Shown: piece after piece, positions 1 through 64,000 of the stretch | Layout: each line of letters opens with the position of its first letter | Numbering within the stretch: position 1 is the first letter of the stretch | Assembly (NCBI GenBank): GCA_963745385.1 | Contig: CAVUXI010000023.1 | Span: 5,622 to 69,621 of the forward strand | Direction: 5' to 3' | DNA from: an uncultured beta proteobacterium | Lineage (GTDB): Bacteria; Pseudomonadota; Gammaproteobacteria; Burkholderiales; Casimicrobiaceae | DNA: 64,000 nucleotides | Translations under genes and position numbers: made by a program | The notes under the pieces: model-generated | Databases searched by the model: none | What the model saw: the letters and a program-made list of their open reading frames with translations, nothing else | Told to the model about the DNA's origin: nothing

Positions 1-133
1 GCAGCAAGTACCGTCCCCGCGAAAAAAAGGGCTCGCATCGGTGCGGGCCCTTCGTCGTTGGCGCACTTCCTCCATGCGGCCTCACGCGCCGTCGCGCCCG
101 AACACCCAATGCCGCCGGCGATGAACTGCTAGA

Positions 134-2890
134 GTGACCGGCGTGCACGATCAGACCGCCGCTACGTTTCTTTTCACCGATATCGAGGGCAGCACCGTGC
201 TGTGGGAGCGGGAGCCCGAGCGCATGCGGACGGCGCTGGCATGCCACGACACCATCGCGCGCGCGGCAGTCGAGCAGAACCATGGCACCGTCGTCAAAAT
301 GATCGGCGACGGAATCCATGCCGCATTCGACGAACCGCTCGCCGCACTGGACGCGACCCTGGCGATGCAGCTCGAGCTCGCCGATGAAGCCAAGACGAAC
401 GGCGTCGCGCTGAGGGTGCGCTGTGGACTGCACATCGGTGTCACCGAGCGACGCGACAACGACTATTTTGGAAGCCCGGTGAACCGCGCGGCGCGGATCA
501 TGGGTGCCGCGCACGGAGGCCAGATATTGCTGTCGCAAGCAGTTGCGGATCGCGTTCGCGATCGCCTTCCCGCCGGTGTCTCGCTGCGCGACCTCGGCGC
601 CATCAGGCTCAAGGATCTGGGATCGCCCGAGCACGTCTATCAGCTCGTTCACCTGCGACTGCGACAGGGGTTCCCCGCGCTGCGCTCGCTCGAAGCGACG
701 CCCAACAATCTGCCGCAGCAGGTCACGACTTTCATCGGACGCGAGGGCGAGCTCTTCGAGGTCAAGCGGCTCCTCAAGCAATGCCGGCTGCTGACGATCA
801 CCGGCTCCGGAGGGATCGGCAAGACCCGGCTTTCGCTGCAGGCGGCCGCGGACGCGCTCGACGCATATCCGGACGGCGTCTGGCTGGTCGAGCTCGGCTC
901 GATCACCGATCCCGCGCTGGTTCCGACATCGGTTGCACAGGTGCTTTCCGTCCAGGAGCAGACGCGTGCTCCGCTGACGCAAACGCTGTGCAGTCATCTC
1001 AAGTCGCGCTGCCTGCTCCTGGTGCTCGACAATTGCGAGCACTTGATCGAAGGCTGCGCCACGCTCACCGACGCGCTGCTGGCGGCTGCGCCGGACATTC
1101 GCATTCTCGCCAGCAGCCGCGAGCCCTTGCAGGTTGCCGGCGAGCAGAATTTTCCGCTGCGTCCATTGTCGCTGCCCGAAGCGGACGCGCCGGTGGACAA
1201 TCTGGCGCGCGCGGAGGCGGTGCAGCTCTTTGTCGAACGAGTCCGATCCCAGCAGCCGGGATTCGTGCTGACGGACCGGCAGGCCCCGGCGGTCGCGACG
1301 CTGTGCGCGCATCTCGACGGCATTCCGCTGGCGCTGGAGCTCGCGGCCGCTCGTGTCCGCTCGCTGTCGATAGAGGAGATCAATGTCCGTCTGAACGACC
1401 GCTTCAAGCTGCTTACAGGCGGCGTTCGAACCGCGCTGCCCAGACAGCAGACGCTCCGCGCGACGCTCGACTGGAGCTACGAGCTGCTCCCCGCGCAGGA
1501 GCGCACGCTCCTCAACCGCATAGCGATGTTTCCCGGTGGCTTCACCCTCGATGCCGCCGCGGCGGTCGCCTCTGACGAAGCGATCGACGACTTCGCCGTG
1601 ATCGATCTGCTTTCACATCTGGTCGCGCGCTCGCTGGTCGTCGCCGACACGAATGCGGCCGGCACGCGCTACAGGCTGCTCGAGAGCACGCGCGCGTACG
1701 CGATCGAGAAGCTTGCGGAGACAGGACAGACATCGGCGATCGCGCGCCGGCATGCGCGGTACTTCGGCGAATCGTTCGACCGCGCGACCGACGACTGGCT
1801 GCGAATGTCCGACAGGGCATGGCGCGCGACATACACGCCGGAGCTCGACAACGTTCGCGCCGCGCTCGATTGGGCGCAGCGCGACGAGGCCGATTCGCTG
1901 GTCGGCGTCGCGCTCGCAGGCGCTTCCGGGGGGATCTGGGTGGGACTGTCGCTCACCAGCGAAGGCAGGCAGCGCCTGGAGGCGGCAGTCGCCCGCGTCG
2001 GCGAGCGCACGCAGGCGCTGGATCAAGCGCGCCTTTGGTTCTGGTTGGGGCAGCTGTGGGGCCAGACCGCGCCGGCACAGGCGGTAGCAGCAACGGAGCG
2101 CGCGATCGAGCTCTATCGCGAGCTCGGCGATACACTGGGACTCGGCTACTCGCTGGTGCGGCTGGGCGGAAGGCTGGCGGTCATGGGACGGTTCGAGCAT
2201 GCCGCTCGCGTCCTCGCGGAGGCGCGGCCGGTACTGGAACGCACCGACGCGCCGAAGGCACTCGGGAGCTATTTCCGCGAGGCCGGTTTCCTGAAGATGG
2301 TGACCGGCGACGCAGCAGGCGCGCGGACCCACTTCGAAAAAGCGCTTGCCCTCTACCGCGTCGCAGGCGCCGACCATTTCGCGCTCATCACCATCGGCAA
2401 CCTCGCGGATGTCGCGTGGGCGCTCGGCGATCTCGACGCGGCGCTTTCAGGCTTTCGGGAAACCGTGGCGCTCATGCGCAGCACGCCGACGACCACGCGA
2501 AGCACGCTCGGCGCCAACCTCGCCAATCTGGCGGGCGTGCACACCGAGCGAGGAGAGCTCGACGATGCGTTGGAGGCGGCACGCGAGGGTCTGTCGCTGC
2601 TCAAGGAAGGCGGTTACGCTTGGCTGTTCGCGGACCACGTGGCGTTGCGGGCGGCGTTGGCGGGCAACCTCGCAAACGCGGCTCGCATTGCCGGCTTTGT
2701 CGATGCAGCGCATTCCGGCAAGGAAGCGACGCGCCAGCCCAACGAGGCGCGTGCCCGCGAGCGCCTTGGGGCGATGATGCGCGAGAAGCTTTCGTCCGGC
2801 GAGATCGAGCGCCTGCTCGCGGAAGGCGCGAAGCTCGGCGAGGACGAAGCGTGCCGCATCGCGCTGGAGGAGTCGCCGGCTTCTCAGTAA
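134..2890 (+). CDS. Class III adenylate/guanylate cyclase domain fused to NB-ARC/AAA P-loop NTPase and C-terminal TPR-like array (STAND-type signalling ATPase)
   Basis: Uninterrupted 918-aa ORF with GTG start. N-terminus FLFTDIEGST...KMIGDGIHAAF...FGSPVNRAARI is the class III cyclase signature. Walker A GSGGIGKTRL and Walker B-like LLVLDNCEH follow. The C-terminal third is Ala/Leu-rich TPR-like repeats. Confidence 0.85.
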   Translation: MTGVHDQTAATFLFTDIEGSTVLWEREPERMRTALACHDTIARAAVEQNHGTVVKMIGDGIHAAFDEPLAALDATLAMQLELADEAKTNGVALRVRCGLHIGVTERRDNDYFGSPVNRAARIMGAAHGGQILLSQAVADRVRDRLPAGVSLRDLGAIRLKDLGSPEHVYQLVHLRLRQGFPALRSLEATPNNLPQQVTTFIGREGELFEVKRLLKQCRLLTITGSGGIGKTRLSLQAAADALDAYPDGVWLVELGSITDPALVPTSVAQVLSVQEQTRAPLTQTLCSHLKSRCLLLVLDNCEHLIEGCATLTDALLAAAPDIRILASSREPLQVAGEQNFPLRPLSLPEADAPVDNLARAEAVQLFVERVRSQQPGFVLTDRQAPAVATLCAHLDGIPLALELAAARVRSLSIEEINVRLNDRFKLLTGGVRTALPRQQTLRATLDWSYELLPAQERTLLNRIAMFPGGFTLDAAAAVASDEAIDDFAVIDLLSHLVARSLVVADTNAAGTRYRLLESTRAYAIEKLAETGQTSAIARRHARYFGESFDRATDDWLRMSDRAWRATYTPELDNVRAALDWAQRDEADSLVGVALAGASGGIWVGLSLTSEGRQRLEAAVARVGERTQALDQARLWFWLGQLWGQTAPAQAVAATERAIELYRELGDTLGLGYSLVRLGGRLAVMGRFEHAARVLAEARPVLERTDAPKALGSYFREAGFLKMVTGDAAGARTHFEKALALYRVAGADHFALITIGNLADVAWALGDLDAALSGFRETVALMRSTPTTTRSTLGANLANLAGVHTERGELDDALEAAREGLSLLKEGGYAWLFADHVALRAALAGNLANAARIAGFVDAAHSGKEATRQPNEARARERLGAMMREKLSSGEIERLLAEGAKLGEDEACRIALEESPASQ

Positions 2891-2892
2891 AC

Positions 2893-3172
2893 TAGGGAAC
2901 CTCTGCAAAAGCCCCACATGAGTCGCGTTTCTGTCGCAATGGCTTCAGATGCTAGGCGCCGCGGCGCAGCGAATAGTTCGTCCTATTCGCAAGCCGCGCA
3001 ACAACGCAGATGAGGCCATTGCGGCGAAACCCGGAGGGACGGGGCTTGCCGGGCGATCTGCTGTGTCGCGCCGCTCGCCAATGGGAGCTACCATTGGCTT
3101 CGCGCCGCTTCGTGCATCTCATCCCGGCGAGCCTGCGTCGCGACCACGCGGGACTTATGCAGAGGTTCCTTA
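2893..3172. mobile_element. Single-copy ~280-bp element bounded by imperfect 15-nt terminal inverted repeats (MITE-like), with structured interior
   Basis: Left end TAGGGAACCTCTGCA (2893-2907). The right end TGCAGAGGTTCCTTA (3158-3172) is its reverse complement with 1 mismatch. Internal inverted repeats: GTCGCAATGGCTTCAGATG / CAGATGAGGCCATTGCGGC and the palindrome CCAATGGGAGCTACCATTGG. No convincing ORF inside. Confidence 0.45.
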
Positions 3173-3334
3173 GTGGACTGTAACAATCAAATAGCTAGCG
3201 TCTCGCTTGCCCTCGCCGGCCGCAGCGTTGTTGCTCGTCGTCACCATAGTATTGACTATGCTTCCTCCTCGCGCCTAGCTGCAACCGACGATCGCTGCGC
3301 GATACTGGCTGCTGATTCAACTGTTACAGCCCAC
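3173..3334 (+). mobile_element. MITE-A copy 1 (162 bp, non-autonomous, TA-flanked, 13-bp TIR)
   Basis: TIR GTGGACTGTAACA ... TGTTACAGCCCAC (12/13 complementary), flanked by TA at 3171-3172 and 3335-3336. About 98-99% identical to the copies at 15921-16082 and 39838-39999. No ORF. Confidence 0.8.
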
Positions 3335-3367
3335 TAGGTTCTTGACCCAACGGAGCGTTGAACCACC

Positions 3368-4294
3368 ATGAGTCTCGATCACTATCCGCGCGGCGTCCTG
3401 GTTCCCGCGCTTACGCCGTTTCGTTCCGACTTGTCCGTCGACGAGCAGCGCTTTGTCGCGCATTGCAAGTGGCTGCTCGAGCAGGGCGCCGACGGCCTCG
3501 CAGTGTTCGGGACGACCAGCGAGGCGAATTCGCTGTCCATCGAGGAGCGCATGAAGCTGCTCGAGCGCTTGATAGGGGCCGGCGTTTCTGCGCGCGTGTT
3601 GATGCCGGGAACGGGTTGCTGTGCGATGCCCGACACGGTCGCGCTCACGCGCCACGCCGTCGAGCGAAACTGCTTCGGCGTGCTGATGCTTCCTCCTTTT
3701 TATTACAAGGGCGTGACCGACGATGGAATTTACGCCAGCATCGCCGAGGTGATTCAACGCGTCGCGGACAGCCGCCTGCGCGTGTACCTGTACCACATTC
3801 CCCCGATGGCAGGCGTCGGCTTCTCGATCCCCGTGATCGAGCGCCTGCTCAAGGCATTCCCCGGCATCGTCGTCGGACTCAAGGACAGCTCGGGCGATTG
3901 GAAGAATACGCAGGCGCTGCTGCAAGCTTTTCCCGGCTTCGAGGTATTTCCGGGCAGCGAAACGTATCTACTGGACGCGCTGCGGCTGGGCGGTGCGGGT
4001 TGCATCTCCGCGACCGCGAACGTGAACGTCGCGCCGATGCGCAAGCTTATCGAGGCCTGGGAGACCCCGGCCGCGGATGCGATGCAGCAGGCGCTCACCG
4101 CCGTTCGCGCCGCGATCCAGAAGTTTCCGATGGTCGCGGCCAACAAGGCGATCCTGGCCGAGCTGCAAGGCGCGCCCGACTGGGGCATCGTGCGGCCGCC
4201 GCTGCGTCCACTCGGCGTCGACGCGAGGGAGCAGCTCTTCGCCGCACTCGAGCCGCTGCACTTGATCACGCGCCATCCGGTTCCCGCCGCATGA
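3368..4294 (+). CDS. Dihydrodipicolinate synthase / N-acetylneuraminate lyase family class I aldolase
   Basis: 308-aa ORF. GTTSE (GTTGE-like) motif, Schiff-base lysine context VGLKDSSGD, family-typical length. Confidence 0.85.
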   Translation: MSLDHYPRGVLVPALTPFRSDLSVDEQRFVAHCKWLLEQGADGLAVFGTTSEANSLSIEERMKLLERLIGAGVSARVLMPGTGCCAMPDTVALTRHAVERNCFGVLMLPPFYYKGVTDDGIYASIAEVIQRVADSRLRVYLYHIPPMAGVGFSIPVIERLLKAFPGIVVGLKDSSGDWKNTQALLQAFPGFEVFPGSETYLLDALRLGGAGCISATANVNVAPMRKLIEAWETPAADAMQQALTAVRAAIQKFPMVAANKAILAELQGAPDWGIVRPPLRPLGVDAREQLFAALEPLHLITRHPVPAA

Positions 4295-4640
4295 CCGGCG
4301 GCATGCGCCGAGGGCTTGCCAGCTACGGCGACGCGCGCAACAGAAGCCTCTGAGCGCGCTCTCGGAGCGGACGTCTCCGGATATCGTCGCCTATATCTGG
4401 AACATGTGCTCCGGGCCGGTGCGGGCTGCGACTTCGATTTCATGGTGAGACGTGCTCTGAGCGACGTCGCGCCAGTCGAATGCGTCGACAAGTCGAATCG
4501 CGTGATCGTCTGCAAGTTCGGGTTTGCCCGTGCGACTTCGTTCGAGTCGGTCGCGCGAACGCGAGCAGCGAATGATGAATTTCTTGCATGTTGCAATGTC
4601 TCATCAGGAGATGTATCGGTCTTCAAGCCAAGGAGTCCCA

Positions 4641-4817
4641 ATGAAGCGCAAACGGCAAAAACCGGCATCACCGATAGTCGAGCCTGAATTGCAGCAGAGC
4701 GGCCAGATGGGCAGAGCTCGCGACGATCTGCTCAAGCGCGCCATCAAGCAGCATCCGCAGCGGGAGATACCGAAAATCGAAGACGTCGATCCCTCGGAGG
4801 CTCCAGCCAAGGAATGA
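4641..4817 (+). CDS. Small hypothetical protein (58 aa), charged, no recognisable domain
   Basis: ATG preceded by AAGGAG at 5-nt spacing (4630-4635). Lies in an otherwise non-coding ~0.9-kb gap. No homology recognised. Confidence 0.3.
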   Translation: MKRKRQKPASPIVEPELQQSGQMGRARDDLLKRAIKQHPQREIPKIEDVDPSEAPAKE

Positions 4818-5189
4818 ACAAAGGTCAGGCAAGGCATCGGGGCAACCCGGCGTATCCGACGCGGCTGGAGTAGGGCGGGATCGCTAAACCCTGGCCGACC
4901 CGGCTTGACGCCGTCAACGGGATAATTCACGTTTTCCGGGGAGGGGTTTCCCTTGCGACCACGAACCGGCGATGCGCGCGGTCCCGTTGTTGCAGTGCAC
5001 AGGACACGAAAAAAGGCCTGAAACCGACAAATCCGCTGATTCATGGCCTATGTCCCCGTTTGCGGTGTCCCTGAGCCGCTTGCAGCAGCGGTGGCCGCGT
5101 GTGAATATTCACGTATCAATCCCTGCAAACATGGCCGATACTTCGCACCGTATTCCTTGATCGTTAACTACCCGAAGGGGGGAAGCTCG

Positions 5190-5855
5190 ATGACACGCAA
5201 CAAGCAAACAATGCTCGTCGCGGTAGCCGTATTCGCGGTCGCAGGGTTGGCGATTTATACCGCCGACTTCAAGCCGGACGTCCTAAAGAAAGCCATGGGC
5301 ACTCAGGCGCTGGGCACCGCGGGTAGCGCGGGATCAGCGGGCAGCGCAGGCTCTGCAGGCAGCGCGGGCTCCGCAGGTAGCGCAGGCTCGGCCGGCAGCG
5401 CAGGCTCGGCGAGTAGCGCAGGCTCCGCAGGCAGCGCGATGAGTGCAGGCAGCGCGGGTTCGGCAGGCAGCGCCGGTTCAGCGGGTAGCGCAGGCTCGGC
5501 AGGTAGCGCAGGCTCAGCGGGTAGCGCAGGCTCGGCAGGTAGCGCCGGTTCAGCGGGTAGCGCCGGCTCAGCGGGTAGCGCAGGCTCAGCGGGTAGCGCA
5601 GGCTCAGCGGGTAGCGCAGGCTCAGCGGGTAGCGCAGGCTCAGCGGGTAGCGCAGGCTCAGCGGGTAGCGCAGGCTCGGCAGGTAGCGCAGGCTCAGCGG
5701 GTAGCGCAGGCTCAGCGGGTAGCGCAGGCTCGGCCGGTAGCGCAGGCTCGGCAGGTAGCGCAGGCTCGGCCGGTAGCGCCGGTTCAGCGGGTAGCGCAGG
5801 CTCAGCAGGTAGTGCCGCGAGCGCAGGCAGCGCGAGCTCGGCCAGCTCCAACTAA
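5190..5855 (+). CDS. N-terminally membrane-anchored protein with ~175-aa (Ser-Ala-Gly)n low-complexity tract
   Basis: ATG at 5190 preceded by GAAGGGGGGAAG. Hydrophobic N-terminus [23 protein letters not shown], then almost perfect GSA triplets up to the stop. A hairpin terminator lies downstream. Confidence 0.6.
5314..5846 (+). repeat. Tandem 9-nt (18-nt super-unit GGTAGCGCAGGCTCAGCG) repeat array encoding (GSA)n
   Basis: About 60 consecutive 9-nt units that differ mostly at synonymous positions. Open in all six frames because the unit lacks stop codons. Confidence 0.9.
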
Positions 5856-5925
5856 AGACCATAGCCGCGGCTTTTCGACAAACTCTCGTTCGCCGGAATT
5901 GCCGCGGCAATTTCCGGACCTCGTC

Positions 5926-5955
5926 AAAAGCGGTAGTCGATCGACTACCGCTTTT
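5926..5955. terminator. Rho-independent, potentially bidirectional terminator hairpin
   Basis: AAAAGCGGTAGTCGA/TCGACTACCGCTTTT is a perfect palindromic stem flanked by an A-run and a T-run. A second hairpin, CCGGAATTGCCGCGGCAATTTCCGG, lies at ~5892-5917. Confidence 0.55.
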
Positions 5956-6009
5956 GATTTGTGCATTTTGAGGATCTGACGCCCAACCAAGCTGAGTTAC
6001 TCCCAGTCG

Positions 6010-7188
6010 ATGACCCACTTTCAGCCGGTTAGCTACTCGATTCTCATTGCAAGCGTCATTCCGCTGCTGTTCCTTTACTTGATCAAATGGCTGAATTTCT
6101 TCGAGACCCACCGGGTCAGGCTGATAGTGCTCGCGTTGGTCTGGGGCGCTGTGTCGACCGAGCTATCCTACCTGGTGAGCCATCCGATGGCGTTGGTCTT
6201 GGGAAAGGCGTTCGTAGTGACCCACACCGCGCCCTTCGTCGAAGAAATCTTCAAATCGCTGGTTCTGCTCTATCTCATTCGTCGCGCCGACACGACGTTC
6301 TTCGTTGACGGCGCGATCTATGGATTCGCGTCGGGAGTCGGGTTCGCCATTGCAGAGAACATGCTCTACCTGAGTCGCGTGGAAATGGACACCGGGCTCA
6401 TTGTCAGCACCTTGCGCGCCTTCGCAGCGTCGGTGCTGCACGGAAGCACAACCGCGATTGTCGGCATGGCGGTCGCCGGATTCCCTCTTGGACGTGTGAC
6501 CCATCCCCTCCTGGCGTGGGTCGTCGGCCTGGCTATTGCGATCTCTTTGCATAGTGCATTCAACAATACCGCGTTCCACAACTTCGCCTTTGGGCAGATG
6601 GCCTATGTCGCCCTCGCGGCTATTGCTTTTACGGCCTTGATCATCGCCACTACCGGCATCTTGTGGGGTTTGCGCCGGGAGCGCAGCCGGATGCGCAAGG
6701 CGCTCCGCATGCCCAAGGGCGAGGCGATGCTGGTCCGGCGCATGGACGATCTGGATAATCTGCTTGCACCGGTCGAAGAGCGCTTTGGCGAAATCAAGCG
6801 TGAACAGGTCGCGAACGTTCTTTACCTCGGGGCGCAACTGGCGATGAAGCAGGAGCTGATCCGGAAGACCAAGGACCCCGAATTGCGCAGCGAGCTCGCC
6901 GTGCAGATCACCGAGACGAAGCGCGATATAAAACAGCAGCGACGCGAAGTCGGTATGTACGTGATGTCGTACGTGCGTTCGATCATGCCCAAGACCACGT
7001 GGTCGCTTTGGGCGCGTCTCGGCCAGCTCCTGACAACGCTCGAGACGCCGCGCGTGAACCTCTGGAGAGCTTTGGAGGCCAGGCTTGGCGTGCAGACTTC
7101 CGCAGAAGAACCGCTGCTTGTCCGACTACAGGCCGAACTCGATGTGCGAATGCGCGCCGCAAGACTGTCAATCGACGGCGACGGATGA
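6010..7188 (+). CDS. PrsW-family intramembrane metalloprotease with ~160-aa C-terminal soluble extension
   Basis: 392-aa ORF with multiple TM segments. PrsW-type motifs PFVEEIFKS (EExxK), GFAIAENMLY and LHGSTTAIVG. A charged, helical C-terminal tail follows the last TM. Confidence 0.75.
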   Translation: MTHFQPVSYSILIASVIPLLFLYLIKWLNFFETHRVRLIVLALVWGAVSTELSYLVSHPMALVLGKAFVVTHTAPFVEEIFKSLVLLYLIRRADTTFFVDGAIYGFASGVGFAIAENMLYLSRVEMDTGLIVSTLRAFAASVLHGSTTAIVGMAVAGFPLGRVTHPLLAWVVGLAIAISLHSAFNNTAFHNFAFGQMAYVALAAIAFTALIIATTGILWGLRRERSRMRKALRMPKGEAMLVRRMDDLDNLLAPVEERFGEIKREQVANVLYLGAQLAMKQELIRKTKDPELRSELAVQITETKRDIKQQRREVGMYVMSYVRSIMPKTTWSLWARLGQLLTTLETPRVNLWRALEARLGVQTSAEEPLLVRLQAELDVRMRAARLSIDGDG

Positions 7189-7275
7189 TTGCGCGGAAGC
7201 GATGCCAGGGGTTCGAGCAAGAGATGAGAGAATACGCGGTCGGGGGCCGCATCTCATTCAAGGGGAAATCGGACG

Positions 7276-7491
7276 GTGAAGTGTTTTTTCGACGATAACG
7301 AAGCGCGGGGCGTGTGCCGCTTTTGTGGAAGAGCCATGTGCAAGGAGCACGCCGACAAGCGGCTTCCCTATATCACGACGATCTACGTCGGCGCCAACAA
7401 CACGCCCAAAGCCGTCGTCGTTGCGGATGCGCTCTGGTGCGGCGAGTGCAGGCCCGAAGCACAGCCGGTGCCCATGCCGGAAATCTACTGA
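7276..7491 (+). CDS. Small Cys-rich (zinc-ribbon-like) hypothetical protein
   Basis: 71-aa ORF with GTG start. Two Cys pairs: CRFCGRAMCKEH and CGEC. Confidence 0.4.
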   Translation: MKCFFDDNEARGVCRFCGRAMCKEHADKRLPYITTIYVGANNTPKAVVVADALWCGECRPEAQPVPMPEIY

Positions 7492-7522
7492 TTCGATCCC
7501 CGAGATCGAGAAGGTGCCGACG

Positions 7523-7921
7523 CTAAAGCGGTGAGCTCTGTATCTGAGCGAACGCGTGCCGCGCGCTGTCGAGCTTGCGCTGCGCGGCCTTGACCTTCTT
7601 TGCATCGCCCGTGGCTTCGGCCTTGTGCAACTCGGCCTCGCTCCGGTCTATCCGGCGCTGCGCCTGCTCGAGCGCGACCTTGCGTTTTTGCTTGAGACCA
7701 TCGTCGCTGCAATGGACGATTTCGCCGCGCTCGCGCTCGAGACGGGCAAGCTGGCGGGCGTCACCTTTGGCTTTGGCTCGAGCGATCTCGGCGTCGATGC
7801 GGCACGCTTTGGCCGCACACCCATCCGCCTGCTCGCAGGACGCCGCGGCAAGGACGAGCGGCGCGCACGTGAGGATGGCTGCCGCCACCGCGGTGCGGAT
7901 ACACCAAGCCCGACAATTCAT
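7523..7921 (-). CDS. DUF1090-like (YqjC-like) periplasmic coiled-coil protein
   Basis: ATG at 7921 preceded by GGGGGAG. Signal peptide, then Lys/Ala/Glu/Arg-rich helical repeats with conserved Cys, resembling E. coli YqjC as I recall it. Confidence 0.6.
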   Translation of the reverse strand: MNCRAWCIRTAVAAAILTCAPLVLAAASCEQADGCAAKACRIDAEIARAKAKGDARQLARLERERGEIVHCSDDGLKQKRKVALEQAQRRIDRSEAELHKAEATGDAKKVKAAQRKLDSARHAFAQIQSSPL

Positions 7922-8044
7922 GGATCTCCCCCGGGTTTCAGCCGTCCAGGCTCGAATGCCGTCGGGCTGCCACCGAAATCTCAGGGCGATTATAGTAACT
8001 ATCCACCGTTCAGTGCAGCGCAACAGGAACGGCGGTGCCGGCGC

Positions 8045-9277
8045 CTACTTCGCTTCGAGCGACGAAATCAGTCGTTGGACGAAGCCGTCCATCGCTTTGC
8101 CGTCGATCCACCGCACGACCGCTACGAGGTCGTGCTCGCGATCCACGTAGATCATGTTGGTGCCGTTGCCGATGTGGACGAATGCGCTGGCGGGTGCGCT
8201 GGGCAGCAATTTCCGGTCGGTGTTGAGAAACCAGTTCATGAAGCCATAGGTCGGTTGCGCCGGCGTCGGCGTCTGTGCCCAGTCCATCCATTGCTTCGAG
8301 ATGAGCTGGCGATCTTTCCATTGACCGTGGTGCAGCGTGAGGTAGCCGAATCGCGCCATGTCATATGCGTGTATGACCATTCCGCCGCCCCAGTGGCCGC
8401 CGCCCGTCACCGACTGCATCAGCATGCCGTCGAGCACGATCCAGGAGTTTTCGTATCCGTACCAGCGCCAGGTGTTCGAGGCGCCGATGGGATCCATGAT
8501 GGTCTCCTTCAGAACCTGGGGCAGCGGACGCCGCCATACGTTGAGCGCGGCAAGCGCCAGCACGTTGACGCGGGTGTCGTTGTACTTGTAGACGCTGCCC
8601 GGCGCGTTTCGCGGGCGCGTCGTCCATTCCGCCGGCACGTCGCCCGGTCGGTCGGCCCAGTCAGGCTTGCCCCATAGCGTGCCTTCCCAGTCGCTTACCT
8701 GGCGCAGAAGATGGTCCCAGGTGATGGTGCGGTTGTGCGGCGTGTCGAACAGGTACAGAAAATCGGATGCGGCAAGGCTGTCGGATTTATTGCCCGAACT
8801 GCTGGAGTTGTACACAAGAACCGGCGGCACGTACTCCCGAACCGTGTCGTCGATGCTCTTGATCATGCCTCTGTCGAAAGCGATCCCAACTACGCTGGAC
8901 AGGAAGCTTTTGGTCACGCTGTGCGTCATGTCCACGCGCCATGGGTCGCCCCATTCAGCAACGATGTAGCCTCGGTAAACAATGACTCCGGTCGGGTCAC
9001 CGCGGTCCTTGATCGGTCCGATGGCGTAACCGAACGGTTCGCGCCCGAAGGTCTGGTAGTGGTTGAGCTTCAGATCGCGCGGCGACTTGGTCTCTGCGGA
9101 AATCGCGAAGTCGATGGCTTCCTTGAGCCGCGCGGGATCGATCCGCGCTTCCGCTGGAGTCTTGTGCTGCCACACGGCACCGGGGTAGTAAGTCGCAGCA
9201 TTGTTGCTGGGCTGCGCCGACGCACAGATCGGCACCACGAGCAGGAGCGCGTGCAAGACGATGCGATGAAAGCGCAT
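8045..9277 (-). CDS. Serine hydrolase, beta-lactamase/PBP-like family, secreted
   Basis: SxxK motif SVTKS and a signal peptide. The ATG at 9277 has GGAGA upstream. The ORF-track maximum start at 9289 is a TTG. Confidence 0.8.
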   Translation of the reverse strand: MRFHRIVLHALLLVVPICASAQPSNNAATYYPGAVWQHKTPAEARIDPARLKEAIDFAISAETKSPRDLKLNHYQTFGREPFGYAIGPIKDRGDPTGVIVYRGYIVAEWGDPWRVDMTHSVTKSFLSSVVGIAFDRGMIKSIDDTVREYVPPVLVYNSSSSGNKSDSLAASDFLYLFDTPHNRTITWDHLLRQVSDWEGTLWGKPDWADRPGDVPAEWTTRPRNAPGSVYKYNDTRVNVLALAALNVWRRPLPQVLKETIMDPIGASNTWRWYGYENSWIVLDGMLMQSVTGGGHWGGGMVIHAYDMARFGYLTLHHGQWKDRQLISKQWMDWAQTPTPAQPTYGFMNWFLNTDRKLLPSAPASAFVHIGNGTNMIYVDREHDLVAVVRWIDGKAMDGFVQRLISSLEAK

Positions 9278-9295
9278 GAGGTTCTCCAATCGGCG

Positions 9296-10441
9296 CTACG
9301 CCAGCGCCTGTTCGATATCGTCGAGGAGATCGTCGACGTGCTCGATGCCGATCGACAATCTCACCAGATCGGCGGGACACATCGTTCCGGGGCCTTCGAC
9401 GCTTGCGCGGTGCTCGGCGAGGCTCTCTACCGATCCCAGCGATGTCGCGCGTTTGAAGACCCGAAGCCTGGCCGTAAACGCCTTCGCTGCATCTTCACCG
9501 GCACGAAGGCGCACCGACATCATTCCTCCGAACCCGCCCTGCATTTGCTTGGCCGCCACGCCGTGCCCGGGATGCGCCGGCAAGCCGGGATAGAGCACGT
9601 GCGACAGCCTCGGGTGGCCGTCGAAACGCTCCGCGATCGCCTGCGCGCTGGCGCACGCCGCAGCCACGCGCAAATGCAGAGTCCGCATTCCGCGCAAGAG
9701 CAGCCACGCCTCGAACGGTCCCAGCACCGCACCGCAGCCGCCGCGCACGTACCGGATGCGGTGCCATAGCGCGTCGTCGTGCGCAGCGGCAAGCGCGCCA
9801 GCGATGACGTCGGAGTGCCCATTGAGATATTTGGTTGCCGAATGCATCACGACGTGTGCGCCGAGCTCGATCGGACGCGTCAGCATAGGCGTCGCGGAGG
9901 TCGAATCGACCCCGACGATGGCGCCCACTTCGTGGGCGATCTCGCTTGCGGCGGAGATGTCGGTGATCTCCCACGTCGGGTTGGCCGGTGTCTCTATCCA
10001 GATCAGCCGCGGCCGACCGGCCCGTGCTTTTTGCGCGAGATCGTCGATCGCGGCGTTGTCGTAGAACTCGATCGCGAGCCCCCACGGCGCGGCGTAGTCG
10101 AGCAGCCACTTGCGCAAGGCCCAGTACATGCTGCGGGGCGCGAGCACGCCGTCGCCCGGAGCGAGGGACTGAAACAGCGCGGCCGCGGCGGCCTGGCCGG
10201 AAGCAAACAGCATCGCGGCTGCGGCGCCTTCCAGCGACGCGATCAGCGCCTCGGCCTGGTCGTAGCTGGGATTGTCCGCACGCGAATAGACGCGTCCGCC
10301 CGGATAGGCGCCGTCTGCGCCGCGCTCATAGGTCGTCGAAACGTGGATAGGCGGGACGATCTCGGCGTACGGAACGGCGACGCGGCCCGTTCCCTGCGCG
10401 GCAATCGTCTCGCGACGCAGTTGGGATTTTCGGTCAGCCAT
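9296..10441 (-). CDS. Cys/Met-metabolism PLP-dependent enzyme (cystathionine gamma-synthase/beta-lyase family)
   Basis: 381 aa. PLP-lysine motif HSATKYLNGHSDVIAG. Family-typical N-terminus PPIHVSTTYE. Confidence 0.85.
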   Translation of the reverse strand: MADRKSQLRRETIAAQGTGRVAVPYAEIVPPIHVSTTYERGADGAYPGGRVYSRADNPSYDQAEALIASLEGAAAAMLFASGQAAAAALFQSLAPGDGVLAPRSMYWALRKWLLDYAAPWGLAIEFYDNAAIDDLAQKARAGRPRLIWIETPANPTWEITDISAASEIAHEVGAIVGVDSTSATPMLTRPIELGAHVVMHSATKYLNGHSDVIAGALAAAHDDALWHRIRYVRGGCGAVLGPFEAWLLLRGMRTLHLRVAAACASAQAIAERFDGHPRLSHVLYPGLPAHPGHGVAAKQMQGGFGGMMSVRLRAGEDAAKAFTARLRVFKRATSLGSVESLAEHRASVEGPGTMCPADLVRLSIGIEHVDDLLDDIEQALA

Positions 10442-10550
10442 CGTCGGTCATCCTGGCGTGAATTCGGAAATGCTGCGCAATCATGATAAATGAGGAACCG
10501 AAAGATCGGCCGACACCCAGGAGGAGTATAGTTATCGTGAATCCGGTCGA

Positions 10551-11618
10551 ATGCAGCGAATCATGACCTTCGCCTGGCCCGAAATGCTGTGGCTGCTTCT
10601 GTTTGCGCCTGCCTTGGTCGCTGCATACGTGTGGGCGCTGAAGCGGCAAAAGAAAGTCGCGCTCAGATACGCCAATCTGGGCCTCGTCAAGGATGCGCTG
10701 GGTCCCCGGCAGCGCATCCGGCGCCACATCCCGCCACTGCTCTTTCTGGTTGCGATGATCGCGGTCATCCTGGCGATCGCGCGTCCGAACGCCGTCGTGA
10801 CGCTGCCTTCCGACCAGCGCACGACCCTTCTCGTAATGGACGTGTCGCTCAGCATGCGCGCATCCGACGTGAAACCCAGCCGCCTCGAAGCCTCCCAGGC
10901 GGCGGCGAAGGAGTTCGTGAAGGAGCAACCCGCCGACGTCCGCGTCGGGATTGTCACGTTCGCCGGCACGGCATCCGTCGTGCAGCCGCCGACGCATAAT
11001 CGGGACGATCTGATCGCGGCCATCGACCGCTTCGAGCTTCAGCGGAACACGGCCATCGGCAGCGGCATCATCGTCGCGCTGGCGACGCTGTTTCCGGACG
11101 AGGGCATCGACCTCGAGTCGCTGGTGTTCCCCGGAGGATCGTGGGCTTCCCGCTCCAAGGGTGTCCCTATCGATCGCAGCCGGGAGCCTGAAAAGAAGGC
11201 GTTTACGCCGGTAGCCCCGGGATCCAATGCGTCGTCCGCGATCATTCTGCTCACCGACGGGCGGCGAACGACCGGCCCGGACTCGATCGATGCCGCCAAA
11301 ATGGCAGCCGATCACGGTGTCCGCATTTTCACCGTCGGGTTCGGGATGCCCGGAGGCGGCGTCGCCGACATGGACGGCTATTCGATGTACATGGCGTTCG
11401 ACGAAACGACCCTCAAGGCTATCGCCGAGACGACTCGCGGCGAGTATTTTCATGCGGCGAGCGGCGCGGAGCTGGCGACGATTTATCAGCGTCTGAATGC
11501 CCGTTTCGTGCTGGAGCGAAAGGAAACCGAGGTGAGCGCGCTTGCCATCGGCGCGGCGGCCATCCTGTTGCTCGCTGCGGGCATGCTATCGCTCACCTGG
11601 TTTAACCGCATCGTCTGA
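10551..11618 (+). CDS. VWA domain-containing membrane protein (BatA-like)
   Basis: N-terminal TM, MIDAS-type LLVMDVSLSMRASD, C-terminal TM. Alternative start at 10563. Confidence 0.8.
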   Translation: MQRIMTFAWPEMLWLLLFAPALVAAYVWALKRQKKVALRYANLGLVKDALGPRQRIRRHIPPLLFLVAMIAVILAIARPNAVVTLPSDQRTTLLVMDVSLSMRASDVKPSRLEASQAAAKEFVKEQPADVRVGIVTFAGTASVVQPPTHNRDDLIAAIDRFELQRNTAIGSGIIVALATLFPDEGIDLESLVFPGGSWASRSKGVPIDRSREPEKKAFTPVAPGSNASSAIILLTDGRRTTGPDSIDAAKMAADHGVRIFTVGFGMPGGGVADMDGYSMYMAFDETTLKAIAETTRGEYFHAASGAELATIYQRLNARFVLERKETEVSALAIGAAAILLLAAGMLSLTWFNRIV

Positions 11619-11704
11619 GAGAAAATTTCACTCGGCCGTCTTTGGACGACGCTTGTCGCCAGTCAGAACAAGCAAGCCTCGTTGTGGACATCAACAGCAT
11701 CAAC

Positions 11705-11730
11705 AAAAACGCCGCTCGCGCGGCGTTTTT
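11705..11730. terminator. Bidirectional rho-independent terminator between convergent genes
   Basis: AAAAACGCCGC-TCGC-GCGGCGTTTTT, a GC stem flanked by an A-run and a T-run. Confidence 0.6.
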
Positions 11731-11753
11731 GTCGGGGATGTCTCAGGCGCTAT

Positions 11754-12179
11754 TTATTTGCCGACGGTGGGCGGCCGCGCCGCTGTACTGCCCGGCGAGC
11801 CGGGTGCGCTCCGTGCCCGTCCGGGCGTTGCAGCGCTGACCCGGCTCTCGGGTTTCACCGTCCCGAGGAAGTCATCGATCGACAACGACGGCGAGCCGGC
11901 CTGGCCGAACACGAAAGCGGCCTGCGGGCAGCGGTCGACTTCGCTGATCATCATGTACTCGCCACGCTGGCGCATCGCCGCTCTCGCATCCGCGCCCTGA
12001 TCGCTTAGATCGACAGGCGGGATCGTGTCGCGGTAGACGACATTGTCGTTGCGGTCGAAGAGAACGTAGCAAATGAGGGCGTTGGCGGCGGTCCCGTACA
12101 GCGCGAGTGCAGTGCCGGCCAACAGGACGAGATGACGAATCGCAGGTCGCATCCGGAAGCTTTCAAGGGACGGATCCAC
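11754..12179 (-). CDS. Hypothetical exported protein
   Basis: ORF with a hydrophobic N-terminal segment (alternative ATG at 12152). No recognisable domain. Confidence 0.4.
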   Translation of the reverse strand: MDPSLESFRMRPAIRHLVLLAGTALALYGTAANALICYVLFDRNDNVVYRDTIPPVDLSDQGADARAAMRQRGEYMMISEVDRCPQAAFVFGQAGSPSLSIDDFLGTVKPESRVSAATPGRARSAPGSPGSTAARPPTVGK

Positions 12180-12321
12180 ATCCTATGCCCTGCGCAGCCG
12201 GGGTGCAATACGGCCCGAGTCCGAAACGAGGAGCTTCCGATGGTATTATCGGGCACAGCTGACGGGGGCCCTAGGGGCCGCTGAAAGCCGTGAAGGACAC
12301 CAACAACATCGGAGGGATCAG

Positions 12322-12762
12322 ATGAAGACAAGCTGGAGAATCGCCGGATCGGTCGCGCTCGTGACGGGCCTGCTTGCGGTCGGCGGATGGGCGTCGGCGC
12401 AGATGGGCAGCATGTCCGGGGGCGCCATGAACGTGACTCTAAGCGGAAGCAACGAGGTGCCGCCGGTCACCACTGCCGCCAAAGGAACCGGAACGATCAC
12501 GATCAAGGATGACCATACGGTGAGCGGGAGCATCACGGTGACGGGAATGACGCCCACGGCGGCGCACATTCACGAAGGCGCGCCGGGCGCCAACGGGCCG
12601 GTCATCGTTCCGATGACCAAGAGCGGCGACAACATGTTCATATTTCCGGCCACGGCCAAGCTTACCGACGCGCAGTACGCGAGCTTCAAGTCGGGAAATA
12701 CGTACGTCAACGTCCACACCGCTGCCAATCCGGGCGGCGAAATTCGCGCTCAACTCAAATGA
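12322..12762 (+). CDS. CHRD domain-containing periplasmic protein
   Basis: Signal peptide. CHRD-type motifs SNEVPPV, AAHIHEGAPGANGPV and YVNVHTAANPGGEIRAQL. Confidence 0.8.
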   Translation: MKTSWRIAGSVALVTGLLAVGGWASAQMGSMSGGAMNVTLSGSNEVPPVTTAAKGTGTITIKDDHTVSGSITVTGMTPTAAHIHEGAPGANGPVIVPMTKSGDNMFIFPATAKLTDAQYASFKSGNTYVNVHTAANPGGEIRAQLK

Positions 12763-12791
12763 ACATGACCTGAGCGCCGATCGGACTTGAG

Positions 12792-12816
12792 GGCCCGCGC
12801 TGCGGGCCTTTTGTTT
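12792..12816 (+). terminator. Rho-independent terminator
   Basis: GGCCCGC-GCT-GCGGGCC followed by TTTTGTTT. Confidence 0.6.
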
Positions 12817-13002
12817 GCGGCTTCGGACCCTCCTTTTCCAGACTGGTCCCGCTTGCCCGATCGTCGGCGAAGGGTATAACCTAGAGTTTCTAAAAGGCGC
12901 TTCCTTGCGTTGCCGACTCCGAGCGAGTCGCCAGCGTGGGTCGCCAAGCAGGTCGATTTCTCCTAGAACGTTCGTCGCCAAGTTCCCCGCCAAGGAGGCA
13001 TC

Positions 13003-15069
13003 GTGAACAAGCTCATTTCGATTCTGGTGTGGCCGCTCGTGGCCATCGTCGGTGCGTTTTCGTTCGCGGCGCTGGCGTTGGGTCGGGGCGAGCACGTAAG
13101 CGCCGTCTGGCTCGTGACAGCCGCACTTTCGGTGTACTTCATCGCGTACCGCTTTTACAGCAAGTACATCGCCGAACGGGTGCTGCAACTCGACGACACC
13201 CGGCCGACGCCGGCGATACGACACAACGACGGCATGGATTACGTTCCCACCAACAAGTGGGTCCTCTACGGCCATCACTTTGCCGCCATTGCAGGCGCGG
13301 GCCCGCTGGTCGGTCCGGTGCTGGCGGCGCAGATGGGTTTTCTTCCCGGGACGCTCTGGATTCTGGCCGGCGTGGTCTTTGCCGGCGCGGTGCAGGACTT
13401 CATCGTTCTGTTTGCATCGGTGAGGCGCGACGGGAAGTCGCTGGGCGAGATGATCAAGATGGAGCTGGGCCCTCTACCGGGGTCGCTTGCGCTGGTTGGC
13501 GTTCTGGCGATCATGATCATCATCCTCGCCGTTCTGAGTCTGGTCGTCGTCAAGGCGCTCACATCGAGCCCCTGGGGATTGTTCACCATCGCGGCGACCA
13601 TACCCATCGCGCTTTTCATGGGCGTCTACATGCGGCTCATCCGTCCGGGACGTGTGGGTGAGGCATCGGCCTTCGGTGTCGTGCTTCTGCTCGCTTCGCT
13701 TTATTTCGGCCGCGCGGTAGCCGCCGACCCAACCTGGGGCCCGATATTCACCCTGAGCGGGACGCAGCTTGCATGGGCCCTGATTCTGTACGGCGCGATC
13801 GCGGCGAGCCTGCCCGTGTGGCTCATGCTCGCGCCACGCGATTACCTCAGCACCTTCCTCAAGATCGGGACCGTGGTTGCGTTGGCCATCGGGATCTATG
13901 TCGTTGCACCTCCGCTGGCGATGCCGGCGGTCACGCGCTTCATCGACGGTACCGGCCCGGTATTTTCCGGGTCGCTGTTTCCGTTCCTGTTCATCACTAT
14001 CGCCTGCGGCGCGGTGTCCGGATTTCACTCGCTGATTTCGTCCGGGACCACCCCGAAGATGATCGAGCGCGAATCGCACATGCGCTTCATCGGCTTTGGC
14101 GGCATGCTCGCCGAATCCTTCGTCGCGGTGATGGCGTTGACCGCAGCGTGCGTCCTCGATCCCGGCATCTATTTCGCGATGAACGCGCCTTCCGCCCTCA
14201 TCGGCACGACGGCTGCGAACGCAGCGCAAGTGATCTCCAGCTGGGGATTCACCATCACGCCCGAGATGATCACGCAGACGGCTCAGGATATCGGCGAGAA
14301 CAGCATTCTGTCGCGCGCGGGCGGTGCGCCGACCCTGGCGGTCGGCATGGCCCAGATCCTCGCGCAAGCGCTCGGAGGAAAGTCGGTCGAGGCATTCTGG
14401 TACCACTTCGCCATTCTGTTCGAGGCGCTTTTCATCCTGACGGCGGTCGACGCGGGCACACGCGTGGGACGCTTCATGATCCAGGACATGCTGGGCCACG
14501 TATACCGGCCGCTGGGCAACACCGAGTTCCTGCCGGCGAACGTTCTCGGCACGGTGTTGTGCGTGGGCCTCTGGGGCTACTTCCTTTATCAGGGTGTCGT
14601 CGACCCGCTGGGCGGCATCAATACGCTGTGGCAGCTTTTCGGCGTCGGCAACCAGATGCTCGCGGGCATCGCGCTGCTGCTGTGCACGAGCGTGCTGGTG
14701 AAAATGAAGCGCGAGCGCTACGTCTGGGTGACCCTCCTGCCGACCGCCTGGCTGCTGGTGACGACGTTGACGGCCGGGATTCAGAAGGTGTTCCACCCGG
14801 ATCCGCGCATCGGCTTTGTGTCTTTGGCTCGCAAATTCAGCGACGCCGCGGCGCAGGGCACCGTCATCGCGCCCGCGAAGTCGATCGAGGAAATGCAGCG
14901 CGTCGCGTTCAATAACTATCTCGACGCGGTCGTCTGCTCAGCGTTCGTCCTGCTCGTCATCGCGATGTGCATCTTTGCGGTCAAGATTTGCCTGCAGGCC
15001 CTGAGACAGGCGCGACCCACCGCGCAGGAGATTCCGCCGATGGCGGGCGCGCAGGGCGCATTGGCATGA
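13003..15069 (+). CDS. cstA: Carbon starvation protein A (peptide/pyruvate transporter family)
   Basis: 688-aa polytopic membrane ORF. CstA-typical N-terminus ...YRFYSKYIAERV...VPTNKWVLYGHHFAAIAGAGPLVGPVLAAQ. GTG start with AAGGAGG upstream. Confidence 0.9.
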   Translation: MNKLISILVWPLVAIVGAFSFAALALGRGEHVSAVWLVTAALSVYFIAYRFYSKYIAERVLQLDDTRPTPAIRHNDGMDYVPTNKWVLYGHHFAAIAGAGPLVGPVLAAQMGFLPGTLWILAGVVFAGAVQDFIVLFASVRRDGKSLGEMIKMELGPLPGSLALVGVLAIMIIILAVLSLVVVKALTSSPWGLFTIAATIPIALFMGVYMRLIRPGRVGEASAFGVVLLLASLYFGRAVAADPTWGPIFTLSGTQLAWALILYGAIAASLPVWLMLAPRDYLSTFLKIGTVVALAIGIYVVAPPLAMPAVTRFIDGTGPVFSGSLFPFLFITIACGAVSGFHSLISSGTTPKMIERESHMRFIGFGGMLAESFVAVMALTAACVLDPGIYFAMNAPSALIGTTAANAAQVISSWGFTITPEMITQTAQDIGENSILSRAGGAPTLAVGMAQILAQALGGKSVEAFWYHFAILFEALFILTAVDAGTRVGRFMIQDMLGHVYRPLGNTEFLPANVLGTVLCVGLWGYFLYQGVVDPLGGINTLWQLFGVGNQMLAGIALLLCTSVLVKMKRERYVWVTLLPTAWLLVTTLTAGIQKVFHPDPRIGFVSLARKFSDAAAQGTVIAPAKSIEEMQRVAFNNYLDAVVCSAFVLLVIAMCIFAVKICLQALRQARPTAQEIPPMAGAQGALA

Positions 15070-15314
15070 AGACGACGCAGCCCGAAAACGAGGAGAATGC
15101 GACGACCGATGCGCCCGTGACGGCGTCGGCGCTCAAGAATAAGGGACGGGCGATGACGCAGGCGTTCAGGCAAGTTTTCGGCATTCCGGATTACGATCGT
15201 TATCTGACTCACTGTGCGCAGCACCATGCCGGCGAGCCTGTGCTTTCGCGGCGCGAGTTCTTCGCACAGTCGATCGATCGCAAGTACGGCAAAAGCGGGC
15301 CGAGGTGCTGCTAG
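15066..15314 (+). CDS. ybdD: YbdD/YjiX family small protein (DUF466), translationally coupled to cstA
   Basis: ATGA start/stop overlap with cstA. C-terminal FGIPDYDRYLTHC...REFF...KYGKSGPRCC matches the YbdD family pattern. Confidence 0.75.
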   Translation: MKTTQPENEENATTDAPVTASALKNKGRAMTQAFRQVFGIPDYDRYLTHCAQHHAGEPVLSRREFFAQSIDRKYGKSGPRCC

Positions 15315-15521
15315 CGCGCTTTTAGTTGCAGCGTATAGTCTAGACAGCGAGGCTCGACAGCGGGTCGGGTCGCATCCAGCGGCCCGCCAGCGGTGGTCGC
15401 GTAAGTCGCGGACCTACGACAAGGACGTTGGCGCTGACAAGAATTGCAGTGCTCGTCCGATTGCGAAAATCCGCAAGTGCGCGCAACGTCCGGCCATCGC
15501 ATCGGATTCGCGGAGCGGGAG

Positions 15522-15866
15522 ATGCCCAGCAAAAAAGTACGGACCACTGCCTGTGCACTCGTGCTTGCACTCGCCAGTGTTGGCGCGGCTCTACCCGCGC
15601 TCGCAAAGAGCGATCCGGAAAGCAACGTGGCGCCGCCGCCGCCGCGCACCGAGACGATCCCCAAGCACAAGCCAGGCTATGTCTGGGCGCCCGGTTATTG
15701 GTCGTGGAGCGAGCGCGGGCGAAAGCACGTGTGGACCCCGGGCAGGCTGCTCAAGGAAAAGCGCGGGGCGCGCTGGGTGCCTGATCAGTGGATCGAAAAG
15801 GACGGCCGCTATCACTTCAGCGAGGGACGCTGGGAGGCCAAAACGGCGGCGGGGCCGCAGCGCTGA
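15522..15866 (+). CDS. Periplasmic YXWGXW/WXXGXW-repeat protein
   Basis: ATG with GGAGCGGGAG upstream. Signal peptide, Pro-rich linker, then GYVWAPGYWSW and RWVPDQW...GRW repeats. Confidence 0.6.
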   Translation: MPSKKVRTTACALVLALASVGAALPALAKSDPESNVAPPPPRTETIPKHKPGYVWAPGYWSWSERGRKHVWTPGRLLKEKRGARWVPDQWIEKDGRYHFSEGRWEAKTAAGPQR

Positions 15867-15920
15867 GGCAGCGCTTGCTCTGCTCGCGCGTTCAGGCGTG
15901 CTGGCTGCCGGGAGTTATTA

Positions 15921-16082
15921 GTGGACTGTAACAATCAAATAGCTGGCGTCTCGCTTGCCCTCGCCGGCCGCAGCGTTGTTGCTCGTCGTCACCATAGTAT
16001 TGACTATGCTTCCTCCTCGCGTCTAGCTGCAACCGACGATCGCTGCGCGATACTGGCTGCTGATTCAACTGTTACAGCCCAC
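15921..16082 (+). mobile_element. MITE-A copy 2
   Basis: Differs from copy 1 at 2 positions by eye. Flanked by TA (15919-15920 and 16083-16084). The right end overlaps the stop codon of the GGDEF-EAL gene. Confidence 0.85.
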
Positions 16083-18307
16083 TAGTGTGTATGCGCCCTG
16101 GACTGCACGATCGAATCCCAGAGAGGATCGCTTGTTTCCGGCATGGGGAGCGGCGCAGAGGCGCGGTTTTCGCGGAGAATTTCGGCGATTGCCGGCGCCG
16201 GGAGCGGCCGGCTGAGCAGGAAGCCTTGCATGATCGTGCAGCCCAAGCTGCCGAGAAAATTGATTTGCGCCTGCGTCTCGACACCCTCGGCAACGACGGT
16301 TAGCCTAAGGCTTTGCGCCATGGCGACGATGGCGCGGGTAATGGCCGCGTCGGCCTCGCTTTCGCCGGCATCGCGAATGAATGACTGATCGAGCTTGAGC
16401 TTGTCCAGCGGCAGCCTGCGCAGATACGACAGCGAGGAATAACCCGTGCCAAAGTCGTCGATGGCGATTTTCACGCCCATCGCACGCAGCGCGGTCAGCG
16501 TCTTCAGCGCAGCATCGAAATCCTCCATCAACATCGATTCGGTCACCTCGAGCTCGAGGCAATCCAGCGGCACGCTCACCACGCGCGCGATCTCCTGCAC
16601 GCGTTCGGCGAGACCGGGATCGCTGAATTGGACGCTTGAAAGATTGACGCCGATCGTAACCGCCGGCAGCCCCTGCTGACGCCAGGCGTTGTGCTGGATG
16701 AGCGCCGTCACGAGCACCCATTCCCAGATCGCCATAATAAGCCCCGCCTCCTCGGCGACCGTGATGAAATGGTTCGGTCCAAGCAGCCCGAGCGTGGGGT
16801 GATTCCAGCGTATCAGCGCCTCGATGCCGACGACTTCGCCGGTGCTGACGTTGATCTGCGGCTGGTAGTGCAACTCGAACTGCTCGCCCTCGATCGCCTT
16901 GCGCAGATCGTGCTCGAGCGAAAGGCGCTGCGCCGTCGCGGCGCGCATCGAGTCGTTGTAGAAAAAGAAGCGGTTGCGGCCCTCCGATTTGGCGTGATAC
17001 ATCGCGACGTCGGCGTTCTTGAGCAGCGAGTCGAGGTCGTCTCCGTCTCGCGGATAGAGGACGACCCCGATCGATGCCGACACGAATATTTCCTGCTCGC
17101 CGAGAACGATCGGCTGAGCAAGCGTTTCGATCAGCCGGTTGGCGGCGCGCGATGCGTCCTGTTCGGTCGCGACGCCGTTCAACAGGACGATGAATTCGTC
17201 GCCGCCCTGGCGGCATACATCGCGCTCCGCGCCTTTGCCCGGAGTAAGTCCGGCGATGTCCTCGCCGCGCAGCCCTCGCGTGAGCCGCTGCGCGATGATG
17301 CGCAAGAGGTCGTCGCCCACGGCGTGGCCGAGCGTGTCGTTGATGCGCTTGAAGTGGTCGAGATCGAGAAACATGATCGCGAAAGGCTTGGCGTTGCGTC
17401 TCGCGGCGTCGAGAGTCTCGGCAAGCTTTTCATGGAAACGGGAGCGGTTCGGCAGCTCGGTGAGGACGTCGAAATACGCCAAGCGGTGAATCTGCTGTAT
17501 CGCGCGCGTACGCTCGGTCGCGTCCTGCAGCGTACCGGCGACTCCCTTGATCCGTCCCGACTCGTCCACCAGCGCCTCGCCGAGGACGTGCACGTGCCGC
17601 AGATCTCCTACGGGCGCAACGACGCGAACGTCGAGTCCCTGCAGGGGTGTTCCGGTCGCCAGCTTGATGAGCCAGCGCCGGAAGGCGCGGCGATCGTCGC
17701 GGTGGATAAGACCCTGAATCGCCCCGGGCGTCGGATGAAACAGCCGGGGATCGACGCCGAGAATGCGAAAGAGCTCGTCCGAGCATTCGACGCGGTTGCC
17801 GGCACGCTCCCATTCCCAGCTGCCGACGCGGGCGATGCGCTGCGCCCGTATGAGCTGTCGGGCGGCGTGACGGCTCGCTGCATTCTCGCGGCCGGCCTCC
17901 TCGGTTGCGGATTTGAGCTGCCGCCGGTCCTCGATAATCTGGCGATGCGCGTACTTGAGATCGCGGGCAAGCCTTCGGAGACTGCGCCTCCAGGTGTTCC
18001 GGTAAGGCGATTTTCCAGCGGGCTTGGCCCCGAATTGAAGCAGCACCGTGTGCAGATCGGTCACTGCGTTGGCCAGCCGGCTGGACAGTATGGCGATCCC
18101 GAGGCAGCAAAGGGTGAGCGCGCCCAGAGCGAACTGCAGCGCCGTCACGTGTCCAAAATAGACCAGAGGCAGGAGGATCGCGTGCCCCAGCACCACTATC
18201 GCCAGGGCTTGACCGACGAAGCTGCGCACGAACGCACCGCGAGATCGGGTCCAATCCGGACCTTTCCCATCGTTGGTTTCGGGCTTCGACGTCGCTGGTT
18301 CGCTCAT
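16082..18307 (-). CDS. Membrane-bound PAS-GGDEF-EAL signalling protein (diguanylate cyclase/phosphodiesterase)
   Basis: GGDEF motif RQGGDEFIVLL. EAL motifs GIEALIRW and DDFGTGYSSL. N-terminal TM segments. Likely ATG at 18307; ORF maximum is 18352. Confidence 0.85.
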   Translation of the reverse strand: MSEPATSKPETNDGKGPDWTRSRGAFVRSFVGQALAIVVLGHAILLPLVYFGHVTALQFALGALTLCCLGIAILSSRLANAVTDLHTVLLQFGAKPAGKSPYRNTWRRSLRRLARDLKYAHRQIIEDRRQLKSATEEAGRENAASRHAARQLIRAQRIARVGSWEWERAGNRVECSDELFRILGVDPRLFHPTPGAIQGLIHRDDRRAFRRWLIKLATGTPLQGLDVRVVAPVGDLRHVHVLGEALVDESGRIKGVAGTLQDATERTRAIQQIHRLAYFDVLTELPNRSRFHEKLAETLDAARRNAKPFAIMFLDLDHFKRINDTLGHAVGDDLLRIIAQRLTRGLRGEDIAGLTPGKGAERDVCRQGGDEFIVLLNGVATEQDASRAANRLIETLAQPIVLGEQEIFVSASIGVVLYPRDGDDLDSLLKNADVAMYHAKSEGRNRFFFYNDSMRAATAQRLSLEHDLRKAIEGEQFELHYQPQINVSTGEVVGIEALIRWNHPTLGLLGPNHFITVAEEAGLIMAIWEWVLVTALIQHNAWRQQGLPAVTIGVNLSSVQFSDPGLAERVQEIARVVSVPLDCLELEVTESMLMEDFDAALKTLTALRAMGVKIAIDDFGTGYSSLSYLRRLPLDKLKLDQSFIRDAGESEADAAITRAIVAMAQSLRLTVVAEGVETQAQINFLGSLGCTIMQGFLLSRPLPAPAIAEILRENRASAPLPMPETSDPLWDSIVQSRAHTH

Positions 18308-18558
18308 TACGGCTCTGGACCTCGTTGGAAAGCACGTTCTACAGGCGAGCACCTACGGCCGCAACCGGTGGCGCAGTCCAAGTGATTTGCAAGGAATGTG
18401 CCAGCGAGGTCAACGCCTCCCTGCGAGCCAATGGAACGCCGCGAATCCCATGCTTCGATCGCGCATAGGCAGAAAGTGACGCGGCGGCGACGCAGCCCTA
18501 AGCCTTTCCGCCGTTGACGTGTCGCCACCGCTGGGACGTCATTGCCGCGAGTGGGTCG

Positions 18559-19733
18559 CTAGCGCATGTTGCCGGTGTGCCCCAGCGAGTAGCGTCCCGG
18601 CTGGGGCCAGACCGCCAGACCGTGCGGCTCCTTGCCGACGGGAATGCTTCTGAACTGGCCGCTGGCGGTATCGATCGCGTAGACCACGTCATCGAAGCGG
18701 CCGGCAAGCCACAGCGTCTTTCCGTCCGCGCTGACGTTGCCCATGTCGGGGCTTCCTCCGCCGGGAACAGGCCACGTCGCCTCGACCTTGCGCGTGGCGA
18801 AGTCCACCACCGAGACGCTGCCCTTGCCGTGCGGCCTGCCATGGATCTTGTTCGAGCCGCGATTCGATACGTAGAGCTTCTTGCCGTCGCGGCTGGGATA
18901 GAGGCCGTGCGTGCCCACGCCGGTCGCGATGAACGCGACCTCCTTGAACGTATCGCCGTCGATGACGAAGACGCCGTCGGCCATCATGTCCGCGACGTAG
19001 AACAGCTTGCCGTCCGGAGAGACGCGGATGTCCTGCGGCATGCCGCCTTTGGAGAGCTTCAGATAGCCGACCACTTTTCGCTCGACCAGGTCGATCTTGA
19101 CCAGGCGCTTTGTCGAATTCGCAGGTGAAAATCGCGTAGCGGCCATCGATCGAGAAGTCCGCGTGGTTGATGCCGTCGCACCGTGGCGCCTCGAGCGAGG
19201 ACTGCAGCTTCATGGTGTGCGGATCGCGAAAGTCGAGCCGCTTGTGCGCTTCGGCCACCACGATGGCCGAGTTGTCCGTCGGGCTGAAATACATGTTGTA
19301 TGGGTCGTCGACCTTGACCGGCGTCCCGGGCTTGCCGGTCTTCGGGATCGATCGGCGTCAGCGTGCCGTCGGTGCGGCCCTCCGCGTTGTTGGCCACCCA
19401 CAGTGTCTGAAGGTCCCACGAAGGAACGACGTGCTGCGGATTGATGCCGACCTTGAAACGGTCGACGACCTCATGGTCGCCGGATCGATCACGAAGACGC
19501 TCGTTCGACCGGACGTTGGGAACGTAGACGCGCGAGAGCGCGCCTGCGACTGCGGGGCTCAGGTGCCCGGCGGCGGTTTCGCTGTAGAGGTTGGTCGCAT
19601 CAATCACCGGCGGCATGCCGCGAACCGTCGTCACCGTGCGCGGTGCGGCAGGCGGCGACTGCGCAAGCGTCGGGCACGCGATGCAGAGAGCGATGGCACA
19701 AGCCAACGATTCGATATGAGGGTGTCGCTTCAC
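18559..19733 (-). pseudogene. YVTN-type beta-propeller repeat protein, multiply frameshifted (pseudogene or assembly indels)
   Basis: The coherent protein can only be read by hopping across three ORF-track frames (19059..20444, 18689..19294, 18559..19146). There is also a compensated +1/-1 pair at ~19468-19505. GTG start at 19733 with GGAG upstream and a signal peptide. Confidence 0.7.
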
Positions 19734-19783
19734 TGATGCTCCAGATGAAGATCCGAAGAACGAAGGATGGATGGAAGGGAACA

Positions 19784-20610
19784 CTATCGGCGAAGCGACG
19801 CTTTGCGGATCGCCTCGACGGTTTCGCGCGACGATCGCGTCGATCCCCAGCTGTCCCAGCTCCGCCGAGGCGCGGCGCGGATCGCCGTAGACGCCTTGCG
19901 CGCGCGTGGGGGCGGCCGTCGACTTGAGGAGATCCGTTCGTACCAAGCGCGGGTCGACGGCGAGGGTAAGCGCCGTGTCGGCGAGGCCGGCGTGCGTACC
20001 GATTTCCTCGTCGCGATAGCCGCGCGGCGAAGCGCATCCGCGTAGGATTTCTGCGTCGCGCCGTAGTATTCGACGATGGCATGCACGCGGACGGGCGTCG
20101 CTGCCCATTCGCGATTGAGTCGCTCCGCGACCGCGGATTCGTCTTTCTGGTAGCCGCCGTGATCGCCGAGAAAAACGATGTCGCGGAATCCGTGCAACTT
20201 GAAGCTTCGCGCCGCATATTCCAGAACGCTCTCGAATGTGGCGTCGGGCACGGTGATGGTGCCGGGAAAGCGCATATGCGCGCTGGGCGGATCGACGCTG
20301 CCTTCGGGAACGTAGGCGATGACCGGCGCGACCAGCGCGTTCGCCCAGCATGCGGGCGATCTTCTCCGCCAGCACCATGGCGCGCACGTTGTGCTTGCCG
20401 AGCGCCATATGCGGGCCGCTTTGCTCGGTTCCGCCTATCGGCACGATGACGATGGTCTTGCCGGCTCGGATCTGATCCGAGCTCGGTCCAGGTCAGGTCG
20501 TCGATCAGAACGGACGGTGGGACCTCCGCGCACACAGCCGCGCTCGTAAACAGCGTAAGCAGCAGGATCCGGATGGTCGCTCTCAGGATGGTCGCTCTCA
20601 TCGTGCGCAT
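19784..20610 (-). pseudogene. Creatininase (creatinine amidohydrolase) family protein, multiply frameshifted
   Basis: Family-like segments PIGGTEQSGPHMALGKHN, RFPGTITVP...FLGDHGGY and GTHAGLADTA are spread over three frames. Confidence 0.7.
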
Positions 20611-20749
20611 CTTAGGCGATCGATGCCGATCCCTACAAGCGAGTTACAAGCTTAGAACTCAAATTAGCCGCGATGATGCTGTAAAATCGCACGTTCGCCG
20701 GGCGCTGCTTGCGTCGCGCGCTCGACATTTCTCTTACCCGGATCGACCC

Positions 20750-21837
20750 ATGCGAGTGTTCAATTTCAGCGCCGGCCCCGCGGTGCTGCCCGAAGCCCGT
20801 GCTGCGGCAGGCCGCCGCCGAAATGCTGGACTGGCATGGCAGCGGCATGTCGGTCATGGAAATGAGCCATCGCGGCAAGGAATTCATCAGCATCGCGGAC
20901 AAGGCGCGAGGCCGACCTGCGTGCGTTGCTCGCGATTCCCGCCAACTACAAGGTCTTATTCCTGCAGGGCGGCGCGATCGCCGAAAACGCCATCGTTCCG
21001 ATGAACCTGCTCGAGGACAAAACGGTCGCGGACTACGTCAACACCGGCGAATGGTCGAAGAAGTCGATCAAGGAGGCGAAGAAATATTGCACGGTCAACA
21101 TTGCCGCATCGGCAGAAGACAAGCAGTTCACCTACGTTCCCGCCGCAGCGAGACTGGCAGCTGTCGCAAGGACGCGGCGTATGTGCACGTCTGCACCAAC
21201 GAGACGATCGGCGGCGTCGAATATCAATGGACGCCCGACACCGGCGACGTGCCGCTGGTTGCGGACATGTCGTCGCATATCCTTTCGCGCGTCGATCGAC
21301 GTCGCGAAGCTACGGCGTCATCTACGGCGGGGCGCAGAAGAACATCGGCCCCGCCGGGTCTGACGCTGGTGATCGTGCGCGATGATCTGCTCGACCGCGC
21401 GCTGCCCATCACGCCGTCGGCGTTCAAGTGGAAGGAGCAGGCCGAGGCCGACTCGATGCTCAATACGCCGCCGACCTATGCGATCTACGTCGCAGGCCTG
21501 GTGTTCGAGTGGCTCAAGGCGCAGGGCGGCATTGCCGCGATGGAGAAGCAGAATATCGCCAAGGCGGCGCTCGCTCTACGATTATCTCGACCGCTCGACG
21601 TTCTACTGCAATCCGGTGCGCAAGGAGGATCGCTCGCGAATGAACGTGCCGTTCCGCCTGCGCGACGAGTCGCTCGACGAAGCGTTTCTCAAGGGCGCCA
21701 AGGAGCGCGGCATGGTGCAGCTCAAAGGACACCGCGCGGTCGGCGGCATGCGCGCGTCGATCTACAACGCGATGCCCGTCGAGGGCGTCCGGGCGCTGGT
21801 CGACTACATGAGCGAATTCGAGAAGCGCCATGGCTGA
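20750..21837 (+). pseudogene. serC: Phosphoserine aminotransferase, multiply frameshifted
   Basis: [35 protein letters not shown] and ...[10 protein letters not shown] are recognisable but spread over all three forward frames (at least six shifts). Confidence 0.75.
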
Positions 21838-23027
21838 TACCAAATACCACATCCTGACCCTCAACCAGATCTCGAGCCAGGGCCTGCATCGCTTTCCCGG
21901 CCTCGCGCTACACCGTGGGCAAGACGGTCGATCATCCCGACGCGATCCTGGTGCGTTCGCACGACATGCTCGACATGGCGATTCCGCCGAGCGTCAAGGC
22001 GATCGGCCGCGCCGGAGCGGGCACGAACAACATTCCCGTTGCCGACATGTCGAAGCGCGGCGTGCCTGTGTTCAATGCGCCCGGCGCCAACGCCAATGCA
22101 GTGAAGGAGCTGGTCTTCACCGCGTTGCTGCTGGCGGCGCGCAACGTGATGCCCGCGCTCGGCTACGTCGCGGGGCTCAAGCGCGGAGGCTCGCGACCTG
22201 GAAAAGAGGGTCGAGGACGGCAAGAAGCAATTTGCCGGCGTCGAGCTGCCAAATCGCACGCTGGGAATCATCGGGCTCGGCGCCATCGGCAGCCTCGTCG
22301 CCGACACCGCGATCAAGCTCGGGATGAAGGTGATCGGCTTCGATCCGGAGATCACCGTCGACGCGGCGTGGCGCCTGCCGTCGAGCGTGCGCAAGGCCAA
22401 CAGCATCGAGGAGCTCCTCAAGCAATCGGATTTCGTCACGCTGCACGTGCCGCTTCTGGACGTGACGCGCCACCTGATCGACGAAAAGCGCCTCGCGCTG
22501 ATGAAGCCAGGCGCGGCGCTGCTCAACTTCGCGCGCGACGCGATCGTCGACGAGGACGCGATCGTCGCGGCGCTGCGCGCGCACGCTCAAGTACTACCTG
22601 TGCGATTTTCCGAGCGCCAAGCTGCATGCGGCGAGCCGCAGTGTCGCCGCGCTTCCGCACCTGGGCGCGTCGACCGAGGAAGCCGAGGAGAACTGCGCAG
22701 TGATGGTCGTCGACCAGGTGCGCGAGTATCTCGAGAACGGCGCGATCGCCAACGCGGTCAATTTCCCCAACGTCGACATGCCGCGCGAATCGCCGTACCG
22801 GGTCGCGATCGCCAATGCCAACGTTCCCAACATGCTGGGGCAGATTTCGACGAGCGATGGCGCGTGCCGGACTCAACATCCACAACATGGTCAACAAGTC
22901 GCGCGGCGAGATGGCGTACACGCTGGTCGACGTCGACAGCCCGATCCAGCCGCCGCTCATCGATGCGATCTCTGCGATCAAGGGCGTGCTGTCGGTGCGG
23001 GCGATTCCTGTGGAAGGCGCGGCGTGA
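21830..23027 (+). pseudogene. D-3-phosphoglycerate dehydrogenase-like 2-hydroxyacid dehydrogenase with C-terminal ACT domain, frameshifted
   Basis: The ATG overlaps the serC stop. GRAGAGTNNIP, GIIGLGAIGS, a C-terminal ACT-like segment and the end ...KGVLSVRAI are read across several frames. Confidence 0.7.
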
Positions 23028-23073
23028 ATCCCGCGTGCGGCTCAATCATACGAGGCGGCATCGAGGAGGCGTC

Positions 23074-24081
23074 ATGGTGATCCGTTGCACGTCAATGCTC
23101 GTCGGGTTTCTGGCGGCCGCGCTTTCGGCGCCGGTGCAGGCGGAGCTCGGCGAGATCAACGTCGCCCAGCAGTACGGCGTGAGCTTCCTCCCGCTGATGG
23201 TGATGGAGCGCGACAAGCTGGTCGAGAAGCACGCGAAGGCCGAGGGACTCCCGGACGTCAAGGTGAACTGGGTCAAGGTCGCAGGCCCCAGCGTGATGAA
23301 CGACGGCGTGATCAGCGGCGCGATCCAGTTCATCGCCGTCGGTGCGCCATCGCTGATCACTCTGTGGGACAAGACGCAGGGCAATGTCCAGGTCAAGGGC
23401 GTTTCCGCGATGACGACCTACCCGCTCTATCTCAACGTACGCAATCCGAACATCAAGTCGGTGCGGGACTTCAGCGACAAGGACAAGATCGCGGTTCCGT
23501 CGATCAAAGTTTCGACCCAGGCGATCATGCTGCAGATGGAGGCGGCGAAAACGTTCGGAGATGCGAACTATGCAAAGCTGGACCCCTACACCGTCGGACT
23601 GTCGCACCCCGACGCGTTGCTTGCGTTGACCAACAACACCGCCGGCGTCGACGCGCATTTCACGTCCTCGCCGTTTCACGAGCAGGAGATCAAGCTTCCT
23701 GGGGTGCGCACGCTCACGACCAACTACGAGATTCTCGGCGGACCCGCAACCGCGGTCGTGATTGCCGCATCGACCAAGTACCGCGAAGCCAACCCGAAAT
23801 CGTACAAGGCGTTCTACGACGCGTTGAAGGAAGCCATCGACAGCATCAATAAGGACAAGCGTGCCGCCGCCAAGGTCTATCTCGAGCAAGCCAAGGACAC
23901 CAAGGACACGGTGGATGACATCTACGGCATGATCAGCGCGCCCAACTACGCCTACACACTCACGCCGCAGAAAGTCGGCAAGACGGCGGATTTCATGCAC
24001 AAGATCGGCGCTATCAAGACCAAGCCGGCTTCGTGGAAAGACCTTTTCTTCCCCGAGGTGCAGGCGCTGCCCGGCGACTGA
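23074..24081 (+). CDS. ABC transporter periplasmic substrate-binding protein (NMT1/NitT/TauT-like)
   Basis: ATG with GAGGAGG upstream and a signal peptide. The ORF-track entry 22324..24081 is an artefactual upstream extension in the same frame. Confidence 0.75.
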   Translation: MVIRCTSMLVGFLAAALSAPVQAELGEINVAQQYGVSFLPLMVMERDKLVEKHAKAEGLPDVKVNWVKVAGPSVMNDGVISGAIQFIAVGAPSLITLWDKTQGNVQVKGVSAMTTYPLYLNVRNPNIKSVRDFSDKDKIAVPSIKVSTQAIMLQMEAAKTFGDANYAKLDPYTVGLSHPDALLALTNNTAGVDAHFTSSPFHEQEIKLPGVRTLTTNYEILGGPATAVVIAASTKYREANPKSYKAFYDALKEAIDSINKDKRAAAKVYLEQAKDTKDTVDDIYGMISAPNYAYTLTPQKVGKTADFMHKIGAIKTKPASWKDLFFPEVQALPGD

Positions 24082-24105
24082 CCGGCGCGTGGCTTCAGGC
24101 GTCCG

Positions 24106-25443
24106 ATGCGGATTCGCATAGGCAGCGGTGCGGGATTTTCGGGCGACAGGCTGGAGCCCGCGGTCATCCTTGCGGAGCAGGGCGACCTCGACTACCTGGC
24201 GCTCGAATGTCTCGCCGAGCGCACGATCGCGCTCGCCCAGCTTCGCAGAAGGGCCGATCCGGCGCAGGGTTATGATCCGCTGCTCAAGCGGCGGGTGGAG
24301 ATGCTGCTGCCCGTCCTCAAGCGTCGAGGCGTTCGCCTGATCAGCAACTTCGGCGCAGCGAACCCGCTTGCGGGGGCCGACGTCATTCTGGGTGTCGCGC
24401 GGCAGCTGGGCCTGCCGGTCAAGGTTGCCGTCGTGACAGGCGACGACGTGCTGGAAAAAATCGAGCGCGATCAGATGACGCTCGAGTCAGGCCGGCCGCT
24501 CTCGAGCTACGGCCCGCTGGTTTCCGCCAACGCGTATCTCGGCGCGGACGCCATCCTTCCGGCACTCGAGACCGGCGCGGATGTCGTCATCACGGGGCGT
24601 GTCGCCGACCCTTCGCTCTTCGTCGCGCCTATCGCACATCATTTCGGCTGGCGGCCGGATGAGCTCGATCGCCTCGCGCGCGCAACCGTCGTCGGTCATC
24701 TGCTCGAATGCGCCGGACAAGTCTCCGGTGGATACTTCGCCGACCCGGGCATCAAGGACATACCCGACATGGCGCATCTTGGTTTCCCGTTCGCCGATGT
24801 CGATGAGGAAGGCAATGCCGAGATCGGCAAGGTCGAAGGGACCGGGGGCGCGATCACGCTAGCGACGGTCAAGGAACAGCTTCTCTACGAAGCGAGCAAT
24901 CCCGGGGCGTATATCACGCCGGACGTGATCGCCGATTTCCGCGGGGTGACCCTGCGCCAGACCGCGCGCGACCGTGTCGCGGTCGAAGGCGGCCGCGCCA
25001 ACGGAAAGTCGCCCACGCTCAAGATCAGCGTCGGCTACCTTGCAGGCTACCTCGGCGAAGGCGAGATCAGCTACGCGGGCCGCAACGCGCTCGCGCGGGC
25101 AAAGCTTGCCGCCGAGATCATGCGCGAACGCTTGAGCGATTTATTCGAGGAGCTGCGCATCGACTATATCGGAAGTACATCGTCGCACCGCCGTTCTTTC
25201 GACGCCGCCGAGAACCCTTACGAAATCCGCCTGCGGGTCGCGGCGCGCGCAGCGACGGCCGAGCAGGCGTCGCTGATCGGTGAGGAAGTCGAAGCGCTGT
25301 ATTTGAACGGTCCCGCGGGAGGCGGCGGGGCGCGGAAGCGCGTCACCGAGCAGGTCGGCATCGTTTCGACGCTGCTCGAACGCGCCGCCGTCACGCCGAG
25401 CGTCACCATCAAGGAATGGAAACATGAGCCGGCGGCTGTATGA
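24106..25443 (+). CDS. DUF1446 / AtuA-like (acyclic terpene utilisation) family protein
   Basis: 445 aa. N-terminus RIGSGAGFSGDRLEPAV...DYLALECLAERT is typical of the AtuA family as I recall it. Confidence 0.75.
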   Translation: MRIRIGSGAGFSGDRLEPAVILAEQGDLDYLALECLAERTIALAQLRRRADPAQGYDPLLKRRVEMLLPVLKRRGVRLISNFGAANPLAGADVILGVARQLGLPVKVAVVTGDDVLEKIERDQMTLESGRPLSSYGPLVSANAYLGADAILPALETGADVVITGRVADPSLFVAPIAHHFGWRPDELDRLARATVVGHLLECAGQVSGGYFADPGIKDIPDMAHLGFPFADVDEEGNAEIGKVEGTGGAITLATVKEQLLYEASNPGAYITPDVIADFRGVTLRQTARDRVAVEGGRANGKSPTLKISVGYLAGYLGEGEISYAGRNALARAKLAAEIMRERLSDLFEELRIDYIGSTSSHRRSFDAAENPYEIRLRVAARAATAEQASLIGEEVEALYLNGPAGGGGARKRVTEQVGIVSTLLERAAVTPSVTIKEWKHEPAAV

Positions 25444-25729
25444 CCTCGCGCACTGTCGCGCGGGCGACAAGGGCGACACGTCGATCCTGTCGCTGATCGC
25501 CTATCGCGCCGAGGATTATCCGCTGCTCGTCGAACGCGTTACGGTCGAAGCGGTTTCGCGGCACCTCGCGGGAATCGTCGCGGGAGAGATACGGCGCTAC
25601 GAAATGCCGAAGCTCGGCGCCCTGCAGTTCGTCTGCGAGCGCGCACTCAACGGCGGCGTCACGACGTCGCTGGCCCTCGACGCCCACGGCAAGTCGCTTT
25701 CCTACGCGTTGCTGGAAATGACGATTTAG
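25424..25729 (+). CDS. Small partner protein of DUF1446 (DUF4387/AtuA C-terminal-like)
   Basis: 101 aa, overlapping the upstream gene by 20 nt. The CRAGDKGD motif and the gene pairing are remembered from other genomes. Confidence 0.55.
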   Translation: MSRRLYDLAHCRAGDKGDTSILSLIAYRAEDYPLLVERVTVEAVSRHLAGIVAGEIRRYEMPKLGALQFVCERALNGGVTTSLALDAHGKSLSYALLEMTI

Positions 25730-25900
25730 TGTGGTGTTCCGCAACTAACTTGATAAAGTCCGTTCGGCCTGAGCTTGTCGAAGGGAGCTTGTCGAAGGCC
25801 GGTCTGCGGAGCCGTTCATGGTTTCTTTCGGCAAGCTCGGGACAGGCTAGCTCACCACGAACGGCTGAAAGTAATGCGAGCTATTAGCGGAATGCCACAC
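25729..25900. repeat. REP-B copy 1 (172 bp, TIR-bounded structured intergenic repeat)
   Basis: Ends GTGTGGTGTTCCGC ... GCGGAATGCCACAC. Core is CCGTTCGGCC.GAGC.TGTCGAAGG...GAGCCGTTCATGGTT...CTCACCACGAACGGCTGAAAGTAATG. Second copy at 53197-53334. This copy carries internal duplications. Confidence 0.75.
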
Positions 25901-25989
25901 TCGCTCGCGTTCCCGCGCACGGCCGGCTCATCGCGCCAGTCGCATCCCGAGCTCGCCCTTCCCGCGCGGCGGATGAATGCCTTTCGCTG

Positions 25990-26925
25990 TCAGACGACGC
26001 TTTGCCTGAGCCGCATTTGGCCCGGCAATGGCACGGCGCGACGAAGCACATCTTCGGCAAGCCAGATAGCAGACTGGCGCGCGCGGGCGGCGACGGTCGG
26101 CAGCGGCATCTGCTGGTAGTCGTCGTTGAATACCTCGAAGCTGTAGTCTCCGCGATAGCCGATGCGCTCAAGCCGCAACACGAGATCGGCCAAGGCGCTG
26201 CTGTGAACGCCTTCACCGGGGAAGACGCGGAAATGCCGAGCCGTTGCGATTCGCTCTTCGATCGTGCGAATTTCCTGCCACATGAAGTCGGCAAGCTGTA
26301 CCAGAAAGATCTTGTCGGGGTCGAGGAAATCCAGCTCGTCGAGCGGGGTCTTGGCGGCAAAGATATGATACGAGTCGAGGCCAATCCCGAGATTGGGCGC
26401 ATTGGCTTGGCGCACGAGCTCCCACGCGGTGGTGAATTCGTTGATCGTCCGTCCCCACGACAGACCCTCGTACGCAACCTTGATGCCCAGCGGCAGCGCC
26501 AGCATCGCGAGCTTCCGCAGATCGCCGGCCATCGCATCTGCATCGTCCGTTGCATGGGTGGACGTCGACGAGCACACGAGCAGCACTTTCGCGCCGACCG
26601 CGTGGCACATCTCGAGCATCGACTTCGCGACATCGACCTTATAGTCGTGCAGATGCCCGGACAGCCCTTCGAAGTCGCGCAATACCTGAAAGCCGGTGAC
26701 GCGCAGCCCGCTGGCGCGAACAACATGCGCGGCGCTTTCGAGGCCGTCGGCGTGGCCGATCACGTCACGTGCCGACAGCATGATCTGCGAGAAACCGGCA
26801 TTCTGCACGGCGGCAAGCTTCGCGGGCAACGTGCCGGCCAGCGAGATCGTATCCATTCCGAAGTCGAGGATGTTGGGAAGCGGTCCGGTCAAACCCGCTT
26901 CCGTTTCGCGGTCACGAGCGTTCAT
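25990..26925 (-). CDS. Xylose-isomerase-like TIM-barrel protein resembling the 3-dehydroshikimate dehydratase domain of QuiC1-type enzymes
   Basis: 311 aa sugar-phosphate isomerase/epimerase fold. Overlaps the HPPD-like gene by 14 nt. The surrounding context is hydroaromatic and protocatechuate catabolism. Confidence 0.65.
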   Translation of the reverse strand: MNARDRETEAGLTGPLPNILDFGMDTISLAGTLPAKLAAVQNAGFSQIMLSARDVIGHADGLESAAHVVRASGLRVTGFQVLRDFEGLSGHLHDYKVDVAKSMLEMCHAVGAKVLLVCSSTSTHATDDADAMAGDLRKLAMLALPLGIKVAYEGLSWGRTINEFTTAWELVRQANAPNLGIGLDSYHIFAAKTPLDELDFLDPDKIFLVQLADFMWQEIRTIEERIATARHFRVFPGEGVHSSALADLVLRLERIGYRGDYSFEVFNDDYQQMPLPTVAARARQSAIWLAEDVLRRAVPLPGQMRLRQSVV

Positions 26926-27850
26926 CGTGCACCAGTTCGAACATGACCCCGCCGAGATAACTTTGGGTGAGCGCGCCTCGAGGCCCGGGATGCACGTCCT
27001 GCGACTCGACGAAACTCACGCCGCGCTCCTTCAATGTCGCGACGGTCTTGAGCACGTCCGGCGCCCCAAGTCCGATGCGTTGCAGCATCTCCACGGGTTC
27101 AGGATCGAATATGCCGGGCTTGGGGTCGATCAGCTGCAGGTGGAAGCTGCGGCACGCGCTTTCCAGGATGCGTCCTTTGGGAAGGATCCCGTAGCGCTGT
27201 TCGTCCGGAAGGACCCTGAAGCCGAATAGCTCGGTGTAGAACTCGATCCAGTCCACCATCCGGTCGCTGCCGATGTATTGAACGATGCCGAACCAGTGCA
27301 AGCCGGTGAGCGCCGGCGGATGGCGATCGACGCCCGGATTGGGTATGAAATCGACATCGTAGATCGAGAATTCCCGATAGCGGTCGACGAAGTAGATGCG
27401 GCTCGCTCCCACGCCGTGGATCGCGGGGATATTGAGTTCCATCACCTCCACCTGGGAAGGCACGATCCAGGCACCGCGGTCGATCGCGTATCGGTACGCC
27501 GCCGCGGCGTCGCGCACGCGCAGCGCGATCGCTGCGATCGTCGGGGTCTCAGCGGGTTTGACCGCGCGTGGCTGGTCCCCCGAATGGGCGTTGACAATGA
27601 CGTTCATGTCGCCCTGCCGGTAGAGCAACACCTCGCGCGAGCGGTGGCGTGCGATCGGGCGGAAGCCCATCATCTCCAGGACCTGGCCCAACGCCTGCGG
27701 CTTGCTGGTGGAGTACTCGATGAACTCGATACCGTCCATCGCTAAGGGATTCTCAGCGACCGGGGTCAGTTCACGTTGAGTGAGCGTAGTCATGTGTTCT
27801 CGTGCGCAGCGGCTGATTCGATCGGCAATTACGGATTCTATCAGCGTCAC
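26912..27850 (-). CDS. 4-hydroxyphenylpyruvate dioxygenase-like VOC-fold protein
   Basis: Two VOC modules (GIEFIEY..., HWFGIVQY...). A more likely ATG is at 27793. Confidence 0.7.
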   Translation of the reverse strand: MTLIESVIADRISRCAREHMTTLTQRELTPVAENPLAMDGIEFIEYSTSKPQALGQVLEMMGFRPIARHRSREVLLYRQGDMNVIVNAHSGDQPRAVKPAETPTIAAIALRVRDAAAAYRYAIDRGAWIVPSQVEVMELNIPAIHGVGASRIYFVDRYREFSIYDVDFIPNPGVDRHPPALTGLHWFGIVQYIGSDRMVDWIEFYTELFGFRVLPDEQRYGILPKGRILESACRSFHLQLIDPKPGIFDPEPVEMLQRIGLGAPDVLKTVATLKERGVSFVESQDVHPGPRGALTQSYLGGVMFELVHDERS

Positions 27851-27861
27851 CGGCCCTGACG

Positions 27862-28608
27862 TTAGAACGAAGCGCTCGCTGCGCTGGGCGCATGACCGCC
27901 GAGAAAAAGGCGGTTGAGATTCGGATCCTGCAGCAGTTCGGACGCGGGACGGTCGAGCGCCAGACGCCCCATCTCCAGCACCAACGCGCGGTTGGCATAT
28001 TTGAGGGCCGTACGTACATTCTGCTCGACCATCAGCACTGTTACGCCACTGTCGGCCAAGCCGCGCAGTAACGTCATCACCTCCTGCACAAGCTTGGGCG
28101 AAAGACCGATCGACGGCTCGTCGATCAGGAGCACCCGAGGACGAAGCAGAAGCGCGCGGCCGACTTCAAGCTGCTTCTGCTCACCTCCCGACATTGTGGA
28201 CGCCTGGTTGTCGAGACGCTCCCTTATGCGTGGAAAGCGCCGCAGCACTTCCTCGATGCGCCCGGGCAACTCGGCGCGCGGCAGCGTGATGCCGCCCAGT
28301 TCGAGGTTGTGCCGCACCGACAGCGATCCGAACAGATTGCGGCCTTGCGGAACGAAGGCGATCCCGTCGGCGAGCAGCTCGCGCTGCGATTTTCCGTTGA
28401 TGTTCCTGCCTTCGAAGCGCACTTCGCCCGAACGCGGCGTCAGCAACCCGAACAGCGTCTTCAGCACGGTCGACTTTCCGGCGCCGTTGAGGCCGATCAG
28501 CAGCGTGATCTCGCCTTTGCGTGCATCGAGTGTCGTTTCGTTGAGGATCGTGAGGCTCGGCGAATACCCGGCGACGACCCTGTCGAACTCGATGATCTTT
28601 TCGCTCAT
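27862..28608 (-). CDS. livF: Branched-chain amino acid-type ABC transporter ATP-binding protein
   Basis: Walker A GLNGAGKST, signature MSGGEQKQL, Walker B LLLIDEPS. Confidence 0.85.
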   Translation of the reverse strand: MSEKIIEFDRVVAGYSPSLTILNETTLDARKGEITLLIGLNGAGKSTVLKTLFGLLTPRSGEVRFEGRNINGKSQRELLADGIAFVPQGRNLFGSLSVRHNLELGGITLPRAELPGRIEEVLRRFPRIRERLDNQASTMSGGEQKQLEVGRALLLRPRVLLIDEPSIGLSPKLVQEVMTLLRGLADSGVTVLMVEQNVRTALKYANRALVLEMGRLALDRPASELLQDPNLNRLFLGGHAPSAASASF

Positions 28609-28620
28609 GACCGGCCGGCT

Positions 28621-29364
28621 TCAATTTCCCAGATACGCTTCGAGCACCTGCCGGTTCGCCTGCACGGTTGCCGGCGGCCCTTCCGCAAGCACTTTGCCTT
28701 CGACCATGCAGATGACGTGCGGGCAGAGCTTCATGATGAAGTCCATGTTGTGCTCGATGACGACGAAGCTGCCGCCGTGCGCCTTGTTCAACTTCACCAG
28801 CAGGTCGCGCAGCTGATCGACCAGACTCGGGTTCACGCCCGCACACGGCTCGTCGAGCAGCACGAGACGCGGCGCGGGCATGAACGCCATCGCGATGTCG
28901 ATCAGCTTCTGCTGGCCGTAGGACAAAGTGCCGGCGTAGAGATGGGCAACACGCTTCAATTGGAATAATTCGATCATCTCGTCGGCATGCGGACCCAGTC
29001 CTGCGTCAGGCTTGGCCATCAGCCGCGAACCCAGTGAGCCCTTGAATTCCTGAGCCGCGACGATCAGATTGTCGCGCACCGAAAGCTTGCCGAACACCTG
29101 CAGCGTCTGGAAAGTCCGGCCGACGCCGCGGCGCGACAATTCCAGCGGCGACATCCCGGTGATATCTTCACCGCAGAATTCAACATTCCCGGCCGTCGGT
29201 TTGATTTGCCCCAGGATGCTATTGAACAGCGTGGTCTTGCCGGAGCCATTGGGACCGATGACGCCGACGATCTCGCCCGGACCCACCGAAAGGCTGACGC
29301 CATCGACGGCCCGGATGGCACCGTACGTTTTCTTGATGTTTTTCACTTCGAGGAAGGCTGTCAT
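28621..29364 (-). CDS. livG: Branched-chain amino acid-type ABC transporter ATP-binding protein
   Basis: Walker A GPNGSGKTT, signature LSYGQQKL, LVLLDEP. ATGA overlap with livM. Confidence 0.85.
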   Translation of the reverse strand: MTAFLEVKNIKKTYGAIRAVDGVSLSVGPGEIVGVIGPNGSGKTTLFNSILGQIKPTAGNVEFCGEDITGMSPLELSRRGVGRTFQTLQVFGKLSVRDNLIVAAQEFKGSLGSRLMAKPDAGLGPHADEMIELFQLKRVAHLYAGTLSYGQQKLIDIAMAFMPAPRLVLLDEPCAGVNPSLVDQLRDLLVKLNKAHGGSFVVIEHNMDFIMKLCPHVICMVEGKVLAEGPPATVQANRQVLEAYLGN

Positions 29365-30320
29365 TTCGGGGCTTCCTTCCGGAAGCGCTCGCCGAGGGAG
29401 AGAATGCCTCCGGGGAGCCACACCATCAGCAAGACGACGGCGACGCCAAAGAAGACGAGATACCACTTCTGCATGAACTTCAACGCCTCCATGTTGCTTG
29501 CGCGCAAGAGCTCTGGCAGCAGGATGATGATGATGGTGCCGACGACCGGACCGAAGAAGCGCCCGGAGCCGCCGACGATCACCGCGAGCAGCATCAAGAG
29601 AGAGGTCGAGAAGTGGAAGGGTCCGGGTTCGATAAACTCGACCAGCGATGCGTAATAGCAACCGGCGATCCCGGCGCACGCGGCACCGATCGCAAACGCG
29701 AGCAGGGTATACGCGGTAATGTTGACGCCCAGGCTCTCCGCGCGAATCGGATTGTCGCGCAGCGCCGCGAATGCACGCCCCCACGGCGACCGCAGCAGCC
29801 ACCACAGCAGGAACGCGAGCAACATGAGCGATGCGAAGGTGAAATAGAAGAACGCCAGATGCCCCTCCGTCGAGAAGCCGAACAGCGTGGGCCGCGGAAT
29901 GCTCGAGATGCCGAACGTGCCGCCGGTGATCTTCTCCTCGTTGCGCATGATAAGAAACACGAGCACGTTGAAGCCGAGTGTCGCGAAAGCCAGGTAGTGA
30001 TGCTGGACACGCAGCGCGGGAAAGCCGAGCGCGAGACCGACCACGAAGCACACCATCGCCGCGATGGGCACCACCGCGAGAAACGGAACGCCGGCCTTGA
30101 GCGATAGCGCCGCGATGTAAGCGCCGATACCGAAGAACGCCGCCTGTCCCAGCGACATCTGGCCCGCATATCCGACCGTCAGGTTCAAGCCTAACGTGGC
30201 CATGAGGTAGACCGCGCATAGCGTCAGCAGGTAGACGTCGCTGCGCTTGGCGAACGCGGCAAGAACGGCTACGGCGGCAAGCGCCACGACCAGCATCCCG
30301 GCCTTGACCCTGTTATTCAT
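29361..30320 (-). CDS. livM: Branched-chain amino acid-type ABC transporter permease
   Basis: Polytopic ORF with LivM-type GYAGQMSLGQAAFFGIGAY. ATGA overlap with livH. Confidence 0.85.
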   Translation of the reverse strand: MNNRVKAGMLVVALAAVAVLAAFAKRSDVYLLTLCAVYLMATLGLNLTVGYAGQMSLGQAAFFGIGAYIAALSLKAGVPFLAVVPIAAMVCFVVGLALGFPALRVQHHYLAFATLGFNVLVFLIMRNEEKITGGTFGISSIPRPTLFGFSTEGHLAFFYFTFASLMLLAFLLWWLLRSPWGRAFAALRDNPIRAESLGVNITAYTLLAFAIGAACAGIAGCYYASLVEFIEPGPFHFSTSLLMLLAVIVGGSGRFFGPVVGTIIIILLPELLRASNMEALKFMQKWYLVFFGVAVVLLMVWLPGGILSLGERFRKEAPK

Positions 30321-31192
30321 ACTTTGCGCTCCTCGCTCTTGCCGAGAAGCCCTTCGGGACGAAACAGGATGACTCCGAGGAAGAGCACCAGCGCAACACC
30401 CTCCTTGTAAGCGGGCGATACATAGAACCCCACGATGTTTTCCAGAATGCCGATCAGAACACCGCCAAGGAGCGCTCCCCGCGTCTGATTGAACCCGCCG
30501 ATGATCGCGGCGAAGAACGCCTTCTGACCGATCGAATCGCCCATGTCGAACTTGGCAAGGTACGTCGGCGTCACGAGCAGGGCCGCGACGACGGCGAGCA
30601 CCGCATTGATCAGGAAGACGTACAACACCATCCGCTTGACGTTGATGCCAAGCACTTTCGCGGCTTCGGTGTTCTGCGCAACGGCTTGCATCGCACGGCC
30701 GGTGACGGTCCTGTTCAGGAATGCCTGCAGCCCGATGACGATCAGGCCCGCGATGACAAGCGTGCCGATGTCCGCATAGGAGATGTTGATAGCGCCCACG
30801 GCGAACTGGCCCGACGGAAACGGGCTCGGAAACGGATGCGCCTCGGCGCTGTAACCCGCGCGCACGGTCGACTTGATCGCAATCGCCAGCCCCAGCGTCG
30901 CGATGACGAGCGGGATTACACCATGCTTGATCAGCGGGTCGACGATCAGTCGCTTGAAGCCGAACCCCAGGACGATCATCGAGAGCGCGCACACGATCAG
31001 GAACGACAGCCACAAGGGCATGCCATTGGCAATGAACAGCAGCATGCCGAATGCCGGCAGCATCACGAACTCGCCTTGCGCGAAGTTGATCACGCCTGCG
31101 GCCTGCCACAGCAGCGTGAACCCGAGAGCGGCCAGCGCGTAAATAGCACCCGTGGCCATCCCCGACACCAGAAGTTGGATCAGATCGCTCAT
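30317..31192 (-). CDS. livH: Branched-chain amino acid-type ABC transporter permease
   Basis: 291 aa with LivH-type INFAQGEFVML motif. Confidence 0.85.
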   Translation of the reverse strand: MSDLIQLLVSGMATGAIYALAALGFTLLWQAAGVINFAQGEFVMLPAFGMLLFIANGMPLWLSFLIVCALSMIVLGFGFKRLIVDPLIKHGVIPLVIATLGLAIAIKSTVRAGYSAEAHPFPSPFPSGQFAVGAINISYADIGTLVIAGLIVIGLQAFLNRTVTGRAMQAVAQNTEAAKVLGINVKRMVLYVFLINAVLAVVAALLVTPTYLAKFDMGDSIGQKAFFAAIIGGFNQTRGALLGGVLIGILENIVGFYVSPAYKEGVALVLFLGVILFRPEGLLGKSEERKV

Positions 31193-31291
31193 GACGACTC
31201 TCCCATCACCGCCGCCGCGTCATTGGACGGAGCTCGGCTCGGGCGGAGCATTCGCACCGTAATACGCCGAATTGATGTTGGATTGCCTGCG

Positions 31292-31870
31292 CTACTTGCC
31301 GGCCGGCGGGAGCGTTTCGATGACCACCTGCTTACCGTTCTCGACCTTGACGAGGAAGCTCTCACGGTCGAGGTCGCCGTTGTTGTCGAAGCTGACATCG
31401 AGGAGAACGCCGGGATATTCTTTGACGGATATCTTGGCACCCTGCAGTGTCTTGGCGAATTCCTTCGAGTCGAACTTCTTGTCTTTCTCGGTAATGGCCT
31501 TGATTACCTATGCCGCGCTGTAGCCCTTCGTGTTGTGGTCGCTCTTGTACTTGTACTCCTTCTGGAACTTGTCGTCGAAGGCCTTGATAGCCGGCTGCGG
31601 CGGATCCGCCGTAAGGCCGACGTGCGCGACAGCGCCGTTGGCGGCGTCGCCTGCCAGCTCGATCACCTTTTGCCCGGTCAACGTCGTCTCGCCGATGATC
31701 GGCTTGTCATAGGCCTGCTTCTTCAATTCGCGCAGGCCGCGCGCCGATTCTTCCTCGTTCAGATAGACGAACAGGGCGTCGGTGTTGGTCTGCTTGGCCC
31801 GAAGCACCGCGCCGGAATAATCGACCTGGCCGGGATCGGCGGGATCGGCTGCTACCTGCACCGCAGGCAC
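31292..31870 (-). pseudogene. Remnant of a LivK-type substrate-binding protein gene: 5'-truncated, with an in-frame TAG
   Basis: Only the C-terminal ~190 codons are present. The TAG at 31508-31510 is in the same frame as the terminal stop at 31292-31294 (...GYSAA*VIKAITEK...). The upstream half is replaced by the end of the Gfo/Idh/MocA gene. Confidence 0.7.
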
Positions 31871-31879
31871 CAGATTCCG

Positions 31880-32906
<1,027 letters not shown>

Positions 32907-33028
32907 TGCGGCAGTCGCGAGGGAATCCGAGCATGATCGCGGCCTCGAAAATAGTACGCCGCACCCGCGACCTGCTCATGCGTCCAACAGATCTCGAATT
33001 TGTGCTGCAAATGCACAGCAATTTCAAT

Positions 33029-33604
33029 TCAGCGTAGCCACCAGTCTCCGGACACCATCTGCGCAACGCAGTCCTGAATGTGCGTGATCGTTGTCGCCTG
33101 AGCTGAGCGCCAATCACGTCCCAGCGCAAATGTCAGCAGCTTGCGGTGCTCCTCTGCGACTGGTTCTCCGCGAAAGACGGCCGCAAGCATGAGGTAGCGC
33201 AGATATTTGTCATAGATGCCCGCGTGCATGTCGAGAAGAACGCGCGAGCCGCAGGCGGAAATGAGTGCGTTGTGAAATTCCCAATCGTATCGCCGTAAGG
33301 TCTCCTCTTCAGACCGGTCTCCAGCGGCCATTCGCTTTTCCAATGACGCGAGCTTGTGGTGCGCCGCAACGACGCGTCCCTCCCATTCCACGTCGCCTGC
33401 CTCGAACGAGCTGCGCAGCGCGTCGCATTCGAGAAGCTGGCGCATGGCGGCGACCTCGCGCAGATTGTCGGGAGAGATCGATGCGACTTCGAAACCACGC
33501 GCGCCCTCCGCGGTGATGAGCCCTTCGGACGCAAGGCCGTTGAAGATTTCGCGCAAGGTGCTCACTGCCGAGCCATAGGCGTCTCTCATCCGATCCAGCG
33601 TCAA
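33029..33604 (-). CDS. GntR-family (FadR/FCD subfamily) transcriptional regulator, start uncertain
   Basis: The wHTH continues in frame upstream of the TTG at 33604 (...ETTYRRVRADIVYGRLAPGQKLTLDR...), but no ATG/GTG/TTG lies further upstream before the in-frame stop at ~33768. The C-terminus is an FCD-type helical domain. Confidence 0.65.
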   Translation of the reverse strand: MTLDRMRDAYGSAVSTLREIFNGLASEGLITAEGARGFEVASISPDNLREVAAMRQLLECDALRSSFEAGDVEWEGRVVAAHHKLASLEKRMAAGDRSEEETLRRYDWEFHNALISACGSRVLLDMHAGIYDKYLRYLMLAAVFRGEPVAEEHRKLLTFALGRDWRSAQATTITHIQDCVAQMVSGDWWLR

Positions 33605-33948
33605 TTTCTGGCCGGGCGCAAGGCGCCCGTAGACGATGTCGGCCCGGACGCGGCGGTAGGTCGTTTCGCCTACGGGCGTACTGGTCGGCCGCAGCGTCGC
33701 GCCGTCTTTGCGCCTGGCGAGCAGCCGCCAGTTCGCGCAGCTGTCCTGGGTGACTCGTCTGCGTCAATCTCGTGAGGCTGGATGGCGCATGTCGCATCTG
33801 GCACTTCTCCGACAATATCGATGATATTGATATTCTCCTATGAACATCATAATATCCGTCGCGAGCCGAAGATACACAACAATTGTCGGAACGGGCGACA
33901 GCTTCGTGGGTTCGCCTCGCTTCCGCGTAATCCAAAACGGAGGAGTTC

Positions 33949-34936
33949 ATGCAGACCAAGTTCACACGTCGTTCGCTGCTGGCGGCCGGTGCATCGATGC
34001 TGGCGCTCGGCGCGTTACCGCACGCCCGTGCGCAGGCACGGACCAAATTGCGTTTCAGCTCTGCGTTCACTGAACAGGATTTGCGCGCCGATGCATACAA
34101 GTCGTTTGCCACTGCGATCAAGGACGGCTACGACTTCGAGCCCTATTGGGGAAACACGCTGTTCAAGCAGGGCACCGAACTCATCGCCCTGCAGCGGGGC
34201 AACCTCGAAATGGTCAATCTCGCGCCCGCGGACATATCGAAGCAGATTCCCGCGTGGTCGCTGATGACTTCGGCTTATCTGTTTCGCGACGCAGCCCACC
34301 TGAAGAAGACGTTCAAGAGCGACGTCGGACGGGAGTTCATCAAGATGGCCCGCGACCAACTCGGTATCCAGATCATCACGCCCGTCTACTTCGGGTCGCG
34401 CAACGTCAATCTGAAGCCCGACCGCCAGATCAAGACCCCTGCGGACATGGCAGGAATCAAACTGCGGATGCCGCCTGGCGAGTTCTGGCAGTTTCTCGGG
34501 GAATCCATCGGCGCCAATCCGGTGCCGGTTGCGTACGCCGAGGTCTACACGGCGCTGCAGTCAGGCGCCATCGACGGCCAGGACAATCCGCTGGTCGCCA
34601 GCAAGCTCATGAAGTTCTACGAGGTAACGACTCAATTCGTCCTGACCGGCCACGTCATCGGGTACGACGTGATGACCATCAGCAGCAAGATCTGGGATGC
34701 AATGGCTGCCCGCCCAACAAGCGGCATTCCAGGCAGCCGCCGAGAAGGCGATCGACGACTACGTGGTGAAGTTCAGCGCGCAGGAAAAGGAGGTCCTCGA
34801 TTTCTTCAAGGCAGACGGCAAGAAGGTCTACACGCCCGACCTCAACGCGTTCCGCACGTTCGCCCAGAAGAAGTATCTCGACAAGTACGGCCAGGACTGG
34901 CCCAAGGGCGCGCTCGAACGGATCAACGCGCTGTAG
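33949..34936 (+). pseudogene. dctP: TRAP transporter substrate-binding protein (DctP family), single frameshift near 34709-34715
   Basis: Tat/Sec-like leader, DctP-type body. The C-terminal 75 aa continue in ORF 34697..34936. Removing one C from GCTGCCCGCCC restores ...WDAMAAAQQAAFQAAAEK... Confidence 0.75.
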
Positions 34937-35119
34937 CGAGACCGCAAGTATCACGTCTGGTGCTCAGCGTCGCCAGCCATTGCGCGCAATGGCTGGCTGA
35001 CTGGCCGCCGGTCGTCTGGACAGCTGCGTCTCCGCGCCGTCGATGGCCCCTAAGGACCCAACGATGTCGAGCAATTCGGTGAATCGCAAGCGGCATGGCT
35101 GAGAAGGCGGGCCGAGAAC

Positions 35120-35585
35120 GTGATCGTTGCGCTGATCGCGATCATGTTCGTCTCCTTCCTGCTGCAAATTGCCTTTCGCTATCTCCTGAACCGTCCGTTG
35201 GGCTGGACCGATGAAGTCACGGTCCTCTGCTGGGTGTGGCTGGTGCTATGGGGGGCGGCTTTCATATTGTCGGATCAAGGACGAGATCCGATTCGACATC
35301 GTCTACGGGCTTGTCTCCGAGCGAACTCGTCGTACGTTCACGGTGATTTCCAGCCTGGCATTGGTCGTTCTGTTCGTCGTCTCGCTGCCCGCTTCCTGGA
35401 ACTATGTGCTCTTCATGAAGCGTGAGAAGTCCGCCTATCTGGGAATGCGGTTCGACTATCTGTACTCCATCTACGTCATCTTTTCTGTCGCCTGCATCGT
35501 CAAGCACGCCTGGATCGCCTGGAACGCGTTTCGCGGCCGAGAATCGCCGGAGGTAGACGTGCTCGAAGATGGGGAGCGGATCTGA
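35120..35585 (+). pseudogene. dctQ: TRAP transporter small permease (DctQ family), frameshift near 35275
   Basis: The two overlapping ORFs 35120..35425 and 35211..35585 together give a DctQ-like 4-TM protein. The stop overlaps the dctM start (TGATG). Confidence 0.65.
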
Positions 35586-36883
35586 TGCCCAGCCATTTCA
35601 CGCTGTGCATCATTGTCTTGATCGCGCTCGCGTTGTTCGGGTTGCCGATCGGTCTGTCGATGATCTGCGCATCGGTGTTCTATCTCCTCGTGACCGGTCT
35701 CGACCTTGGAACCGCGGGCGAGCAGATTCTGAACGGTCTGTTCAACAGCTATGTTTTGTTGGCAGTACCGCTGTTCATCCTTGCCGCGGATTTGATGAAC
35801 AGCGGGAGCCTGACCGACCGACTTCTGAAATTCTGTCTTGTGCTCGTTGGTCGATTTCGCGGCGGGCTTGGTCACGTCAACGTTGTGGCGAACATCATCT
35901 TTGCGGGAATGTCGGGTTCAGCCATTGCAGACGCCGTCGGCATTGGCCGCATCATCATCGGAATGATGACGCGCAACGGAAAATATCCCATCGAGTATGC
36001 CGCGGCGATCACCGCATCGGCGGCCATCATCGGACCGATCATTCCACCGTCGATCCCGATGGTCGTGTATGCGCTGGTTTCCGACACTTCAATCGGCTAT
36101 CTCTTCCTTGGCGGAGTCATCCCGGGACTGTTGCTCGGTGTGGCGTTCATGATCATGAACACGCTGATAGCCCGTCGCAGGAATTATCCTGTTGAGCCGC
36201 CGGTCCCGATGCGAGAGATCCCGCGCATCACGCTGGATGCGTTTCCTGCCCTGATGCTGCCGGTCGTGCTGTTGTTTGGCATTTACGGCGGTGTTATGAC
36301 GCCGACTGAAGGCGCCGCTGCGGCGGCGGCGTACGCGCTATTGGCATCGGCTCTGATCTACCGGTCGATCTCGCTAAAGCAGTTGTACGCGGTCCTGCTC
36401 TCCAGCGCCAAGTCGACTACCTCGGTGGGCATGCTGATCGCCGGAGCATTGGTTTTCAACTACGTGGTTACGATCGAAAACGTTCCGCTTTCGGTACAAC
36501 ACTTCATCAGCGCCTTCCATCTAACTGCCATCGGGTATCTTCTTCTTGTCAACGCGATACTACTTGTCCTGGGGTGTCTGCTCGAAGGAACGACGATTCT
36601 CCTCGTCATCGTTCCAATCCTGATACCGACAGCCAAGGCACTGGGAATCGATCTCGTTCATTTCGGCGTCGTTGTTGTCGTCAATATCATGATCGGGCTT
36701 CTCACGCCTCCGTTCGGTCTGTTGCTCTTCGTCGTCGCGAACATGACCAAGAAGCCCCTGATGTCGATCGTCCGTGAGGCGACCCCATTCATTTTCGTTG
36801 CGATAGTTGTTCTTGCGATCATCACCCTCGTCCCACAAACAGTACTGTGGCTACCCAGAGTTATGGGATACAAGGGTAATTAA
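35585..36883 (+). CDS. dctM: TRAP transporter large permease (DctM family)
   Basis: Intact 432-aa polytopic ORF with typical DctM sequence. Confidence 0.9.
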   Translation: MPSHFTLCIIVLIALALFGLPIGLSMICASVFYLLVTGLDLGTAGEQILNGLFNSYVLLAVPLFILAADLMNSGSLTDRLLKFCLVLVGRFRGGLGHVNVVANIIFAGMSGSAIADAVGIGRIIIGMMTRNGKYPIEYAAAITASAAIIGPIIPPSIPMVVYALVSDTSIGYLFLGGVIPGLLLGVAFMIMNTLIARRRNYPVEPPVPMREIPRITLDAFPALMLPVVLLFGIYGGVMTPTEGAAAAAAYALLASALIYRSISLKQLYAVLLSSAKSTTSVGMLIAGALVFNYVVTIENVPLSVQHFISAFHLTAIGYLLLVNAILLVLGCLLEGTTILLVIVPILIPTAKALGIDLVHFGVVVVVNIMIGLLTPPFGLLLFVVANMTKKPLMSIVREATPFIFVAIVVLAIITLVPQTVLWLPRVMGYKGN

Positions 36884-36908
36884 CCCCCGCAAACTGGACT
36901 GCCTAATT

Positions 36909-37359
36909 ATGACAAGCACCAAAACCAATCTATGTCTTGAATGGGCCCAACCTCAATCGCCTGGGACGACGAGAACCGGATATTTACGGCAAGTGACGCT
37001 TGCGGAGATCGAGGTGCAATGCAGGAATGCAGCTGGCGGGCAGGCAATCGAGTTTCGGCAGACGAACAGTGAATCGCAACTGATCGATTGGATCCACGAG
37101 GCCATCGACCTTGGCAGTGGCATCATCATCAATCCGGCTGCTTACTCGTTTACGTCAATCGCGATCATCGATGCCCTTAAGATGTTCTCGGGGCCGATTG
37201 TCGAACTTCACATATCCAATATTCACAAGCGCGAGGACCATTACCACCACTCCTATGTCTCGAAAATCGCCACGGCAGTTATCGCCGGACTTGGGCGAGA
37301 GGGTTGCGGTGTGGTCGCGTGCCATTGTCGAGATGATCAAGCGTGATCCACAGTGCTAG
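36909..37359 (+). pseudogene. aroQ: Type II 3-dehydroquinate dehydratase, at least three frameshifts
   Basis: PIYVLNGPNLNRLGRREPDIYGK (frame 2), then ...FRQTNSESQLIDWIHEA...IIINPAAYSFTSIAI...ELHISNIHKRE (frame 1), with the C-terminal end in a third frame. Confidence 0.75.
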
Positions 37360-37368
37360 CTGGCGCGT

Positions 37369-38298
37369 TCACGCCGGCTGCGCTGCGCCGCCGGCGTCGA
37401 CCGGAGTGAGCAACATCCCGAGCTCGCTCGCCGCCGCGCGAAGCGCTGGAAGGAACTTCGCTTCCATTTCGGGGATCGAAACGCGCGCCGATTGAGTACC
37501 CACATTGATCGCCGCGATGCTGTGGCCGGTGGCGTCCTTGACCGGTACCGCGATCGAGCGCAACCCGAGCTCCAGCTCTTGATCGACCACCGCGTAATCC
37601 TGACGCCGAACCGCGGCGAGCACGCGCTTGAGCTCGCTTGCCGTCGACACCGTCCGATGGGTGAGCTTCACCAGACTCACGCGGGAAAGATACGCGTCGA
37701 GGTCCGTCGCCGCGAGGTCGGCAAGGAGCACGCGCCCCATCGACGAGCAGTACGCGGGAAGGCGGCTGCCGAGACCCAGATCGATCGACATAAGCCGTGT
37801 GGTGGTCGTCGAGCGCGCAACATAGAGGATCTCGTCGCCTTCGAGGACTGCCATGGAACTCGACTCGTGAAGGCGGTTGCTGATGGTGTCGAGGAGCGGC
37901 TGCGCCATTGTCGCGAGTGGCGTCGACGACAGATACGCATGACCCAGCGCCAGGACTTTCGGCCGCAGCGAATAGCCCCGCGATCCGTCCGAGCTTACGT
38001 AGCCGAGTTTTTCGAGCGTGTAGAGGCAGCGTCTGACCGCCGCGCGGGGCAGCGCGGTTCTTTGACTCAGCTGAGCGATCGTGAGGTGCCTGCGCTGCTG
38101 GCTGAACGCGCGGACGACGGCGATGCCCCGTGCGAGCGAGGTCATGAAGTTGGGATCGCCGGTAAGCGCGTCGATCTCCGAGGCAGGCGTGACGTGACGG
38201 GGATTCGAGGCGAGAATGTCGGGATCGGCGCGCTTCTTCGCGGCGCGGCTTGCAGTTCGTGCGCGGGAGGGTTCCGGTTTAGCCATGGGATCACGCAT
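37369..38298 (-). CDS. pcaR: IclR-family transcriptional regulator, PcaR/PcaU-like
   Basis: IclR wHTH (LTIAQLSQRTALPRAAVRRCLYTLEKLGYV) plus an effector domain. Divergent from pcaIJ. Confidence 0.8.
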   Translation of the reverse strand: MRDPMAKPEPSRARTASRAAKKRADPDILASNPRHVTPASEIDALTGDPNFMTSLARGIAVVRAFSQQRRHLTIAQLSQRTALPRAAVRRCLYTLEKLGYVSSDGSRGYSLRPKVLALGHAYLSSTPLATMAQPLLDTISNRLHESSSMAVLEGDEILYVARSTTTTRLMSIDLGLGSRLPAYCSSMGRVLLADLAATDLDAYLSRVSLVKLTHRTVSTASELKRVLAAVRRQDYAVVDQELELGLRSIAVPVKDATGHSIAAINVGTQSARVSIPEMEAKFLPALRAAASELGMLLTPVDAGGAAQPA

Positions 38299-38413
38299 GG
38301 TGTTCCGATCGCAAAATCATATCAGTTGAGCGATAAACGCCCGGTATTTCGATAACCGCTCATTGACGCTAGCTACGCGCGGACGTAGTATTTGTCCGTT
38401 GACCGAACATATG

Positions 38414-38428
38414 GTGCGATAATCGCAC
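38414..38428. promoter_or_regulatory. Putative PcaR operator (perfect 15-bp palindrome GTGCGATAATCGCAC)
   Basis: Lies 30 nt upstream of the pcaI ATG in the pcaR-pcaI divergent region. A related half-site, TTCGATAACCGC, is at ~38347-38358. Resembles the GTTCGATAATCGCAC-type PcaR boxes of Pseudomonas as I recall them. Confidence 0.5.
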
Positions 38429-38457
38429 ATGCGCGGCCGGCTGTAAATGGAGGGCCC

Positions 38458-39156
38458 ATGATAGACAAGACCGTGGCAACGGTGGCTGCCGCAGTCGCGG
38501 ACATTCCCGACGGAGCCACGGTGATGATTGGCGGTTTCGGCACGGCCGGAATGCCGTCGCAGCTCATCGACGCGCTGATCGAGCAGGGAGCACGGGATCT
38601 GACCATTGTGAACAACAACGCGGGCAACGGCGACATCGGACTTGCCGCGCTGCTCAAGAAAAAGCGCGTTCGCAAGATCATCTGCTCGTTTCCAAGACAG
38701 ACCGACTCGTATATATTCGATGCGCTCTATCACGCCGGCGAGATCGAGCTCGAGCTCGTCCCGCAAGGCAACCTCGCCGAGCGTATACGCGCCGCGGGCG
38801 CCGGCATCGGCGCTTTTTTCACGCCTACCGCCTATGGCACGCCACTCGCCGAGGGCAAGGAAACGCGGATCATCAACGGTCGCGGCTACGTCCTCGAATA
38901 TCCTATCGTCGCGGACTTCGCCTTGATCAAGGCGGAGCGGGGCGATCGCTGGGGCAATCTCGTGTATCGCAAGACGGCGCGCAACTTCGGGCCCATCATG
39001 GCGTCCGCGGCGAAATGCACCGTCGTGCAGGTTCGCGAGATCGTCGAGCTCGGGGCCATCGATCCCGAAGTCGTGGTCACGCCGGGGATCTTCGTTCAGC
39101 GCGTCGTGCAAGTGAACGTGGCCGACGCATTGACTCAGCCGCAGGCGGCGGCATGA
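38458..39156 (+). CDS. pcaI: 3-oxoadipate CoA-transferase subunit A
   Basis: GGFGTAGMP motif, ATG with GGAGGG upstream, followed by subunit B. Confidence 0.85.
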   Translation: MIDKTVATVAAAVADIPDGATVMIGGFGTAGMPSQLIDALIEQGARDLTIVNNNAGNGDIGLAALLKKKRVRKIICSFPRQTDSYIFDALYHAGEIELELVPQGNLAERIRAAGAGIGAFFTPTAYGTPLAEGKETRIINGRGYVLEYPIVADFALIKAERGDRWGNLVYRKTARNFGPIMASAAKCTVVQVREIVELGAIDPEVVVTPGIFVQRVVQVNVADALTQPQAAA

Positions 39157-39166
39157 CCAGGATCAA

Positions 39167-39838
39167 GTGAGCGCCGTGGAAAGATTCAGCCGGGATCAGA
39201 TGGCAGCGCGCGTCGCTCGCGATATTCCCGAAGGGGCCTACGTGAACCTCGGCATCGGACTGCCGACCGCGGTAGCGAACCATCTCCCGCGCGACCGAGA
39301 GATCTTCCTGCACAGCGAGAACGGTTTGCTCGGCATGGGTCCCGCGCCCGCGCCGGGCCACGAGGATGCCGATCTCATCAACGCCGGCAAGCAGCCGGTG
39401 ACGCTGCTCACCGGCGGCGCGTATTTTCACCATGCCGACTCGTTTGCGATGATGCGCGGAGGCCACCTCGATTTTTGCGTCCTCGGCGCGTTCCAGGTTT
39501 CCACCGCCGGCGATCTCGCAAACTGGCATACGGGTGCGAAGGATGCGATCCCCGCGGTCGGCGGCGCGATGGATCTCGCGATCGGCGCCAAGCGCGTGTT
39601 CGTCATGATGGAGCATCAGACCAAGAGCGGAGCCTCCAAGATCGTCGAGCGCTGCACTTACCCTTTGACCGGGGTCGGCTGCGTCAACCGCATCTACACC
39701 GACCTTGCCGTCATCGACGTCACGCGCGATGGCTTGAGCGTGATCGAGACCGTCGAAGGACTCTCGTTCGAAGAGCTGCAGCGGATCACCGGCGTTCCAC
39801 TCATCCGCGGCGAGTCTGCTTCGGTGAGGGCGCACTAG
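39167..39838 (+). CDS. pcaJ: 3-oxoadipate CoA-transferase subunit B
   Basis: LHSENGLLGMGP (catalytic Glu motif). The stop TAG is formed at the MITE-A junction. Confidence 0.85.
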   Translation: MSAVERFSRDQMAARVARDIPEGAYVNLGIGLPTAVANHLPRDREIFLHSENGLLGMGPAPAPGHEDADLINAGKQPVTLLTGGAYFHHADSFAMMRGGHLDFCVLGAFQVSTAGDLANWHTGAKDAIPAVGGAMDLAIGAKRVFVMMEHQTKSGASKIVERCTYPLTGVGCVNRIYTDLAVIDVTRDGLSVIETVEGLSFEELQRITGVPLIRGESASVRAH

Positions 39839-39999
39839 TGGACTGTAACAATCAAATAGCTAGCGTCTCGCTTGCCCTCGCCGGCCGCAGCGTTGTTGCT
39901 CGTCGTCACCATAGTGTTGACTATGCTTCCTCCTCGCGCCTAGCTGCAACCGACGATCGCTGCGCGATACTGGCTGCTGATTCAACTGTTACAGCCCAC
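39838..39999 (+). mobile_element. MITE-A copy 3, between pcaJ and pcaF
   Basis: One difference from copy 1 by eye. TA at 39836-39837 and 40000-40001. Confidence 0.85.
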
Positions 40000-40009
40000 T
40001 AGGAACGCT

Positions 40010-41215
40010 ATGGACGACGCATTCATCTGTGACGCCGTGCGTACGCCGATCGGCCGCTATGGCGGCGGTCTCGCGGGTGTGCGCGCGGATGACCTGGGCG
40101 CGGTTCCGATTCGCGCGCTGATCGAGCGCAACCCGTCGGTCGATTGGGCAAGCGTCGACGATGTCCTCTACGGCTGCGCCAACCAGGCGGGTGAGGACAA
40201 TCGCAACGTCGCACGGATGTCGCTGTTGCTCGCCGGACTGCCCGATAGCATTCCGGGATCGACGATCAACCGCTTGTGCGGCTCGAGCATGGATGCGCTT
40301 GCCGTCGCCTCCCGGGCAATCAAGAGCGGCGAGACTACCCTGATGATTGCCGGCGGCGTCGAGAGCATGTCTCGGGCACCGTTCGTCATGGGCAAGGCGG
40401 AGTCCGCATTTTCCCGGTCGGCGCAGATTTTCGACACCACGCTCGGTTGGCGCTTCGTCAACCCGCTCATGAAAGCGAAGTACGGTGTCGACTCCATGCC
40501 TGAAACCGCGGAGAACGTCGCAATCGATTTCAAGATCTCGCGCGAGGATCAGGACGCCTTCGCGCTCCGCAGCCAGCAGCGTGCGCAAGCCGCGATCAAG
40601 GAGGGACGCCTGGCGGAAGAGATCGTGCCGGTAAGGATTCCGCAAAAGAAGGGAGATCCCGTCGTGGTCGCGCATGACGAGCATCCGCGCGCGGACACCT
40701 CGCGCGAGTCGCTCGCGCGCCTCAAGGGGGTCGTCCGTCCGGACGGGACGGTCACCGCGGGCAATGCCTCGGGCGTCAACGACGGGGCGTGCGCGGTGCT
40801 GGTGGCATCGGGTGAGGCCGCCAAGCGGCACGGTCTTACGCCACGGGCGAGAATTGTCGCGGCAGCCGTCGCGGGCGTGGCGCCGCGCATCATGGGCTTC
40901 GGTCCCGCGCCGGCGATGCGCAAAGTGCTCGCCAAGGCGGGACTGACGCTCGAAGATATCGACGTGATCGAGCTCAACGAAGCATTCGCATCTCAGGCGC
41001 TGGCGGTGTTACGCGATCAAGGCATCGCCGACGATGCGCCCAACGTCAATCCGAACGGCGGCGCAATCGCGCTCGGTCATCCGCTGGGGGCGAGCGGCGC
41101 GCGTCTGGTCACCACCGCGATGTATCAGCTCCGCCGGACAGGTGGACGCTACGCCTTGTGCACGATGTGCATCGGGGTGGGGCAGGGCATCGCCATGATC
41201 ATCGAGCGCGTTTGA
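40010..41215 (+). CDS. pcaF: 3-oxoadipyl-CoA thiolase
   Basis: Thiolase motifs NRLCGSSMDA, NEAFASQ, GGAIALGHPLGASG and CIGVGQG. Confidence 0.85.
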   Translation: MDDAFICDAVRTPIGRYGGGLAGVRADDLGAVPIRALIERNPSVDWASVDDVLYGCANQAGEDNRNVARMSLLLAGLPDSIPGSTINRLCGSSMDALAVASRAIKSGETTLMIAGGVESMSRAPFVMGKAESAFSRSAQIFDTTLGWRFVNPLMKAKYGVDSMPETAENVAIDFKISREDQDAFALRSQQRAQAAIKEGRLAEEIVPVRIPQKKGDPVVVAHDEHPRADTSRESLARLKGVVRPDGTVTAGNASGVNDGACAVLVASGEAAKRHGLTPRARIVAAAVAGVAPRIMGFGPAPAMRKVLAKAGLTLEDIDVIELNEAFASQALAVLRDQGIADDAPNVNPNGGAIALGHPLGASGARLVTTAMYQLRRTGGRYALCTMCIGVGQGIAMIIERV

Positions 41216-41297
41216 GGGCCGGGTTGCCGGCCCCTCACCCCTTGCGCACTCGCTTCCCAGCGACCTTAAAGCGATGCCGCGCGATAAAGGACAAGCG

Positions 41298-42011
41298 ATG
41301 AGCAGCATCACCGGGTACCGCCGGCCGTACTACGAAACGCAGCCGCCGTACCTCTACCCAGGCTACAAGTCGACGGTGAAACGGGCGCCCAGCGCGCCGT
41401 TGATCCACCTGCCGCACACTTTGTCGGAGGTGACCGGCCCCGTGTTCGGCAGCGGCGACGTCGGCCCCGATGACGGTGACCTCACGGCACAGCACGACGG
41501 TCCGCCGCTCGGAGAGCGCATCGTCGTTTCCGGTCGGATCCTCGATGAGAACAGCCGGCCGGTCGCGCATGCACTCGTTGAGATGTGGCAGGCAAACGCG
41601 TCCGGCCGCTACGCGCACGACATCGACGACCATGACGCGCCGCTCGATCCGAACTTCACCGGCGGCGGCCGCGTGCTGACGGATGCCAACGGCTTCTACA
41701 GCTTCAGGACCATCAAGCCTGGCGCATACCCATGGCGCAACCACTACAACGCGTGGCGTCCCGCACATCTGCATTTCTCGCTGTTCGGGCTCGGGTTGGT
41801 GCAGCGGCTGGTGACGCAGATGTATTTTCCAGGCGACCCGCTGCTCGCCTACGACCCGATGTACAACAGCGTTCCCGATCCCCGGGCGCGCGAGCGGCTG
41901 GTGTCGACGTTCGACTGGGAGAGGACGATTCCCGATATCGCACTCGCGTATCGCTTCGACATCGTGCTGCGCGGCCGCGACGAGACGCCGATGGAAACCA
42001 GACGGTCGTAG
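41298..42011 (+). CDS. pcaH: Protocatechuate 3,4-dioxygenase beta subunit
   Basis: Intradiol dioxygenase motifs ...GRYAHD... and WRPAHLHFSLFG. ATG with AAAGGA upstream. Confidence 0.85.
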   Translation: MSSITGYRRPYYETQPPYLYPGYKSTVKRAPSAPLIHLPHTLSEVTGPVFGSGDVGPDDGDLTAQHDGPPLGERIVVSGRILDENSRPVAHALVEMWQANASGRYAHDIDDHDAPLDPNFTGGGRVLTDANGFYSFRTIKPGAYPWRNHYNAWRPAHLHFSLFGLGLVQRLVTQMYFPGDPLLAYDPMYNSVPDPRARERLVSTFDWERTIPDIALAYRFDIVLRGRDETPMETRRS

Positions 42012-42023
42012 TTCGCAAAACCC

Positions 42024-42587
42024 ATGAGCTTGATCACGACCGCATCACAGACCGTGGGACCCTTCGTCGAGATCGGCTTCGCGGCGCTTGCGGGAAACGC
42101 GATTGCACCGGCGGATGCCGCGGGGGAGCGCGTAACGATTCACGGCCGGCTCGTCGACGGCGACGGCAGGCCGATCAGCGATGGGGTACTGGAAATCTGG
42201 CAGGCCGATGCCGAAGGCCGATACGCACACCCCGAAGGGGCGCAAGCCACACCCGCCGCGTTCCGCGGATTTGGCCGCATTCTCACGGATAGCAGCGGCG
42301 AGTTTCGATTCTCGACGATCAAACCGGGCCGCGTGCCGGGACCCGGGGGCGCGCTGCAGGCGCCGCACCTCGTCGTGACGGTCTTCACGCGCGGGCTGCT
42401 CAAGCACCTGCTCACGCGCGTGTACTTTCCGGACGAATCGTCGAATGGCGAAGATCCGGTGTTGAATCTCGTGCCCGCGGAACGGCGGGGGACGTTGATT
42501 GCGAGAACCGCCGCCGGATCGTCGTCGGCACTCGAATGGAATGTCGTGCTCCAGGGAAACAGCGAAACCGTGTTTTTCGATTTCTAG
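42024..42587 (+). CDS. pcaG: Protocatechuate 3,4-dioxygenase alpha subunit
   Basis: TVGPF..., EIWQADAEGRYAHP, PHLVVTVFTRGLL. Confidence 0.85.
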   Translation: MSLITTASQTVGPFVEIGFAALAGNAIAPADAAGERVTIHGRLVDGDGRPISDGVLEIWQADAEGRYAHPEGAQATPAAFRGFGRILTDSSGEFRFSTIKPGRVPGPGGALQAPHLVVTVFTRGLLKHLLTRVYFPDESSNGEDPVLNLVPAERRGTLIARTAAGSSSALEWNVVLQGNSETVFFDF

Positions 42588-42593
42588 CGGCCT

Positions 42594-43412
42594 ATGCTCA
42601 AGCGCTCTGCGACGATGGGAGACACGCCCGATCGGACATGCGTTCTTGCCGACGGCACTGCATTACGCTATCGCGTCGAAGGCCCGCCGGGCGCTCCGAT
42701 GCTCGTGCTTTCCAACTCGCTTGGAACGAACGTCGCGATGTGGGATGCGCAGGCGCCGGTTCTGGCGCAGCGCTTTCGCGTGCTGCGCTACGACAACCGC
42801 GGCCAGGGCGCTTCAACGAATACCGAGGAACGGTACGGCATGGCGCAGCTTGCGCGCGACGTCCTGACGCTGCTCGATGCGCTCGAAGTGGCGCGCGCGC
42901 ACTTTTGCGGATTGTCCATGGGCGGCATGGTCGGAATGTGGCTGGGAGCGCACGCTGAAGAGCGGATCGACCGCTTGATACTGTGCAATACTGCGCCGCG
43001 CATCGGCTCGGCCCAGTCGTGGAATGGCCGCATCGACGCCGTGCGCAAAGGCGGTTTGGAAGCGATCGCGGACGGAGTCGTCGACGGCTGGTTCACTGCG
43101 GAGTTCCGCAAGCGCGCGCCGCGGACAGTCAAACAGATGCGCTACATGCTTATCGCCAATCCCGCTGAGGGCTATGCGGCCGCCTGCGCGGCGGTGCGCG
43201 ATACGGATCACTGGGACGTGCTGCCGGACATCGACCGGCCGACCCTGATCGTTGCGGGTGCGCATGACGCCGCCGCGCCGCCCGCAGAAGGACGCAGGAT
43301 GGCACAGGAGATTCAGGGCGCGGCGTATGTCGAGCTGGATGCGGCCCACATTTCCAACATCGAGCAGCCGGATCGCTTCACGGCCGCGGTGGTCGATTTT
43401 CTCGGGGCCTGA
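42594..43412 (+). CDS. pcaD: 3-oxoadipate enol-lactonase (alpha/beta hydrolase)
   Basis: Nucleophile elbow GLSMGG and position within the pca cluster. Confidence 0.8.
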   Translation: MLKRSATMGDTPDRTCVLADGTALRYRVEGPPGAPMLVLSNSLGTNVAMWDAQAPVLAQRFRVLRYDNRGQGASTNTEERYGMAQLARDVLTLLDALEVARAHFCGLSMGGMVGMWLGAHAEERIDRLILCNTAPRIGSAQSWNGRIDAVRKGGLEAIADGVVDGWFTAEFRKRAPRTVKQMRYMLIANPAEGYAAACAAVRDTDHWDVLPDIDRPTLIVAGAHDAAAPPAEGRRMAQEIQGAAYVELDAAHISNIEQPDRFTAAVVDFLGA

Positions 43413-43424
43413 ACGGAGACAGCC

Positions 43425-43816
43425 ATGGACGAGCGGGATCGCTACGAAAAGGGCATGACTGTGCGCCGCGCGGTGCTGGGCGATGCGCACGTCGATCGAA
43501 CGCTTGCGCGCAAGAATCGCCTTCAACGAGGAGTTCCAGGATCTGATCACGCGCTACGCGTGGGGCGAGATCTGGACCCGCCCGGGGCTGACCGCGCCAT
43601 ACGCGGAGCCTGATCACCGTCGCGATGATGATCGCGCTGAATCGCGCCGACGAGTTCCGGCTGCATGTGCGCGCGGCATTCAACAACGGCGTCACCCGCG
43701 ACGAGATCAAGGAAGTGCTGCTGCAGGCCGCGATCTATTGCGGCGTTCCCGCCGCGAACAATGCATTCCATCTCGCCGAGGAAGTGTTCGCCGCAGATGG
43801 ACCAGCGCCGCGCTGA
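43425..43816 (+). pseudogene. pcaC: 4-carboxymuconolactone decarboxylase, two frameshifts
   Basis: MDERDRYEKGM...VLGDAHVDR, then FNEEFQDLITRYAWGEIWTRPGL, then MMIALNRADEF...LLQAAIYCGVPAANNAF, each in a different frame. Confidence 0.75.
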
Positions 43817-43845
43817 CGCTAGCGGATCGGAACCCGCGATGCAGC

Positions 43846-45045
43846 ATGCGCACTCAGGTCGGCGATCGTCGGCGCCGGGCCGGCCGGGCTGCTGCTGTCG
43901 CATCTGCTGCACCTGCGAGGGCATCGAATCGGTCGTGCTCGAGACTCGCAGCCGCGACTATGTCGAGCAGCGGGTGCGCGCCGGCGTGCTCGAACAGGGG
44001 ACGGTCGACCTGCTCGAACGAGTCGGGCGTCGGCGAGCGGCATGAAGCGCGAAGGCCTGGTCCATCACGGCATCGAGCTGCGCTTCGGCGGCCGCGGCCA
44101 TCGCATCGACATGACCGAGCTGACCGGCGGCCGCGTCGATCACCGTCTACGGGCAGCAGGAAGTCGTCAAGGATCTGATTCGCGCGCGCGGCTCGACGCC
44201 GGCGGGCAGATCGTGTTCGGCGTCGAGCGACGTGCGCGTTGCACGACATCGACACCGAGCACGCCGCGCATGTCTCGTTTCGCGACGGCGGCGAAGCGTC
44301 GAGCTCGATGTGCGACATCATCGCCGGCTGCGACGGCTTCCACGGCGTCTGCCGGCCGTCGATTCCCGCGCGGCGCGCTGCGCGAGCTTCGAGCGCACGT
44401 ATCCGTTCGCGTGGCTCGGCATCCTGGCCGAGGCGCCGCCGACGCACGACGAGCTGATCTACGCCTACCACGAGCGCGGCTTCGCGCTCTACAGCATGCG
44501 CTCGCCGGAAATCACGCGGCTCTACCTCCAGGTGGCGCCCGAGGAAGACATCGGCGACTGGCCCGACGATCGCATCTGGGAGGAGCTGCACACGCGGCTC
44601 GAGACCGACGACGGCTGGACGCTGCGCGAGGGCACGGTGCATCGAAAAAGGCATCACCGGCATGCGCAGCTTCGTCGTCGAGCCGATGCAGTATCGGGCG
44701 GCTTGTTCCTGGCCGGCGACGCGGCGCACATCGTGCCGCCCGACCGGCGCCAAGGGCATGAATCTCGCGGTCGCCGACGTGCGCGTCCTGGCGCGCGCGT
44801 CGACGTGCGTTCTTCAAGTCGGGAAAGACGCGAGCTGCTCGACGCTTACTCGGAGACCTGCCTGCAAGCGCGTCTGGCGCGCCGAGCATTTTTCGTGGTG
44901 GATGACGTCGATGCTGCATCGCTTTCCCGAGCGACGACGAGTTCCAGCACCGGCTGCAGCGCTCGCAGCTCGAATACGTCGTCGAGCTCGCGGCGCCGCG
45001 GCGACGTCGCTCGCGGAAAATTACGTGGGTCTACCGTTCGAATGA
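43846..45045 (+). pseudogene. pobA: 4-hydroxybenzoate 3-monooxygenase, many frameshifts
   Basis: VAIVGAGPAGLLLSHLL, CDGFHGV, YPFAWLGILAEAPP and GDAAHIVPPTGAKGMNLA can only be read by repeated frame changes. Confidence 0.75.
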
Positions 45046-45176
45046 GCTGTACAGCGAATGAGCCGTATCGCGCAGCGATCGTCGGTGCAGCTCGCGAGGG
45101 CATGCGATACTATGGGTGACGACGAGCAACGCTGCGCGGCAGGCAACGAGACGCTAGCTATTTGATTGACAGTCGA
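45043..45176 (-). mobile_element. MITE-A copy 4, inverted orientation, degenerate (~80% identity with internal deletions)
   Basis: Aligns over its full length to the reverse complement of copies 1-3 (...CGAGACGCTAGCTATTTGATTG-ACAGTC). Overlaps the pobA stop codon. Confidence 0.55.
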
Positions 45177-45237
45177 AGACATGAAACATTGCAGACCGAA
45201 ATCGAAACGTTGATCGAGAAGTCGCATTCGAGCACAG

Positions 45238-46401
45238 ATGAAAAGTACGCTGGCGGGATGGCATTGCTGGCGGCGACGGGCTCGCGCAGGCGCAGGGCGT
45301 CGATCAAGCTGGGTATGGTCGCCGAGTTCTCCGGCCCGTTCGCGCAATACGGCCAGCAGATGCTAGGGCGGCATGAAGGCGTACATGAAGCAGCACGGCG
45401 ACACGCGTCGCCGGCAAGAAGATCGAGATCGTGCAAAAGGACACGACCGGCCCGCGCCCGATGTCGCCAAGCGGCTCGCGCAGGAGCTCGTCACGCGCGA
45501 CAACGTCGACATCCTGGTCGGCTTCGGGCTCACGCCGAATGCGCTGGCGGTCGCGCCGGTCGCGACCGAGGCGAAGAAGCCGATGATCATCATGAACGCC
45601 GCGACGTCGATCATCACCACCAAGTCGCCCTACATCGTCGCGCGTGTCGATGACGCTGCCGCAGATCACGCAGCCGATGGCGCGCTGGGCCGCGAAGAAC
45701 GGCATCAAGAAGGTCTACACGGTCGTCGCCGACTACGGCCCCGGGCTCGACGCCGAAGCGGCGTTCAGCAAGGCGTTCAAGGCGGCCGGCGGCGAGATGG
45801 TCGGCAGCGTGCACACGCCGCTGCAGAATCCGGACTTCGCGCCCGTTCATCCAGCGCGTCAAGGACGCCAAGCCCGAAGCGGTGTTCCTGTTCCTGCCGG
45901 CGGGCGAGCAGGGCATCGCCTTCATGAAGGGTTACAAGGAGCGCGGACTGGCCGAAGCCGGCATCAAGCTGATCGCCACCGGCGACATCACCGACGACGG
46001 CGTGCTCGAAGCGATGGGCGACCCGACGCTCGGGTCTGATCACCAGCTTCCACTATTCGGCGGCGCACGATTCGCCGGAGAACAACGCGTTCAAGAAAGC
46101 GTACGCCGACGCCAACGGCACCAAGCTGCGCCCCAATTTCATGGCGGCGGCGGGCTACGACGGCATGGCGGCGATCTACGAGGCGCTGAAGAAGACCGGC
46201 GGCTCGACCGACGGCGACAAGCTCATGGCGGCGTTCAAGGGAATGAAGATCGCAAGCCCGCGCGGCCCGATCATGATCGATCCGGAGACGCGCGATGTCG
46301 TGCAGACGGTGTACATCCGCAAGGTCGAAAAGACGGGCGGCGGCCTGTACAACGTCGAGTTCGACAAGTTCCCGGACCAGAAGGATCCGGGCAAGACCTG
46401 A
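45238..46401 (+). pseudogene. LivK-type ABC substrate-binding protein, many frameshifts
   Basis: IKLGMVAEFSGPFAQYGQQ, ILVGFGLTPNALAVAPVATEAKKPMIIMNAAT and ...YIRKVEKTGGGLYNVEFDKFPDQKDPGKT are spread over all three frames. Confidence 0.7.
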
Positions 46402-46473
46402 GCCGGTCGCCAACGGGCGGCGAATGCCAACGCGAGGCAATCGCGGCGAGTGACGTCGTGCGCTGAGGTTCGC

Positions 46474-47599
46474 TTACGCGCCGCCCCACACTTCCTGCGC
46501 CGTCTCGACGACCAGGCGCAGCTTCGCCGCCTGCGCCTCGCGCGCGATCTCGTTGCCGTGGACCGTGCTCGAAAACCCGCATTGCGGCGACAGGCAGAGC
46601 TGATCGAGCGGCACGCAGCTTGCGCCGCCTCGTCGATTTTGCGCTTGAGCGCGTCCTTCGATTCGAGCTCGCCGAGCTTGGTGGTGACCAGCCCGAGCAC
46701 GACGGTCTTGCCCTGGCGGGACGAAGCGCAGCGGCGAGAAGTCGCCCGAGCGGGCGTCGTCGTATTCGAGGAAATAGCCGTCGACCTGCAATTCGTTGAA
46801 CAGCACCTCGGCCACCGGCTCGTAGCCGCCTTCGGCGACCCAGGCGCTCTTGAAGTTGCCGCGGCACAGGTGGATGCAGACCGTCATTCCCGGCGGCCGA
46901 TCGGCGATGGCCGCATTGATCAGGCGCGCGTAGCGGCGCGGCAGCTCGTTCGGGATCGTCGCCGCGCTGCCGCGCGCCTTCGCGCATCTTTTCGTCGCAC
47001 AGGTAGGCGAGGTTGGTGTCGTCGAGCTGCAGATAGCGGCAGCCGGCGTCGCCAAGCGCGCGTATCTCGTCGCGGTACGCCGCCGCCACGTCGGCAAAGA
47101 AAATCTCGAGGTCGGGATAGGCCTCGCGGCTGATCGCCTCGCGGCCGCCGCGAAAATGCAGCATGGTCGGCGACGGAATGGTGACCTTCGGCGTGCGCCG
47201 GGTCACCGACTGCAGGAACTTGAAATCGTCGACCTGGATCGGCTTCGACGTGCCGCACCGGCGCGGTGACGCGCATGACCGGCGGCGCGAAATCGACGTT
47301 GCCTGCCGCGCTGTGAAAGCTGACCGCAATGCCGCCCTTGGTTTCGACGCCGGCGAGCTGCTCGAGGAAGTCGATGTGAAAATAGGTGCGGCGAAATTCG
47401 CCGTCGGTGATCCCGCGCAGACCGAGATCCTCCTGCAGGCGGACGACGTCGCGAATCGCGGCGTCTTCGACGTCGCGCAGCTGGCCGCGCGTCGATCTCG
47501 CCCGTTGCGCGCTCGCTCGCGGGCTTCGAGCAATGCGGCCGGGCGCAGGAAGCTGCCGACGTGATCGGCGCGAAATGGCGGGTTCTTGCGTGCTGACAT
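46474..47599 (-). pseudogene. Cobalamin-independent methionine synthase (MetE C-terminal-like) family protein, frameshifted
   Basis: N-terminus PPFRADHVGSFLRP, central ...CIHLCRGNFKSAW and C-terminus ...PQCGFSSTVHGN are split over at least three frames. Confidence 0.7.
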
Positions 47600-47617
47600 G
47601 AGAACGCTTTCAAGAAT

Positions 47618-47658
47618 AGCGAGCGAGGACGCTCATTCAAAACCGAGCCTCGCTCGCT
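47618..47658. promoter_or_regulatory. 11-bp perfect inverted repeat in a divergent intergenic region (candidate operator or hairpin)
   Basis: AGCGAGCGAGG (47618-47628) and CCTCGCTCGCT (47648-47658), separated by 19 nt, between the MetE-like gene and the LivK-type SBP gene. Confidence 0.35.
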
Positions 47659-47685
47659 TGTCAAGAAAACAACCGGAGGATGCAA

Positions 47686-48882
47686 ATGGACAAGATCCCT
47701 TCCCGTAGCCGCAGACGCTTCGTGGCGGGCGTTGCCGCCAGCGCGGTCGCCGTGGCGTGGGCGCCTCGATACGCGCTTGCGGCGGACCCGCTCAAGATCG
47801 GGCTGATTCTTCCGCTTACCGGGCCGTTCGCGTCGACCGGGCGGCAGGTCGAAGCGGCGTGCAGACTTTACATGGCGCGTAACGGCGATTCGGCCGCCGG
47901 CCGCAAGGTCGAGCTTATCGTCAAGGACGACACCGGGCTCGCCCCCGAAACGACCAAGCGCATTGCGCAGGACATGATCGTGCAGGACCACGTTGCCGTG
48001 ATCGCCGGCTTCGGCCTGACGCCGCTGGCGCTCGCCACGGCGCCCGTGGCGACCGAAGCGCAGTATGCCGATGATCGTCATGGCGGCCGCGACATCGATC
48101 ATCCCGCAACGCTCGCCCTTTATCGTCCGCTCGGGGTTCGCGCTGCCGCAGATCACGGCGCCCATCGCCGACTGGGCAGGCAAAGAACAAGATCAAGACC
48201 GTGATCACGCTGGTCACCGACTACGCACCGGGCCTCGACGCGGAGAAGACGTTCGTCAAGCGATTCACCGACGGCGGCGGCAGCGTGCGTCGAATCGCTG
48301 CGCACTCCGCTGCGCAGCCCCGATTACGCGCCGTTCCTGCAGCGCATCAAGGACGCCAAGCCGGAAGCGTTGTTCGTTTTCGTGCCCTCGGGCGAGGGGA
48401 CTGCGGTGCTCAAGCAGTTCGCGGAACGCGGCCTGCGCGAAGCGGGCATCAGCCTGATCTGCACCGGGCGACGTGCTCGACGACGATCTGCTGGATACCA
48501 TCGGTGCAGCCTGCGCTTGGCGTCGTGAGCTCGCACCATTACTCGGCCGCGCATCCTTCGCCGGAGAACAAGGCCTATGTCGAGGGCTTTCATGAAAGCC
48601 AACGGCGGCATGCGTCCGAATTTTCATTCCGTCGGCGGCTACGACGGCATGCATCTGATCTACGAGGCCGTCAAGAAAACCGGAGGCACGGGCGATGGCG
48701 AAGCTCTGGTGGCGGCGATGAAGGGCATGGCGTGGACCAGCCCGAGAGGCCCGATGTCGATCGACGCCGCAACGCGCGACGTGATCCAGAACGTCTACAT
48801 ACGCAAAGTCGAAGCGCGCGATGGCCATTACTGGAACATCGAGTTCGACAAGATCGACAACGTGAAAGACCCCGGCGCGTGA
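47686..48882 (+). pseudogene. Second LivK-type ABC substrate-binding protein (Tat-like leader), frameshifted
   Basis: SRRRFVAGV leader. LKIGLILPLTGPFASTGRQ, PMIVMAAATSII and the C-terminus ...YIRKVEARDGHYWNIEFDKIDNVKDPGA are spread over several frames. GGAGG lies 6 nt before the ATG at 47686. Confidence 0.7.
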
Positions 48883-48904
48883 CGAACGCGCAGAAGCTCG
48901 AATA

Positions 48905-49790
48905 ATGCTTGGCAATCTCCTCGGCGTTCTGTTCGACGGCGTCGCCTACGGCAGCCTGCTGTTCATCATCAGCATCGGCTTGTCGGTGACGATGGGCCTG
49001 ATGAACTTCGTCAATCTCGCCCACGGCGCGTTTGCGATGCTGGGCGGCTACGCGTGCGTGATCGTCATGACGCCGGCTTGGCGTGCCGTTCCTCGCGTCG
49101 CTGCCGATCGCGTTCGCTGGTGAGCGCCGCCGCGGGCGTCGTGCTCGAGCGCACTGCTGTACCGCCGCCTGTATCGCGCGACGCATCTCGATCAGGTGCT
49201 GTTCAGCATCGGGCTCGTTTTCATGTCGATTGCCGGCGCGACGTATTTTTTCGGCTCGCAGCAGCAGCCGGTGCAGCTGCCGGAGTTCCTCCGCGGCCAG
49301 GTCCATGTGCTCGGCCTGGATCTCGGGTCGTATCGCCTGTTCCTGATCGCGGTCGTGGTCGTCGATCACGCTGGCGCTGACGTGGCTGATCGAGCGCACG
49401 CGCTTCGGCGCGGAGATACGCGCGTCGGTCGACAACCAGCAGGCGGCCGCGGGGCTGGGCATCAACGTCTACCGGGTCTTCAGCCTGACCTTCGCGCTCG
49501 GCTCGGGTCTCGCCGGGCTGGGCGGCGGGCTGGGCATCGACGTGCTCGGTCTGGACCCGACGTTTCCGCTCAAATACATGGTGTATTTCCTGCTCGTCGT
49601 CGCGGTGGGCGGCGCGGGCACGATCAAGGGGCCGCTTTTCGCGGCGCTGCTCCTCGGCGTATTCGATGTTGCCGGAAAATATTACGTGCCGCAGATCGGA
49701 TCGTTCGTGATCTATGTCGTGATGGTCGTGATGCTGCTGTCTGTTCCGCGCGGACTCGTGGGCGACGTGCGTGAGGACGGCGCGCAGTGA
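48905..49790 (+). pseudogene. livH: LivH-type ABC permease, frameshifted
   Basis: N-terminus ...MNFVNLAHGAFAMLGGY and C-terminus ...YFLLVVAVGGAGTIKGPL lie in different frames. Confidence 0.7.
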
Positions 49791-50760
49791 ACGGGCGCTT
49801 CCGACGCGCGCGATGGAGCCTGTACGAGATCGGCTTCTGGCTGCTGCCGGTGATTGCATTCTTTCGTGTTTCCCAAGTACCTGACGCTGGGCAGCCAGAT
49901 TCTCATCGCCGGCCTCTTCGCGCTGTCGCTCGATTTGATCCTCGGGCTATGCGCGGATCATCTCTCTCGGCCATGCAGCCTTCTTCGGCGTCGGCGCATA
50001 CACCGCGGGACTGCTTGCCAAGTACGGATGGGACGAGCCGCTGAGCGGTCTGGCTGGCCGCCGCGCTTGCGGCGCGGCCTGGTCGGACTGCTCACCAGCT
50101 TCCTGGTCGTTCGCGGACAGGATCTGACGCGCCTGATGGTGACGCTGGGCATCGGCCTGATGCTTTTCGAGGCGGCGAACAAGGCGTCATCGATCACCGG
50201 CGGCGTCGACGGGCTCTCCGGCGTCGATATGGGCAAGATCTTCGGCGTGTTCTCGTTCGGCATGGACGGCAGGACCGCGTACGTATACTGCCTCGTCGTC
50301 TTGTTCGTCGTATTTCTGTTTGCGCGCACGCTGGTGCGCTCGCCGTTCGGCCTGAGCTTGCGCGGCATCCGTGAGGGCGAGCGGCGCATGCCCGCGATCG
50401 GCGTGTCGGTCCCGAGCGCAAGCTGATCGCGATTTATACCGTCGGTGCCGCCATCGCCGGCATTGCGGGTGCGCTGCTCGCGCAGACGACGCAGTTCGTC
50501 GGCATCGATTCGCTCGGGTTTCCGCGCTCCGCGGAGCTGATGATCATGCTCGTGCTCGGAGGCACCGGATACCTGTACGGAGCGCTGATCGGCGCGGCGG
50601 TGTTCATGCTTCTGCAGGACGTATCTTGTCGAACCTCAACGCCGTGTACTGGCAATTCTGGCTCGGGCTGCTCTTGATCATCATCGTCCTGTTCGCGCGA
50701 GGCGGCCTGATGGGCGGCATCATCGCGCTTAAGAATACGTGGAAAGGAAAGGCACGATGA
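49787..50760 (+). pseudogene. livM: LivM-type ABC permease, frameshifted
   Basis: GTGA overlap with the upstream gene. LivM-like TM segments are distributed over ORFs 49854..50426 and 50371..50760. Confidence 0.65.
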
Positions 50761-51515
50761 CCGTTGCGCTGCGAACCGTCGGGCTTTCGAAGTCGTTCGG
50801 CGCGTTCAAGGCCAACTCCGACATCACCTTGTCGTTCGACGTCGGGCGCGCGCCACGCGCTCATCGGCCCCAATGGCGCGGGCAAGACAACGTTCATCAA
50901 TCTGCTGACCGGAGCGCTGACGCCCAGCGCGGGCGAGGTATTCCTGGGCGAGGAGAGAGTAACGTCACTTGCCGCAGCATTTGCGAGTCAAGGCGCGGCA
51001 TGACGCGCACGTTTCAGATCAACACGCTGTTTCCCGGGGTTGACCGTGCTGGAGTCGGTGACGCTCGCGTGCTGCGAGCGCGACGGCGAGGGATCGATAT
51101 GGTGGCGCACAGTGTCGGCGGCGCGGCGGCAGATCGACGAAGCGCTGAAGATTCTCGCGTTTGCTGCGGCTCGAGCCGGACGCTGCCGTCGAGACGCGCA
51201 ACCTCCCCTACGGCAAGCAGCGTCTGCTGGAGATCGCGCTTGCGCTCGCGACGCGACCCAAGGTGCTGCTGCTCGACGAGCCCGCGGCGGGGATTCCGTC
51301 CGCGGAAAGCGCCGAGCTTTTCAGCGTCATCGCGAGCTTGCCCAAGGACGTGTCGCATCGTCTTCATCGAGCACGATATGAATCTCGTGTTCAAGTTCGC
51401 GGAAAAGATAACGGTGCTCGTGGGCGGCGCGGTCCTGGTCGAAGGAACGCCCGAGGAAATCGCGCGCGACCGGCGGGTGCGCGAGGTCTACCTGGGCGAG
51501 GCGGAGCATGCCTGA
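50757..51515 (+). pseudogene. livG: LivG-type ABC ATPase, frameshifted
   Basis: Walker A GPNGAGKTT (ORF 50764..51003), signature/Walker B LLLDEPAAG (ORF 51161..) and the C-terminus (ORF 50739..51515) lie in different frames. Confidence 0.7.
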
Positions 51516-52210
51516 GCTGCTGACCGCGGCAGGATTGACGGCGGGCTACGGCGACTCGATCGTGCTCGAGGATGTCTCGCTTCGAGATCGCGGAAGGCGG
51601 CAGCCTGGCGTTGCTCGGCCGCAACGGCGTAGGCAAGACGACGCTGCTGCTGACGCTGATGGGGCTCACCCGCCTGAAGCGGGGAAGCATCGTATGGCGC
51701 GGCTCCGATATCACGCGGCTGCCGACATTCCGCCGCGCGCACGCCGGTCTGGGATGGGTGCCGCAGGAACGTTTCATGTTTCCTTCGCTGACGGTCGAGG
51801 AGCATCTCACCGTGGTGGCAAGGCCCGGTGCTTGGGACCTGAACCGCGTCTACCGCATTTTTCCGCGGCTCGAGGAGAGGAAGCGCAACCTGGGCAACCA
51901 ATTGTCCGGCGGCGAGCAGCAGATGGTCGCGATCGCCCGGGCATTGATGACCAACCCCAAGCTGCTTCTGCTCGACGAGCCGATGGAGGGGCTGGCGCCG
52001 ATCATCGTGCAGGAGCTGATGAAAGTCATCGGCGAGCTCGTGCGGGTCGGAGATTTCGCGGTCATCGTCGTCGAGCAGCATGCCCGGCTTGCGCTCGAGC
52101 TCACGGAAACAGCGATCGTGCTCGATCGAGGACGGATTGTCCATCGCGCAGCCAGCGAGGAGCTGCTCGCCGATCCGGCAACGCTCGATCGGCTGGTCGC
52201 GGTCGCTTGA
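51508..52210 (+). pseudogene. livF: LivF-type ABC ATPase, one frameshift near 51575
   Basis: MPELLTAAGLTAGYGDSIVLEDVS (frame 1) then FEIAEGGSLALLGRNGVGKTT...LSGGEQQM...LLLLDEP (frame 2, otherwise intact). Confidence 0.75.
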
Positions 52211-52319
52211 CGCTCGGCGGTCTTTCCACGATTCCAGAGCAAGCGCTCTCGCGGCGCACGCCGCGCGCTGCCTAAGGTATAGTCGCCGCGTTTGCGACGA
52301 CCCCAAGTTTCGGAATTCC

Positions 52320-53192
52320 ATGCAGTTCCTGCTCAAGGCGCTGACGCGTCTGCCGCTGCCCTTGCTGTATCCATGGGGAGCGCTGATCTATTTCGTGGCC
52401 TTTCGCGTCATGCGATGGAGGCGCGATCGTGCCGAGCGCGACATCGCCAACGCGTTGCCGGAAAGAGCGCCCGCGGAGCGCTCGGCGATTCTGCGAAAGT
52501 CATACCGCAATCTCGCCGACACGATCATGGAGTCGTTCTGGGGTTTCGGCGCCAGCGCGGATGCGCTCAAGCGCCGGGTTACATTCGAGAACCCCGGGCT
52601 CGTCACCGAGTGCATGGTCGCGAAGCAGTCGGTGATTCTGCTCACCGCGCACTACGGCAACTGGGAATGGCTATCGCTCGCCGCCGGCGCCACGTTCGAC
52701 ATGACCATCGATGTCGTCTACCAGCCGCAGCGGGTCGCCGCGTTCGACCAGTTTCTGCGCGAAGCGCGCGCGCGCTTTGGCAGCCGCTTCATTCCGCGCA
52801 AGGAGTTCATTTTCGATCTGCTGAGCCGGGCCGGACAGCCGCGGACCTATGCGCTCATCGCCGATCAGACGCCGAAAAAGAACGACCCTCGCTACTGGAC
52901 GCGCTTTCTGCACCAGGACACGGCGTTTTTCGTCGGCGCCGGCAAGATCGCGCAATTCCTCGACGCCAAGGTGCTCTATGTCTCGATGCGCCGCGTGCGC
53001 CGGGGCTATTATTCGGTGACGCTTACCGAGATCGGCGCGCCGCCGTACGACGAGGGCGCCGACGTGCGCATTGTCGAGGAATACGCTCGCTGTCTCGAGC
53101 GCGACGTACGCGAGAGTCCGGCTGATTGGCTCTGGCTGCAGAACAAGTGGAAGATTCCAAAGCCCGCGGAGACGGGGCTTCGCGCACGGTAA
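52320..53192 (+). CDS. LpxL/HtrB-family lipid A biosynthesis (lysophospholipid) acyltransferase
   Basis: N-terminal TM, HX4E motif TAHYGNWEW, family-typical length. Confidence 0.75.
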   Translation: MQFLLKALTRLPLPLLYPWGALIYFVAFRVMRWRRDRAERDIANALPERAPAERSAILRKSYRNLADTIMESFWGFGASADALKRRVTFENPGLVTECMVAKQSVILLTAHYGNWEWLSLAAGATFDMTIDVVYQPQRVAAFDQFLREARARFGSRFIPRKEFIFDLLSRAGQPRTYALIADQTPKKNDPRYWTRFLHQDTAFFVGAGKIAQFLDAKVLYVSMRRVRRGYYSVTLTEIGAPPYDEGADVRIVEEYARCLERDVRESPADWLWLQNKWKIPKPAETGLRAR

Positions 53193-53196
53193 CCCA

Positions 53197-53334
53197 TTGT
53201 GCCGTTCCGCAACCAACTTTATAAACTCCGTTCGGCCCGAGCCTGTCGAAGGCCGCCCTGCGGAGCCGTTCATGGTTCGACAAGCTCACCACGAACGGCT
53301 GAAAGTAATGTGGGTTATTGGCGGAACGCCACAC
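53197..53334. repeat. REP-B copy 2 (138 bp)
   Basis: TTGTGCCGTTCCGC ... GCGGAACGCCACAC with the same core as 25729-25900. Fills the whole gap between the convergent acyltransferase and PPTase genes. Confidence 0.7.
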
Positions 53335-54059
53335 TAGGTCGCTAGCCACATCGCGACGGTGGCGATCCATTCCGGCGGGACGGCCGCCGGATAGAGCCGC
53401 CACGCCTCCGGCGTGTAAGGCGGCGGCCCCGCGGTCAGCGCGGGTCTTTCCTGAATGGAAATGTCGATGTCGCGAAAGGGCGCCGACAGCGCATCGCCGG
53501 TCGCTTTGCTCATCGCTTCCTTGCAGGTCCACAGTCGAAGGAAGAGCCGCCGCCGTGGGTCGGTGTCGAGCGCGGCGAGGAAAGCTCGCTCTCGCTCTGT
53601 CATGAATTTGCGTGAAACGCCGTCGACGTTGACTGCGCGATCCGCGCGCTCGATGTCCACACCAACGCGAGTGCCGGAAGAGAGCACATCGGCGATGGCG
53701 ATCAACGCGATCCCCTGCGTGTGGGACACGTTGAAATCGAGATTGCGCGCCGCGGCAAGCTCCGGCCGCCCGCGCCTCCCCGATTTGAGCTCGACGGCGT
53801 TCGGCGCTATTCCCAGCCTGGCGCCCAGCAGAGAACGAAGCGTTGCGCGTCCGACGATCCAGCGGCGGCGCAAAAGCTCGGTGCCGAAGCGCGCCGCTCG
53901 CGCCCGCTCGGCAGCAGAAAGCGAAGCCGCCATCGCGACGACGGCGTGCGAGTCGTCATCGAGGCGGCACAGCCACAGCTCGCAACCGGCTGCGGGCGCC
54001 GGCACGCGAGTGATCGCCTCGCCGGCGGAGCCTGGAACGGACGCCCGAGCGCCCCTCAT
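53334..54059 (-). CDS. Sfp-type 4'-phosphopantetheinyl transferase
   Basis: Motifs FNVSHT, GVDIER and WTCKEAMSKA. Confidence 0.8.
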   Translation of the reverse strand: MRGARASVPGSAGEAITRVPAPAAGCELWLCRLDDDSHAVVAMAASLSAAERARAARFGTELLRRRWIVGRATLRSLLGARLGIAPNAVELKSGRRGRPELAAARNLDFNVSHTQGIALIAIADVLSSGTRVGVDIERADRAVNVDGVSRKFMTERERAFLAALDTDPRRRLFLRLWTCKEAMSKATGDALSAPFRDIDISIQERPALTAGPPPYTPEAWRLYPAAVPPEWIATVAMWLAT

Positions 54060-54126
54060 CGTCTACCCAGGTCACGGCGCTGCAGATACACATCAACGCG
54101 GCGTACGTGCGCCCAAGGCTTGCGCA

Positions 54127-57100
54127 TCACTTCCCGGGCACACGGCAACAAGTTGCGGTCGCCGTCAAATGCGCATCCGCGCCCGAGTTGCTCGCCGAGC
54201 ACAGCCACGCCTGTCCCAGCGCCTTATCAGCGACGAGCTTCATGCTCGGCGAATCGCTGTCGCAACTGCCCGCCGTCAGCTGTATAGCCCGCGGCACATG
54301 CGGGCGACGTCGCGTTGCCCGACGAGCCCGCACCGATGGTCACCGCGCCCGACGTCTGCGTCGTGCATTGCAGCGCCGTCGCATCCGATGAAACGAAATA
54401 GCCCACGACGTCGAAGATGAGGTGCGCCGACAAGGCCGCCGGCATCGCGAAGTAGATATTGTTGCCGGCGACCTGCGGGACCACGTACATCGTCGACAGA
54501 CCCTGGCCATGGGTGTAGTTCAGCGCGACCGTCGACAACGTCGTGCTCAAATCGCTGCTGTCGCTCACGCCGAGGAACGCGTCGAAATTCGGATTGAGTA
54601 TCGTGATGACGATCGCAACACCGAAGATGGAACTGCCCGGCGGATTGGTGAGGCCGCAGTCCGAAGCTGGATTCCCGCCATAGATCCCCCAGTTCCCGCC
54701 AGCCGCGACGTATCCCGGAATCTGTTTCAGCGCTCCGCCGGTGATCGGACCCTGCACGCCGCTGGCTAGCGTCGCATGGCGCGTGTCCATGATCCGGCAC
54801 GGCTCCACCGGCTTGTAGACTAAGTTGCTGGGGCCGGCCAGCCCCGCGGGCGCCGCTATGAAGAATTCCTCCGAGGCCATGGCCGCGACGTACTGGACAT
54901 CTCCGGCAAAGCTCGCGCTCAAGCTCAGCGGTCCTCTCGACGGAACGATGAGAGTGCAACTCGCGTTGCCTTGCGCGTCGGTGATTCCGTTGCATGTCTG
55001 GCCGCCGAGCGAGAAATGGACGGTCGCGCCTGCGATCGCCGTGCTCGGATTTGCCGACGCATCGACCAGCGACGCCACGACCGTCACCGGCTGACCGGCG
55101 ATGCCGCCCGAGGGGCTCAGGTTGAGCGCAAGGAACGTGACGTGTTTCCCGGGCGCCCAGGTGACCGTCGCCGCGTTCGACGTAAAGGTGGAGTTCGCTA
55201 TCGTCGCGGTGGCGGTGACCGTATCATTTCCCGCGAAGGCTCCTGTGTAAGCGATTGTCGCCGCGCCGTTCGCGTCCGTGTTGCCAAGTCTTGTCTGGGC
55301 GTTCGCTCCGCTGACTTCAAAATAAACAGGAGTACCCGCCGGCGCAGTGACATTCTTGAAGGTCGCGGTGAAGCTCTGCGAGGCGCCCTGAAGCGGATTC
55401 GGTGAGACACTCGCCGGAGTCAGCGCCAGGCTCGGCGCCGGATTGGTCGGCACGAAGCCGCAGGGTCCGACGCTCGGTGCGAGCTTGTAGATGGTGTCGC
55501 TGGCGCCTGCATAGAGACATCCGTCAGGACCGATGACCGCGGGTGCGATCGATCCGGTGGCCAGCGTCGTCGATGTAAACGGTTGAGTGGTGACATCGAC
55601 AAGCACCAAGGCACCGCTCTGATGGACCATGAACGACTTCGCCGCACCGCTGGGCAACGCCTGTGCGATCGCGATGCCGTAGTCCGTCGTGATACCGGAC
55701 AGCGTCGTCTGGGTCGGTGGCTGCGGTTGGTCGGTACCGGAAATCCGGATGATCGGCGCGGTGGGATTGTTGAAGTAGCCCGTGACTGCGTATAACGTGC
55801 CGTCCGGCGAGAAGGCCAGCCCGCCGTTCGCCGTCGCGGGCAAGGTCGTATAGACGGACATCGTCGCAGCCCCGGCGGGATCATGGATGCGCCAAAGAGA
55901 TGCGTTGTCGGATCCGGCCCCCGAGCATTGATCGTCGAAGAACAGGTCTCCGCTCAGCGGATCCACTGAGAGGCCGCCCGGACACGTCAGATTGGCGGCG
56001 ACAACACGGAGCTGGGCACCGGTGACCGGGTCGATCTCGATCAGGTCGCCGGTGAAAAAGTTACCCGTTGTCGCGCCGTGAGTGGCATAGAGGCGGCCAT
56101 CCTTCCCGAAAGTAGGCTGGCCCAGCGTCTGGTTCAGATTCGACAGCTTGTTCCCAGCCGCCGCCCCACCACCGAGTCCGAACTCGAAGAGGTCGCCGGT
56201 ACGAAAATCGGCGACGAACACCGGCCCCGACGAGCTGAACGTCGGGTTGGTCGCGCCCGGGCACCCGCCCCAGTTTACGTTGCCGAAGAAAAAGTTTTGC
56301 GCGACGAAGCCATTCGCCCACGGCGTGATCGTATAGCCGGCCCCCGGGGTGGGCGCCGCGCCCACGCACGAGGTGTTGCCGCCGGTGAACGTTACCGTCG
56401 CCGAGCCGGGGATCGGCAAATCACCGTCGGTGACATCGACGGCGGTGTAGGTGACGATCTCGTTGACGTTGTCGGTCGCGATGAACTGGATTTGTCCGTT
56501 CGCGTCCGTAACGGCGGGCGAAGGACCGGTGACGATGGAATGGCCGCTTCCCTGCGAAAGCGTGATCAGCTTACCCGGTGTCGGTCGACTGAGCGCGTCC
56601 TGGAGCGTGACAGTGATCGTGCTGGTGCTGGTCCCGTCCGACGGAACCGTGGTCGGGGAGGCAGCGATCCCTGCGCTTGCCGCCGGTGGCGTCACGAATG
56701 TGATCTTCGGTGTTTTCGTGAGCGTGATCCCGTCAGTCGTGTCGGTGACGGTAAATGTCACGGTTTCCGCGACAGTGTCGGTGACGGTGAATGTCACCGC
56801 GCCGTCGGTATCGTCGGAAGGCCCGCTCGGAGCCGAGACGACGGCGTGGCTTCCGGCATTCGGAGTGAGACTGACGATCTTGCCTGCGACGGAGAAATGG
56901 CTGGCGTCGGTCAGGCTGACCCGCAGGACAGCCTGTGTGGTCCCGTCCGCCGCCGGGAGAAGCGTCCCACCCGCACGGGAAGTCGATGGGTCGACGGGGC
57001 CGATGGCATGGTTGGCGAAATGCGCCAGCAAGTTGTCGAAGTTGGGCGATCCGAGGCCGACGTGGGCGAAGTCCGAGCCCATGCTCGACGCCGAATGGAA

Positions 57101-58939
57101 TGCGTTGGTCCCCGCCAGTGGATAGAAGGCCGGATTCAGTTGGCCGATATTGGATCCCAGCTGCTCGTTGAGGTAGGCCACGATGCCCGCCATCAGTGGA
57201 GCGGCCATGCTCGTGCCGCCGTACAACAGGCCTGTCGGGCAGCCACCCGCATCGGCCTGGCAGATACTGAAGCCCGCCGTCGGGTCGGCCGTGACAGCGA
57301 CGTCTGGAACCGATCGCATCGCCGACGTCGTCAGGCCGTTTTGATAGAGGGGGCGAGCGAAGAAGCGGCTGACCCCGAAGCCGCCCTGACCGGTGGCCGG
57401 GGTGTCACCCGAACCGTCCCACCAAGTCTCGCTGCCATACGTGAAGCCCGGACCAAACGTAGGGGTCGTGCCGCCGACCGCGGTGCTATGGGGCGAGCTG
57501 GCCGGTACTCCGACGGTGTTCGGGCTGCCGTCGAGGCAGGTCGAGCCGCTGTCGCCGCTTCCGTTGATTACGGTGATGCCCGCGGCCGCGGCCTGGGCCA
57601 GGATGGAGTCGATACTCTGGACGTCCGCCAAGGTGTGTTGATCCTCGCACTCCGTCCAGGAGTTGCTGATGACCGTGACGCCATCGTTGATCATGACGTT
57701 GAGCACTTGCTGGAAGCTCGTATTCGGCGGCGCGTCGTATACCACGTAGGTCGTATTCAACGATGGGTCGGCGATCATGACCGTGGCAATGTCGAGGAGT
57801 ACTTCCGACTCCCCCGAGCCGGGACTGCCAGCGCCACCGTTGACGTGCACTTCGCTGAGGTGGCTTGCGAAGAGCGGGTTGCCATGGACCAGACTCAACC
57901 AGCCGCTGATATCGCTCTGATGGAAGGTGTCGAACTCGAGGAGTCCGATTTTCTGCATGTTCGCGTCGCGCGCGGGCTTTTGGGCAATCCGTCTTGCGTC
58001 TGTGGTGGCTGCCAGTTTTTCTTCGAGGGTCTTGTCTCTCGCAGGACTGTTCAGGAAAAAGTTACCTGGATGATTGGACAGGTAGCCCAAGTAGAATCCG
58101 AGGCAATGTCCAATGGCACTCGGCAGAGAAAAATACTGAAACGCGAAGAAGTTGCCGAAGACCACTGAGATCGACGTGATGACGGAAATAAGATCCTGCG
58201 CCTGATCGTAGAGGTTCTGCGGCCCGGGCGGCTGTGCTTGGTGCATGTACGCCTGGAAAAGGCCGACACCCGGGATCAGTCCCAGCGCGTCATTGATGCA
58301 CGCATTCTTGACATCCTGCGGCTTCGTCGTCTTAAGGGGAGCCGCGGGGACTGCGATATTCGACAGGCCTGATACCGACATCACGCTCGCGGCGAGCTCG
58401 GGCGGCAACGCAGGATTGCTGTCGTTCGCATAGAAGCTTTTGTCGTCTATGCGATAGTCACCGATATGCACCGCGAAGGCCTGCTCTGTTTGGACACGTG
58501 AGCCGCGTACCGTGATCGTCAGCCGGTTTGCGGACCCGTCGAGCAGCTCGAATCCGTTGGCGCGCAAGTAGTCCAGGACCTGCTGGTACGCGCCGCTCGT
58601 GGGGCCAAACGTGTCAGCGATCCCGGACTGACTCAGGAAATGCCTGAAAGTCGGTGAGCCCGGGTCGTACACGTCATGGAGATAGCGGTCGAATCCCGCC
58701 TGATCCGAGCGCTGCAGCGTGACCGTGAGCGTCAGCGGCTCCTCGCCGCCCGCGAGCAATTTGGCGCTAGTGGTCGGGAGCTGTGTCGCCTTTGACAGCA
58801 TCGGCAACACGTGATCCGGCAGTTCGACTCGCGTCGATTGTCGAGTATCCGACGACGCTGCGTGCGACGGCCCGAGAAGCAGGAGCAAAGAAAAGAGCGT
58901 TGAAGCGAGCAGCCCGACGGATCGACCGATCTTTCTCAC
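54127..58939 (-). CDS. Giant secreted S53 (sedolisin/kumamolisin-type) peptidase with Ig-like (Big_1-type) repeats, a beta-propeller-like region and the shared CCRVPGK C-terminal module. A frameshift at ~54280 interrupts the last ~50 codons.
   Basis: Signal peptide. Pro-kumamolisin-type propeptide (SPTFRHFLS...FYAND...GLSN). Catalytic motifs SEVLLDI, SGDSGS and GGTSMAAPLMAG. The ORF-track frame stops at 54227. Shifting frame at ~54280 restores ...LTAGSCDSDSPSMKL...HLTATATCCRVPGK, ending at 54127. Confidence 0.8.
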
Positions 58940-59200
58940 TTTGACCCCCCCACGACGTGTATCCCAACACGGCCTACGTATTGCACGAGATGAATCTAAC
59001 GCGAGCTCGGCGGTGTATTTTTAGAAAGTGACGACGATGCTCATCGACTGGCCGGCGCATCCGCGGGACTAAAGTCTCGCCGGGACGTGAGACGTCTGCG
59101 AGACCGCCCTCTGCTGGGGAGCGTAGTGCGCGAGGCCACCGAAGATCAACGCTCGCGGTTCAGAAGCTTTTGCGGGCGACGCTGGACGTGACCTCCTCGC

Positions 59201-59662
59201 TCAGAGAGACGTCACTGAATCAGTAGACATGACAGCGGCGGCTATTGCTGCGGCGTGTTGCCTGTTCTCATGGATGTGCCCGGCAGGCTTATGCGGCGCG
59301 CCGTCGGTCTGCAGCTGACGCTGGATGCGCCCGGCGTTTTGCTTGAGCGTGCCTTCCTGCATCTGCTGCAGCAGCGCGACGTTCGCGGAGAACTCCCACG
59401 GCGTCTGCGACTGCAGCAGGCTCTGTTGCAACATCGGCGGAGCGCCCGCCATCAGGCCTTGCACCTTGGCAAGCCACACCTCGCGGTCCTCGACCACGCC
59501 CGTCGGCGTCGAGGCGAGGCGCGAGGGATAGAAGCGCAGCAGCGGCGCCGCGCTGGGAACGACCTGCGCTTGACCCGTCAGGGCCGGCGGCGCCGCGCTG
59601 GCGGCACTCGCCGTCAGCGGCAGCGCGATCGTCGCAAGGATCATCCAGTTCACTTTTCTCAT
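59201..59662 (-). CDS. Secreted 153-aa protein, paralogous to the N-terminal module of the next gene upstream
   Basis: Signal peptide, RBS GAGAGGA. RFYP..L.S.P.GVVE...VWLAKVQGL.A.AP..LQQSLL.SQTP..F.ANVALLQQMQEG.LKQ is shared with 59694..60800. Confidence 0.6.
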   Translation of the reverse strand: MRKVNWMILATIALPLTASAASAAPPALTGQAQVVPSAAPLLRFYPSRLASTPTGVVEDREVWLAKVQGLMAGAPPMLQQSLLQSQTPWEFSANVALLQQMQEGTLKQNAGRIQRQLQTDGAPHKPAGHIHENRQHAAAIAAAVMSTDSVTSL

Positions 59663-59693
59663 GCGTTTCCTCTCGGTGTCGGCGGCCGGGGGT

Positions 59694-60800
59694 CTACTTG
59701 CCGGGGACGCGGCAGCAATTCGCGGTCGCGGTCAGATTGGCCGATGCACCGGTGTTGAACGCGGAGCAGAGCCACGTCGTATTGCCGCCTGATGCCTCGT
59801 GCGACACGAGCGTCATGCTGGTCGAGGTGCTGTCACAGCTTCCCCCTGTCAACGTGTATCCGGCAGTGCAGGCCGGCGAGGTTGCGGTGCCCGCGCTCGC
59901 CGTAGCTACGGCGACTGGCGCCGAGGCCTGCGTCGTGCATTGCAGCGCGGTCGCGTCGGACTGCACGAAGTAGCCCACGACGTCGAAGATGAGCTGTGCC
60001 GACAATCCCGTCGGCATTGCGAAGTAGATGATGTTGCTGGAAAGCTGCGGCACGATGTACATGGTCGACAGCCCTTGACCATGGGTGTAGTTCAACGCGA
60101 CCGTCGACAGTGTGGTGCTCAGGCTGTTGGCGTCGGACACGCCGAGGAACGCGTCGAAGTTGGGGCTGAGTATGGTGATGACGATCGCGACGGCTTTGAT
60201 GAAGGTTCCCGGCGGGTTCTTCAGCCCGCAATCGGTTGCCGCGCCACCGTAGATGGTCCAGTTGCCGCCGGCGGTAACGAAGCCTGGCAGCAGCTTGAGC
60301 GAATTCCCGGCTATCGGTCCCTGCACGCCGCTGCCCGCCGTGGCGCTGCGCGTGTCCATGATCCGGCACGGCTCCAGCGGCGTGTAAACGAGGTTGGCGG
60401 CGTCGCCCAGTGCGCGCGCCGTCATGGTTCCGCTCTTGGCCTGGCTCTTGAGCTCCGACCCGGCCTGCTTGAGCATGCCTTCCTGCATCTGCTGCAGCAG
60501 CGCCACATTGGCGGCGAAATCCTGCGGCGTCTGGGATGCAAGCAGGCTCTGCTGCAGCACCGACGGCGCCGCAGCGACCAGACCCTGCACCTTCGCGAGC
60601 CAGACTTGCGGCTCTTCGACGACACCGGCGGGCGAGGAAGGAAGCGGCGCAGGATAGAACCGCGCCAGCGGCAATGCGCTGGGGACGGCGTGCGCGCCGC
60701 CCGCCTCCATCACCGGCAGCGGTGCGGCTGCAGCGATGCCGGCCGCGAACGCCAGCGCGATTGCGACGGCGGCTATTCCGTTGCTGTTCGACTTGTTCAT
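59694..60800 (-). CDS. Secreted protein: ~110-aa unknown N-module plus the shared CCRVPGK C-terminal module
   Basis: ATG at 60800 with GGGAGACAGGAAG upstream. The ORF maximum start at 60836 would lie 1 nt from the upstream stop. Signal peptide. C-terminal 233 aa are the shared module. Confidence 0.75.
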   Translation of the reverse strand: MNKSNSNGIAAVAIALAFAAGIAAAAPLPVMEAGGAHAVPSALPLARFYPAPLPSSPAGVVEEPQVWLAKVQGLVAAAPSVLQQSLLASQTPQDFAANVALLQQMQEGMLKQAGSELKSQAKSGTMTARALGDAANLVYTPLEPCRIMDTRSATAGSGVQGPIAGNSLKLLPGFVTAGGNWTIYGGAATDCGLKNPPGTFIKAVAIVITILSPNFDAFLGVSDANSLSTTLSTVALNYTHGQGLSTMYIVPQLSSNIIYFAMPTGLSAQLIFDVVGYFVQSDATALQCTTQASAPVAVATASAGTATSPACTAGYTLTGGSCDSTSTSMTLVSHEASGGNTTWLCSAFNTGASANLTATANCCRVPGK

Positions 60801-60837
60801 CTTCCTGTCTCCCGTAAAAGGACTACTTGGCTTCATC

Positions 60838-63306
60838 TTACTTTCCCGGAACGCGGCAGCAGTTTGCCGTCGCCGTCAAATGCGCTGACGCGCCCAAGTT
60901 GTTCGCGGTGCACGTCCATGTCGTATTGCCGCCGGAGGCTTTGTCCGACGTGAGCTTCATCGTTGTCGAATCGCTGTCGCAACTGCCGCTGTTCAGCGTG
61001 TAACCGGCGCTGCAGGCAGGCGAGACGGCGCTGCCGGTGCTGGCCGCGCCTATCGTCACCGCGCCCGAGGTGACCGTCGTGCAGGCGAGGGCGGTGGCGT
61101 CGGATACGACGAAGTAACCGACCACGTCGAAGATGAGGTGCGCGGACAAGCCAGTCGGCATCGCGAAGTAGATATTGTTGCTGGCGATCTGCGGAACGAT
61201 GTACATGGTCGACAAGCCTTGTCCGTGCGTGTAGTTCAAGGCGACCGTCGACAGCGTCGTGGTCAGGCTGTTGGCATCGCTCACGCCCAGGAAGGCATCG
61301 AAGTTCGGATTGAGGATGGTGATCACCATCGCCACGGCGTAAATGTCTGTGCCGGGCGGGGTCGTGAGACCGCAATCGGACGGCGTTCCCTGCTGGCCGT
61401 ACTGAGTCCAGTTGCCGCCAAGGCTGACGAAGCCTGGGATCTGCTTCAATGCCCCACCCACGATCGGTCCCTGGACGCCGCTGCCCAGCGTGGCGTGGCG
61501 CGTGTCCATGATCCGGCACGGCTCCAGCGGCTTGTAGACCACTGCGCGGGGGTTTGCGGGAACGCAGGATGGAAACTTGAACGAGCCGATGCGGTTATGC
61601 CAGTTGCCCGCGTTGCCGTTCGCCTGCGTATCGTAGTACTCGTTGGTGTACCAGAACGTGCACTCGTCGGCAGGATCGAGACTCATCGAGCTGTAATCGC
61701 CCCAACGATCGCAGGGATTGCCGGGGCCGCCGCAAAAGTTGTTCTGCGACCCGCCGCCGGCGATCATCTGACGTTCAGTCTGGGGCAGGGTATTCAGCGG
61801 ATCGGTCGCAAGCCTGCCCGAATAGGCGATGCTGGGAAAATTCGGCGCGCTTCCGTTCGAGGTCGTGTAGCCAAGCGCCATATTGCCCTGATTGTCGGTA
61901 GCGATGCTGCCCATGAAGCGATAAAGAAAGGTATCGGGTGCATAGATCTGCTGCTGCACGGGTGTCGTCGCGATCGTGCCGCCGCTGACGTTGATCTGAG
62001 CCCACTGCATTGCCGTCGGGCCCGCAGCGGAGCCTACGGGGTGCGTGACCCACAATGATTCGACGGGGCCGATCTTGCGGTACTGCACCTTCTGCATGAT
62101 GCGATCGTCGATCATGTCCAGCGTGTGCGTGGTGTTCGGCTGCGGCACGATGGCACCTGACTGGAAGGTGTAAGACGCCTGGCTGACGTTCACCGGCGCA
62201 CTGAGCGTGCCGCCGCCGCCGCAGTTCGCACCCGCCGCGAATTTCCTGACTTCGAATGCAAACGCTGAGCCGGATTCCGACACGAAGTAATTCGGCGTTC
62301 CGGGCAGCGGTGCATTCGTCCCTTTCGCCTGGTTGTTGCTGGGGATCAGCGTGAAGGCATTGCTTGCGGGACCCAGATAACCCAACGCATAGGTCAATGG
62401 GAGGCCGTTGTACATGTCCGAACGGCTGAACGAGCCAAACGCGACGCCGTCATAGTTGAAGCTGGGCGCGGCGAATTCGTTCACGCCGATATAAAGGCAG
62501 TCGTGCCAGAGCCCGAACTTAGGATAATCATTGAGCTCGCCGACCGGGGGCAATCCTGCGCCGCCCGGGTCCATTCGAATCGCATACAGCCAATACCCTC
62601 CCGCGACGGGGTCGCTCGTTTTGGAAGCGGCGATGCACTGGTAGAACGGACTGAGGGGAGTGAAGTTGGGCGAGCCACTGTCGGCGAAAGCAAACCAGCT
62701 CAACACAAAGCGGTCTGCCAGCCAGTCGTAGACCACGATCGGATCGCCATCGGAATGGCCGTTGCACGGCGAAGAACCCACCCCGCTCCACAGGTTGTTT
62801 TCCGTGAACGACGCGAGCAATGTGCCGGTCTTGCTGTAGATCCCTATCGCGGTATTGACCGCCTCGACGTAATGCTTCGGTCCGACGTCCCCGTTCGGAT
62901 CCGGCGGCCACCCCGAACCGCATTGACCGCCGGTGCAGGTATCGTTGAAGCTCAGTCCGGCGAAGTTCTGAATGGGGCTCGGCATCGGCAAGCGCGGACC
63001 GCCCGGGGGCTGGGGCGCCTCGATCGAGGGCGGAGGCGAGCCCTGGAACTTCGACGATGGCGGCCCGCGCAACAGCGGACGGTAAGGCCGCGGCTCGACT
63101 GTGCTTCTGGGCGCCAGCGGCAGCTTGCTCAAGTCGCCGTTGAACTCCGCCGGGAAAACCTTGGGCTGCGCGTAGGTGACGGCGTCGATCGCGGGATCCG
63201 CAGCACGACTGGGCAAGGAGCCGCACGTGAGTCCCGCAACCGCCAGCAACATGCCAATGCATAGGGTAGATGTTCTGCGTGACCGTGCCACGATTGCAAC
63301 TCGCAT
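60838..63306 (-). CDS. Secreted 822-aa protein: ~580-aa unassigned Gly/Trp/Tyr-rich N-terminal domain plus the shared CCRVPGK C-terminal module
   Basis: Signal peptide, RBS GGGAGACAGGG. N-domain features DPNGDVGPKHYVE and RWGDYSSMSLDP...FWYTNEY. C-terminal 233 aa are the shared module. Confidence 0.8.
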   Translation of the reverse strand: MRVAIVARSRRTSTLCIGMLLAVAGLTCGSLPSRAADPAIDAVTYAQPKVFPAEFNGDLSKLPLAPRSTVEPRPYRPLLRGPPSSKFQGSPPPSIEAPQPPGGPRLPMPSPIQNFAGLSFNDTCTGGQCGSGWPPDPNGDVGPKHYVEAVNTAIGIYSKTGTLLASFTENNLWSGVGSSPCNGHSDGDPIVVYDWLADRFVLSWFAFADSGSPNFTPLSPFYQCIAASKTSDPVAGGYWLYAIRMDPGGAGLPPVGELNDYPKFGLWHDCLYIGVNEFAAPSFNYDGVAFGSFSRSDMYNGLPLTYALGYLGPASNAFTLIPSNNQAKGTNAPLPGTPNYFVSESGSAFAFEVRKFAAGANCGGGGTLSAPVNVSQASYTFQSGAIVPQPNTTHTLDMIDDRIMQKVQYRKIGPVESLWVTHPVGSAAGPTAMQWAQINVSGGTIATTPVQQQIYAPDTFLYRFMGSIATDNQGNMALGYTTSNGSAPNFPSIAYSGRLATDPLNTLPQTERQMIAGGGSQNNFCGGPGNPCDRWGDYSSMSLDPADECTFWYTNEYYDTQANGNAGNWHNRIGSFKFPSCVPANPRAVVYKPLEPCRIMDTRHATLGSGVQGPIVGGALKQIPGFVSLGGNWTQYGQQGTPSDCGLTTPPGTDIYAVAMVITILNPNFDAFLGVSDANSLTTTLSTVALNYTHGQGLSTMYIVPQIASNNIYFAMPTGLSAHLIFDVVGYFVVSDATALACTTVTSGAVTIGAASTGSAVSPACSAGYTLNSGSCDSDSTTMKLTSDKASGGNTTWTCTANNLGASAHLTATANCCRVPGK

Positions 63307-63392
63307 GTCCCTGTCTCCCTTGACTACCCGCGCGCCATCATGCCACTAAATTCGCGCGTTGAAAATTGCGCTTGTTTGCTGGGACCCAGTTC

Positions 63393-64000
63393 TCATTTCC
63401 CGGGAACGCGGCAGCAGTTTGCTGTAGCAGTCAAATGCGCGGAGGCGCCGCCCGCATTGTTCGCGGTGCAGGTCCATGTCGTGTTGCCCCCGGACGCCTT
63501 GTCCGCCGTGAGCTTCATGCTTGCCGAATCGCTGAGGCAGCTGCCGCTGCCAAGCGCGTAGCCCGCGCTGCAGGCAGGCGAGACGGCGCTGCCGCTGCTG
63601 CTCGCGCCTATGGTTACCGCGCCCGACGTAGCTGTCGCGCACGCGAGGGCCGTGGCATCCGATACGACGAAATAGCCGACCACGTCGAAGATGATGTTTG
63701 CTGACAATCCCGACGGCATCGCGAAGTAGATGTTGTTGCCGGCGAGCTGCGGCACGATGTACATGGTCGACAGGCCTTGGCCGTGCGTGTAGTTCAAGGC
63801 CACCGTCGACAGTGTGGTGGTCAGGTTGTTGACGTCGCTCACGCCCAGGAAGGCGTCGAAGTTCGGATTCAATATCGTGACCACGATGGCGACCGCCTTG
63901 ATTGAAGTGCCGGGCGGATTGGTCAGACCGCAATCGGATGGCGCCCCCGGCTGGCCGTACTGGGTCCAGTTGCCGCCGAGGGTGACGAAGCCGGGAATCT
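63393..64000 (-). CDS. 3' part of a fourth gene carrying the shared CCRVPGK C-terminal module (5' end beyond the window)
   Basis: The reading frame is open from the window edge (...IPGFVTLGGNWTQYGQPGAPSDCGLTNPPG...) to CCRVPGK-stop at 63393. The ORF track lists only the part from an internal start codon (63884). Confidence 0.75.
   Translation of the reverse strand, partial: IPGFVTLGGNWTQYGQPGAPSDCGLTNPPGTSIKAVAIVVTILNPNFDAFLGVSDVNNLTTTLSTVALNYTHGQGLSTMYIVPQLAGNNIYFAMPSGLSANIIFDVVGYFVVSDATALACATATSGAVTIGASSSGSAVSPACSAGYALGSGSCLSDSASMKLTADKASGGNTTWTCTANNAGGASAHLTATANCCRVPGK

Follow-up and report, generated by a model that had tools for sequence, protein, structure and literature searches.

The frameshifts that interrupt four consecutive genes in this DNA are, with a probability that we put at about 85%, a consensus artefact of two haplotypes mixed in the deposited sequence, and the organism's own DNA is predicted to lack them. 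Within the window, by which we mean the whole 64,000-nt stretch analyzed, pairwise alignment with a 93%-identical, fully syntenic contig (L041, which has a SPAdes-style contig name) located 24 indels of 1 to 2 nt between 18562 and 23027, approximately one per 186 bp. They comprise 19 insertions of one base, one insertion of two bases, two deletions of one base and two deletions of two bases. The features concerned are listed below, with protein lengths after healing.

18559..19733, minus strand: YncE/YVTN-type beta-propeller gene, 390 aa; four indels (+1 at 19104, +1 at 19343, -1 at 19470, +1 at 19499)
19784..20610, minus strand: creatininase-family (PF02633) gene, 275 aa; four indels (+1 at 19829, -1 at 20022, +1 at 20343, -2 at 20479)
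20611..20749, no strand: spacer between divergent gene pairs; +1 insertions at 20717 and 20747
20750..21837, plus strand: serC (phosphoserine aminotransferase), 359 aa; eight +1 insertions (20793, 20908, 21139, 21166, 21291, 21306, 21354, 21570)
21830..23027, plus strand: PGDH-like 2-hydroxyacid dehydrogenase gene, 397 aa; six indels (+1 at 21896, +1 at 22179, -2 at 22585, +2 at 22624, +1 at 22641, +1 at 22856)

Twenty-two of the indels lie inside the four genes and two in the spacer upstream of serC, and these spacer insertions indicate that the indel process is indifferent to the boundary between coding and noncoding DNA. All 24 were called with L041 as the reference, and a five-way alignment with L023, L002, L024, and L036 likewise showed most of them to be unique to the window. 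The localized frame changes announced in the original prediction are real, as 22 indels interrupt the 4288 nt of block coding sequence, whereas the 11034 nt of coding sequence on the flanks contain no frameshifting one (p = 6.5e-13, Fisher test). In agreement, a GC3 frame plot and a self-trained codon HMM, which replaced a noisier, crude segmentation based on GC3 only, revealed frame changes every 60 to 660 nt between 18562 and 23004 and a single frame kept through 16103-18235 (GGDEF-EAL) and 23005-25434 (SBP and AtuA/DUF1446). The earlier description of a compensated pair also stands, with -1 at 19470 and +1 at 19499 making the window read SNERLRDRSGDHEVV where SNEVFVIDPATMSVV is expected. 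The intact flanking genes are the following.

16082..18352, minus strand: PAS-GGDEF-EAL gene, a single 756-aa ORF in one HMM frame
23074-24081, plus strand: NMT1-type SBP gene, right flank
24106-25443, plus strand: AtuA/DUF1446 gene, right flank
25424-25729, plus strand: AtuA ferredoxin-like gene, right flank

Relative to L041, the GGDEF-EAL gene has no coding indel and a dN/dS of 0.083, and the right-flank genes (23074..25729), whose Pfam assignments were taken from the L041 orthologues, have zero indels and dN/dS values of 0.07 to 0.16. The patchiness suspected from the outset is equally genuine, with a second, larger block showing the same defect.

43392..51579, no single strand: pcaC, pobA, two LivK-type SBP genes, a MetE-like gene (minus strand), and LivHMGF genes

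In this second block of about 8 kb, the codon HMM places frame changes every 30 to 440 nt, and 39 window-unique insertions of 1 to 2 nt were found versus 2 deletions; a control stretch (40010-41209) contained no window-unique 1- to 2-nt indels. Rfam and tRNA scans of the whole window gave no matches. As a separate observation, a Logan contig of 1.6 kb from run ERR12037363 encodes identical PcaG and PcaD, and the partial gene at the end of that contig is nondiscriminating, since the frame of the window is open there too.

Among the 19 single-base insertions, 12 have differing flanking bases, and the remaining 7 lengthen a run of 1 to 2 nt and are uninformative for a test of whether both alleles are present. 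Of the 12 non-homopolymer insertions, 11 add a base that other relatives have as their allele at the adjacent site (null expectation 0.30 analytically, p = 1.7e-5; 0.36 by simulation, p = 1e-4), and at most of these 11 the neighboring base is the L041 allele. Furthermore, 18 of the 24 events, three of the four deletions among them, coincide exactly with sites at which L041 and the other relatives differ (null 0.40, p = 5e-4). Local alignments show an exact union at 19343, where CTT-GGGATC and CTTCGGG-TC are combined in the window as CTTCGGGATC, and the same pattern recurs at 20343, 20908, and 21291. The extra base at 19343 is a C standing beside a GGG run that is equally long in all relatives, so the shift earlier assigned to a GGG/CCC run at 19344-19346 does not lie in the run itself. 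Two insertions depart from the general pattern: the non-homopolymer insertion at 22856 lacks the signature, and that at 21570 has it yet fits no simple union of two alleles on inspection. The second block carries the signature in 16 of 31 insertions (null 0.28, p = 0.004), only about half, with more distant references there. Taken as a whole, indels at polymorphic sites, typically with both alleles in tandem, argue for a consensus built from two haplotypes, which would be expected to leave indels holding both alleles or neither, as found here. Allele mosaicism along the block (X/Y) was also considered as evidence of mixing and was set aside, since the greater frequency of non-L041 alleles in serC and PGDH would also follow from the stronger conservation of these two genes.

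An unlikely alternative is that these indels are plain random read noise, left as residual errors in a low-coverage or unpolished long-read stretch in which a second haplotype is irrelevant. The block errors are patchy, indel-only, and biased toward insertions, which also exceed deletions in PacBio CLR-type reads; coverage is known to govern consensus quality; and the spacing within the block is fairly regular, at about 186 bp. However, random noise should neither prefer polymorphic sites nor copy the other allele found at the neighboring base, and the excess of both over their nulls, replicated in the second block, is at odds with the random "unpolished" noise that the original prediction had in mind. 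Nor is the homopolymer bias expected of Nanopore noise seen: none of the 24 indels lies in a homopolymer run of at least 4, though the block contains 21 such runs. This observation, together with the 12 single-base insertions between differing bases, means that the indels are not homopolymer events, contrary to the earlier reading.

Two mixed haplotypes could account for these patterns as follows. In both regions (18.4-23.0 kb and 43.4-51.6 kb), the sequences stacked to derive the consensus were probably a mixture of two haplotypes with small differences, which may stem from two strains present together or from a near-identical duplicate that was collapsed. A SNP or a polymorphism of 2 to 3 nt between the haplotypes would be represented by the aligner or polisher as an insertion plus a deletion, with no mismatch, and an inconsistent combination would then be kept in the consensus, usually both alleles (giving +1) and sometimes neither (giving -1 or -2). 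Elsewhere, a single haplotype would contribute, or both would be identical, and genes would read through. We infer that the mixture came from the reads and that a long-read metagenome assembly was the platform and pipeline. The literature describes frameshift errors as a problem of such assemblies where coverage is limited or the population locally heterogeneous. Measured by IDEEL and corrected by tools such as proovframe and Kastor, these errors likewise split genes by indels of 1 to 2 nt into segments that match orthologues, and they can likewise be healed from reference proteins; whether they occur varies with coverage and with how heterogeneous the local population is. Unlike classic Nanopore errors, which are homopolymer length errors, the insertions in the four-gene block dominate 5:1 and avoid homopolymers, and unlike the usual long-read frameshift errors, those of the window occur only within two blocks (4.5 and 8 kb) of an otherwise clean contig. 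Consensus errors of collapsed strains or haplotypes arise when a haploid model is used to polish heterozygous sites. They would share with the block the placement of indels at polymorphic sites, with both alleles in tandem or both dropped, and the block sizes fit segments with local heterogeneity or collapse; a difference is that the alleles of the second haplotype were, in our case, deduced from relatives. We found no description of the exact both-allele signature in the literature searched. Two collapsed haplotypes are the most likely source of the artefact on the comparative evidence.

The condition of the genes after healing bears on whether the indels were ever present in the organism. 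Reverting all 24 yields four full-length ORFs with no in-frame stop. The healed beta-propeller ORF is full length, matches NCBIfam beta-propeller repeats, and is 96% identical to its intact L041 orthologue (390 aa, Pfam YNCE). Healed SerC passes both NCBIfam equivalog cut-offs, with 574.7 bits on NF003764 against a required 253 and 534 bits on TIGR01364 against a required 443.6, and its length of 359 aa is that of 112 of the best 120 homologues listed. Block genes have dN/dS values of 0.14 to 0.16, versus 0.06 to 0.17 in most flanking genes, and window-unique changes affect 0.3 to 1.5% of invariant columns in the block genes versus 0.8 to 6% in the flank genes. SerC has a single change across 200 conserved sites, where homologues average 0.99, and that change falls at an ambiguous healing site. 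The restored genes are under purifying selection, without signs of decay. This is in line with the original preference for an artefact over old pseudogenes, as are the absence of the indels from orthologous loci, including that of the closest relative, and the recovery by reversion of family-typical proteins without other lesions.

A very recent, regionally clustered inactivation, in which about 24 true frameshifts would have struck four genes and more than 40 the second block, is very unlikely on these data. A C-terminal propeller fragment (195 aa) is on record as a product from the deposited contig, which indicates that the sequence was submitted in this form. If indels arise less often than substitutions, as in bacterial mutation generally, the eight indels in serC should have brought tens of replacements at conserved sites, of which one is seen. 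Moreover, bacterial mutation is reported to be deletion-biased, whereas the block is skewed the other way (20 insertions versus 4 deletions, binomial p = 0.0015), with no event in a repeat tract. We know of no mutational mechanism that retains both SNP alleles in tandem, as real inactivation would demand here. Orthologues are also intact in all relatives examined. Clusters of pseudogenes in decaying genomes (Mycobacterium leprae and recent symbionts) share with the block adjacent genes with multiple frameshifts. Nevertheless, real decay brings a relaxed dN/dS, stops in frame, a bias toward deletions, and indels associated with repeats, and none of these is seen in the block.

A more specific possibility, which we regard as extremely improbable, is that the indels are real and arose by recombination, with tracts of 4 to 8 kb imported from a diverged strain and heteroduplex mismatches or small loops mis-repaired so that both alleles were kept. 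If true, it would amount to a new recombination-associated frameshift mutagenesis, having inactivated serC, PGDH-like, aromatic-catabolism, and transport genes in a surviving auxotroph lineage.

It is hardly credible that the frames are repaired in vivo by programmed recoding, whether through ribosomal frameshifting, transcriptional slippage, or RNA editing. The conservation of each frame segment is the sole point for it, set against 22 shifts across four functionally unrelated genes plus two in a noncoding spacer, and against the lack of any shift in a homopolymer run of at least 4, which transcriptional slippage needs. Furthermore, no shift common to any relative was found among those compared, including L041, L023, L002, L024, and L036, and the shift-free orthologues effectively refute recoding. 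Slippery motifs, judged on conservation in relatives and on homopolymer runs of at least 4, are likewise not indicated.

The comparison with relatives rests on several loci. All four genes are intact in L041 and in L023, a MEGAHIT-named MAG locus, and the block aligns over its whole length with L002 and L024. Nanopore MAGs made with metaFlye and a single Medaka round account for many of the closest relatives, and two references of this kind, L026 and L018, also contain unique indels that are not multiples of three. With SerC as the query, the best match among 5.8 billion proteins was 90 to 91% identical, and a near-identical intact copy from the same strain was not found among them. In many relatives, the GGDEF-EAL gene lies directly beside SBP-AtuA, without the four genes, and the block was considered as a strain-variable insertion. 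The order in L041, the closest relative, which is that of the window (GGDEF-EAL, propeller, creatininase, serC, PGDH, SBP), ruled this out, and the loci with GGDEF-EAL directly beside SBP-AtuA are probably paralogous.

These results emphasize that the frameshifts are not a biological feature. The living bacterium almost certainly has undamaged versions of all four "broken" genes, and its serC, PGDH-like, creatininase-family, and propeller genes most likely function. Taken at face value, the record would suggest serine auxotrophy and, through the second block, a loss of protocatechuate/4-hydroxybenzoate catabolism and of branched-chain amino-acid uptake, and it would inflate pseudogene counts. 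Testing for both alleles in tandem, for which a few related genomes suffice and no reads are needed, may separate mixed-haplotype errors from real pseudogenes in MAGs.

Finally, the gene names proposed earlier hold to different degrees. The name serC stands on its equivalog scores, whereas phosphoglycerate dehydrogenase and creatininase were matched as families only below the equivalog cut-offs. The top NCBIfam matches of the dehydrogenase are PGDH models (TIGR01327, 249 bits, cut-off 454; NF008759, 201 bits, cut-off 404), and its L041 orthologue is a 397-aa protein with 2-Hacid_dh and 2-Hacid_dh_C domains. These scores do not reach those of a SerA (D-3-phosphoglycerate dehydrogenase) equivalog and point to a PGDH-like 2-hydroxyacid dehydrogenase adjoining serC, of putative function. 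The creatininase model gives 91 bits where 235 are required, and the predicted assignment holds at the family level only. This creatininase-family gene also contains a 15-nt perfect, in-frame tandem duplication at 20571-20600.

We followed the coding frame through block A and its neighbors by a GC3 frame plot and a self-trained codon HMM, which gave the following picture:

16103-18235: GGDEF-EAL gene; one stable frame
18562-23004: block A (18559-23027), with the propeller and creatininase-family genes (minus strand), a spacer, and serC and the PGDH-like gene (plus strand); coding frame switches every 60 to 660 nt
23005-24077: SBP gene; one stable frame
24117-25434: AtuA/DUF1446 gene; one stable frame

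The raw ORF list showed the same fragmentation of 18562-23004. The closest reference locus from a related genome, L041, is the contig of a match from a search with provisionally healed SerC (i.e., with the called indels reverted); it has SPAdes-style naming and a k-mer coverage of ~5. It is fully syntenic with window positions 11.5-29.2 kb at 93% DNA identity, and its genes are all intact, in the order CstA, Sel_put, WXXGXW, GGDEF-EAL, PCMT-like, propeller (390 aa), creatininase family (270), SerC (359), PGDH-like (397), SBP (335), AtuA (445) and AtuA ferredoxin-like. Alignment to this locus yielded 24 indels of 1 to 2 nt in 18562-23027 (nineteen +1, one +2, two -1 and two -2), of which 22 lie within 4288 nt of coding sequence and 2 in the spacer upstream of serC. 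In the flanks, 11034 nt of coding sequence were compared and no indel there shifts the frame (Fisher p = 6.5e-13). The original prediction of four genes riddled with frame changes beside intact neighbors was thus borne out, as was its compensated pair at 19468-19505, with indels at 19470 and 19499. Since proteins of the window, including a truncated propeller fragment, are on record in NCBI/ENA for the source contig, the frameshifts are present in the deposited sequence. Block A also contains a 15-nt unit repeated perfectly in tandem at 20571-20600 (GGATGGTCGCTCTCA twice). This duplication falls in the N-terminal part of the creatininase-family gene, preserves the frame and is not shared by L041; it could be genuine or a further consensus artefact.

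Reverting all 24 indels restored four full-length ORFs with no in-frame stops and dN/dS values of 0.14 to 0.16 against L041, in agreement with the earlier view that the frame segments are conserved and stop-free. The flank genes mostly gave 0.06 to 0.17, with a higher value (0.58) for Sel_put (82 aa), and window-unique replacements at reference-invariant columns amounted to 0.3 to 1.5% in block genes and 0.8 to 6% in flank genes. The gene names held in part: healed SerC scores above the equivalog cut-offs of NCBIfam, whereas the PGDH-like and creatininase-like proteins have only family matches below them. Among the matches listed for provisionally healed SerC, homologues were exclusively full-length, mostly 359 aa, and the best were 90 to 91% identical. 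Healed SerC carries a single change at 200 columns conserved at ≥97%, located at an ambiguous healing site, and the homologue mean is 0.99 (147 homologues of 359 aa). Neutral decay, as in an old pseudogene, does not fit the eight independent frameshifts of serC without accompanying substitutions.

Among the indels, insertions outnumber deletions (20 versus 4, p = 0.0015). The single-base insertions comprise nine G, eight C and two A, with different bases on either side in 12 of 19 cases. The indel pattern reported for bacterial mutation is deletion-biased, which this spectrum does not resemble. It also differs from the homopolymer pattern described in the literature for Nanopore consensus errors: none of the 24 indels falls in a run of at least four identical bases, although block A contains 21 such runs. 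The proposed tie to homopolymers therefore failed, and the shift placed in a GGG/CCC run at 19344-19346 proved to be an extra C at 19343 adjoining an unchanged GGG.

Most of the non-homopolymer insertions share an allelic signature. In 11 of these 12, the added base matches the allele of other relatives at the adjacent orthologous position (analytic null 0.30, p = 1.7e-5; simulated null 0.36, p = 1e-4), and for most of them the neighboring window base is the L041 allele. Local alignments showed exact unions at four sites: CTT-GGGATC (L041) and CTTCGGG-TC (other relatives) give CTTCGGGATC at 19343, GCGTTC-CCC and GCGT-CGCCC give GCGTTCGCCC at 20343, GGCGC-AGG and GGC-CGAGG give GGCGCGAGG at 20908, and CGC-TCGATC and a relatives-like haplotype CGCGTC-ATC give CGCGTCGATC at 21291. 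Both 2-nt deletions removed a polymorphic dinucleotide (TT versus CG at 20479, AA versus CG at 22585). Of all 24 events, 18 coincide exactly with a site where L041 and other relatives differ (null 0.40, p = 5e-4). We know of no mutational process that leaves the two alleles of a polymorphic site side by side. A consensus caller working on a mixed pile does yield such a sequence when the alignment represents the allele difference as one insertion and one deletion. Judging from these comparisons, we consider it highly probable (about 0.85) that the block-A frameshifts are an artefact of consensus building, most likely from two haplotypes collapsed in patches of the contig; on the same evidence, they are very unlikely to be pseudogenisation or recoding. 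The original preference for an artefact over old pseudogenes stands for its lack of decay, but not for the homopolymer-like noise it implied.

The patchiness and further riddled blocks were likewise found. The HMM placed other broken genes as follows:

43392-51579: block C, with pcaC, pobA, two LivK-type SBPs, a MetE-like gene (minus strand) and LivH/M/G/F; all broken
31880-32639: Gfo/Idh/MocA-like gene; broken
near 34700: frame break in DctP
near 35270: frame break in DctQ

Against the best available references, block C has 39 window-unique insertions of 1 to 2 nt and 2 deletions, versus none in the control stretch 40010-41209, and its both-allele signature (16 of 31 non-homopolymer insertions; null 0.28, p = 0.004) was obtained with more distant references than for block A. 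The breaks at 31880-35585 are sparser, in lower GC (0.55 to 0.60). Frameshift errors in long-read metagenome assemblies have been documented and ascribed to limited coverage and localized population heterogeneity. The nearest relatives include many Nanopore MAGs from Microflora Danica (metaFlye, one round of Medaka), and unique non-3n indels also occur in two such reference loci, L026 (5 over 1.1 kb, 7 over 2.5 kb) and L018 (4), versus none in L043, which does not belong to this set of MAGs. The problem may be common in these MAGs.

The window has a GC content of ~63%, a genome-collection scan showed its genes to be similar to those of betaproteobacterial MAGs, Casimicrobiaceae among them, and no tRNA genes or Rfam families at the gathering threshold were found across 1-64000. 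Scanning with the intact SBP returned 40 reference loci, 4 of which (L023, L002, L024 and L036) hold the same four block-A genes beside an SBP-AtuA pair; in L023, with a MEGAHIT-style contig name, all four are intact. In many Casimicrobiaceae MAGs (L039, L026, L020, L018 and others; about positions 7500-12600), a GGDEF-EAL gene directly adjoins an SBP-AtuA pair without these genes; these are probably paralogous loci, since some genomes hold several SBP-AtuA loci. The PCMT-like methyltransferase gene between GGDEF-EAL and propeller in L041 (251 aa, 7031-7786) is absent from the window, where its counterpart, 18353-18558, spans only ~200 bp. The intact SBP (23074-24081) is only 87% identical to L041 (dS 0.45) amid neighbors at ~96% (dS ~0.13), and residues 130-232 hold a cluster of 16 changes unique to the window, a pattern suggestive of exchange between the many SBP paralogues by recombination or gene conversion. 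Finally, a 1623-bp Logan contig of run ERR12037363 (about window 41949-43571) encodes PcaG and PcaD identical to those of the window and stops ~50 nt beyond the first block-C insertion.

Follow-up and report, generated by a model that had tools for sequence, protein, structure and literature searches.

The window analyzed here, a 64,000-nt stretch of a contig from an uncultured beta proteobacterium, encodes the protocatechuate branch of the beta-ketoadipate pathway (pcaIJ-F-HG-D-C), pobA and an adjacent ABC transporter of the HAAT family, in the same content and order as an intact relative. This relative (L081) is a syntenic short-read contig, 93-96% identical to the window, in which every gene is intact; it served as the reference for a nucleotide alignment of window positions 37394-58905. 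The contig of a second, independent intact relative (L082) was used as a further check on insertions. The gene set of L081 consists of pcaC (CMD), pobA (FAD_binding_3), a substrate-binding protein (SBP, Peripla_BP_6), a MetE-like gene on the minus strand (Meth_synt_2), a second SBP, two permeases and two ATPases, and the gene identities proposed for the window in an earlier note on its sequence agree with these domains. Two L081 proteins exceed the equivalog cut-offs of NCBIfam, namely the PcaC orthologue (TIGR02425, score 194 against a cut-off of 155.7) and the PobA orthologue (TIGR02360, score 560 against 538.7); the read-through products of the window are 96% (PcaC) and 90% (PobA) identical to them. 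In the same NCBIfam search the transporter components do not reach the cut-offs of the Urt and Liv families, and the profiles assign no substrate. The exact PcaD protein is present on a 1.6-kb Logan contig of run ERR12037363, and a search with the 49-residue PcaC fragment of the Logan contig found no exact or near-exact copy.

The genes from pcaC to livF carry extra bases relative to L081. The per-gene event counts given here take in every insertion within the range of a gene, including a few of more than 2 nt. The first affected gene, pcaC (4-carboxymuconolactone decarboxylase, 43425..43822, plus strand, 5 insertion events), contains the start of the block, with extra bases at 43519 (the first), 43594, 43794 and 43806; without them, its product is identical to that of L081 at 125 of 130 residues. 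The adjacent pobA (4-hydroxybenzoate 3-monooxygenase, 43839..45045, plus strand) has 23 insertion events, for which the earlier note had counted at least 8 shifts, and the pobA region (43.5-45.05 kb) is the densest part of the block with 17 insertion events per kb. The pobA stop codon is followed by a degenerate copy of the MITE of this window (45048..45206), of which 103 + 15 nt are absent from L081. SBP1 (Peripla_BP_6, 45236..46401, plus strand) has 6 extra bases, and it lacks one base, at 45454. The MetE-like gene (Meth_synt_2, NF005085, 46474..47599, minus strand) has 6 insertion events, and its 3' spacer (46409-46472) contains three further extra bases. SBP2 (47680..48882, plus strand) has 6 extra bases, at 48062, 48185, 48287, 48464, 48506 and 48588. 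The livH-like and livM-like permeases (BPD_transp_2, 48905..50760, plus strand) share 12 insertion events, 5 in livH and 7 in livM, including 2-nt insertions at 50416 and 50622. The livG-like ATPase (50757..51515, plus strand) has 6 extra bases, and the livF-like ATPase (51508..52210, plus strand) has one at 51579, which ends the block and is the single shift already described near the start of that gene.

In total, alignment to L081 reveals 66 insertions of 1-2 nt (61 single-base, 5 two-base) between window positions 43519 and 51579, corresponding to 8.2 insertions per kb over 8.06 kb. The block begins 94 nt into pcaC and ends 72 nt into livF. Over the 13.4 kb of flanks (37.4-43.4 kb and 51.6-58.9 kb), small insertions number only six. 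Four fall within intergenic spacers or at their edges and the other two at 37403 (end of iclR) and 54281 (end of the large S53 gene), such that flanking coding sequence is virtually free of insertions (about 0). The block of shifted genes described in the earlier note is therefore real and more pronounced than stated, and its abrupt limits near 43.45 and 51.6 kb are borne out; the statement that everything is clean again past 51.6 kb holds for nearly all of the sequence, the one base at 54281 being the exception. Frameshift-aware protein-to-DNA alignment to other relatives agrees with the alignment to L081, and a reference-free Viterbi scan based on codon usage places clusters of frame switches only at about 19-25, 33.7-35.6 and 43.6-51.6 kb. 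At the second of these clusters the window is no longer syntenic with L083, the stretch of the L081 contig that lies upstream. Base composition does not change across the edges of the block. The share of window k-mers found in public runs is halved inside the block (0.16 vs 0.33-0.39 in the flanks).

The extra bases are absent from closely related DNA. All window insertions in 46.4-51.6 kb are also missing from the independent contig L082, and inserted-base polymorphism was not seen among close relatives. All nine insertion events (11 extra bases) that are covered by short-read contigs of 97-100% identity, drawn from three public runs, lack the base in these contigs. Runs X8, X23 and X38 yield short-read contigs that agree with the window flank at 0 mismatches, and an X23 contig over 45374-45498 equals the window except for indels at 45404 and 45454. 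Within 47.6-51.6 kb, all spanning short-read contigs are without the extra base at 48062, 48185, 50416/17, 50622/23, 50843, 50992 and 51033; more distant contigs are without it at 44693, 44705, 44738, 45404, 45640 and 46711. For the divergent first half of the block, the nearest relative that a search could find reached 96% protein identity.

The block retains a signal of purifying selection. Once the extra bases are dropped, its products are 90-97% identical to those of L081, and the share of mismatches at third codon positions (0.65-0.82) resembles that of the flanks. The block genes have no in-frame internal stops, bar one counted in livM that sits in the loosely aligned livH/livM junction with a 17-nt insertion. 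The indels are nearly all +1, with insertions outnumbering deletions by about 10 to 1, and 56 of the 66 events lie outside homopolymers, where chance placement would put about 55% next to an identical base. The codon phase of the insertions is random (22/17/19), and intergenic spacers and the minus-strand gene are struck as often as other parts. The insertion sites share no motif, their sole context bias being a C beside an inserted G.

A second lineage is represented by L084 (ENA ERZ25039556, contig_71919), a Flye-style contig that is about 15% divergent and that we use as a proxy for a second population. In 43.5-47.6 kb the distance between the window and its close relatives is about double that of the flanks, and the window sequence is drawn toward this lineage. 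The share of L084 alleles at informative sites is 6-8% in the flanks, 48% in pobA, 45% in SBP1, 32% in the MetE-like gene, 24% in livH, 15% in livM and 10% in livG. The two types of allele are finely interleaved: pobA comprises 77 allele runs, compared to 90 +- 7 expected if each allele were chosen independently, and the runs average 16 nt. Alleles private to the window are very few in the block (28 vs 85 and 93). The extra bases themselves follow the second lineage. Of 41 testable extra bases, 29 equal the L084 allele at an adjacent site where L084 differs from L081, compared to a null expectation of 11.6% (binomial P = 1.5e-18); the extra base that ends the block in livF is such a doublet. 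For 10 of another 11 insertions, L084 has the identical base in the aligned column, and 12 of 52 insertions (about a quarter) are unrelated to any L084 allele. Across the same cluster, L084 itself has 70 '+1' and 8 '-1' shifts and 1 stop. Its shifts also fall in genes that are intact in the window, and the positions shared by both number 4, against 3.0 by chance. An intact L084-like pobA was sought in metagenome contigs, with nothing nearer than 82%. The SBP2 gene is missing from L084, yet SBP2 of the window has 6 extra bases, without added substitutions and at a substitution level that matches the flanks. We note that the doublet relation emerged only with the more distant L084 as second parent. 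A variant of this model based on strain-level SNPs, with retention of both alleles, was ruled out, since L082 almost never has the inserted base beside the site and the codon phase is random.

A consensus drawn from a mixed population would be expected to show an intermediate sequence, fine alternation of alleles, few private alleles, and extra bases that repeat the alternative allele of a neighboring site, and each of these is found in the block. We conclude, at a probability of about 0.86, that the block at 43.5-51.6 kb is a consensus artifact of a mixed-population metagenome assembly, probably a long-read assembly, and not a real feature. The consensus for about 43.5-51.6 kb would have been built from pooled reads of two related populations, the L081-like lineage of the window itself and the about 15% divergent population represented by L084. 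Wherever these populations carry different alleles, the consensus would either take one of them, giving rise to a fine mosaic, or write both alleles in tandem, giving rise to a one-base insertion. The about 70 extra bases thus most likely arose when the consensus merged reads of two related soil bacteria; that the mixing took place at read mapping or polishing is deduced, as is the sequencing technology. The true genes would be whole (pcaC, pobA, two binding proteins, the MetE-like gene and a four-gene ABC transporter), and the living organism almost certainly has all ten genes at 43.5-51.6 kb in intact form. The MITE copy after pobA is a genuine sequence difference that lies outside the artifact.

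The earlier note had offered several origins for the block. A differently processed segment of the assembly is favored, because the extra bases are absent from L081, L082 and near-identical short-read contigs and most of them are tandem alleles of two lineages. Repeat-induced mis-mapping through liv paralogues within the window is not supported, as repeats of >=85% identity are absent from the block and its edges; the only repeats that touch the block are SBP1/SBP2 (70%) and the degenerate MITE, none of them at an edge. A recombined or acquired tract would account for the divergence of 43.5-47.6 kb and its pull toward the second lineage, but the alleles switch about every 16 nt, which fits a blended consensus rather than a real imported tract. 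Taken alone, interleaved alleles could also reflect a real allele of intermediate ancestry; what favors the blend is the presence of doublets together with the scarcity of private alleles.

Real loss of function, with the strain having recently shed the pcaC-pobA-transporter genes by accumulated frameshifts, is very improbable. The extra bases do stand in the deposited sequence and the region does vary between strains, but hardly any deletions accompany the about 70 insertions, nonsense codons and larger lesions are absent, selection has not relaxed, every tested insertion is missing from near-identical genomes, intergenic DNA is equally affected, and mutation offers no explanation for foreign-allele doublets. 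Mutation in bacteria is, moreover, biased toward deletion. Gene decay is thus not supported, given the lack of in-frame stops, the retained third-position bias of substitutions, the predominance of +1 indels and the near-identical contigs without the extra bases. It is even harder to believe that the extra bases exist in the DNA of the living population. They would then record a burst of template-independent one-base insertions, limited to an 8-kb tract that had also undergone patchy conversion by DNA of a related species and was sampled before selection purged it; one conceivable route is error-prone repair after the tract had formed a heteroduplex with donor DNA of about 15% divergence. The chance that the cell actually has these bases and copes with them, by +1 ribosomal frameshifting or by removing them from the RNA, is close to negligible: the motif, fixed phase and conservation in relatives expected of programmed +1 frameshifting or recoding are not seen in the block, some sites lie in spacers, and the sites are missing from near-identical strains and overlap with L084 positions no more than by chance.

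An artifact without mixing, in which few reads or a polisher skip left raw-read insertion errors in the block, is unlikely, though it has several observations on its side: the sharp kilobase-scale limits, the patchy blocks elsewhere in the window, the extra bases of SBP2 without extra substitutions, and the 12 of 52 insertions unrelated to L084 alleles. A near-finished long-read consensus, furthermore, needs about 40x coverage (PMC9262707). Raw long-read errors, however, include deletions and substitutions and favor homopolymers, whereas the block has almost no deletions, avoids homopolymers and has substitutions biased to the third position; the 71% doublets and the pull toward L084 would also be left unexplained. 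The blended consensus remains the preferred reading, and the block should be read as intact genes for 4-hydroxybenzoate/protocatechuate catabolism and an ABC transporter, not as pseudogenes or a lost pathway. Blending across populations leaves a recognizable footprint, namely kilobase patches of +1 shifts that avoid homopolymers, a raised mosaic divergence, and extra bases equal to the neighbor-site allele of a relative. A simple screen for this footprint could flag such patches before pseudogene counts swell or protein catalogs suffer.

Compared to known protocatechuate/pobA/HAAT clusters, the gene set of the window shows nothing unusual. In pseudogene tracts of reductive evolution, such as those of Mycobacterium leprae and recent symbionts, deletions and larger lesions occur alongside nonsense codons, and selection is relaxed. 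Like these, the window has many neighboring genes with broken frames; unlike these, its block is without the mixed lesions or larger events, and selection is not relaxed. A second known system are the gene-fragmenting indel errors of long-read (meta)genome assemblies, which are the target of the IDEEL test, proovframe (bioRxiv 10.1101/2021.08.23.457338) and Kastor (PMC12007338); indels remain below about 40x coverage (Sereika et al. 2022, PMC9262707). As with such errors, the one-base indels of the window split conserved genes, are patchy and are absent from short-read data. Classic Nanopore errors affect the length of homopolymer runs in both directions, a pattern not found in the block, whose indels are almost only insertions, avoid homopolymers and are mostly tandem copies of two alleles. 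In the papers that we consulted, we found no description of frameshifting allele doublets as a visible footprint. A third known system is the chimeric consensus of collapsed strains or species, a problem addressed by Strainberry (PMC8302730). The likeness lies in reads of related populations being placed on one backbone, with a mosaic consensus that equals no real genome; the difference to strain collapse is that the second population of the window, being about 15% divergent, would be a different species rather than a strain.

The earlier note described a block of frameshifted genes from pcaC to livF (block C), downstream of the intact genes pcaI to pcaD. Several analyses of the window, together with related public contigs and public sequencing runs, confirm this block. 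Three-frame translation yields recognisable PcaC, PobA, binding-protein and transporter peptides that jump between frames, and the phase with the highest third-position G+C, constant in the flanks, switches many times in 43.4-51.6 kb. A purpose-written protein-to-DNA aligner permitting frameshifts counts about 20 shifts in pobA and 12-14 in the permease pair, along with 9 in the MetE-like gene on the minus strand and 6 in the second substrate-binding protein gene (SBP2); almost every one is '+1' (one extra base). The same alignments show no in-frame stops in the block genes, and no shifts beyond ordinary gene junctions in the flanking genes. A codon-usage Viterbi scan, run over the whole window without a reference, places clusters of frame switches only at ~19-25 kb (block A), 33.7-35.6 kb (block B) and 43.6-51.6 kb, where 15 of 18, 3 of 5 and 23 of 33 junctions, respectively, are phase +1. 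Block C thus has two counterparts elsewhere in the window.

The read-through SBP2 protein used as a query retrieves a protein of 96% identity, encoded on a JGI contig of 27.9 kb. Its locus there, L081, from a short-read contig 93-96% identical to the window, keeps synteny with the window from iclR through the large S53 protease gene, with all genes whole. In a global alignment of window 37394-58905 with L081, the segment 43519-51579 holds 61 one-base and 5 two-base insertions; seven one-base gaps run in the opposite direction, two of them between pcaD and pcaC and three within the opening 45 nt of the first substrate-binding protein gene (SBP1), a loosely aligned stretch. Across 13.4 kb of flanks there are only six small insertions, the majority in spacers. 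Insertions number 17 per kb in 43.5-45.05 kb and fall to 5-7 per kb beyond it. Every insertion of 46.4-51.6 kb is also missing from L082, a second independent contig spanning the MetE-like gene to livF. The block genes are an ordinary pcaC-pobA-ABC transporter set.

The comparisons also reveal further differences. Where the two permease genes meet, the window carries a 17-nt insertion (49791-49807) that L081 and L082 both lack and whose length is not divisible by three; the second permease may truly differ at its start, or this may be a further consensus error. Downstream of the block, the sole coding insertion relative to L081 is an extra T at 54281, close to the 3' end of the 4.7-kb gene for the S53 protease. 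Between pcaJ and pcaF the window carries a 164-nt element (39833-39996), missing in L081, that is an 80% match to the MITE copies located in the window at ~3.2 kb and ~16 kb. Upstream of iclR, the L081 contig has SBP-aroQ-iclR2 directly adjoining (L083, 10889-13000). The window has ~5.6 kb of other genes in their place (31796-37394, the block B region), and the aroQ and second iclR of this relative have no BLAST match in the window.

The lesions do not resemble those of a decaying locus. When the extra bases are disregarded, no gene has an internal stop, the sole counted stop (livM) falling in the loosely aligned livH/livM junction. Third codon positions hold 65-82% of the mismatches to L081, as in the flanks, and the block proteins are 90-97% identical to those of L081. 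Extra bases are equally frequent in spacers, the minus-strand gene and plus-strand genes, occupy all three codon phases (22/17/19), and avoid homopolymers: 56 of the 66 insertions lie outside them, where ~55% of random insertions would be expected to touch an identical base. The inserted base is G in 30 cases, C in 19, A in 6 and T in 6, and C usually flanks an inserted G. Recoding or +1 frameshifting is contradicted, since the sites share no motif, their codon phase is random, some lie in spacers, and they are not conserved.

A k-mer comparison of block and flanks, as the earlier note suggested, separates the two: the best public runs contain a share of 0.33-0.39 of the window 31-mers from the flanks, but of only 0.16 of those from the block. 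Three short-read runs (X8, X23 and X38) contain a near-identical strain at a depth of 2-5x, whose contigs show 0 mismatches to the window pcaD. This strain is 6-9% apart from the window in 43.5-47.6 kb and identical again from 47624. In 47.6-51.6 kb, all contigs that cross an insertion lack the extra base, at 48062, 48185, 50416/17, 50622/23, 50843, 50992 and 51033, and the entire depth backs the shorter form. Within SBP1, a 125-nt short-read contig equals the window but for the indels at 45404 and 45454, and more distant contigs lack the bases at 44693, 44705, 44738, 45404, 45640 and 46711. As biology, a gain of ~70 insertions by a near-identical strain with no other change is not believable. 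The real degraded tract considered in the earlier note is contradicted by lesion spectrum, selection and near-identical strains without the extra bases. Further right, the contigs of the three runs differ from the window by 0-1% at 50.5-51.5 kb and by 1.5-2% at 51.9-52.4 kb.

The substitutions point to a second population, for which L084 (ENA ERZ25039556, contig_71919, 126 kb), a related contig of a lineage ~15% divergent, serves as a proxy. At third positions the window diverges from L081 by 9% in the flanks, by 20% in pobA, SBP1 and the MetE-like gene, and by 10% from SBP2 to livG. In the flanks L084 is equidistant from the window and L081 (e.g. pcaF, 82.1% and 82.5%); in the block the window is closer to L084 than L081 is (pobA 91.4% vs 84.8%, SBP1 92.2% vs 86.1%), a pull that wanes toward livF. 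Of the informative sites in the flanks, the window accordingly has the L084 allele at 6-8%, compared with 48% in pobA, 45% in SBP1, 32% in the MetE-like gene, 24% in livH, 15% in livM and 10% in livG. An acquired or recombined tract, also proposed earlier, fits poorly with the fine grain of this mosaic: alleles alternate nearly independently in pobA (77 runs vs 90 +- 7 expected, mean run 16 nt), and private alleles of the window are few there (28 vs 85 and 93), as would be the appearance of a mixture and not of a real third lineage or recombination tract. Repeat-induced mis-mapping, also raised earlier, is not supported within the window.

Decisive for a blended consensus is the doublet test: in 29 of 41 testable insertions the extra base is the L084 allele at an adjacent site where L084 and L081 differ (null 11.6%; binomial P 1.5e-18), and in 10 of 11 further cases L084 holds the same base in the column. 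The consensus thus has both alleles written in tandem. Such tandem writing accounts together for errors that are insertions only, that avoid homopolymers, that are G/C-rich with C beside G (C-G differences being the commonest variants in these high-GC genomes), and that are densest at the highest foreign-allele share. Together, the data point to block C as a blended, insertion-ridden consensus, and the earlier suggestion of a differently processed assembly segment was right. The L084 alleles leave about a quarter of the extra bases unexplained, and SBP2 has six extra bases and no added substitutions, though the gene is missing from L084; therefore either the second population resembles L084 without being L084 itself, or part of the errors arose in another way, e.g. 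through low depth. An abrupt left edge (~43.5 kb) combined with a gradual fade toward the right suggests cross-mapped reads with a common start, and at the right edge one strain background may also give way to another.

Over this cluster of genes L084 itself has 70 '+1' vs 8 '-1' shifts and one stop; its damage extends to pcaI through pcaD, a stretch that the window has intact. Shift positions coincide in 4 cases vs 3.0 by chance; the damage tracks the assembly rather than the locus. The ~78 frameshifts of L084 (70 of them +1) occupy 5153-18368, from pcaI to a lipid A acyltransferase gene, and look like the same artefact in another deposited assembly. Block A (19084-23014) is homologous to L084 5-3996, directly upstream of the L084 pca cluster, with 86.9% identity in 20737-23014, above the 78-82% of clean genes; it may be another blend of this kind, involving the same second population. 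The name contig_71919 is Flye-style. Most relatives from the family that public genome collections contain are soil MAGs built from long reads by Flye assembly and one Medaka polish (PMC12313526), a pipeline that is not necessarily that of the window, and near-finished long-read consensus requires ~40x coverage (PMC9262707). We note that long public contigs often seem to carry a truncated pcaC: on ENA/NCBI contigs of 40 kb-3 Mb there are many PcaC fragments with 39-86 residues, compared to a full length of ~129 (P0262, P0269, P0271, P0277, P0281, P0284, P0285, P0287 and P0304), a hint of how widespread such frameshift errors are.

Follow-up and report, generated by a model that had tools for sequence, protein, structure and literature searches.

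A tandem gene array with a shared C-terminal module

Six co-directional ORFs were found on the minus strand of the window (the whole stretch of 64,000 nucleotides analysed here), at essentially the positions that an earlier sequence-only reading had assigned to six genes in a row (Table 1). Four of them (genes A, B, C and D) share a C-terminal module of ~234 aa, whose alignment agrees with the consensus string put forward in that reading, down to the final CCRVPGK. The N-terminal parts are mutually unrelated, as had also been claimed, and consist of a small helical protein (gene A), a 580-aa unknown (gene B), an S53 peptidase with Ig-like repeats (gene C) and an S8 subtilase (gene D). Sec-type signal peptides, said to be present in all complete members, could be recognised by eye in the translations of the three complete module genes, and also in the 153-aa ORF (gene E).

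Table 1. Genes, module copies and related features of the array.
Feature	Coordinates	Strand	Description
Gene D, 3' part (window-truncated)	63393..64000	minus	Module 63396-63998, terminal CCRVPGK
Gene B, 822 aa	60838..63306	minus	Sec signal peptide, ~550-aa (580-aa) unknown-family domain, module
Gene B module	60841-61542	minus	
Gene B module, domain 1	about 61093-61542	minus	Jelly-roll
Gene B module, domain 2	about 60841-61092	minus	Cys-stapled sandwich and tail
Gene A, 380 aa	59694..60836	minus	Signal peptide, helical domain, flexible linker, module
Gene A small helical domain	residues ~50-134		~100 aa, AlphaFold2 model
Gene A module	59697-60392	minus	
Gene E, 153 aa	59201..59662	minus	Signal peptide, gene A-type helical N-domain, without module
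Gene C, about 1603 aa if repaired	54127..58939	minus	S53 peptidase: signal peptide, pro-kumamolisin activation domain, S53 (sedolisin) catalytic domain, Ig-like Big_1/invasin repeats, further beta-rich region, module
Gene C module	54130-54823	minus	
Single-base insertion splitting gene C module	54275..54285	minus	GGC TAT ACA g CTG ACG
Sixth gene	54059-53334	minus	HetI-type 4'-phosphopantetheinyl transferase (Pfam, NCBIfam), no module

The peptidase part of gene C matched kumamolisin/sedolisin PDB entries (E 1e-27), while the N-terminal ~550 aa of gene B had no match in Pfam, NCBIfam or the PDB; B-like orthologues carrying the module are found at three other loci (L001, L004 and L005). The cargo of gene D, which had been expected beyond position 64000, is an S8 subtilase: its full-length form is the 594-aa database protein P0121 (Peptidase_S8, E 6e-46, plus module), whose module sequence is identical to that of gene D and which shares a 70,858-bp contig with P0011, the protein identical to gene A. 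Gene A could start at 60836 or at 60800, the latter giving 368 aa and being the start of P0011. In a protein alignment, gene E proved to be paralogous to the helical N-terminal region of gene A. Such copies of the N-domain alone also occur at loci L001, L002 and L005, and the position behind an A-like gene is conserved in MFD02134.bin.1.143.

As sequenced, the ORF of gene C ends at 54227, and the last ~50 residues of its module (LTAGSCDSDS...CCRVPGK) are encoded in another frame, at 54127-54279. The two parts are separated by a +1 frameshift near 54280, corresponding to one extra base, and tblastn matches to the module switch frame at 54269-54279. As many further frame flips are found across the window and the contig is rich in indels, this frameshift is probably a sequencing error; an S53-like orthologue at locus L008 has an intact module. 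The initial observation was thus confirmed in part: the array, the shared module and its consensus stood, whereas the S53 gene at 58939-54127 is not a single intact ORF and the 153-aa ORF is not unrelated to its neighbours.

The module copies are old paralogues

Pairwise comparison of the module copies gave 72–87% protein identity over 196–240 aligned residues and 73–84% DNA identity, with dS of 0.57–1.08 and dN/dS of 0.14–0.20, and over 19 copies pN/pS came to 0.30 in domain 1 and 0.41 in domain 2. Judging from these substitution patterns, the four copies are old paralogues under purifying selection and not an assembly expansion. The indel-rich contig and its one frameshifted copy could be taken as signs of an artefact, the tandem paralogues being either an expansion of a single gene during assembly, as the sequence-only reading had itself considered, or similar by chance, but the probability of this is negligible: the copies differ at 16–27% of their nucleotides at such dS values and with dN/dS below 0.21, each carries a different N-terminal part, and independent MAGs from other projects hold orthologous arrays in the same gene order, so that the divergence pattern and the independent assemblies refute it.

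Predicted fold and conserved residues

The AlphaFold2 model of the module (pLDDT 95) consists of two beta domains. Domain 1 is predicted to be a jelly-roll of ~150 aa with one disulfide, in which P8-C9-R10, D13-T14-R15, G49, C57, N103, D139, G142 and Y143 are near-invariant, and domain 2 a seven-stranded sandwich of ~84 aa with three disulfides, two of which pin the C-terminal-most strand (C228, C229). Among 408 full-length modules, C9, C57, C177 and C228 hardly vary. C154 and C229 occur together in 399 of these modules and are jointly missing from 9, neither ever being found singly; for C188 and C211, 348 modules have both and 40 have neither. This covariation of cysteines implies that the module holds four disulfides and, therefore, that it would be an extracytoplasmic protein. 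Moreover, R10, D13, R15, N103, D139 and Y143 are kept in at least 93% of about 480–500 sequences, and R10, D13 and R15 in more than 99%, at an overall identity of only ~30%. The terminus CCR[VI]PG[RK]-COOH is near-invariant too, and the module forms the very end of the protein in 229 of 261 members. The CC of this tail is structurally accounted for by the disulfides; RVPG[RK] is not explained by them.

No match to the module was detected in Pfam, NCBIfam, PHROGs or PDB sequences, nor any sequence or profile match to a CBM, lectin or adhesin family, so the possibility raised at the outset of an already characterised Pfam or TIGRFAM domain did not materialise. Fold matches of the model in the PDB were all above E 1e-3, with TM-scores of at most 0.56. 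The best of them was the sandwich of a Bdellovibrio MAT fibre tip (8ok3; E 4e-3, TM 0.56 on the target), and the further weak Foldseek neighbours include a gingipain adhesin domain, the TNF-like lectin Bc2L-C, Cry1Ac domain III, Eph ligand-binding domains, CBMs, and phage tail-spike and tail-fibre tips, all of them sandwiches of the adhesin, lectin or fibre-tip kind. The adhesin-like label that these model-based matches would suggest is weak, a matter of generic jelly-roll resemblance and guilt by association.

Architectures and distribution of the family

The module family comprises at least 1,543 proteins, and its named members belong to Beta- and Gammaproteobacteria, among them cultured Arenimonas. 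All database names found among them read "hypothetical protein" and a literature search for the module returned nothing; on these grounds the family appears to be undescribed so far, as had been proposed. A census was made of the 488 members retrieved. The commonest architecture is that of gene A, a ~100-aa helical domain followed by the module (227/488), and another 159 consist of a signal peptide and the module alone, with complete proteins of ~250 aa. Long cargo is present in just 15 (about 3%), and the ten cargo fusions that were inspected all proved closely related to the window copies (module identity 63–87%); three other Casimicrobiaceae/betaproteobacterial MAGs show the cargo-plus-module layout and the tandem arrays as well. 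Domain 1 is repeated in tandem in 13 of the 488, as triplets in some relatives, and is internal in another count of 13, upstream of beta-roll and Peptidase_S74 fibre modules; in these S74-containing, fibre-like proteins it lies near the N-terminus and not at the tip. Fusion partners among the relatives are Peptidase_S74, collagen, UspA1 repeat, Lcl_C, cadherin-like and Big_3_5 domains, as well as S8, thaumatin and beta-helix, and one relative (P0188) matches a phage tail-fibre PHROG.

A putative binding or targeting role

We propose, with a probability of about 0.5, that the module is an autonomous, undescribed extracytoplasmic unit of two all-beta domains with a shared adhesin- or lectin-type role in binding or targeting. 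The four predicted disulfides and the jelly-roll's near-invariant polar residues speak for a binding domain that is folded and extracytoplasmic, and the fusion partners, being adhesin-related, fibre-related or degradative, suggest by analogy a role of this kind. Carriers would be exported by Sec and then oxidised and folded in the periplasm, and their release, if any, would most simply take place as folded proteins, for example via a type II system. The module would then serve as a common unit by which all carriers bind one shared ligand, which might belong to the producer's own envelope or to a polymer or cell that is targeted; what we infer here is binding as such, the kind of ligand and the route across the outer membrane. 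In most carriers the whole mature protein is the module, alone or behind the small helical domain. Among the close relatives of the window, a clade that includes MAGs named Casimicrobiaceae, the family would have grown by tandem duplication, and shuffling would also have attached the module C-terminally to cargo of degradative and adhesive kinds (S8/S53 peptidases, thaumatin, beta-helix, propeller, cadherin/PASTA). If this is true, a set of exoproteins would be steered to one common place.

The sequence-only reading had seen in the constant module on variable secreted cargo a secretion, anchoring or display system. The layout is real and recurs on unrelated cargo in several close relatives; to this extent the interpretation is supported, but a secretion, anchoring or display system is not. 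Such a system, modelled on the T9SS CTD with PorU/PorV, would need dedicated machinery that recognises the module or its CCR[VI]PG[RK]-COOH end and either carries the protein across the outer membrane or attaches it to the cell surface; we consider it rather unlikely. It would agree with the extreme C-terminal placement and the terminal heptapeptide, this near-invariant free C-terminus being the single feature on account of which a sorting role stays under consideration, and T9SS CTDs are similar in size and strand number to the ~84-aa, seven-stranded domain 2. Lipid A late acyltransferase genes adjoin module genes in the window and at two other loci (L021/L023), and a T2SS cluster lies near them in L023/L024, but the acyltransferase adjacency is missing from all 17 loci fetched from three related MAGs (L002-L018). 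No accessory gene family recurs next to the arrays at the loci compared. In cultured Arenimonas the module gene lies between serS and crcB, with no sorting or secretion machinery nearby at that locus. The tandem and internal copies of domain 1 and the disulfide-bound CC of the tail also argue against a tag, and, in line with the original judgement that known tags are not resembled, no T9SS CTD, autotransporter or PPC model, nor any other sorting-signal model, of Pfam or NCBIfam matched, and no hydrophobic helix or basic tail following a motif (PEP-CTERM or LPXTG type) is present. Above all, most members carry no cargo, the module being usually the whole mature protein, which is unlike the behaviour of a sorting tag; binding or targeting is therefore preferred. 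Against the binding reading it may be said that a plain binding domain has no obvious need to sit at the extreme C-terminus; and since the genes of sorting enzymes are often remote from those of their substrates, the lack of linked machinery carries little weight.

A main function in trimer assembly appears quite unlikely. On this view domain 1, as a sandwich of the TNF/C1q or MAT-tip type, would serve fibre-like proteins for trimerisation or as a head, with binding pockets at protomer interfaces and cargo enzymes displayed as trimers. The top PDB match is the trimeric Bd2133 fibre tip, and MAT tips form trimers with ligand-binding sites at the interfaces (PMC10769870); further matches are Bc2L-C and the globular domain of adiponectin, a viral fold search returned C1q-domain and collagen-repeat proteins, and the Peptidase_S74, collagen and UspA1-repeat modules of relatives are hallmarks of trimeric fibres. 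However, the fold matches are weak (E 4e-3 or worse), the domain is N-proximal in S74-containing relatives, and the repetition of domain 1 within a single chain is more easily reconciled with monomeric binding repeats than with the core of a trimer.

It is more doubtful still that the stand-alone, disulfide-rich secreted proteins of 250–370 aa are toxins, lectin-like bacteriocins or lytic factors, in which the polar cluster of domain 1 would be catalytic or membrane-active and the fused peptidases a second activity instead of a case of targeting. Autonomous secreted proteins in rapidly duplicated tandem arrays, the near-invariant R/D/R/N/D/Y set and weak fold matches to Cry1Ac domain III, Vip3 and XepA would be consistent with effectors, but these matches involve the binding domains of those toxins and not their active domains, no immunity-like neighbour gene is conserved, the module gene occupies a syntenic housekeeping locus in two Arenimonas genomes, and selection is purifying, not diversifying.

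Comparison with known systems

Like the module, CBMs and domains of the lectin or adhesin type (the gingipain K2 adhesin domain and Cry1Ac domain III, for example) are extracytoplasmic jelly-rolls of ~150 aa that sit C-terminally on unrelated catalytic domains and may be repeated in tandem, and they recur among its weak Foldseek neighbours. The module differs from them in matching none of their families by sequence or profile, in always having a second, Cys-stapled sandwich with the near-invariant terminus and, compared with those appended to enzymes, in that most of its family members have no enzyme attached. The tips of Bdellovibrio mosaic adhesive trimers (MATs; Bd2133, 8ok3), adhesive by experiment (PMC10769870), are the closest fold neighbours, if weakly similar, and are likewise C-terminal beta-sandwiches on variable Gram-negative proteins; beta-roll and Peptidase_S74 parts as in MATs are found on some module relatives. 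In the module family, however, the C-terminal part is constant and the N-terminal part variable, the reverse of MATs, and in S74-containing relatives the domain is not at the tip. The T9SS CTD of Bacteroidota (Por_Secre_tail) is also a constant C-terminal beta-sandwich on many unrelated secreted proteins per genome, but the module does not match PF18962/TIGR04183, its hosts are Pseudomonadota judging by database names, and with 234 aa and four predicted disulfides it is usually the whole protein. Finally, dockerins and cell-wall-targeting modules such as the SH3b of lysostaphin-type enzymes are unrelated in fold and sequence, and nothing like a cohesin partner or a target was found for the module; the likeness lies in the use of a shared targeting module to bring many secreted enzymes to one location.

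The module-bearing gene array

The sequence-only reading had described six minus-strand genes in a row, four of them sharing one C-terminal module. The row is present in the ORF list (see table), and the four module proteins (A–D) were 72–87% identical to one another over their final ~235 residues, the alignment reproducing the proposed consensus ending in CCRVPGK. Exactly four copies of the module were detected in the 64-kb window by tblastn. The similarity noticed at the DNA level was found as well (73–84% identity), and dS values of 0.57–1.08 with dN/dS of 0.14–0.20 between the copies indicate, as a matter of substitution pattern, old paralogues under purifying selection and not an assembly duplication. 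The alternative envisaged earlier, in which assembly had expanded one gene into an array, was rejected as having next to no probability, given that the copies have diverged and that independent assemblies carry such arrays.

Coordinates of the features discussed, in the window (array genes from the ORF list) and in fetched loci (L numbers) bearing module genes
Feature	Location	Strand	Description
D	>64000-63393	minus	5' part beyond window edge
B	63306-60838	minus	822 aa
A	60836 or 60800 to 59694	minus	380 or 368 aa
E	59662-59201	minus	153 aa
C, long ORF	starts 58939, ends 54227	minus	upstream part of frameshifted gene
C, last ~50 module residues	54127-54279	minus	read in another frame
Extra base dividing C's module	near 54280 (54275-54285)		single base
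Phosphopantetheinyl transferase	54059-53334	minus	HetI-type, 241 aa, without module; begins 67 nt past S53 gene C
Lipid A late acyltransferase	52080-53192	plus	adjoins module genes
livG-like ORF	50739-51515		middle section garbled
Region of frame flips	43500-51500		Liv-type ABC transporter genes and neighbours
Beta-ketoadipate block	37369-43412		complete-looking; IclR regulator, pcaIJ CoA-transferase, pcaF thiolase, pcaHG protocatechuate 3,4-dioxygenase, pcaD-like hydrolase
Region of lower G+C	32000-38000		0.58-0.59, against 0.62-0.67 elsewhere
N-domain-only ORF	L001 7813-8202		MFD02134.bin.1.143, at E's position
N-domain-only ORF	L002 11847-12236		MFD02134.bin.1.143, at E's position
Tandem domain-1 protein	L021 9875-11803		642 aa, three copies then Lcl_C
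Lipid A late acyltransferase genes, syntenic block	L021 14626-16388; L023 11090-12855		block order: module genes, metK, two lpxL-like genes
T2SS cluster	L023 and L024, 1-6343		gspC, G, I, K, L, M, N

The view of C as a single intact gene (58939–54127) stood only in part: the end of its module (LTAGSCDSDS...CCRVPGK) is present, but in a different frame from the long ORF. This frameshift is probably a sequencing error, because indels seem frequent in the contig, much as uncorrected long-read assemblies show them. The signs are the coding frame (GC3 signal) of housekeeping genes, which changes at intervals of a few hundred bases from 43.5 to 51.5 kb of the window, and a garbled internal stretch in P0121, the full-length database version of D.

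Typical Sec-type signal peptides start A, B, C and E, as read by eye from the translations and in keeping with the earlier claim. Regarding the N-terminal parts, C matched the pro-kumamolisin activation domain (PF09286, E 2e-24) and Ig-like Big_1/invasin repeats in Pfam, and its catalytic region matched PDB chains of kumamolisin, TPP1 and sedolisin at E values of 1e-27 to 1e-13, over residues 307–596 of a 620-aa query that begins at protein residue 31. The assignment of C to peptidase family S53 (sedolisin) thus holds at the sequence level, with both activation and catalytic domains recognizable. The cargo of D, cut off by the window edge, proved to be an S8 subtilase (PF00082, E 6e-46, scored on full-length P0121); P0121 shares a 70,858-bp contig with P0011, which is identical to A. 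B had no match in Pfam, NCBIfam or the PDB over its N-terminal ~550 residues. In A, a small helical domain (residues ~50–134, pLDDT about 83) is predicted, with a disordered linker between it and the module. The statement that the N-terminal parts are unrelated needs one amendment, as E consists of a signal peptide and a paralogue, by alignment, of the helical N-domain of the adjacent 380-aa A, with no module. Since N-domain-only ORFs keep that position in the metagenome-assembled genome (MAG) MFD02134.bin.1.143, E looks like a conserved small gene and not debris.

Sequence and predicted fold of the module

The impression that the module resembles no recognized tag family was confirmed by the absence of any Pfam or NCBIfam match in the four module proteins (E ≤0.1), and no model of these libraries or of PHROG matched the module, whether in proteins of the window or in a set of 82 relatives. 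Searches of PDB sequences with a single module sequence and with a domain-1 profile gave chance matches only (E about 0.8), and a literature search on the module motifs and the family name returned nothing relevant. The domain family therefore appears to be undescribed.

An AlphaFold2 model built from a 71-sequence alignment (pLDDT 95) is all-beta, with a jelly-roll-type sandwich of ~150 residues (domain 1) followed by a seven-stranded sandwich of ~84 residues (domain 2). Among 408 full-length members, the cysteines C154 and C229 (module numbering) are both present in 399, both absent in 9 and never found singly, and the pair C188/C211 is complete in 348, absent in 40 and reduced to one cysteine in 20; C9, C57, C177 and C228 are practically invariant. 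This covariation, together with the invariant positions, implies four putative disulfides, two of which would fasten the final strand by way of the terminal Cys-Cys, so the module protein would be expected to fold outside the cytoplasm. Although family members are only ~30% identical overall, more than 99% of them keep R10, D13 and R15, about 98% keep D139 and about 93–96% keep N103 and Y143, and about 90% end in C-C-R-[VI]-P-G-[RK].

The model was compared by Foldseek with the PDB and with the viral library BFVD. No PDB neighbour was found at E ≤1e-3, and the top match was 8ok3, the tip of the Bdellovibrio fibre Bd2133 (E 4e-3, TM 0.56 on the target, rmsd 5.8 Å). Bdellovibrio fibre tips are trimeric adhesive domains (PMC10769870). 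Other weak neighbours were a gingipain K2 adhesin domain, Eph receptor ligand-binding domains and, at E values of 1e-2 to 1e-1, the Bc2L-C TNF-like lectin, Cry1Ac domain III, CBM22, a pectate-lyase CBM and discoidin. In BFVD, the neighbours were phage tail-spike and tail-fibre tips, including one marginal tail-spike match. The weak PDB neighbours of the model are consistently binding sandwiches.

The family in other genomes

Relatives beyond the window were found as follows: 182 by a single-sequence word-indexed search, nearly all of them metagenome proteins of 355–385 aa, 663 clusters at 50% identity by exhaustive phmmer (E ≤1e-3), and at least 1,543 proteins by profile search. Named members, all annotated as 'hypothetical protein', come from MAGs of Casimicrobiaceae, Burkholderiaceae, Lysobacter and Xanthomonas, from cultured Arenimonas species and from one MAG labelled Verrucomicrobiaceae. 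The genome scan used the less divergent module alignment, A1, which reaches the close clade alone. A similar domain with the pattern P-x-R-x-x-D-T-R ... D-V-x-G-Y may be repeated in actinobacterial secreted proteins; named actinobacterial matches were absent from the best 120 of the profile search.

Architectures were tabulated for 488 retrieved members. The commonest form, in 227, resembles A in having an N-terminal part of ~100–190 aa before the module, and 159 are complete proteins of ~250 aa made up of a signal peptide and the module only. Long cargo precedes the module in 15, domain 1 occurs in tandem in 13 (as in P0263 and in L021), and in another 13 domain 1 is internal with a beta-roll after it; the remainder are fragments without initial Met (38) or C-terminally truncated or other forms (23). 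Six of ten internal-domain-1 proteins examined end in a Peptidase_S74 chaperone, an arrangement known from phage and MAT fibres. The Lcl_C domain that follows the tandem copies in L021 also forms the C-terminus of the Legionella collagen-like adhesin. All ten long-cargo proteins examined are closely related to the window copies (module 63–87% identical), their cargo including S8 peptidases, thaumatin, beta-helix, Vgb-lyase-like propeller, cadherin-like plus PASTA, DUF7933/DUF11 repeats and DUF3466.

Genomic context

Co-directional module arrays were found in three related MAGs, MFD02134.bin.1.143, Casimicrobiaceae cluster3_bin.1 and Betaproteobacteria BP_29, and the order B-like, A-like, N-domain-only ORF is common to the window and these arrays. 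The largest count was 14 module copies within ~26 kb of MFD02134.bin.1.143 contig_19724 (about 171–197 kb; L001/L009/L011/L017). The genes there are co-directional and mostly A-like, several of them frameshifted, and are interspersed with a Methyltransf_11 gene and unannotated genes of 334 and 389 aa. Two Arenimonas genomes carry a module gene at the same locus, flanked by serS and crcB.

When the neighbouring ORFs of 21 loci were clustered, no accessory family recurred beside the module genes; the recurring neighbours were N-domain-only ORFs, antisense shadow ORFs and two unannotated families common to two contigs. Apart from the array, the window consists of ordinary chromosomal DNA, with a pca (beta-ketoadipate) cluster, Liv-type ABC transporter genes, a lipid A acyltransferase gene and a phosphopantetheinyl transferase gene, and no tRNA or Rfam elements were found in it. 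A lipid A acyltransferase gene also lies near module genes in L021–L024, which form one syntenic block unrelated to the window. This link was treated as a probable coincidence because none of the 17 loci fetched from the three related MAGs (L002–L018) shows the adjacency. The same 17 loci lack the type II secretion (T2SS) cluster of L023 and L024, which lies ~1.7 kb upstream of two signal peptide plus module genes with just a beta-lactamase-like gene and a MerR regulator between; this cluster was not seen in the related locus L021 either.

Discussion

The sequence-only reading had put the module forward as part of a secretion, anchoring or display system. A tag of that kind fits the facts less well than an autonomous extracytoplasmic binding unit for one common ligand, a proposal to which we assign a probability of about one half and in which the binding, the ligand and the outer-membrane route are what we infer. 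The binding unit fits better because most members are modules with no large cargo, about four fifths of those retrieved consisting of the module alone or behind a small helical domain, and tags do not normally make up the entire mature protein. It fits better also because the module is seen in tandem, within fibre-like proteins and on enzymes, the settings typical of binding modules, its fusion partners being degradative exoenzymes and parts of adhesins or fibres. A rigid ligand-binding scaffold is suggested by the polar cluster conserved in the predicted jelly-roll and by the four putative disulfides. According to this proposal, Sec would export the proteins, with oxidation in the periplasm, and the module would bind one common ligand, located either on the envelope of the producer or on an external target; in the lineage of the window, such binding would co-localize a set of peptidases and other exoproteins.

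The main rival, which we consider unlikely, is a sorting or anchoring signal read by a dedicated machinery; the strictly C-terminal position of the module and an RVPG[RK] tail that the disulfides do not account for speak for it, against the architectural evidence just given. Somewhat more doubtful is a trimerizing head, TNF-like or like the MAT tip, which would be compatible with the binding unit and would refine it. We find it improbable that the module is the substrate half of a new pathway for sorting or display in Beta/Gammaproteobacteria, with the CCR[VI]PG[RK]-COOH end as its key. In such a pathway, domain 2, folded and stapled by disulfides, would be recognized together with its free terminus by a machine whose genes lie elsewhere in the genome, and this machine would carry the protein across the outer membrane or anchor it there or to LPS, module-only proteins then being surface-displayed adhesins taking the same route. 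An effector or toxin role of the module proteins ranks lower still.

With at least 1,543 proteins by profile search and 663 clusters by exhaustive search, these results would define a sizeable family for which we found neither a Pfam or NCBIfam model nor a solved structure or studied member. The hosts are soil and freshwater Beta- and Gammaproteobacteria, and the cultured Arenimonas among them make the family accessible to experiment. In the window and its close relatives, MAGs named Casimicrobiaceae included, the module is the common mark of an entire set of secreted peptidases and other exoproteins, in arrays that reach a dozen or more genes in the relatives. Identifying the ligand would tell where the cargo enzymes act, be it the producer's surface, a polymer or other cells, and the heptapeptide at the C-terminus, near-invariant as it is, offers a clear-cut target for tests that could still bring a processing or sorting step to light.

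Compared with known systems, the module differs from the T9SS C-terminal domain (Por_Secre_tail), whose models PF18962 and TIGR04183 were matched by none of the four module proteins (E ≤0.1) or 82 relatives. That system needs a Bacteroidota/FCB host with T9SS genes, none of which were seen in the window or fetched loci, whereas the named hosts here are Casimicrobiaceae, Burkholderiaceae, Arenimonas, Lysobacter and Xanthomonas. Sortase, exosortase and rhombosortase signals (LPXTG, PEP-CTERM, GlyGly-CTERM, MYXO-CTERM) combine a motif with a hydrophobic transmembrane helix and a basic tail; in contrast, module proteins end in ...LTATANCCRVPGK straight after a predicted beta-strand, with no hydrophobic helix, and match no NCBIfam sorting-signal model. 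An autotransporter ends in a Cys-poor, 12-stranded barrel of 250–300 aa (PF03797), for which module proteins gave no Pfam match, whereas the modelled module has two sandwiches and eight conserved cysteines. PPC (PF04151) and P-domain (PF01483) extensions, unmatched in module proteins and 82 relatives, are restricted to peptidases, and most module carriers are not peptidases. The all-beta model gave weak fold matches to carbohydrate-binding and lectin jelly-rolls (E 1e-2 to 1e-1) and, as its best but still weak match, to the MAT fibre tip 8ok3. The domain family appears to be new; beta-sandwich targeting modules on secreted proteins are already well known, and the module is most likely one of these.

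Follow-up and report, generated by a model that had tools for sequence, protein, structure and literature searches.

A cysteine-capped C-terminal module of secreted proteobacterial proteins is a single-copy relative of the RxxDTR repeat family and a candidate binding head

Introduction

Described systems that resemble the module reported here in layout include sorting units placed at the C-terminus of secreted proteins. The T9SS C-terminal domain is an Ig-like domain of ~80-100 aa found in Bacteroidota and associated with the PorU/PorV machinery, and the PEP-CTERM, IPTL-CTERM and LPXTG signals consist of a short motif, a hydrophobic helix and a basic tail. Like the T9SS domain and the PEP-CTERM/IPTL-CTERM signals, the module is obligately C-terminal on unrelated secreted enzymes, multi-copy and patchy between genomes. 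In contrast to PEP-CTERM and IPTL-CTERM, it is a folded two-domain unit that also stands alone and, in one case, lies internally, and it lacks the hydrophobic helix and basic tail that these signals and LPXTG have in common. It also differs from the T9SS domain, as it has no Pfam or NCBIfam match and its hosts are Beta- and Gammaproteobacteria.

Three further comparisons concern the folds of its two parts, called part (i) and part (ii) below. The RxxDTR repeat family, made up of secreted units of ~120-135 aa, many of them in high-GC Gram-positive bacteria, shares with part (i) the pattern R-x-x-D-T-R...N-x-T...LN[FY]...D-x-x-G-[YW][FY], and some of its members carry the PC...CG cysteine pair of part (i). 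The module differs from the RxxDTR triplets in being single-copy, proteobacterial and closed by a six-cysteine cap, part (ii), that ends in CCRVPG[KR]; the triplets lack part (ii). The resistin-like C-terminal Cys/His-rich domain of PCSK9 is a small three-disulfide beta-sandwich that follows a subtilase, a likeness to part (ii) that may not extend to the cysteine spacing; it has no CCRVPG end. The C-terminal tip of the Bd2133 fibre of Bdellovibrio bacteriovorus (8OK3) weakly resembles the full-length model of one module protein and has no Cys cap.

Results

The window, the whole 64,000-nucleotide stretch of contig CAVUXI010000023.1 that was analysed, belongs to a Casimicrobiaceae-like assembly of a soil betaproteobacterium that is 72% complete, comprises 27 contigs and holds ~13 module genes. 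Our reference copy is a 380-aa secreted protein (ORF 59694..60836, minus strand; AlphaFold2 pLDDT 81) of what we call the short form, namely a signal peptide, a helical N-domain and the module. The helical N-domain (residues 50-135, 60432..60689, minus strand; helices 55-60, 76-89, 92-99 and 104-134; pLDDT 88-94) has a column conservation of 0.67 and is joined by a short linker to the all-beta, 232-residue C-terminal module (59697..60392, minus strand). An earlier note on this DNA had proposed that these last 232 residues are common to three other ORFs of the window, and we find that they are. Part (i), defined by the model, its invariant columns and a profile link to other proteins, is a jelly-roll-like beta-sandwich (residues 149-292, 59961..60392, minus strand); part (ii), defined by conservation, cysteine covariation and the predicted strands, is a six-cysteine beta-sandwich cap (residues 296-375, 59712..59951, minus strand). 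The protein closes with the heptapeptide CCRVPGK (59697..59717, minus strand), next to a stop codon at 59694-59696. Two dimensions given by the earlier note had to be corrected: the segment from PCR to GYF measures 135-137 aa and not ~150, and the cysteines are spaced C-x22-C-x10-C-x20/22-C-x16/17-CC and not in a pattern starting with x17-19.

A second copy (60838..61539, minus strand) ends an 822-aa protein (ORF 60838..63306) whose N-terminal 580 aa (61546-63306, minus strand) have no Pfam or NCBIfam match; related MAGs (L017, L029, L031) hold a ~820-aa paralogue. A third (63393..64000, minus strand) ends an S8 subtilase whose gene leaves the window, with a 613-codon open frame in the contig. 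The fourth (54127..54829, minus strand) ends a 1570-aa S53 sedolisin with a Big_1 domain (ORF 54227..58939) and is frameshifted: one extra base at ~54280 (TATACAGCTGACG) puts the Cys cap and the CCRVPGK-stop out of frame, the last 50 codons lying in the other frame and CCRVPGK-stop ending at 54127. An assembly indel error is a plausible source of this base, because contigs of related MAGs also carry frameshifted module copies (for example P0125 and L024_10631, both ending ...ATVAVHPPT). Of the four invariant CCRVPGK termini claimed earlier, three are thus read directly and the S53 terminus only through the frameshift.

Sec-type signal peptides are present in every module protein of the window whose N-terminus is in view. 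On the 3' side of the 380-aa gene, a further ORF (59201..59662, minus strand) encodes a stand-alone helical N-domain of 153 aa with a signal peptide and no module, and the pairing recurs in a related MAG, where a gene for a 124-aa N-domain protein (L016:4863-5237) comes after a short-form gene. The other module genes of the assembly include those for a propeller + Big protein, a DUF1566-type protein, a second propeller and four further short forms; two assembly genes have part (i) with a different C-terminal region. Outside the window, two genes (G000:C1:185215-186690 and G000:C2:31804-32670) join a second helical N-domain type to part (i) and lack the Cys cap. One of them runs on into a beta-helix-like region, and database relatives of this capless form end in a Peptidase_S74 chaperone domain.

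Constraint was measured by pairwise Nei-Gojobori comparison of the four window copies. Over the whole module dN/dS was 0.16-0.22 (dS 0.55-1.09), with 0.14-0.22 for part (i) and 0.11-0.23 for part (ii) (0.13-0.29 without the tail), at dS values of 0.5-2 over the parts. These ratios are well below 1, the value that would have spoken for an absence of constraint, and show that the module is under purifying selection. In the last seven codons each pair of window copies differs by no non-synonymous and 3-5 synonymous changes. The highest pN/pS among 22 close copies fell in the loops between the part (ii) cysteines, and positive selection was not detected in these cap loops (maximum pN/pS 0.66 in 12-codon windows).

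Database searches with the 380-aa protein returned 184 homologues, all annotated hypothetical; counts of ends and architectures rest on the 120 of these that were listed. In nearly all 120 the module reaches the last residue, and the N-terminal domains before it vary (S8, DUF1566, PASTA, FN3, propellers). An enzyme is lacking in most of the family, whose members are mainly short forms or stand-alone modules. Conservation was scored in an alignment of 80 short-form homologues, by taking for each column how frequent its commonest residue is and averaging over the region. Part (i) scored 0.76; in a separate alignment, A5, its P-C-R-x-x-D-T-R, C203, N249 and D285-x-x-G are invariant, and so, together, are both members of the cysteine pair C157/C203. 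Part (ii), ~80 aa long, scored 0.41: little more than the cysteines, a GY and a W is conserved, and the loops that separate the cysteines vary. The last seven residues scored 0.92, making them the best-conserved segment.

All six cysteines of part (ii) are near-invariant, although some divergent members have neither C334 nor C357. Because the members that lack C334 also lack C357, these two residues probably pair with each other, and C300 and C323 would then be the partners of C374/C375 at the terminus. Two of the three disulfides would thus involve the terminal cysteines and tie the last strand to the beginning of part (ii). The earlier proposal of three disulfides in an extracytoplasmic domain fits the signal peptides, the near-invariant cysteines and the joint loss of C334 and C357.

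A search for the terminal motif, as proposed in the earlier note, found an exact CCxxPG[KR]-stop end in 107 of the 120 listed homologues and in 96 of 122 distinct modules from named genomes, CCRVPGR and CCRVPGK being the commonest endings. CCRVPGR is still the commonest end at 30-39% overall identity; its persistence at that distance, in another order, and the absence of non-synonymous change in the window copies bear out the view that selection acts on the terminal peptide. K and R interchange freely at the last residue. About 10-20% of members have a tail that is extended (CCRVPGRTTN, CCRTPGRLSVQ) or replaced (CCRN, CCRPKFN, CCKLPSGRAP), and one homologue (P0202) holds two complete modules, the first of which ends internally in CCSIPG and is followed by a linker and the second module. 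In the structure model CCRVP lies in or adjoins the last strand, which runs through CC-R. As pLDDT is ~93 for this block and low only for the final G-K (55), we read CCRVP as the ordered, disulfide-pinned end of the predicted fold, followed by two residues that are conserved but flexible. A purely structural role does not account for the conservation of a near-invariant, flexible terminal G-[KR]. The terminus contains no hydrophobic stretch, transmembrane helix or basic tail, the protein ending ...TATANCCRVPGK, and the lack of a hydrophobic helix, the K/R alternation, the extensions and the one internal module copy together argue against a classical sorting signal. On account of the free alternation of K and R we also reject an Lpp-like lysine cross-link of the C-terminus. 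A full-text literature search for the motif returned nothing informative.

The structure prediction suggested in the earlier note gave a confident all-beta model of two domains (AlphaFold2 with 58 diverse modules; pLDDT 91.3, pTM 0.67), with the part (ii) strands at module-model residues 151-228. Pfam and NCBIfam gave no match to the module in the window proteins, the isolated module, the Lysobacteraceae homologues or the actinobacterial-type repeats; neither the whole protein nor part (i) or part (ii) taken singly gave a significant match when run as a profile against PDB sequences; and Foldseek against the PDB with full-length and module-only models gave nothing at E<1e-3. By all four comparisons the module falls outside the known lectin, CBM and Ig domains, so that the possibility of a common lectin or Ig-type domain, raised earlier, finds no curated or solved match. 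The weak Foldseek matches were jelly rolls of binding type, comprising the Bd2133 fibre tip 8OK3, Eph ligand-binding domains, the Kgp K3 adhesin, CBMs, Cry1Ac domain III, XepA and viral jelly rolls, and BFVD added a handful of weak tail-spike, fibre and jelly-roll matches (best 2.3e-4, TM <0.2). No catalytic domain occurred among the structural neighbours, except part of one glycosidase chain. The Bd2133 tip was the best PDB match of the full-length model (E=4.2e-3, probability 1.00) but below significance, with a TM of 0.52 on the target and 11% identity, and it was absent from the top matches of the module-only model. The PCSK9 C-terminal domain was matched by both models at E=4.5e-3 to 3e-2, below threshold; with the module-only model, 3bps_A gave E=4.5e-3 and probability 0.96, at a TM of 0.14-0.25 and an rmsd of 27 A over the aligned columns. 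Part (ii) scored 8.7 bits (E=2.6) against PF18463 PCSK9_C3, below that model's gathering score of 26.7 bits. With no structural match at E<1e-3 and no significant PDB profile match, the analogy to binding domains suggested by the model is a loose one.

Relatives of part (i) were far more numerous. A part (i) profile searched against 1.8 billion representatives gave 2724 matches at E<=1e-3 (counted at 50% clustering), the distant ones being 3-7-fold tandem repeats, mostly triplets, with the signature PxRLLDTR...NxT...GYLT...LNF..GQT.AN...DVxGYY (P0168 at 5e-27 and P0171 at 2e-24 in the profile search). The similarity spans the whole unit, since positions 4-146 of the hmmsearch profile (A2) align in multi-repeat proteins at E 1e-27 to 1e-14. 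The signature residues R10, D13, R15, N101, D137 and G140 are invariant in alignment A5, and the RxxDTR signature residues are present also in P0168, P0171, P0197 and P0236; the polar R158, D161, R163, N249 and D285 of the 380-aa protein are kept across orders and in the actinobacterial repeats. What is not shared is the tandem arrangement: each module contains the unit once, in the window proteins as in every relative that bears part (ii). The earlier note had likened part (i) to a repeat of actinobacterial cell-wall hydrolase-like proteins: the part (i) profile does find such tandem repeats, whereas the hydrolase association was not seen, the repeat partners scanned being RCC1, NHL, PKD and beta-helix domains. 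Scanned against Pfam and NCBIfam, the tandem repeats too are without a model in either collection. Within this very large family of uncatalogued domains, the module represents a proteobacterial variant that is single-copy and Cys-capped. Ten single-copy relatives without part (ii) were scanned with Pfam, and five carry Peptidase_S74, one of them with an additional weak UspA1-repeat match below cutoff, while one of the ten carries collagen triple-helix repeats. Peptidase_S74 is an intramolecular chaperone of trimeric fibres.

Close copies of the module were found in only four genomes of the genus (15, 19, 12 and 8 matches) and in none of the other members searched. Among named records, close copies belong to 'Casimicrobiaceae bacterium' and 'beta proteobacterium' MAGs. 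Distant copies, 1-7 in number, occur in other genera of the family, among them stand-alone proteins of 267-283 aa that consist of a signal peptide and the module and end in TCCRVPGR. Among 400 genomes sampled evenly across the class, no further one contained a complete module, and three had partial matches, to part (i) or to the module's middle. Complete modules at 30-39% identity occur in Lysobacteraceae/Lysobacterales (Lysobacter, Arenimonas, Luteimonas, Cognatilysobacter terrigena and Alkalisalibacterium limincola) and in Polaromonas. There, 3-6 short-form paralogues stand in tandem arrays and have a helical N-domain of a third type. The Lysobacteraceae array members fall into classes by the residues before CCRVPGR (EGTxQ, FGGxI, RASRT, TPWVH, TAKLM and SGYGY), and the order of these tail classes recurs across genera (L044, L046, L047, L048, L058, L062), which suggests a fixed set of distinct subunits.

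The Lysobacteraceae arrays sit among housekeeping genes, and the gene neighbourhoods inspected contained neither a conserved machinery or partner gene adjoining the arrays nor a sortase-like enzyme. An Sfp-type PPTase gene downstream in the window was considered as module machinery and rejected, as it has no counterpart near other copies. At all three loci inspected in another genus of the family (L020:7292-8692, L021:6688-8193, L019:8743-10284) the single stand-alone module gene directly adjoins a gene for a ~460-510-aa protein with YVTN-type propeller repeats, then dockerin-like 'D.N.DG....D..L.LRYLLG' repeats and a conserved ...HG.SCL end; this protein may be a partner of the stand-alone module. 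Two neighbouring genes of the related MAG (L016:11131-11760 and L018:13534-14616, both minus strand) have IPTL-CTERM-like tails (VPTLDW/VPALSWW, then a hydrophobic helix and basic residues), and one of them has Vgb_lyase-type repeats in common with a module-bearing paralogue. A paralogous passenger with Vgb_lyase repeats can therefore end in this module or in an IPTL-CTERM-like tail.

Discussion

The reading that we tentatively favour, with doubt still slightly outweighing confidence, is that the module forms a trimer, is stapled by disulfides and acts as a binding head, tethering or targeting the enzymes or stalks fused to it. Part (i) would bring three chains, identical or paralogous, together in a three-lobed head, an arrangement that the tandem triplets of the RxxDTR family would achieve in a single chain. 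The exposed face of this head would consist of the variable part (ii) loops. By binding a polymer or a component of the cell surface, the head would tether or target whatever lies upstream, be it an S8 or S53 protease, a propeller, a DUF1566 domain or the helical stalk alone. We infer the trimer from relatives, namely the HMM relationship of part (i) to repeats that occur mostly in threes and the S74 and collagen elements on single-copy relatives. Binding and tethering would be in keeping with the terminal position of the module in nearly all 120 listed homologues, after unrelated N-terminal domains, and with its weak structural neighbours, binding-type jelly rolls that include phage tail spikes. 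A conserved part (i) beneath a variable part (ii) fits an assembly core with a diversified face, and the exchange of module and IPTL-CTERM-like tail on a paralogous passenger fits a role in localisation. The module probably functions by itself, because proteins made up of only a signal peptide and the module exist. Several observations count against a binding head: the structural analogy is loose, the cap loops reach a pN/pS of only ~0.65, with no positive selection, no ligand, partner gene or conserved machinery is seen beside the arrays, and the near-invariance of the flexible terminal G-[KR] calls for more than a structural role.

A docking role is possible but rather unlikely. Here paralogous chains would form mixed trimers through part (i), short-form chains would carry enzyme-bearing chains, and the helical N-domain of the short forms would serve as stalk or anchor, a logic like that of the C1q A/B/C chains or of cohesin-dockerin pairs. 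Such hetero-assembly would make sense of the all-or-none, multi-copy distribution (8-19 matches in four genomes of the genus and none in the others searched), the tandem short-form arrays with a tail-class order kept across Lysobacteraceae genera, the high conservation of part (i) surfaces between paralogues and the stand-alone N-domain gene that recurs beside short-form genes. It cannot be obligatory, however, because some genomes have a single stand-alone module gene.

We regard it as unlikely that the module, above all its CCRVPG[KR]-COOH end, is a sorting or secretion tag read by a dedicated export, processing or attachment machinery. Its C-terminal position on diverse secreted enzymes, its all-or-none, multi-copy genome pattern and the passenger whose paralogue has an IPTL-CTERM-like tail in its place are what such a tag would predict, as are the strong conservation of the terminal motif, with CCRVPGR commonest even at 30-39% identity, and the retention of two last residues that are modelled as flexible. 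A tag is nevertheless a poor description of a 232-aa unit that also occurs alone behind a signal peptide, has no transmembrane helix or basic tail, has its end extended or replaced in about 10-20% of members and lies internally in P0202; the K/R alternation speaks against lysine-based cross-linking, and no conserved neighbouring machinery gene was found.

A more far-reaching version, which we hold to be quite improbable, is that the module is a subunit of an undescribed extracellular assembly system of Beta- and Gammaproteobacteria built from RxxDTR trimers. The three-chain form would then be ancestral to the actinobacterial single-chain triplet, enzymes would plug in as one of the three chains, and the flexible, invariant PG[KR] would anchor the complex at the cell surface, as a site of contact or of processing.

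There is also little reason to see the module as a passive, disulfide-rich domain that protects or chaperones extracellular enzymes with no binding role, in the manner of the C-terminal extensions of some secreted proteases. The fusions to S8 and S53 proteases and the weak but repeated likeness of part (ii) to the PCSK9 domain that follows a subtilase point in this direction; yet most members are short forms or stand-alone modules from which an enzyme is absent, and many passengers are non-catalytic propellers. Least credible of all is that part (i) is itself an enzyme with the invariant R-x-x-D-T-R, N and D as its active site, for although R158, D161, R163, N249 and D285 persist across orders into the actinobacterial repeats, many of the proteins have 3-7 tandem repeats, as is typical of binding or structural units, and the structural neighbours are free of catalytic domains bar part of one glycosidase chain.

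The module and the RxxDTR family mark thousands of secreted proteins, yet they have no Pfam or NCBIfam entry and no PDB sequence match. The proteobacterial form offers a simple entry to this family, with one copy per chain, a confident model and a sharply delimited terminal motif that can be mutated, and cultured carriers exist in Cognatilysobacter terrigena and Alkalisalibacterium limincola. If the module, which we see as a candidate binding head, were proven to be a tether or docking unit, it would supply a new model for naming and annotating these proteins and, as a surface tether or docking unit, would explain how soil bacteria retain proteases and other exo-enzymes at the cell.
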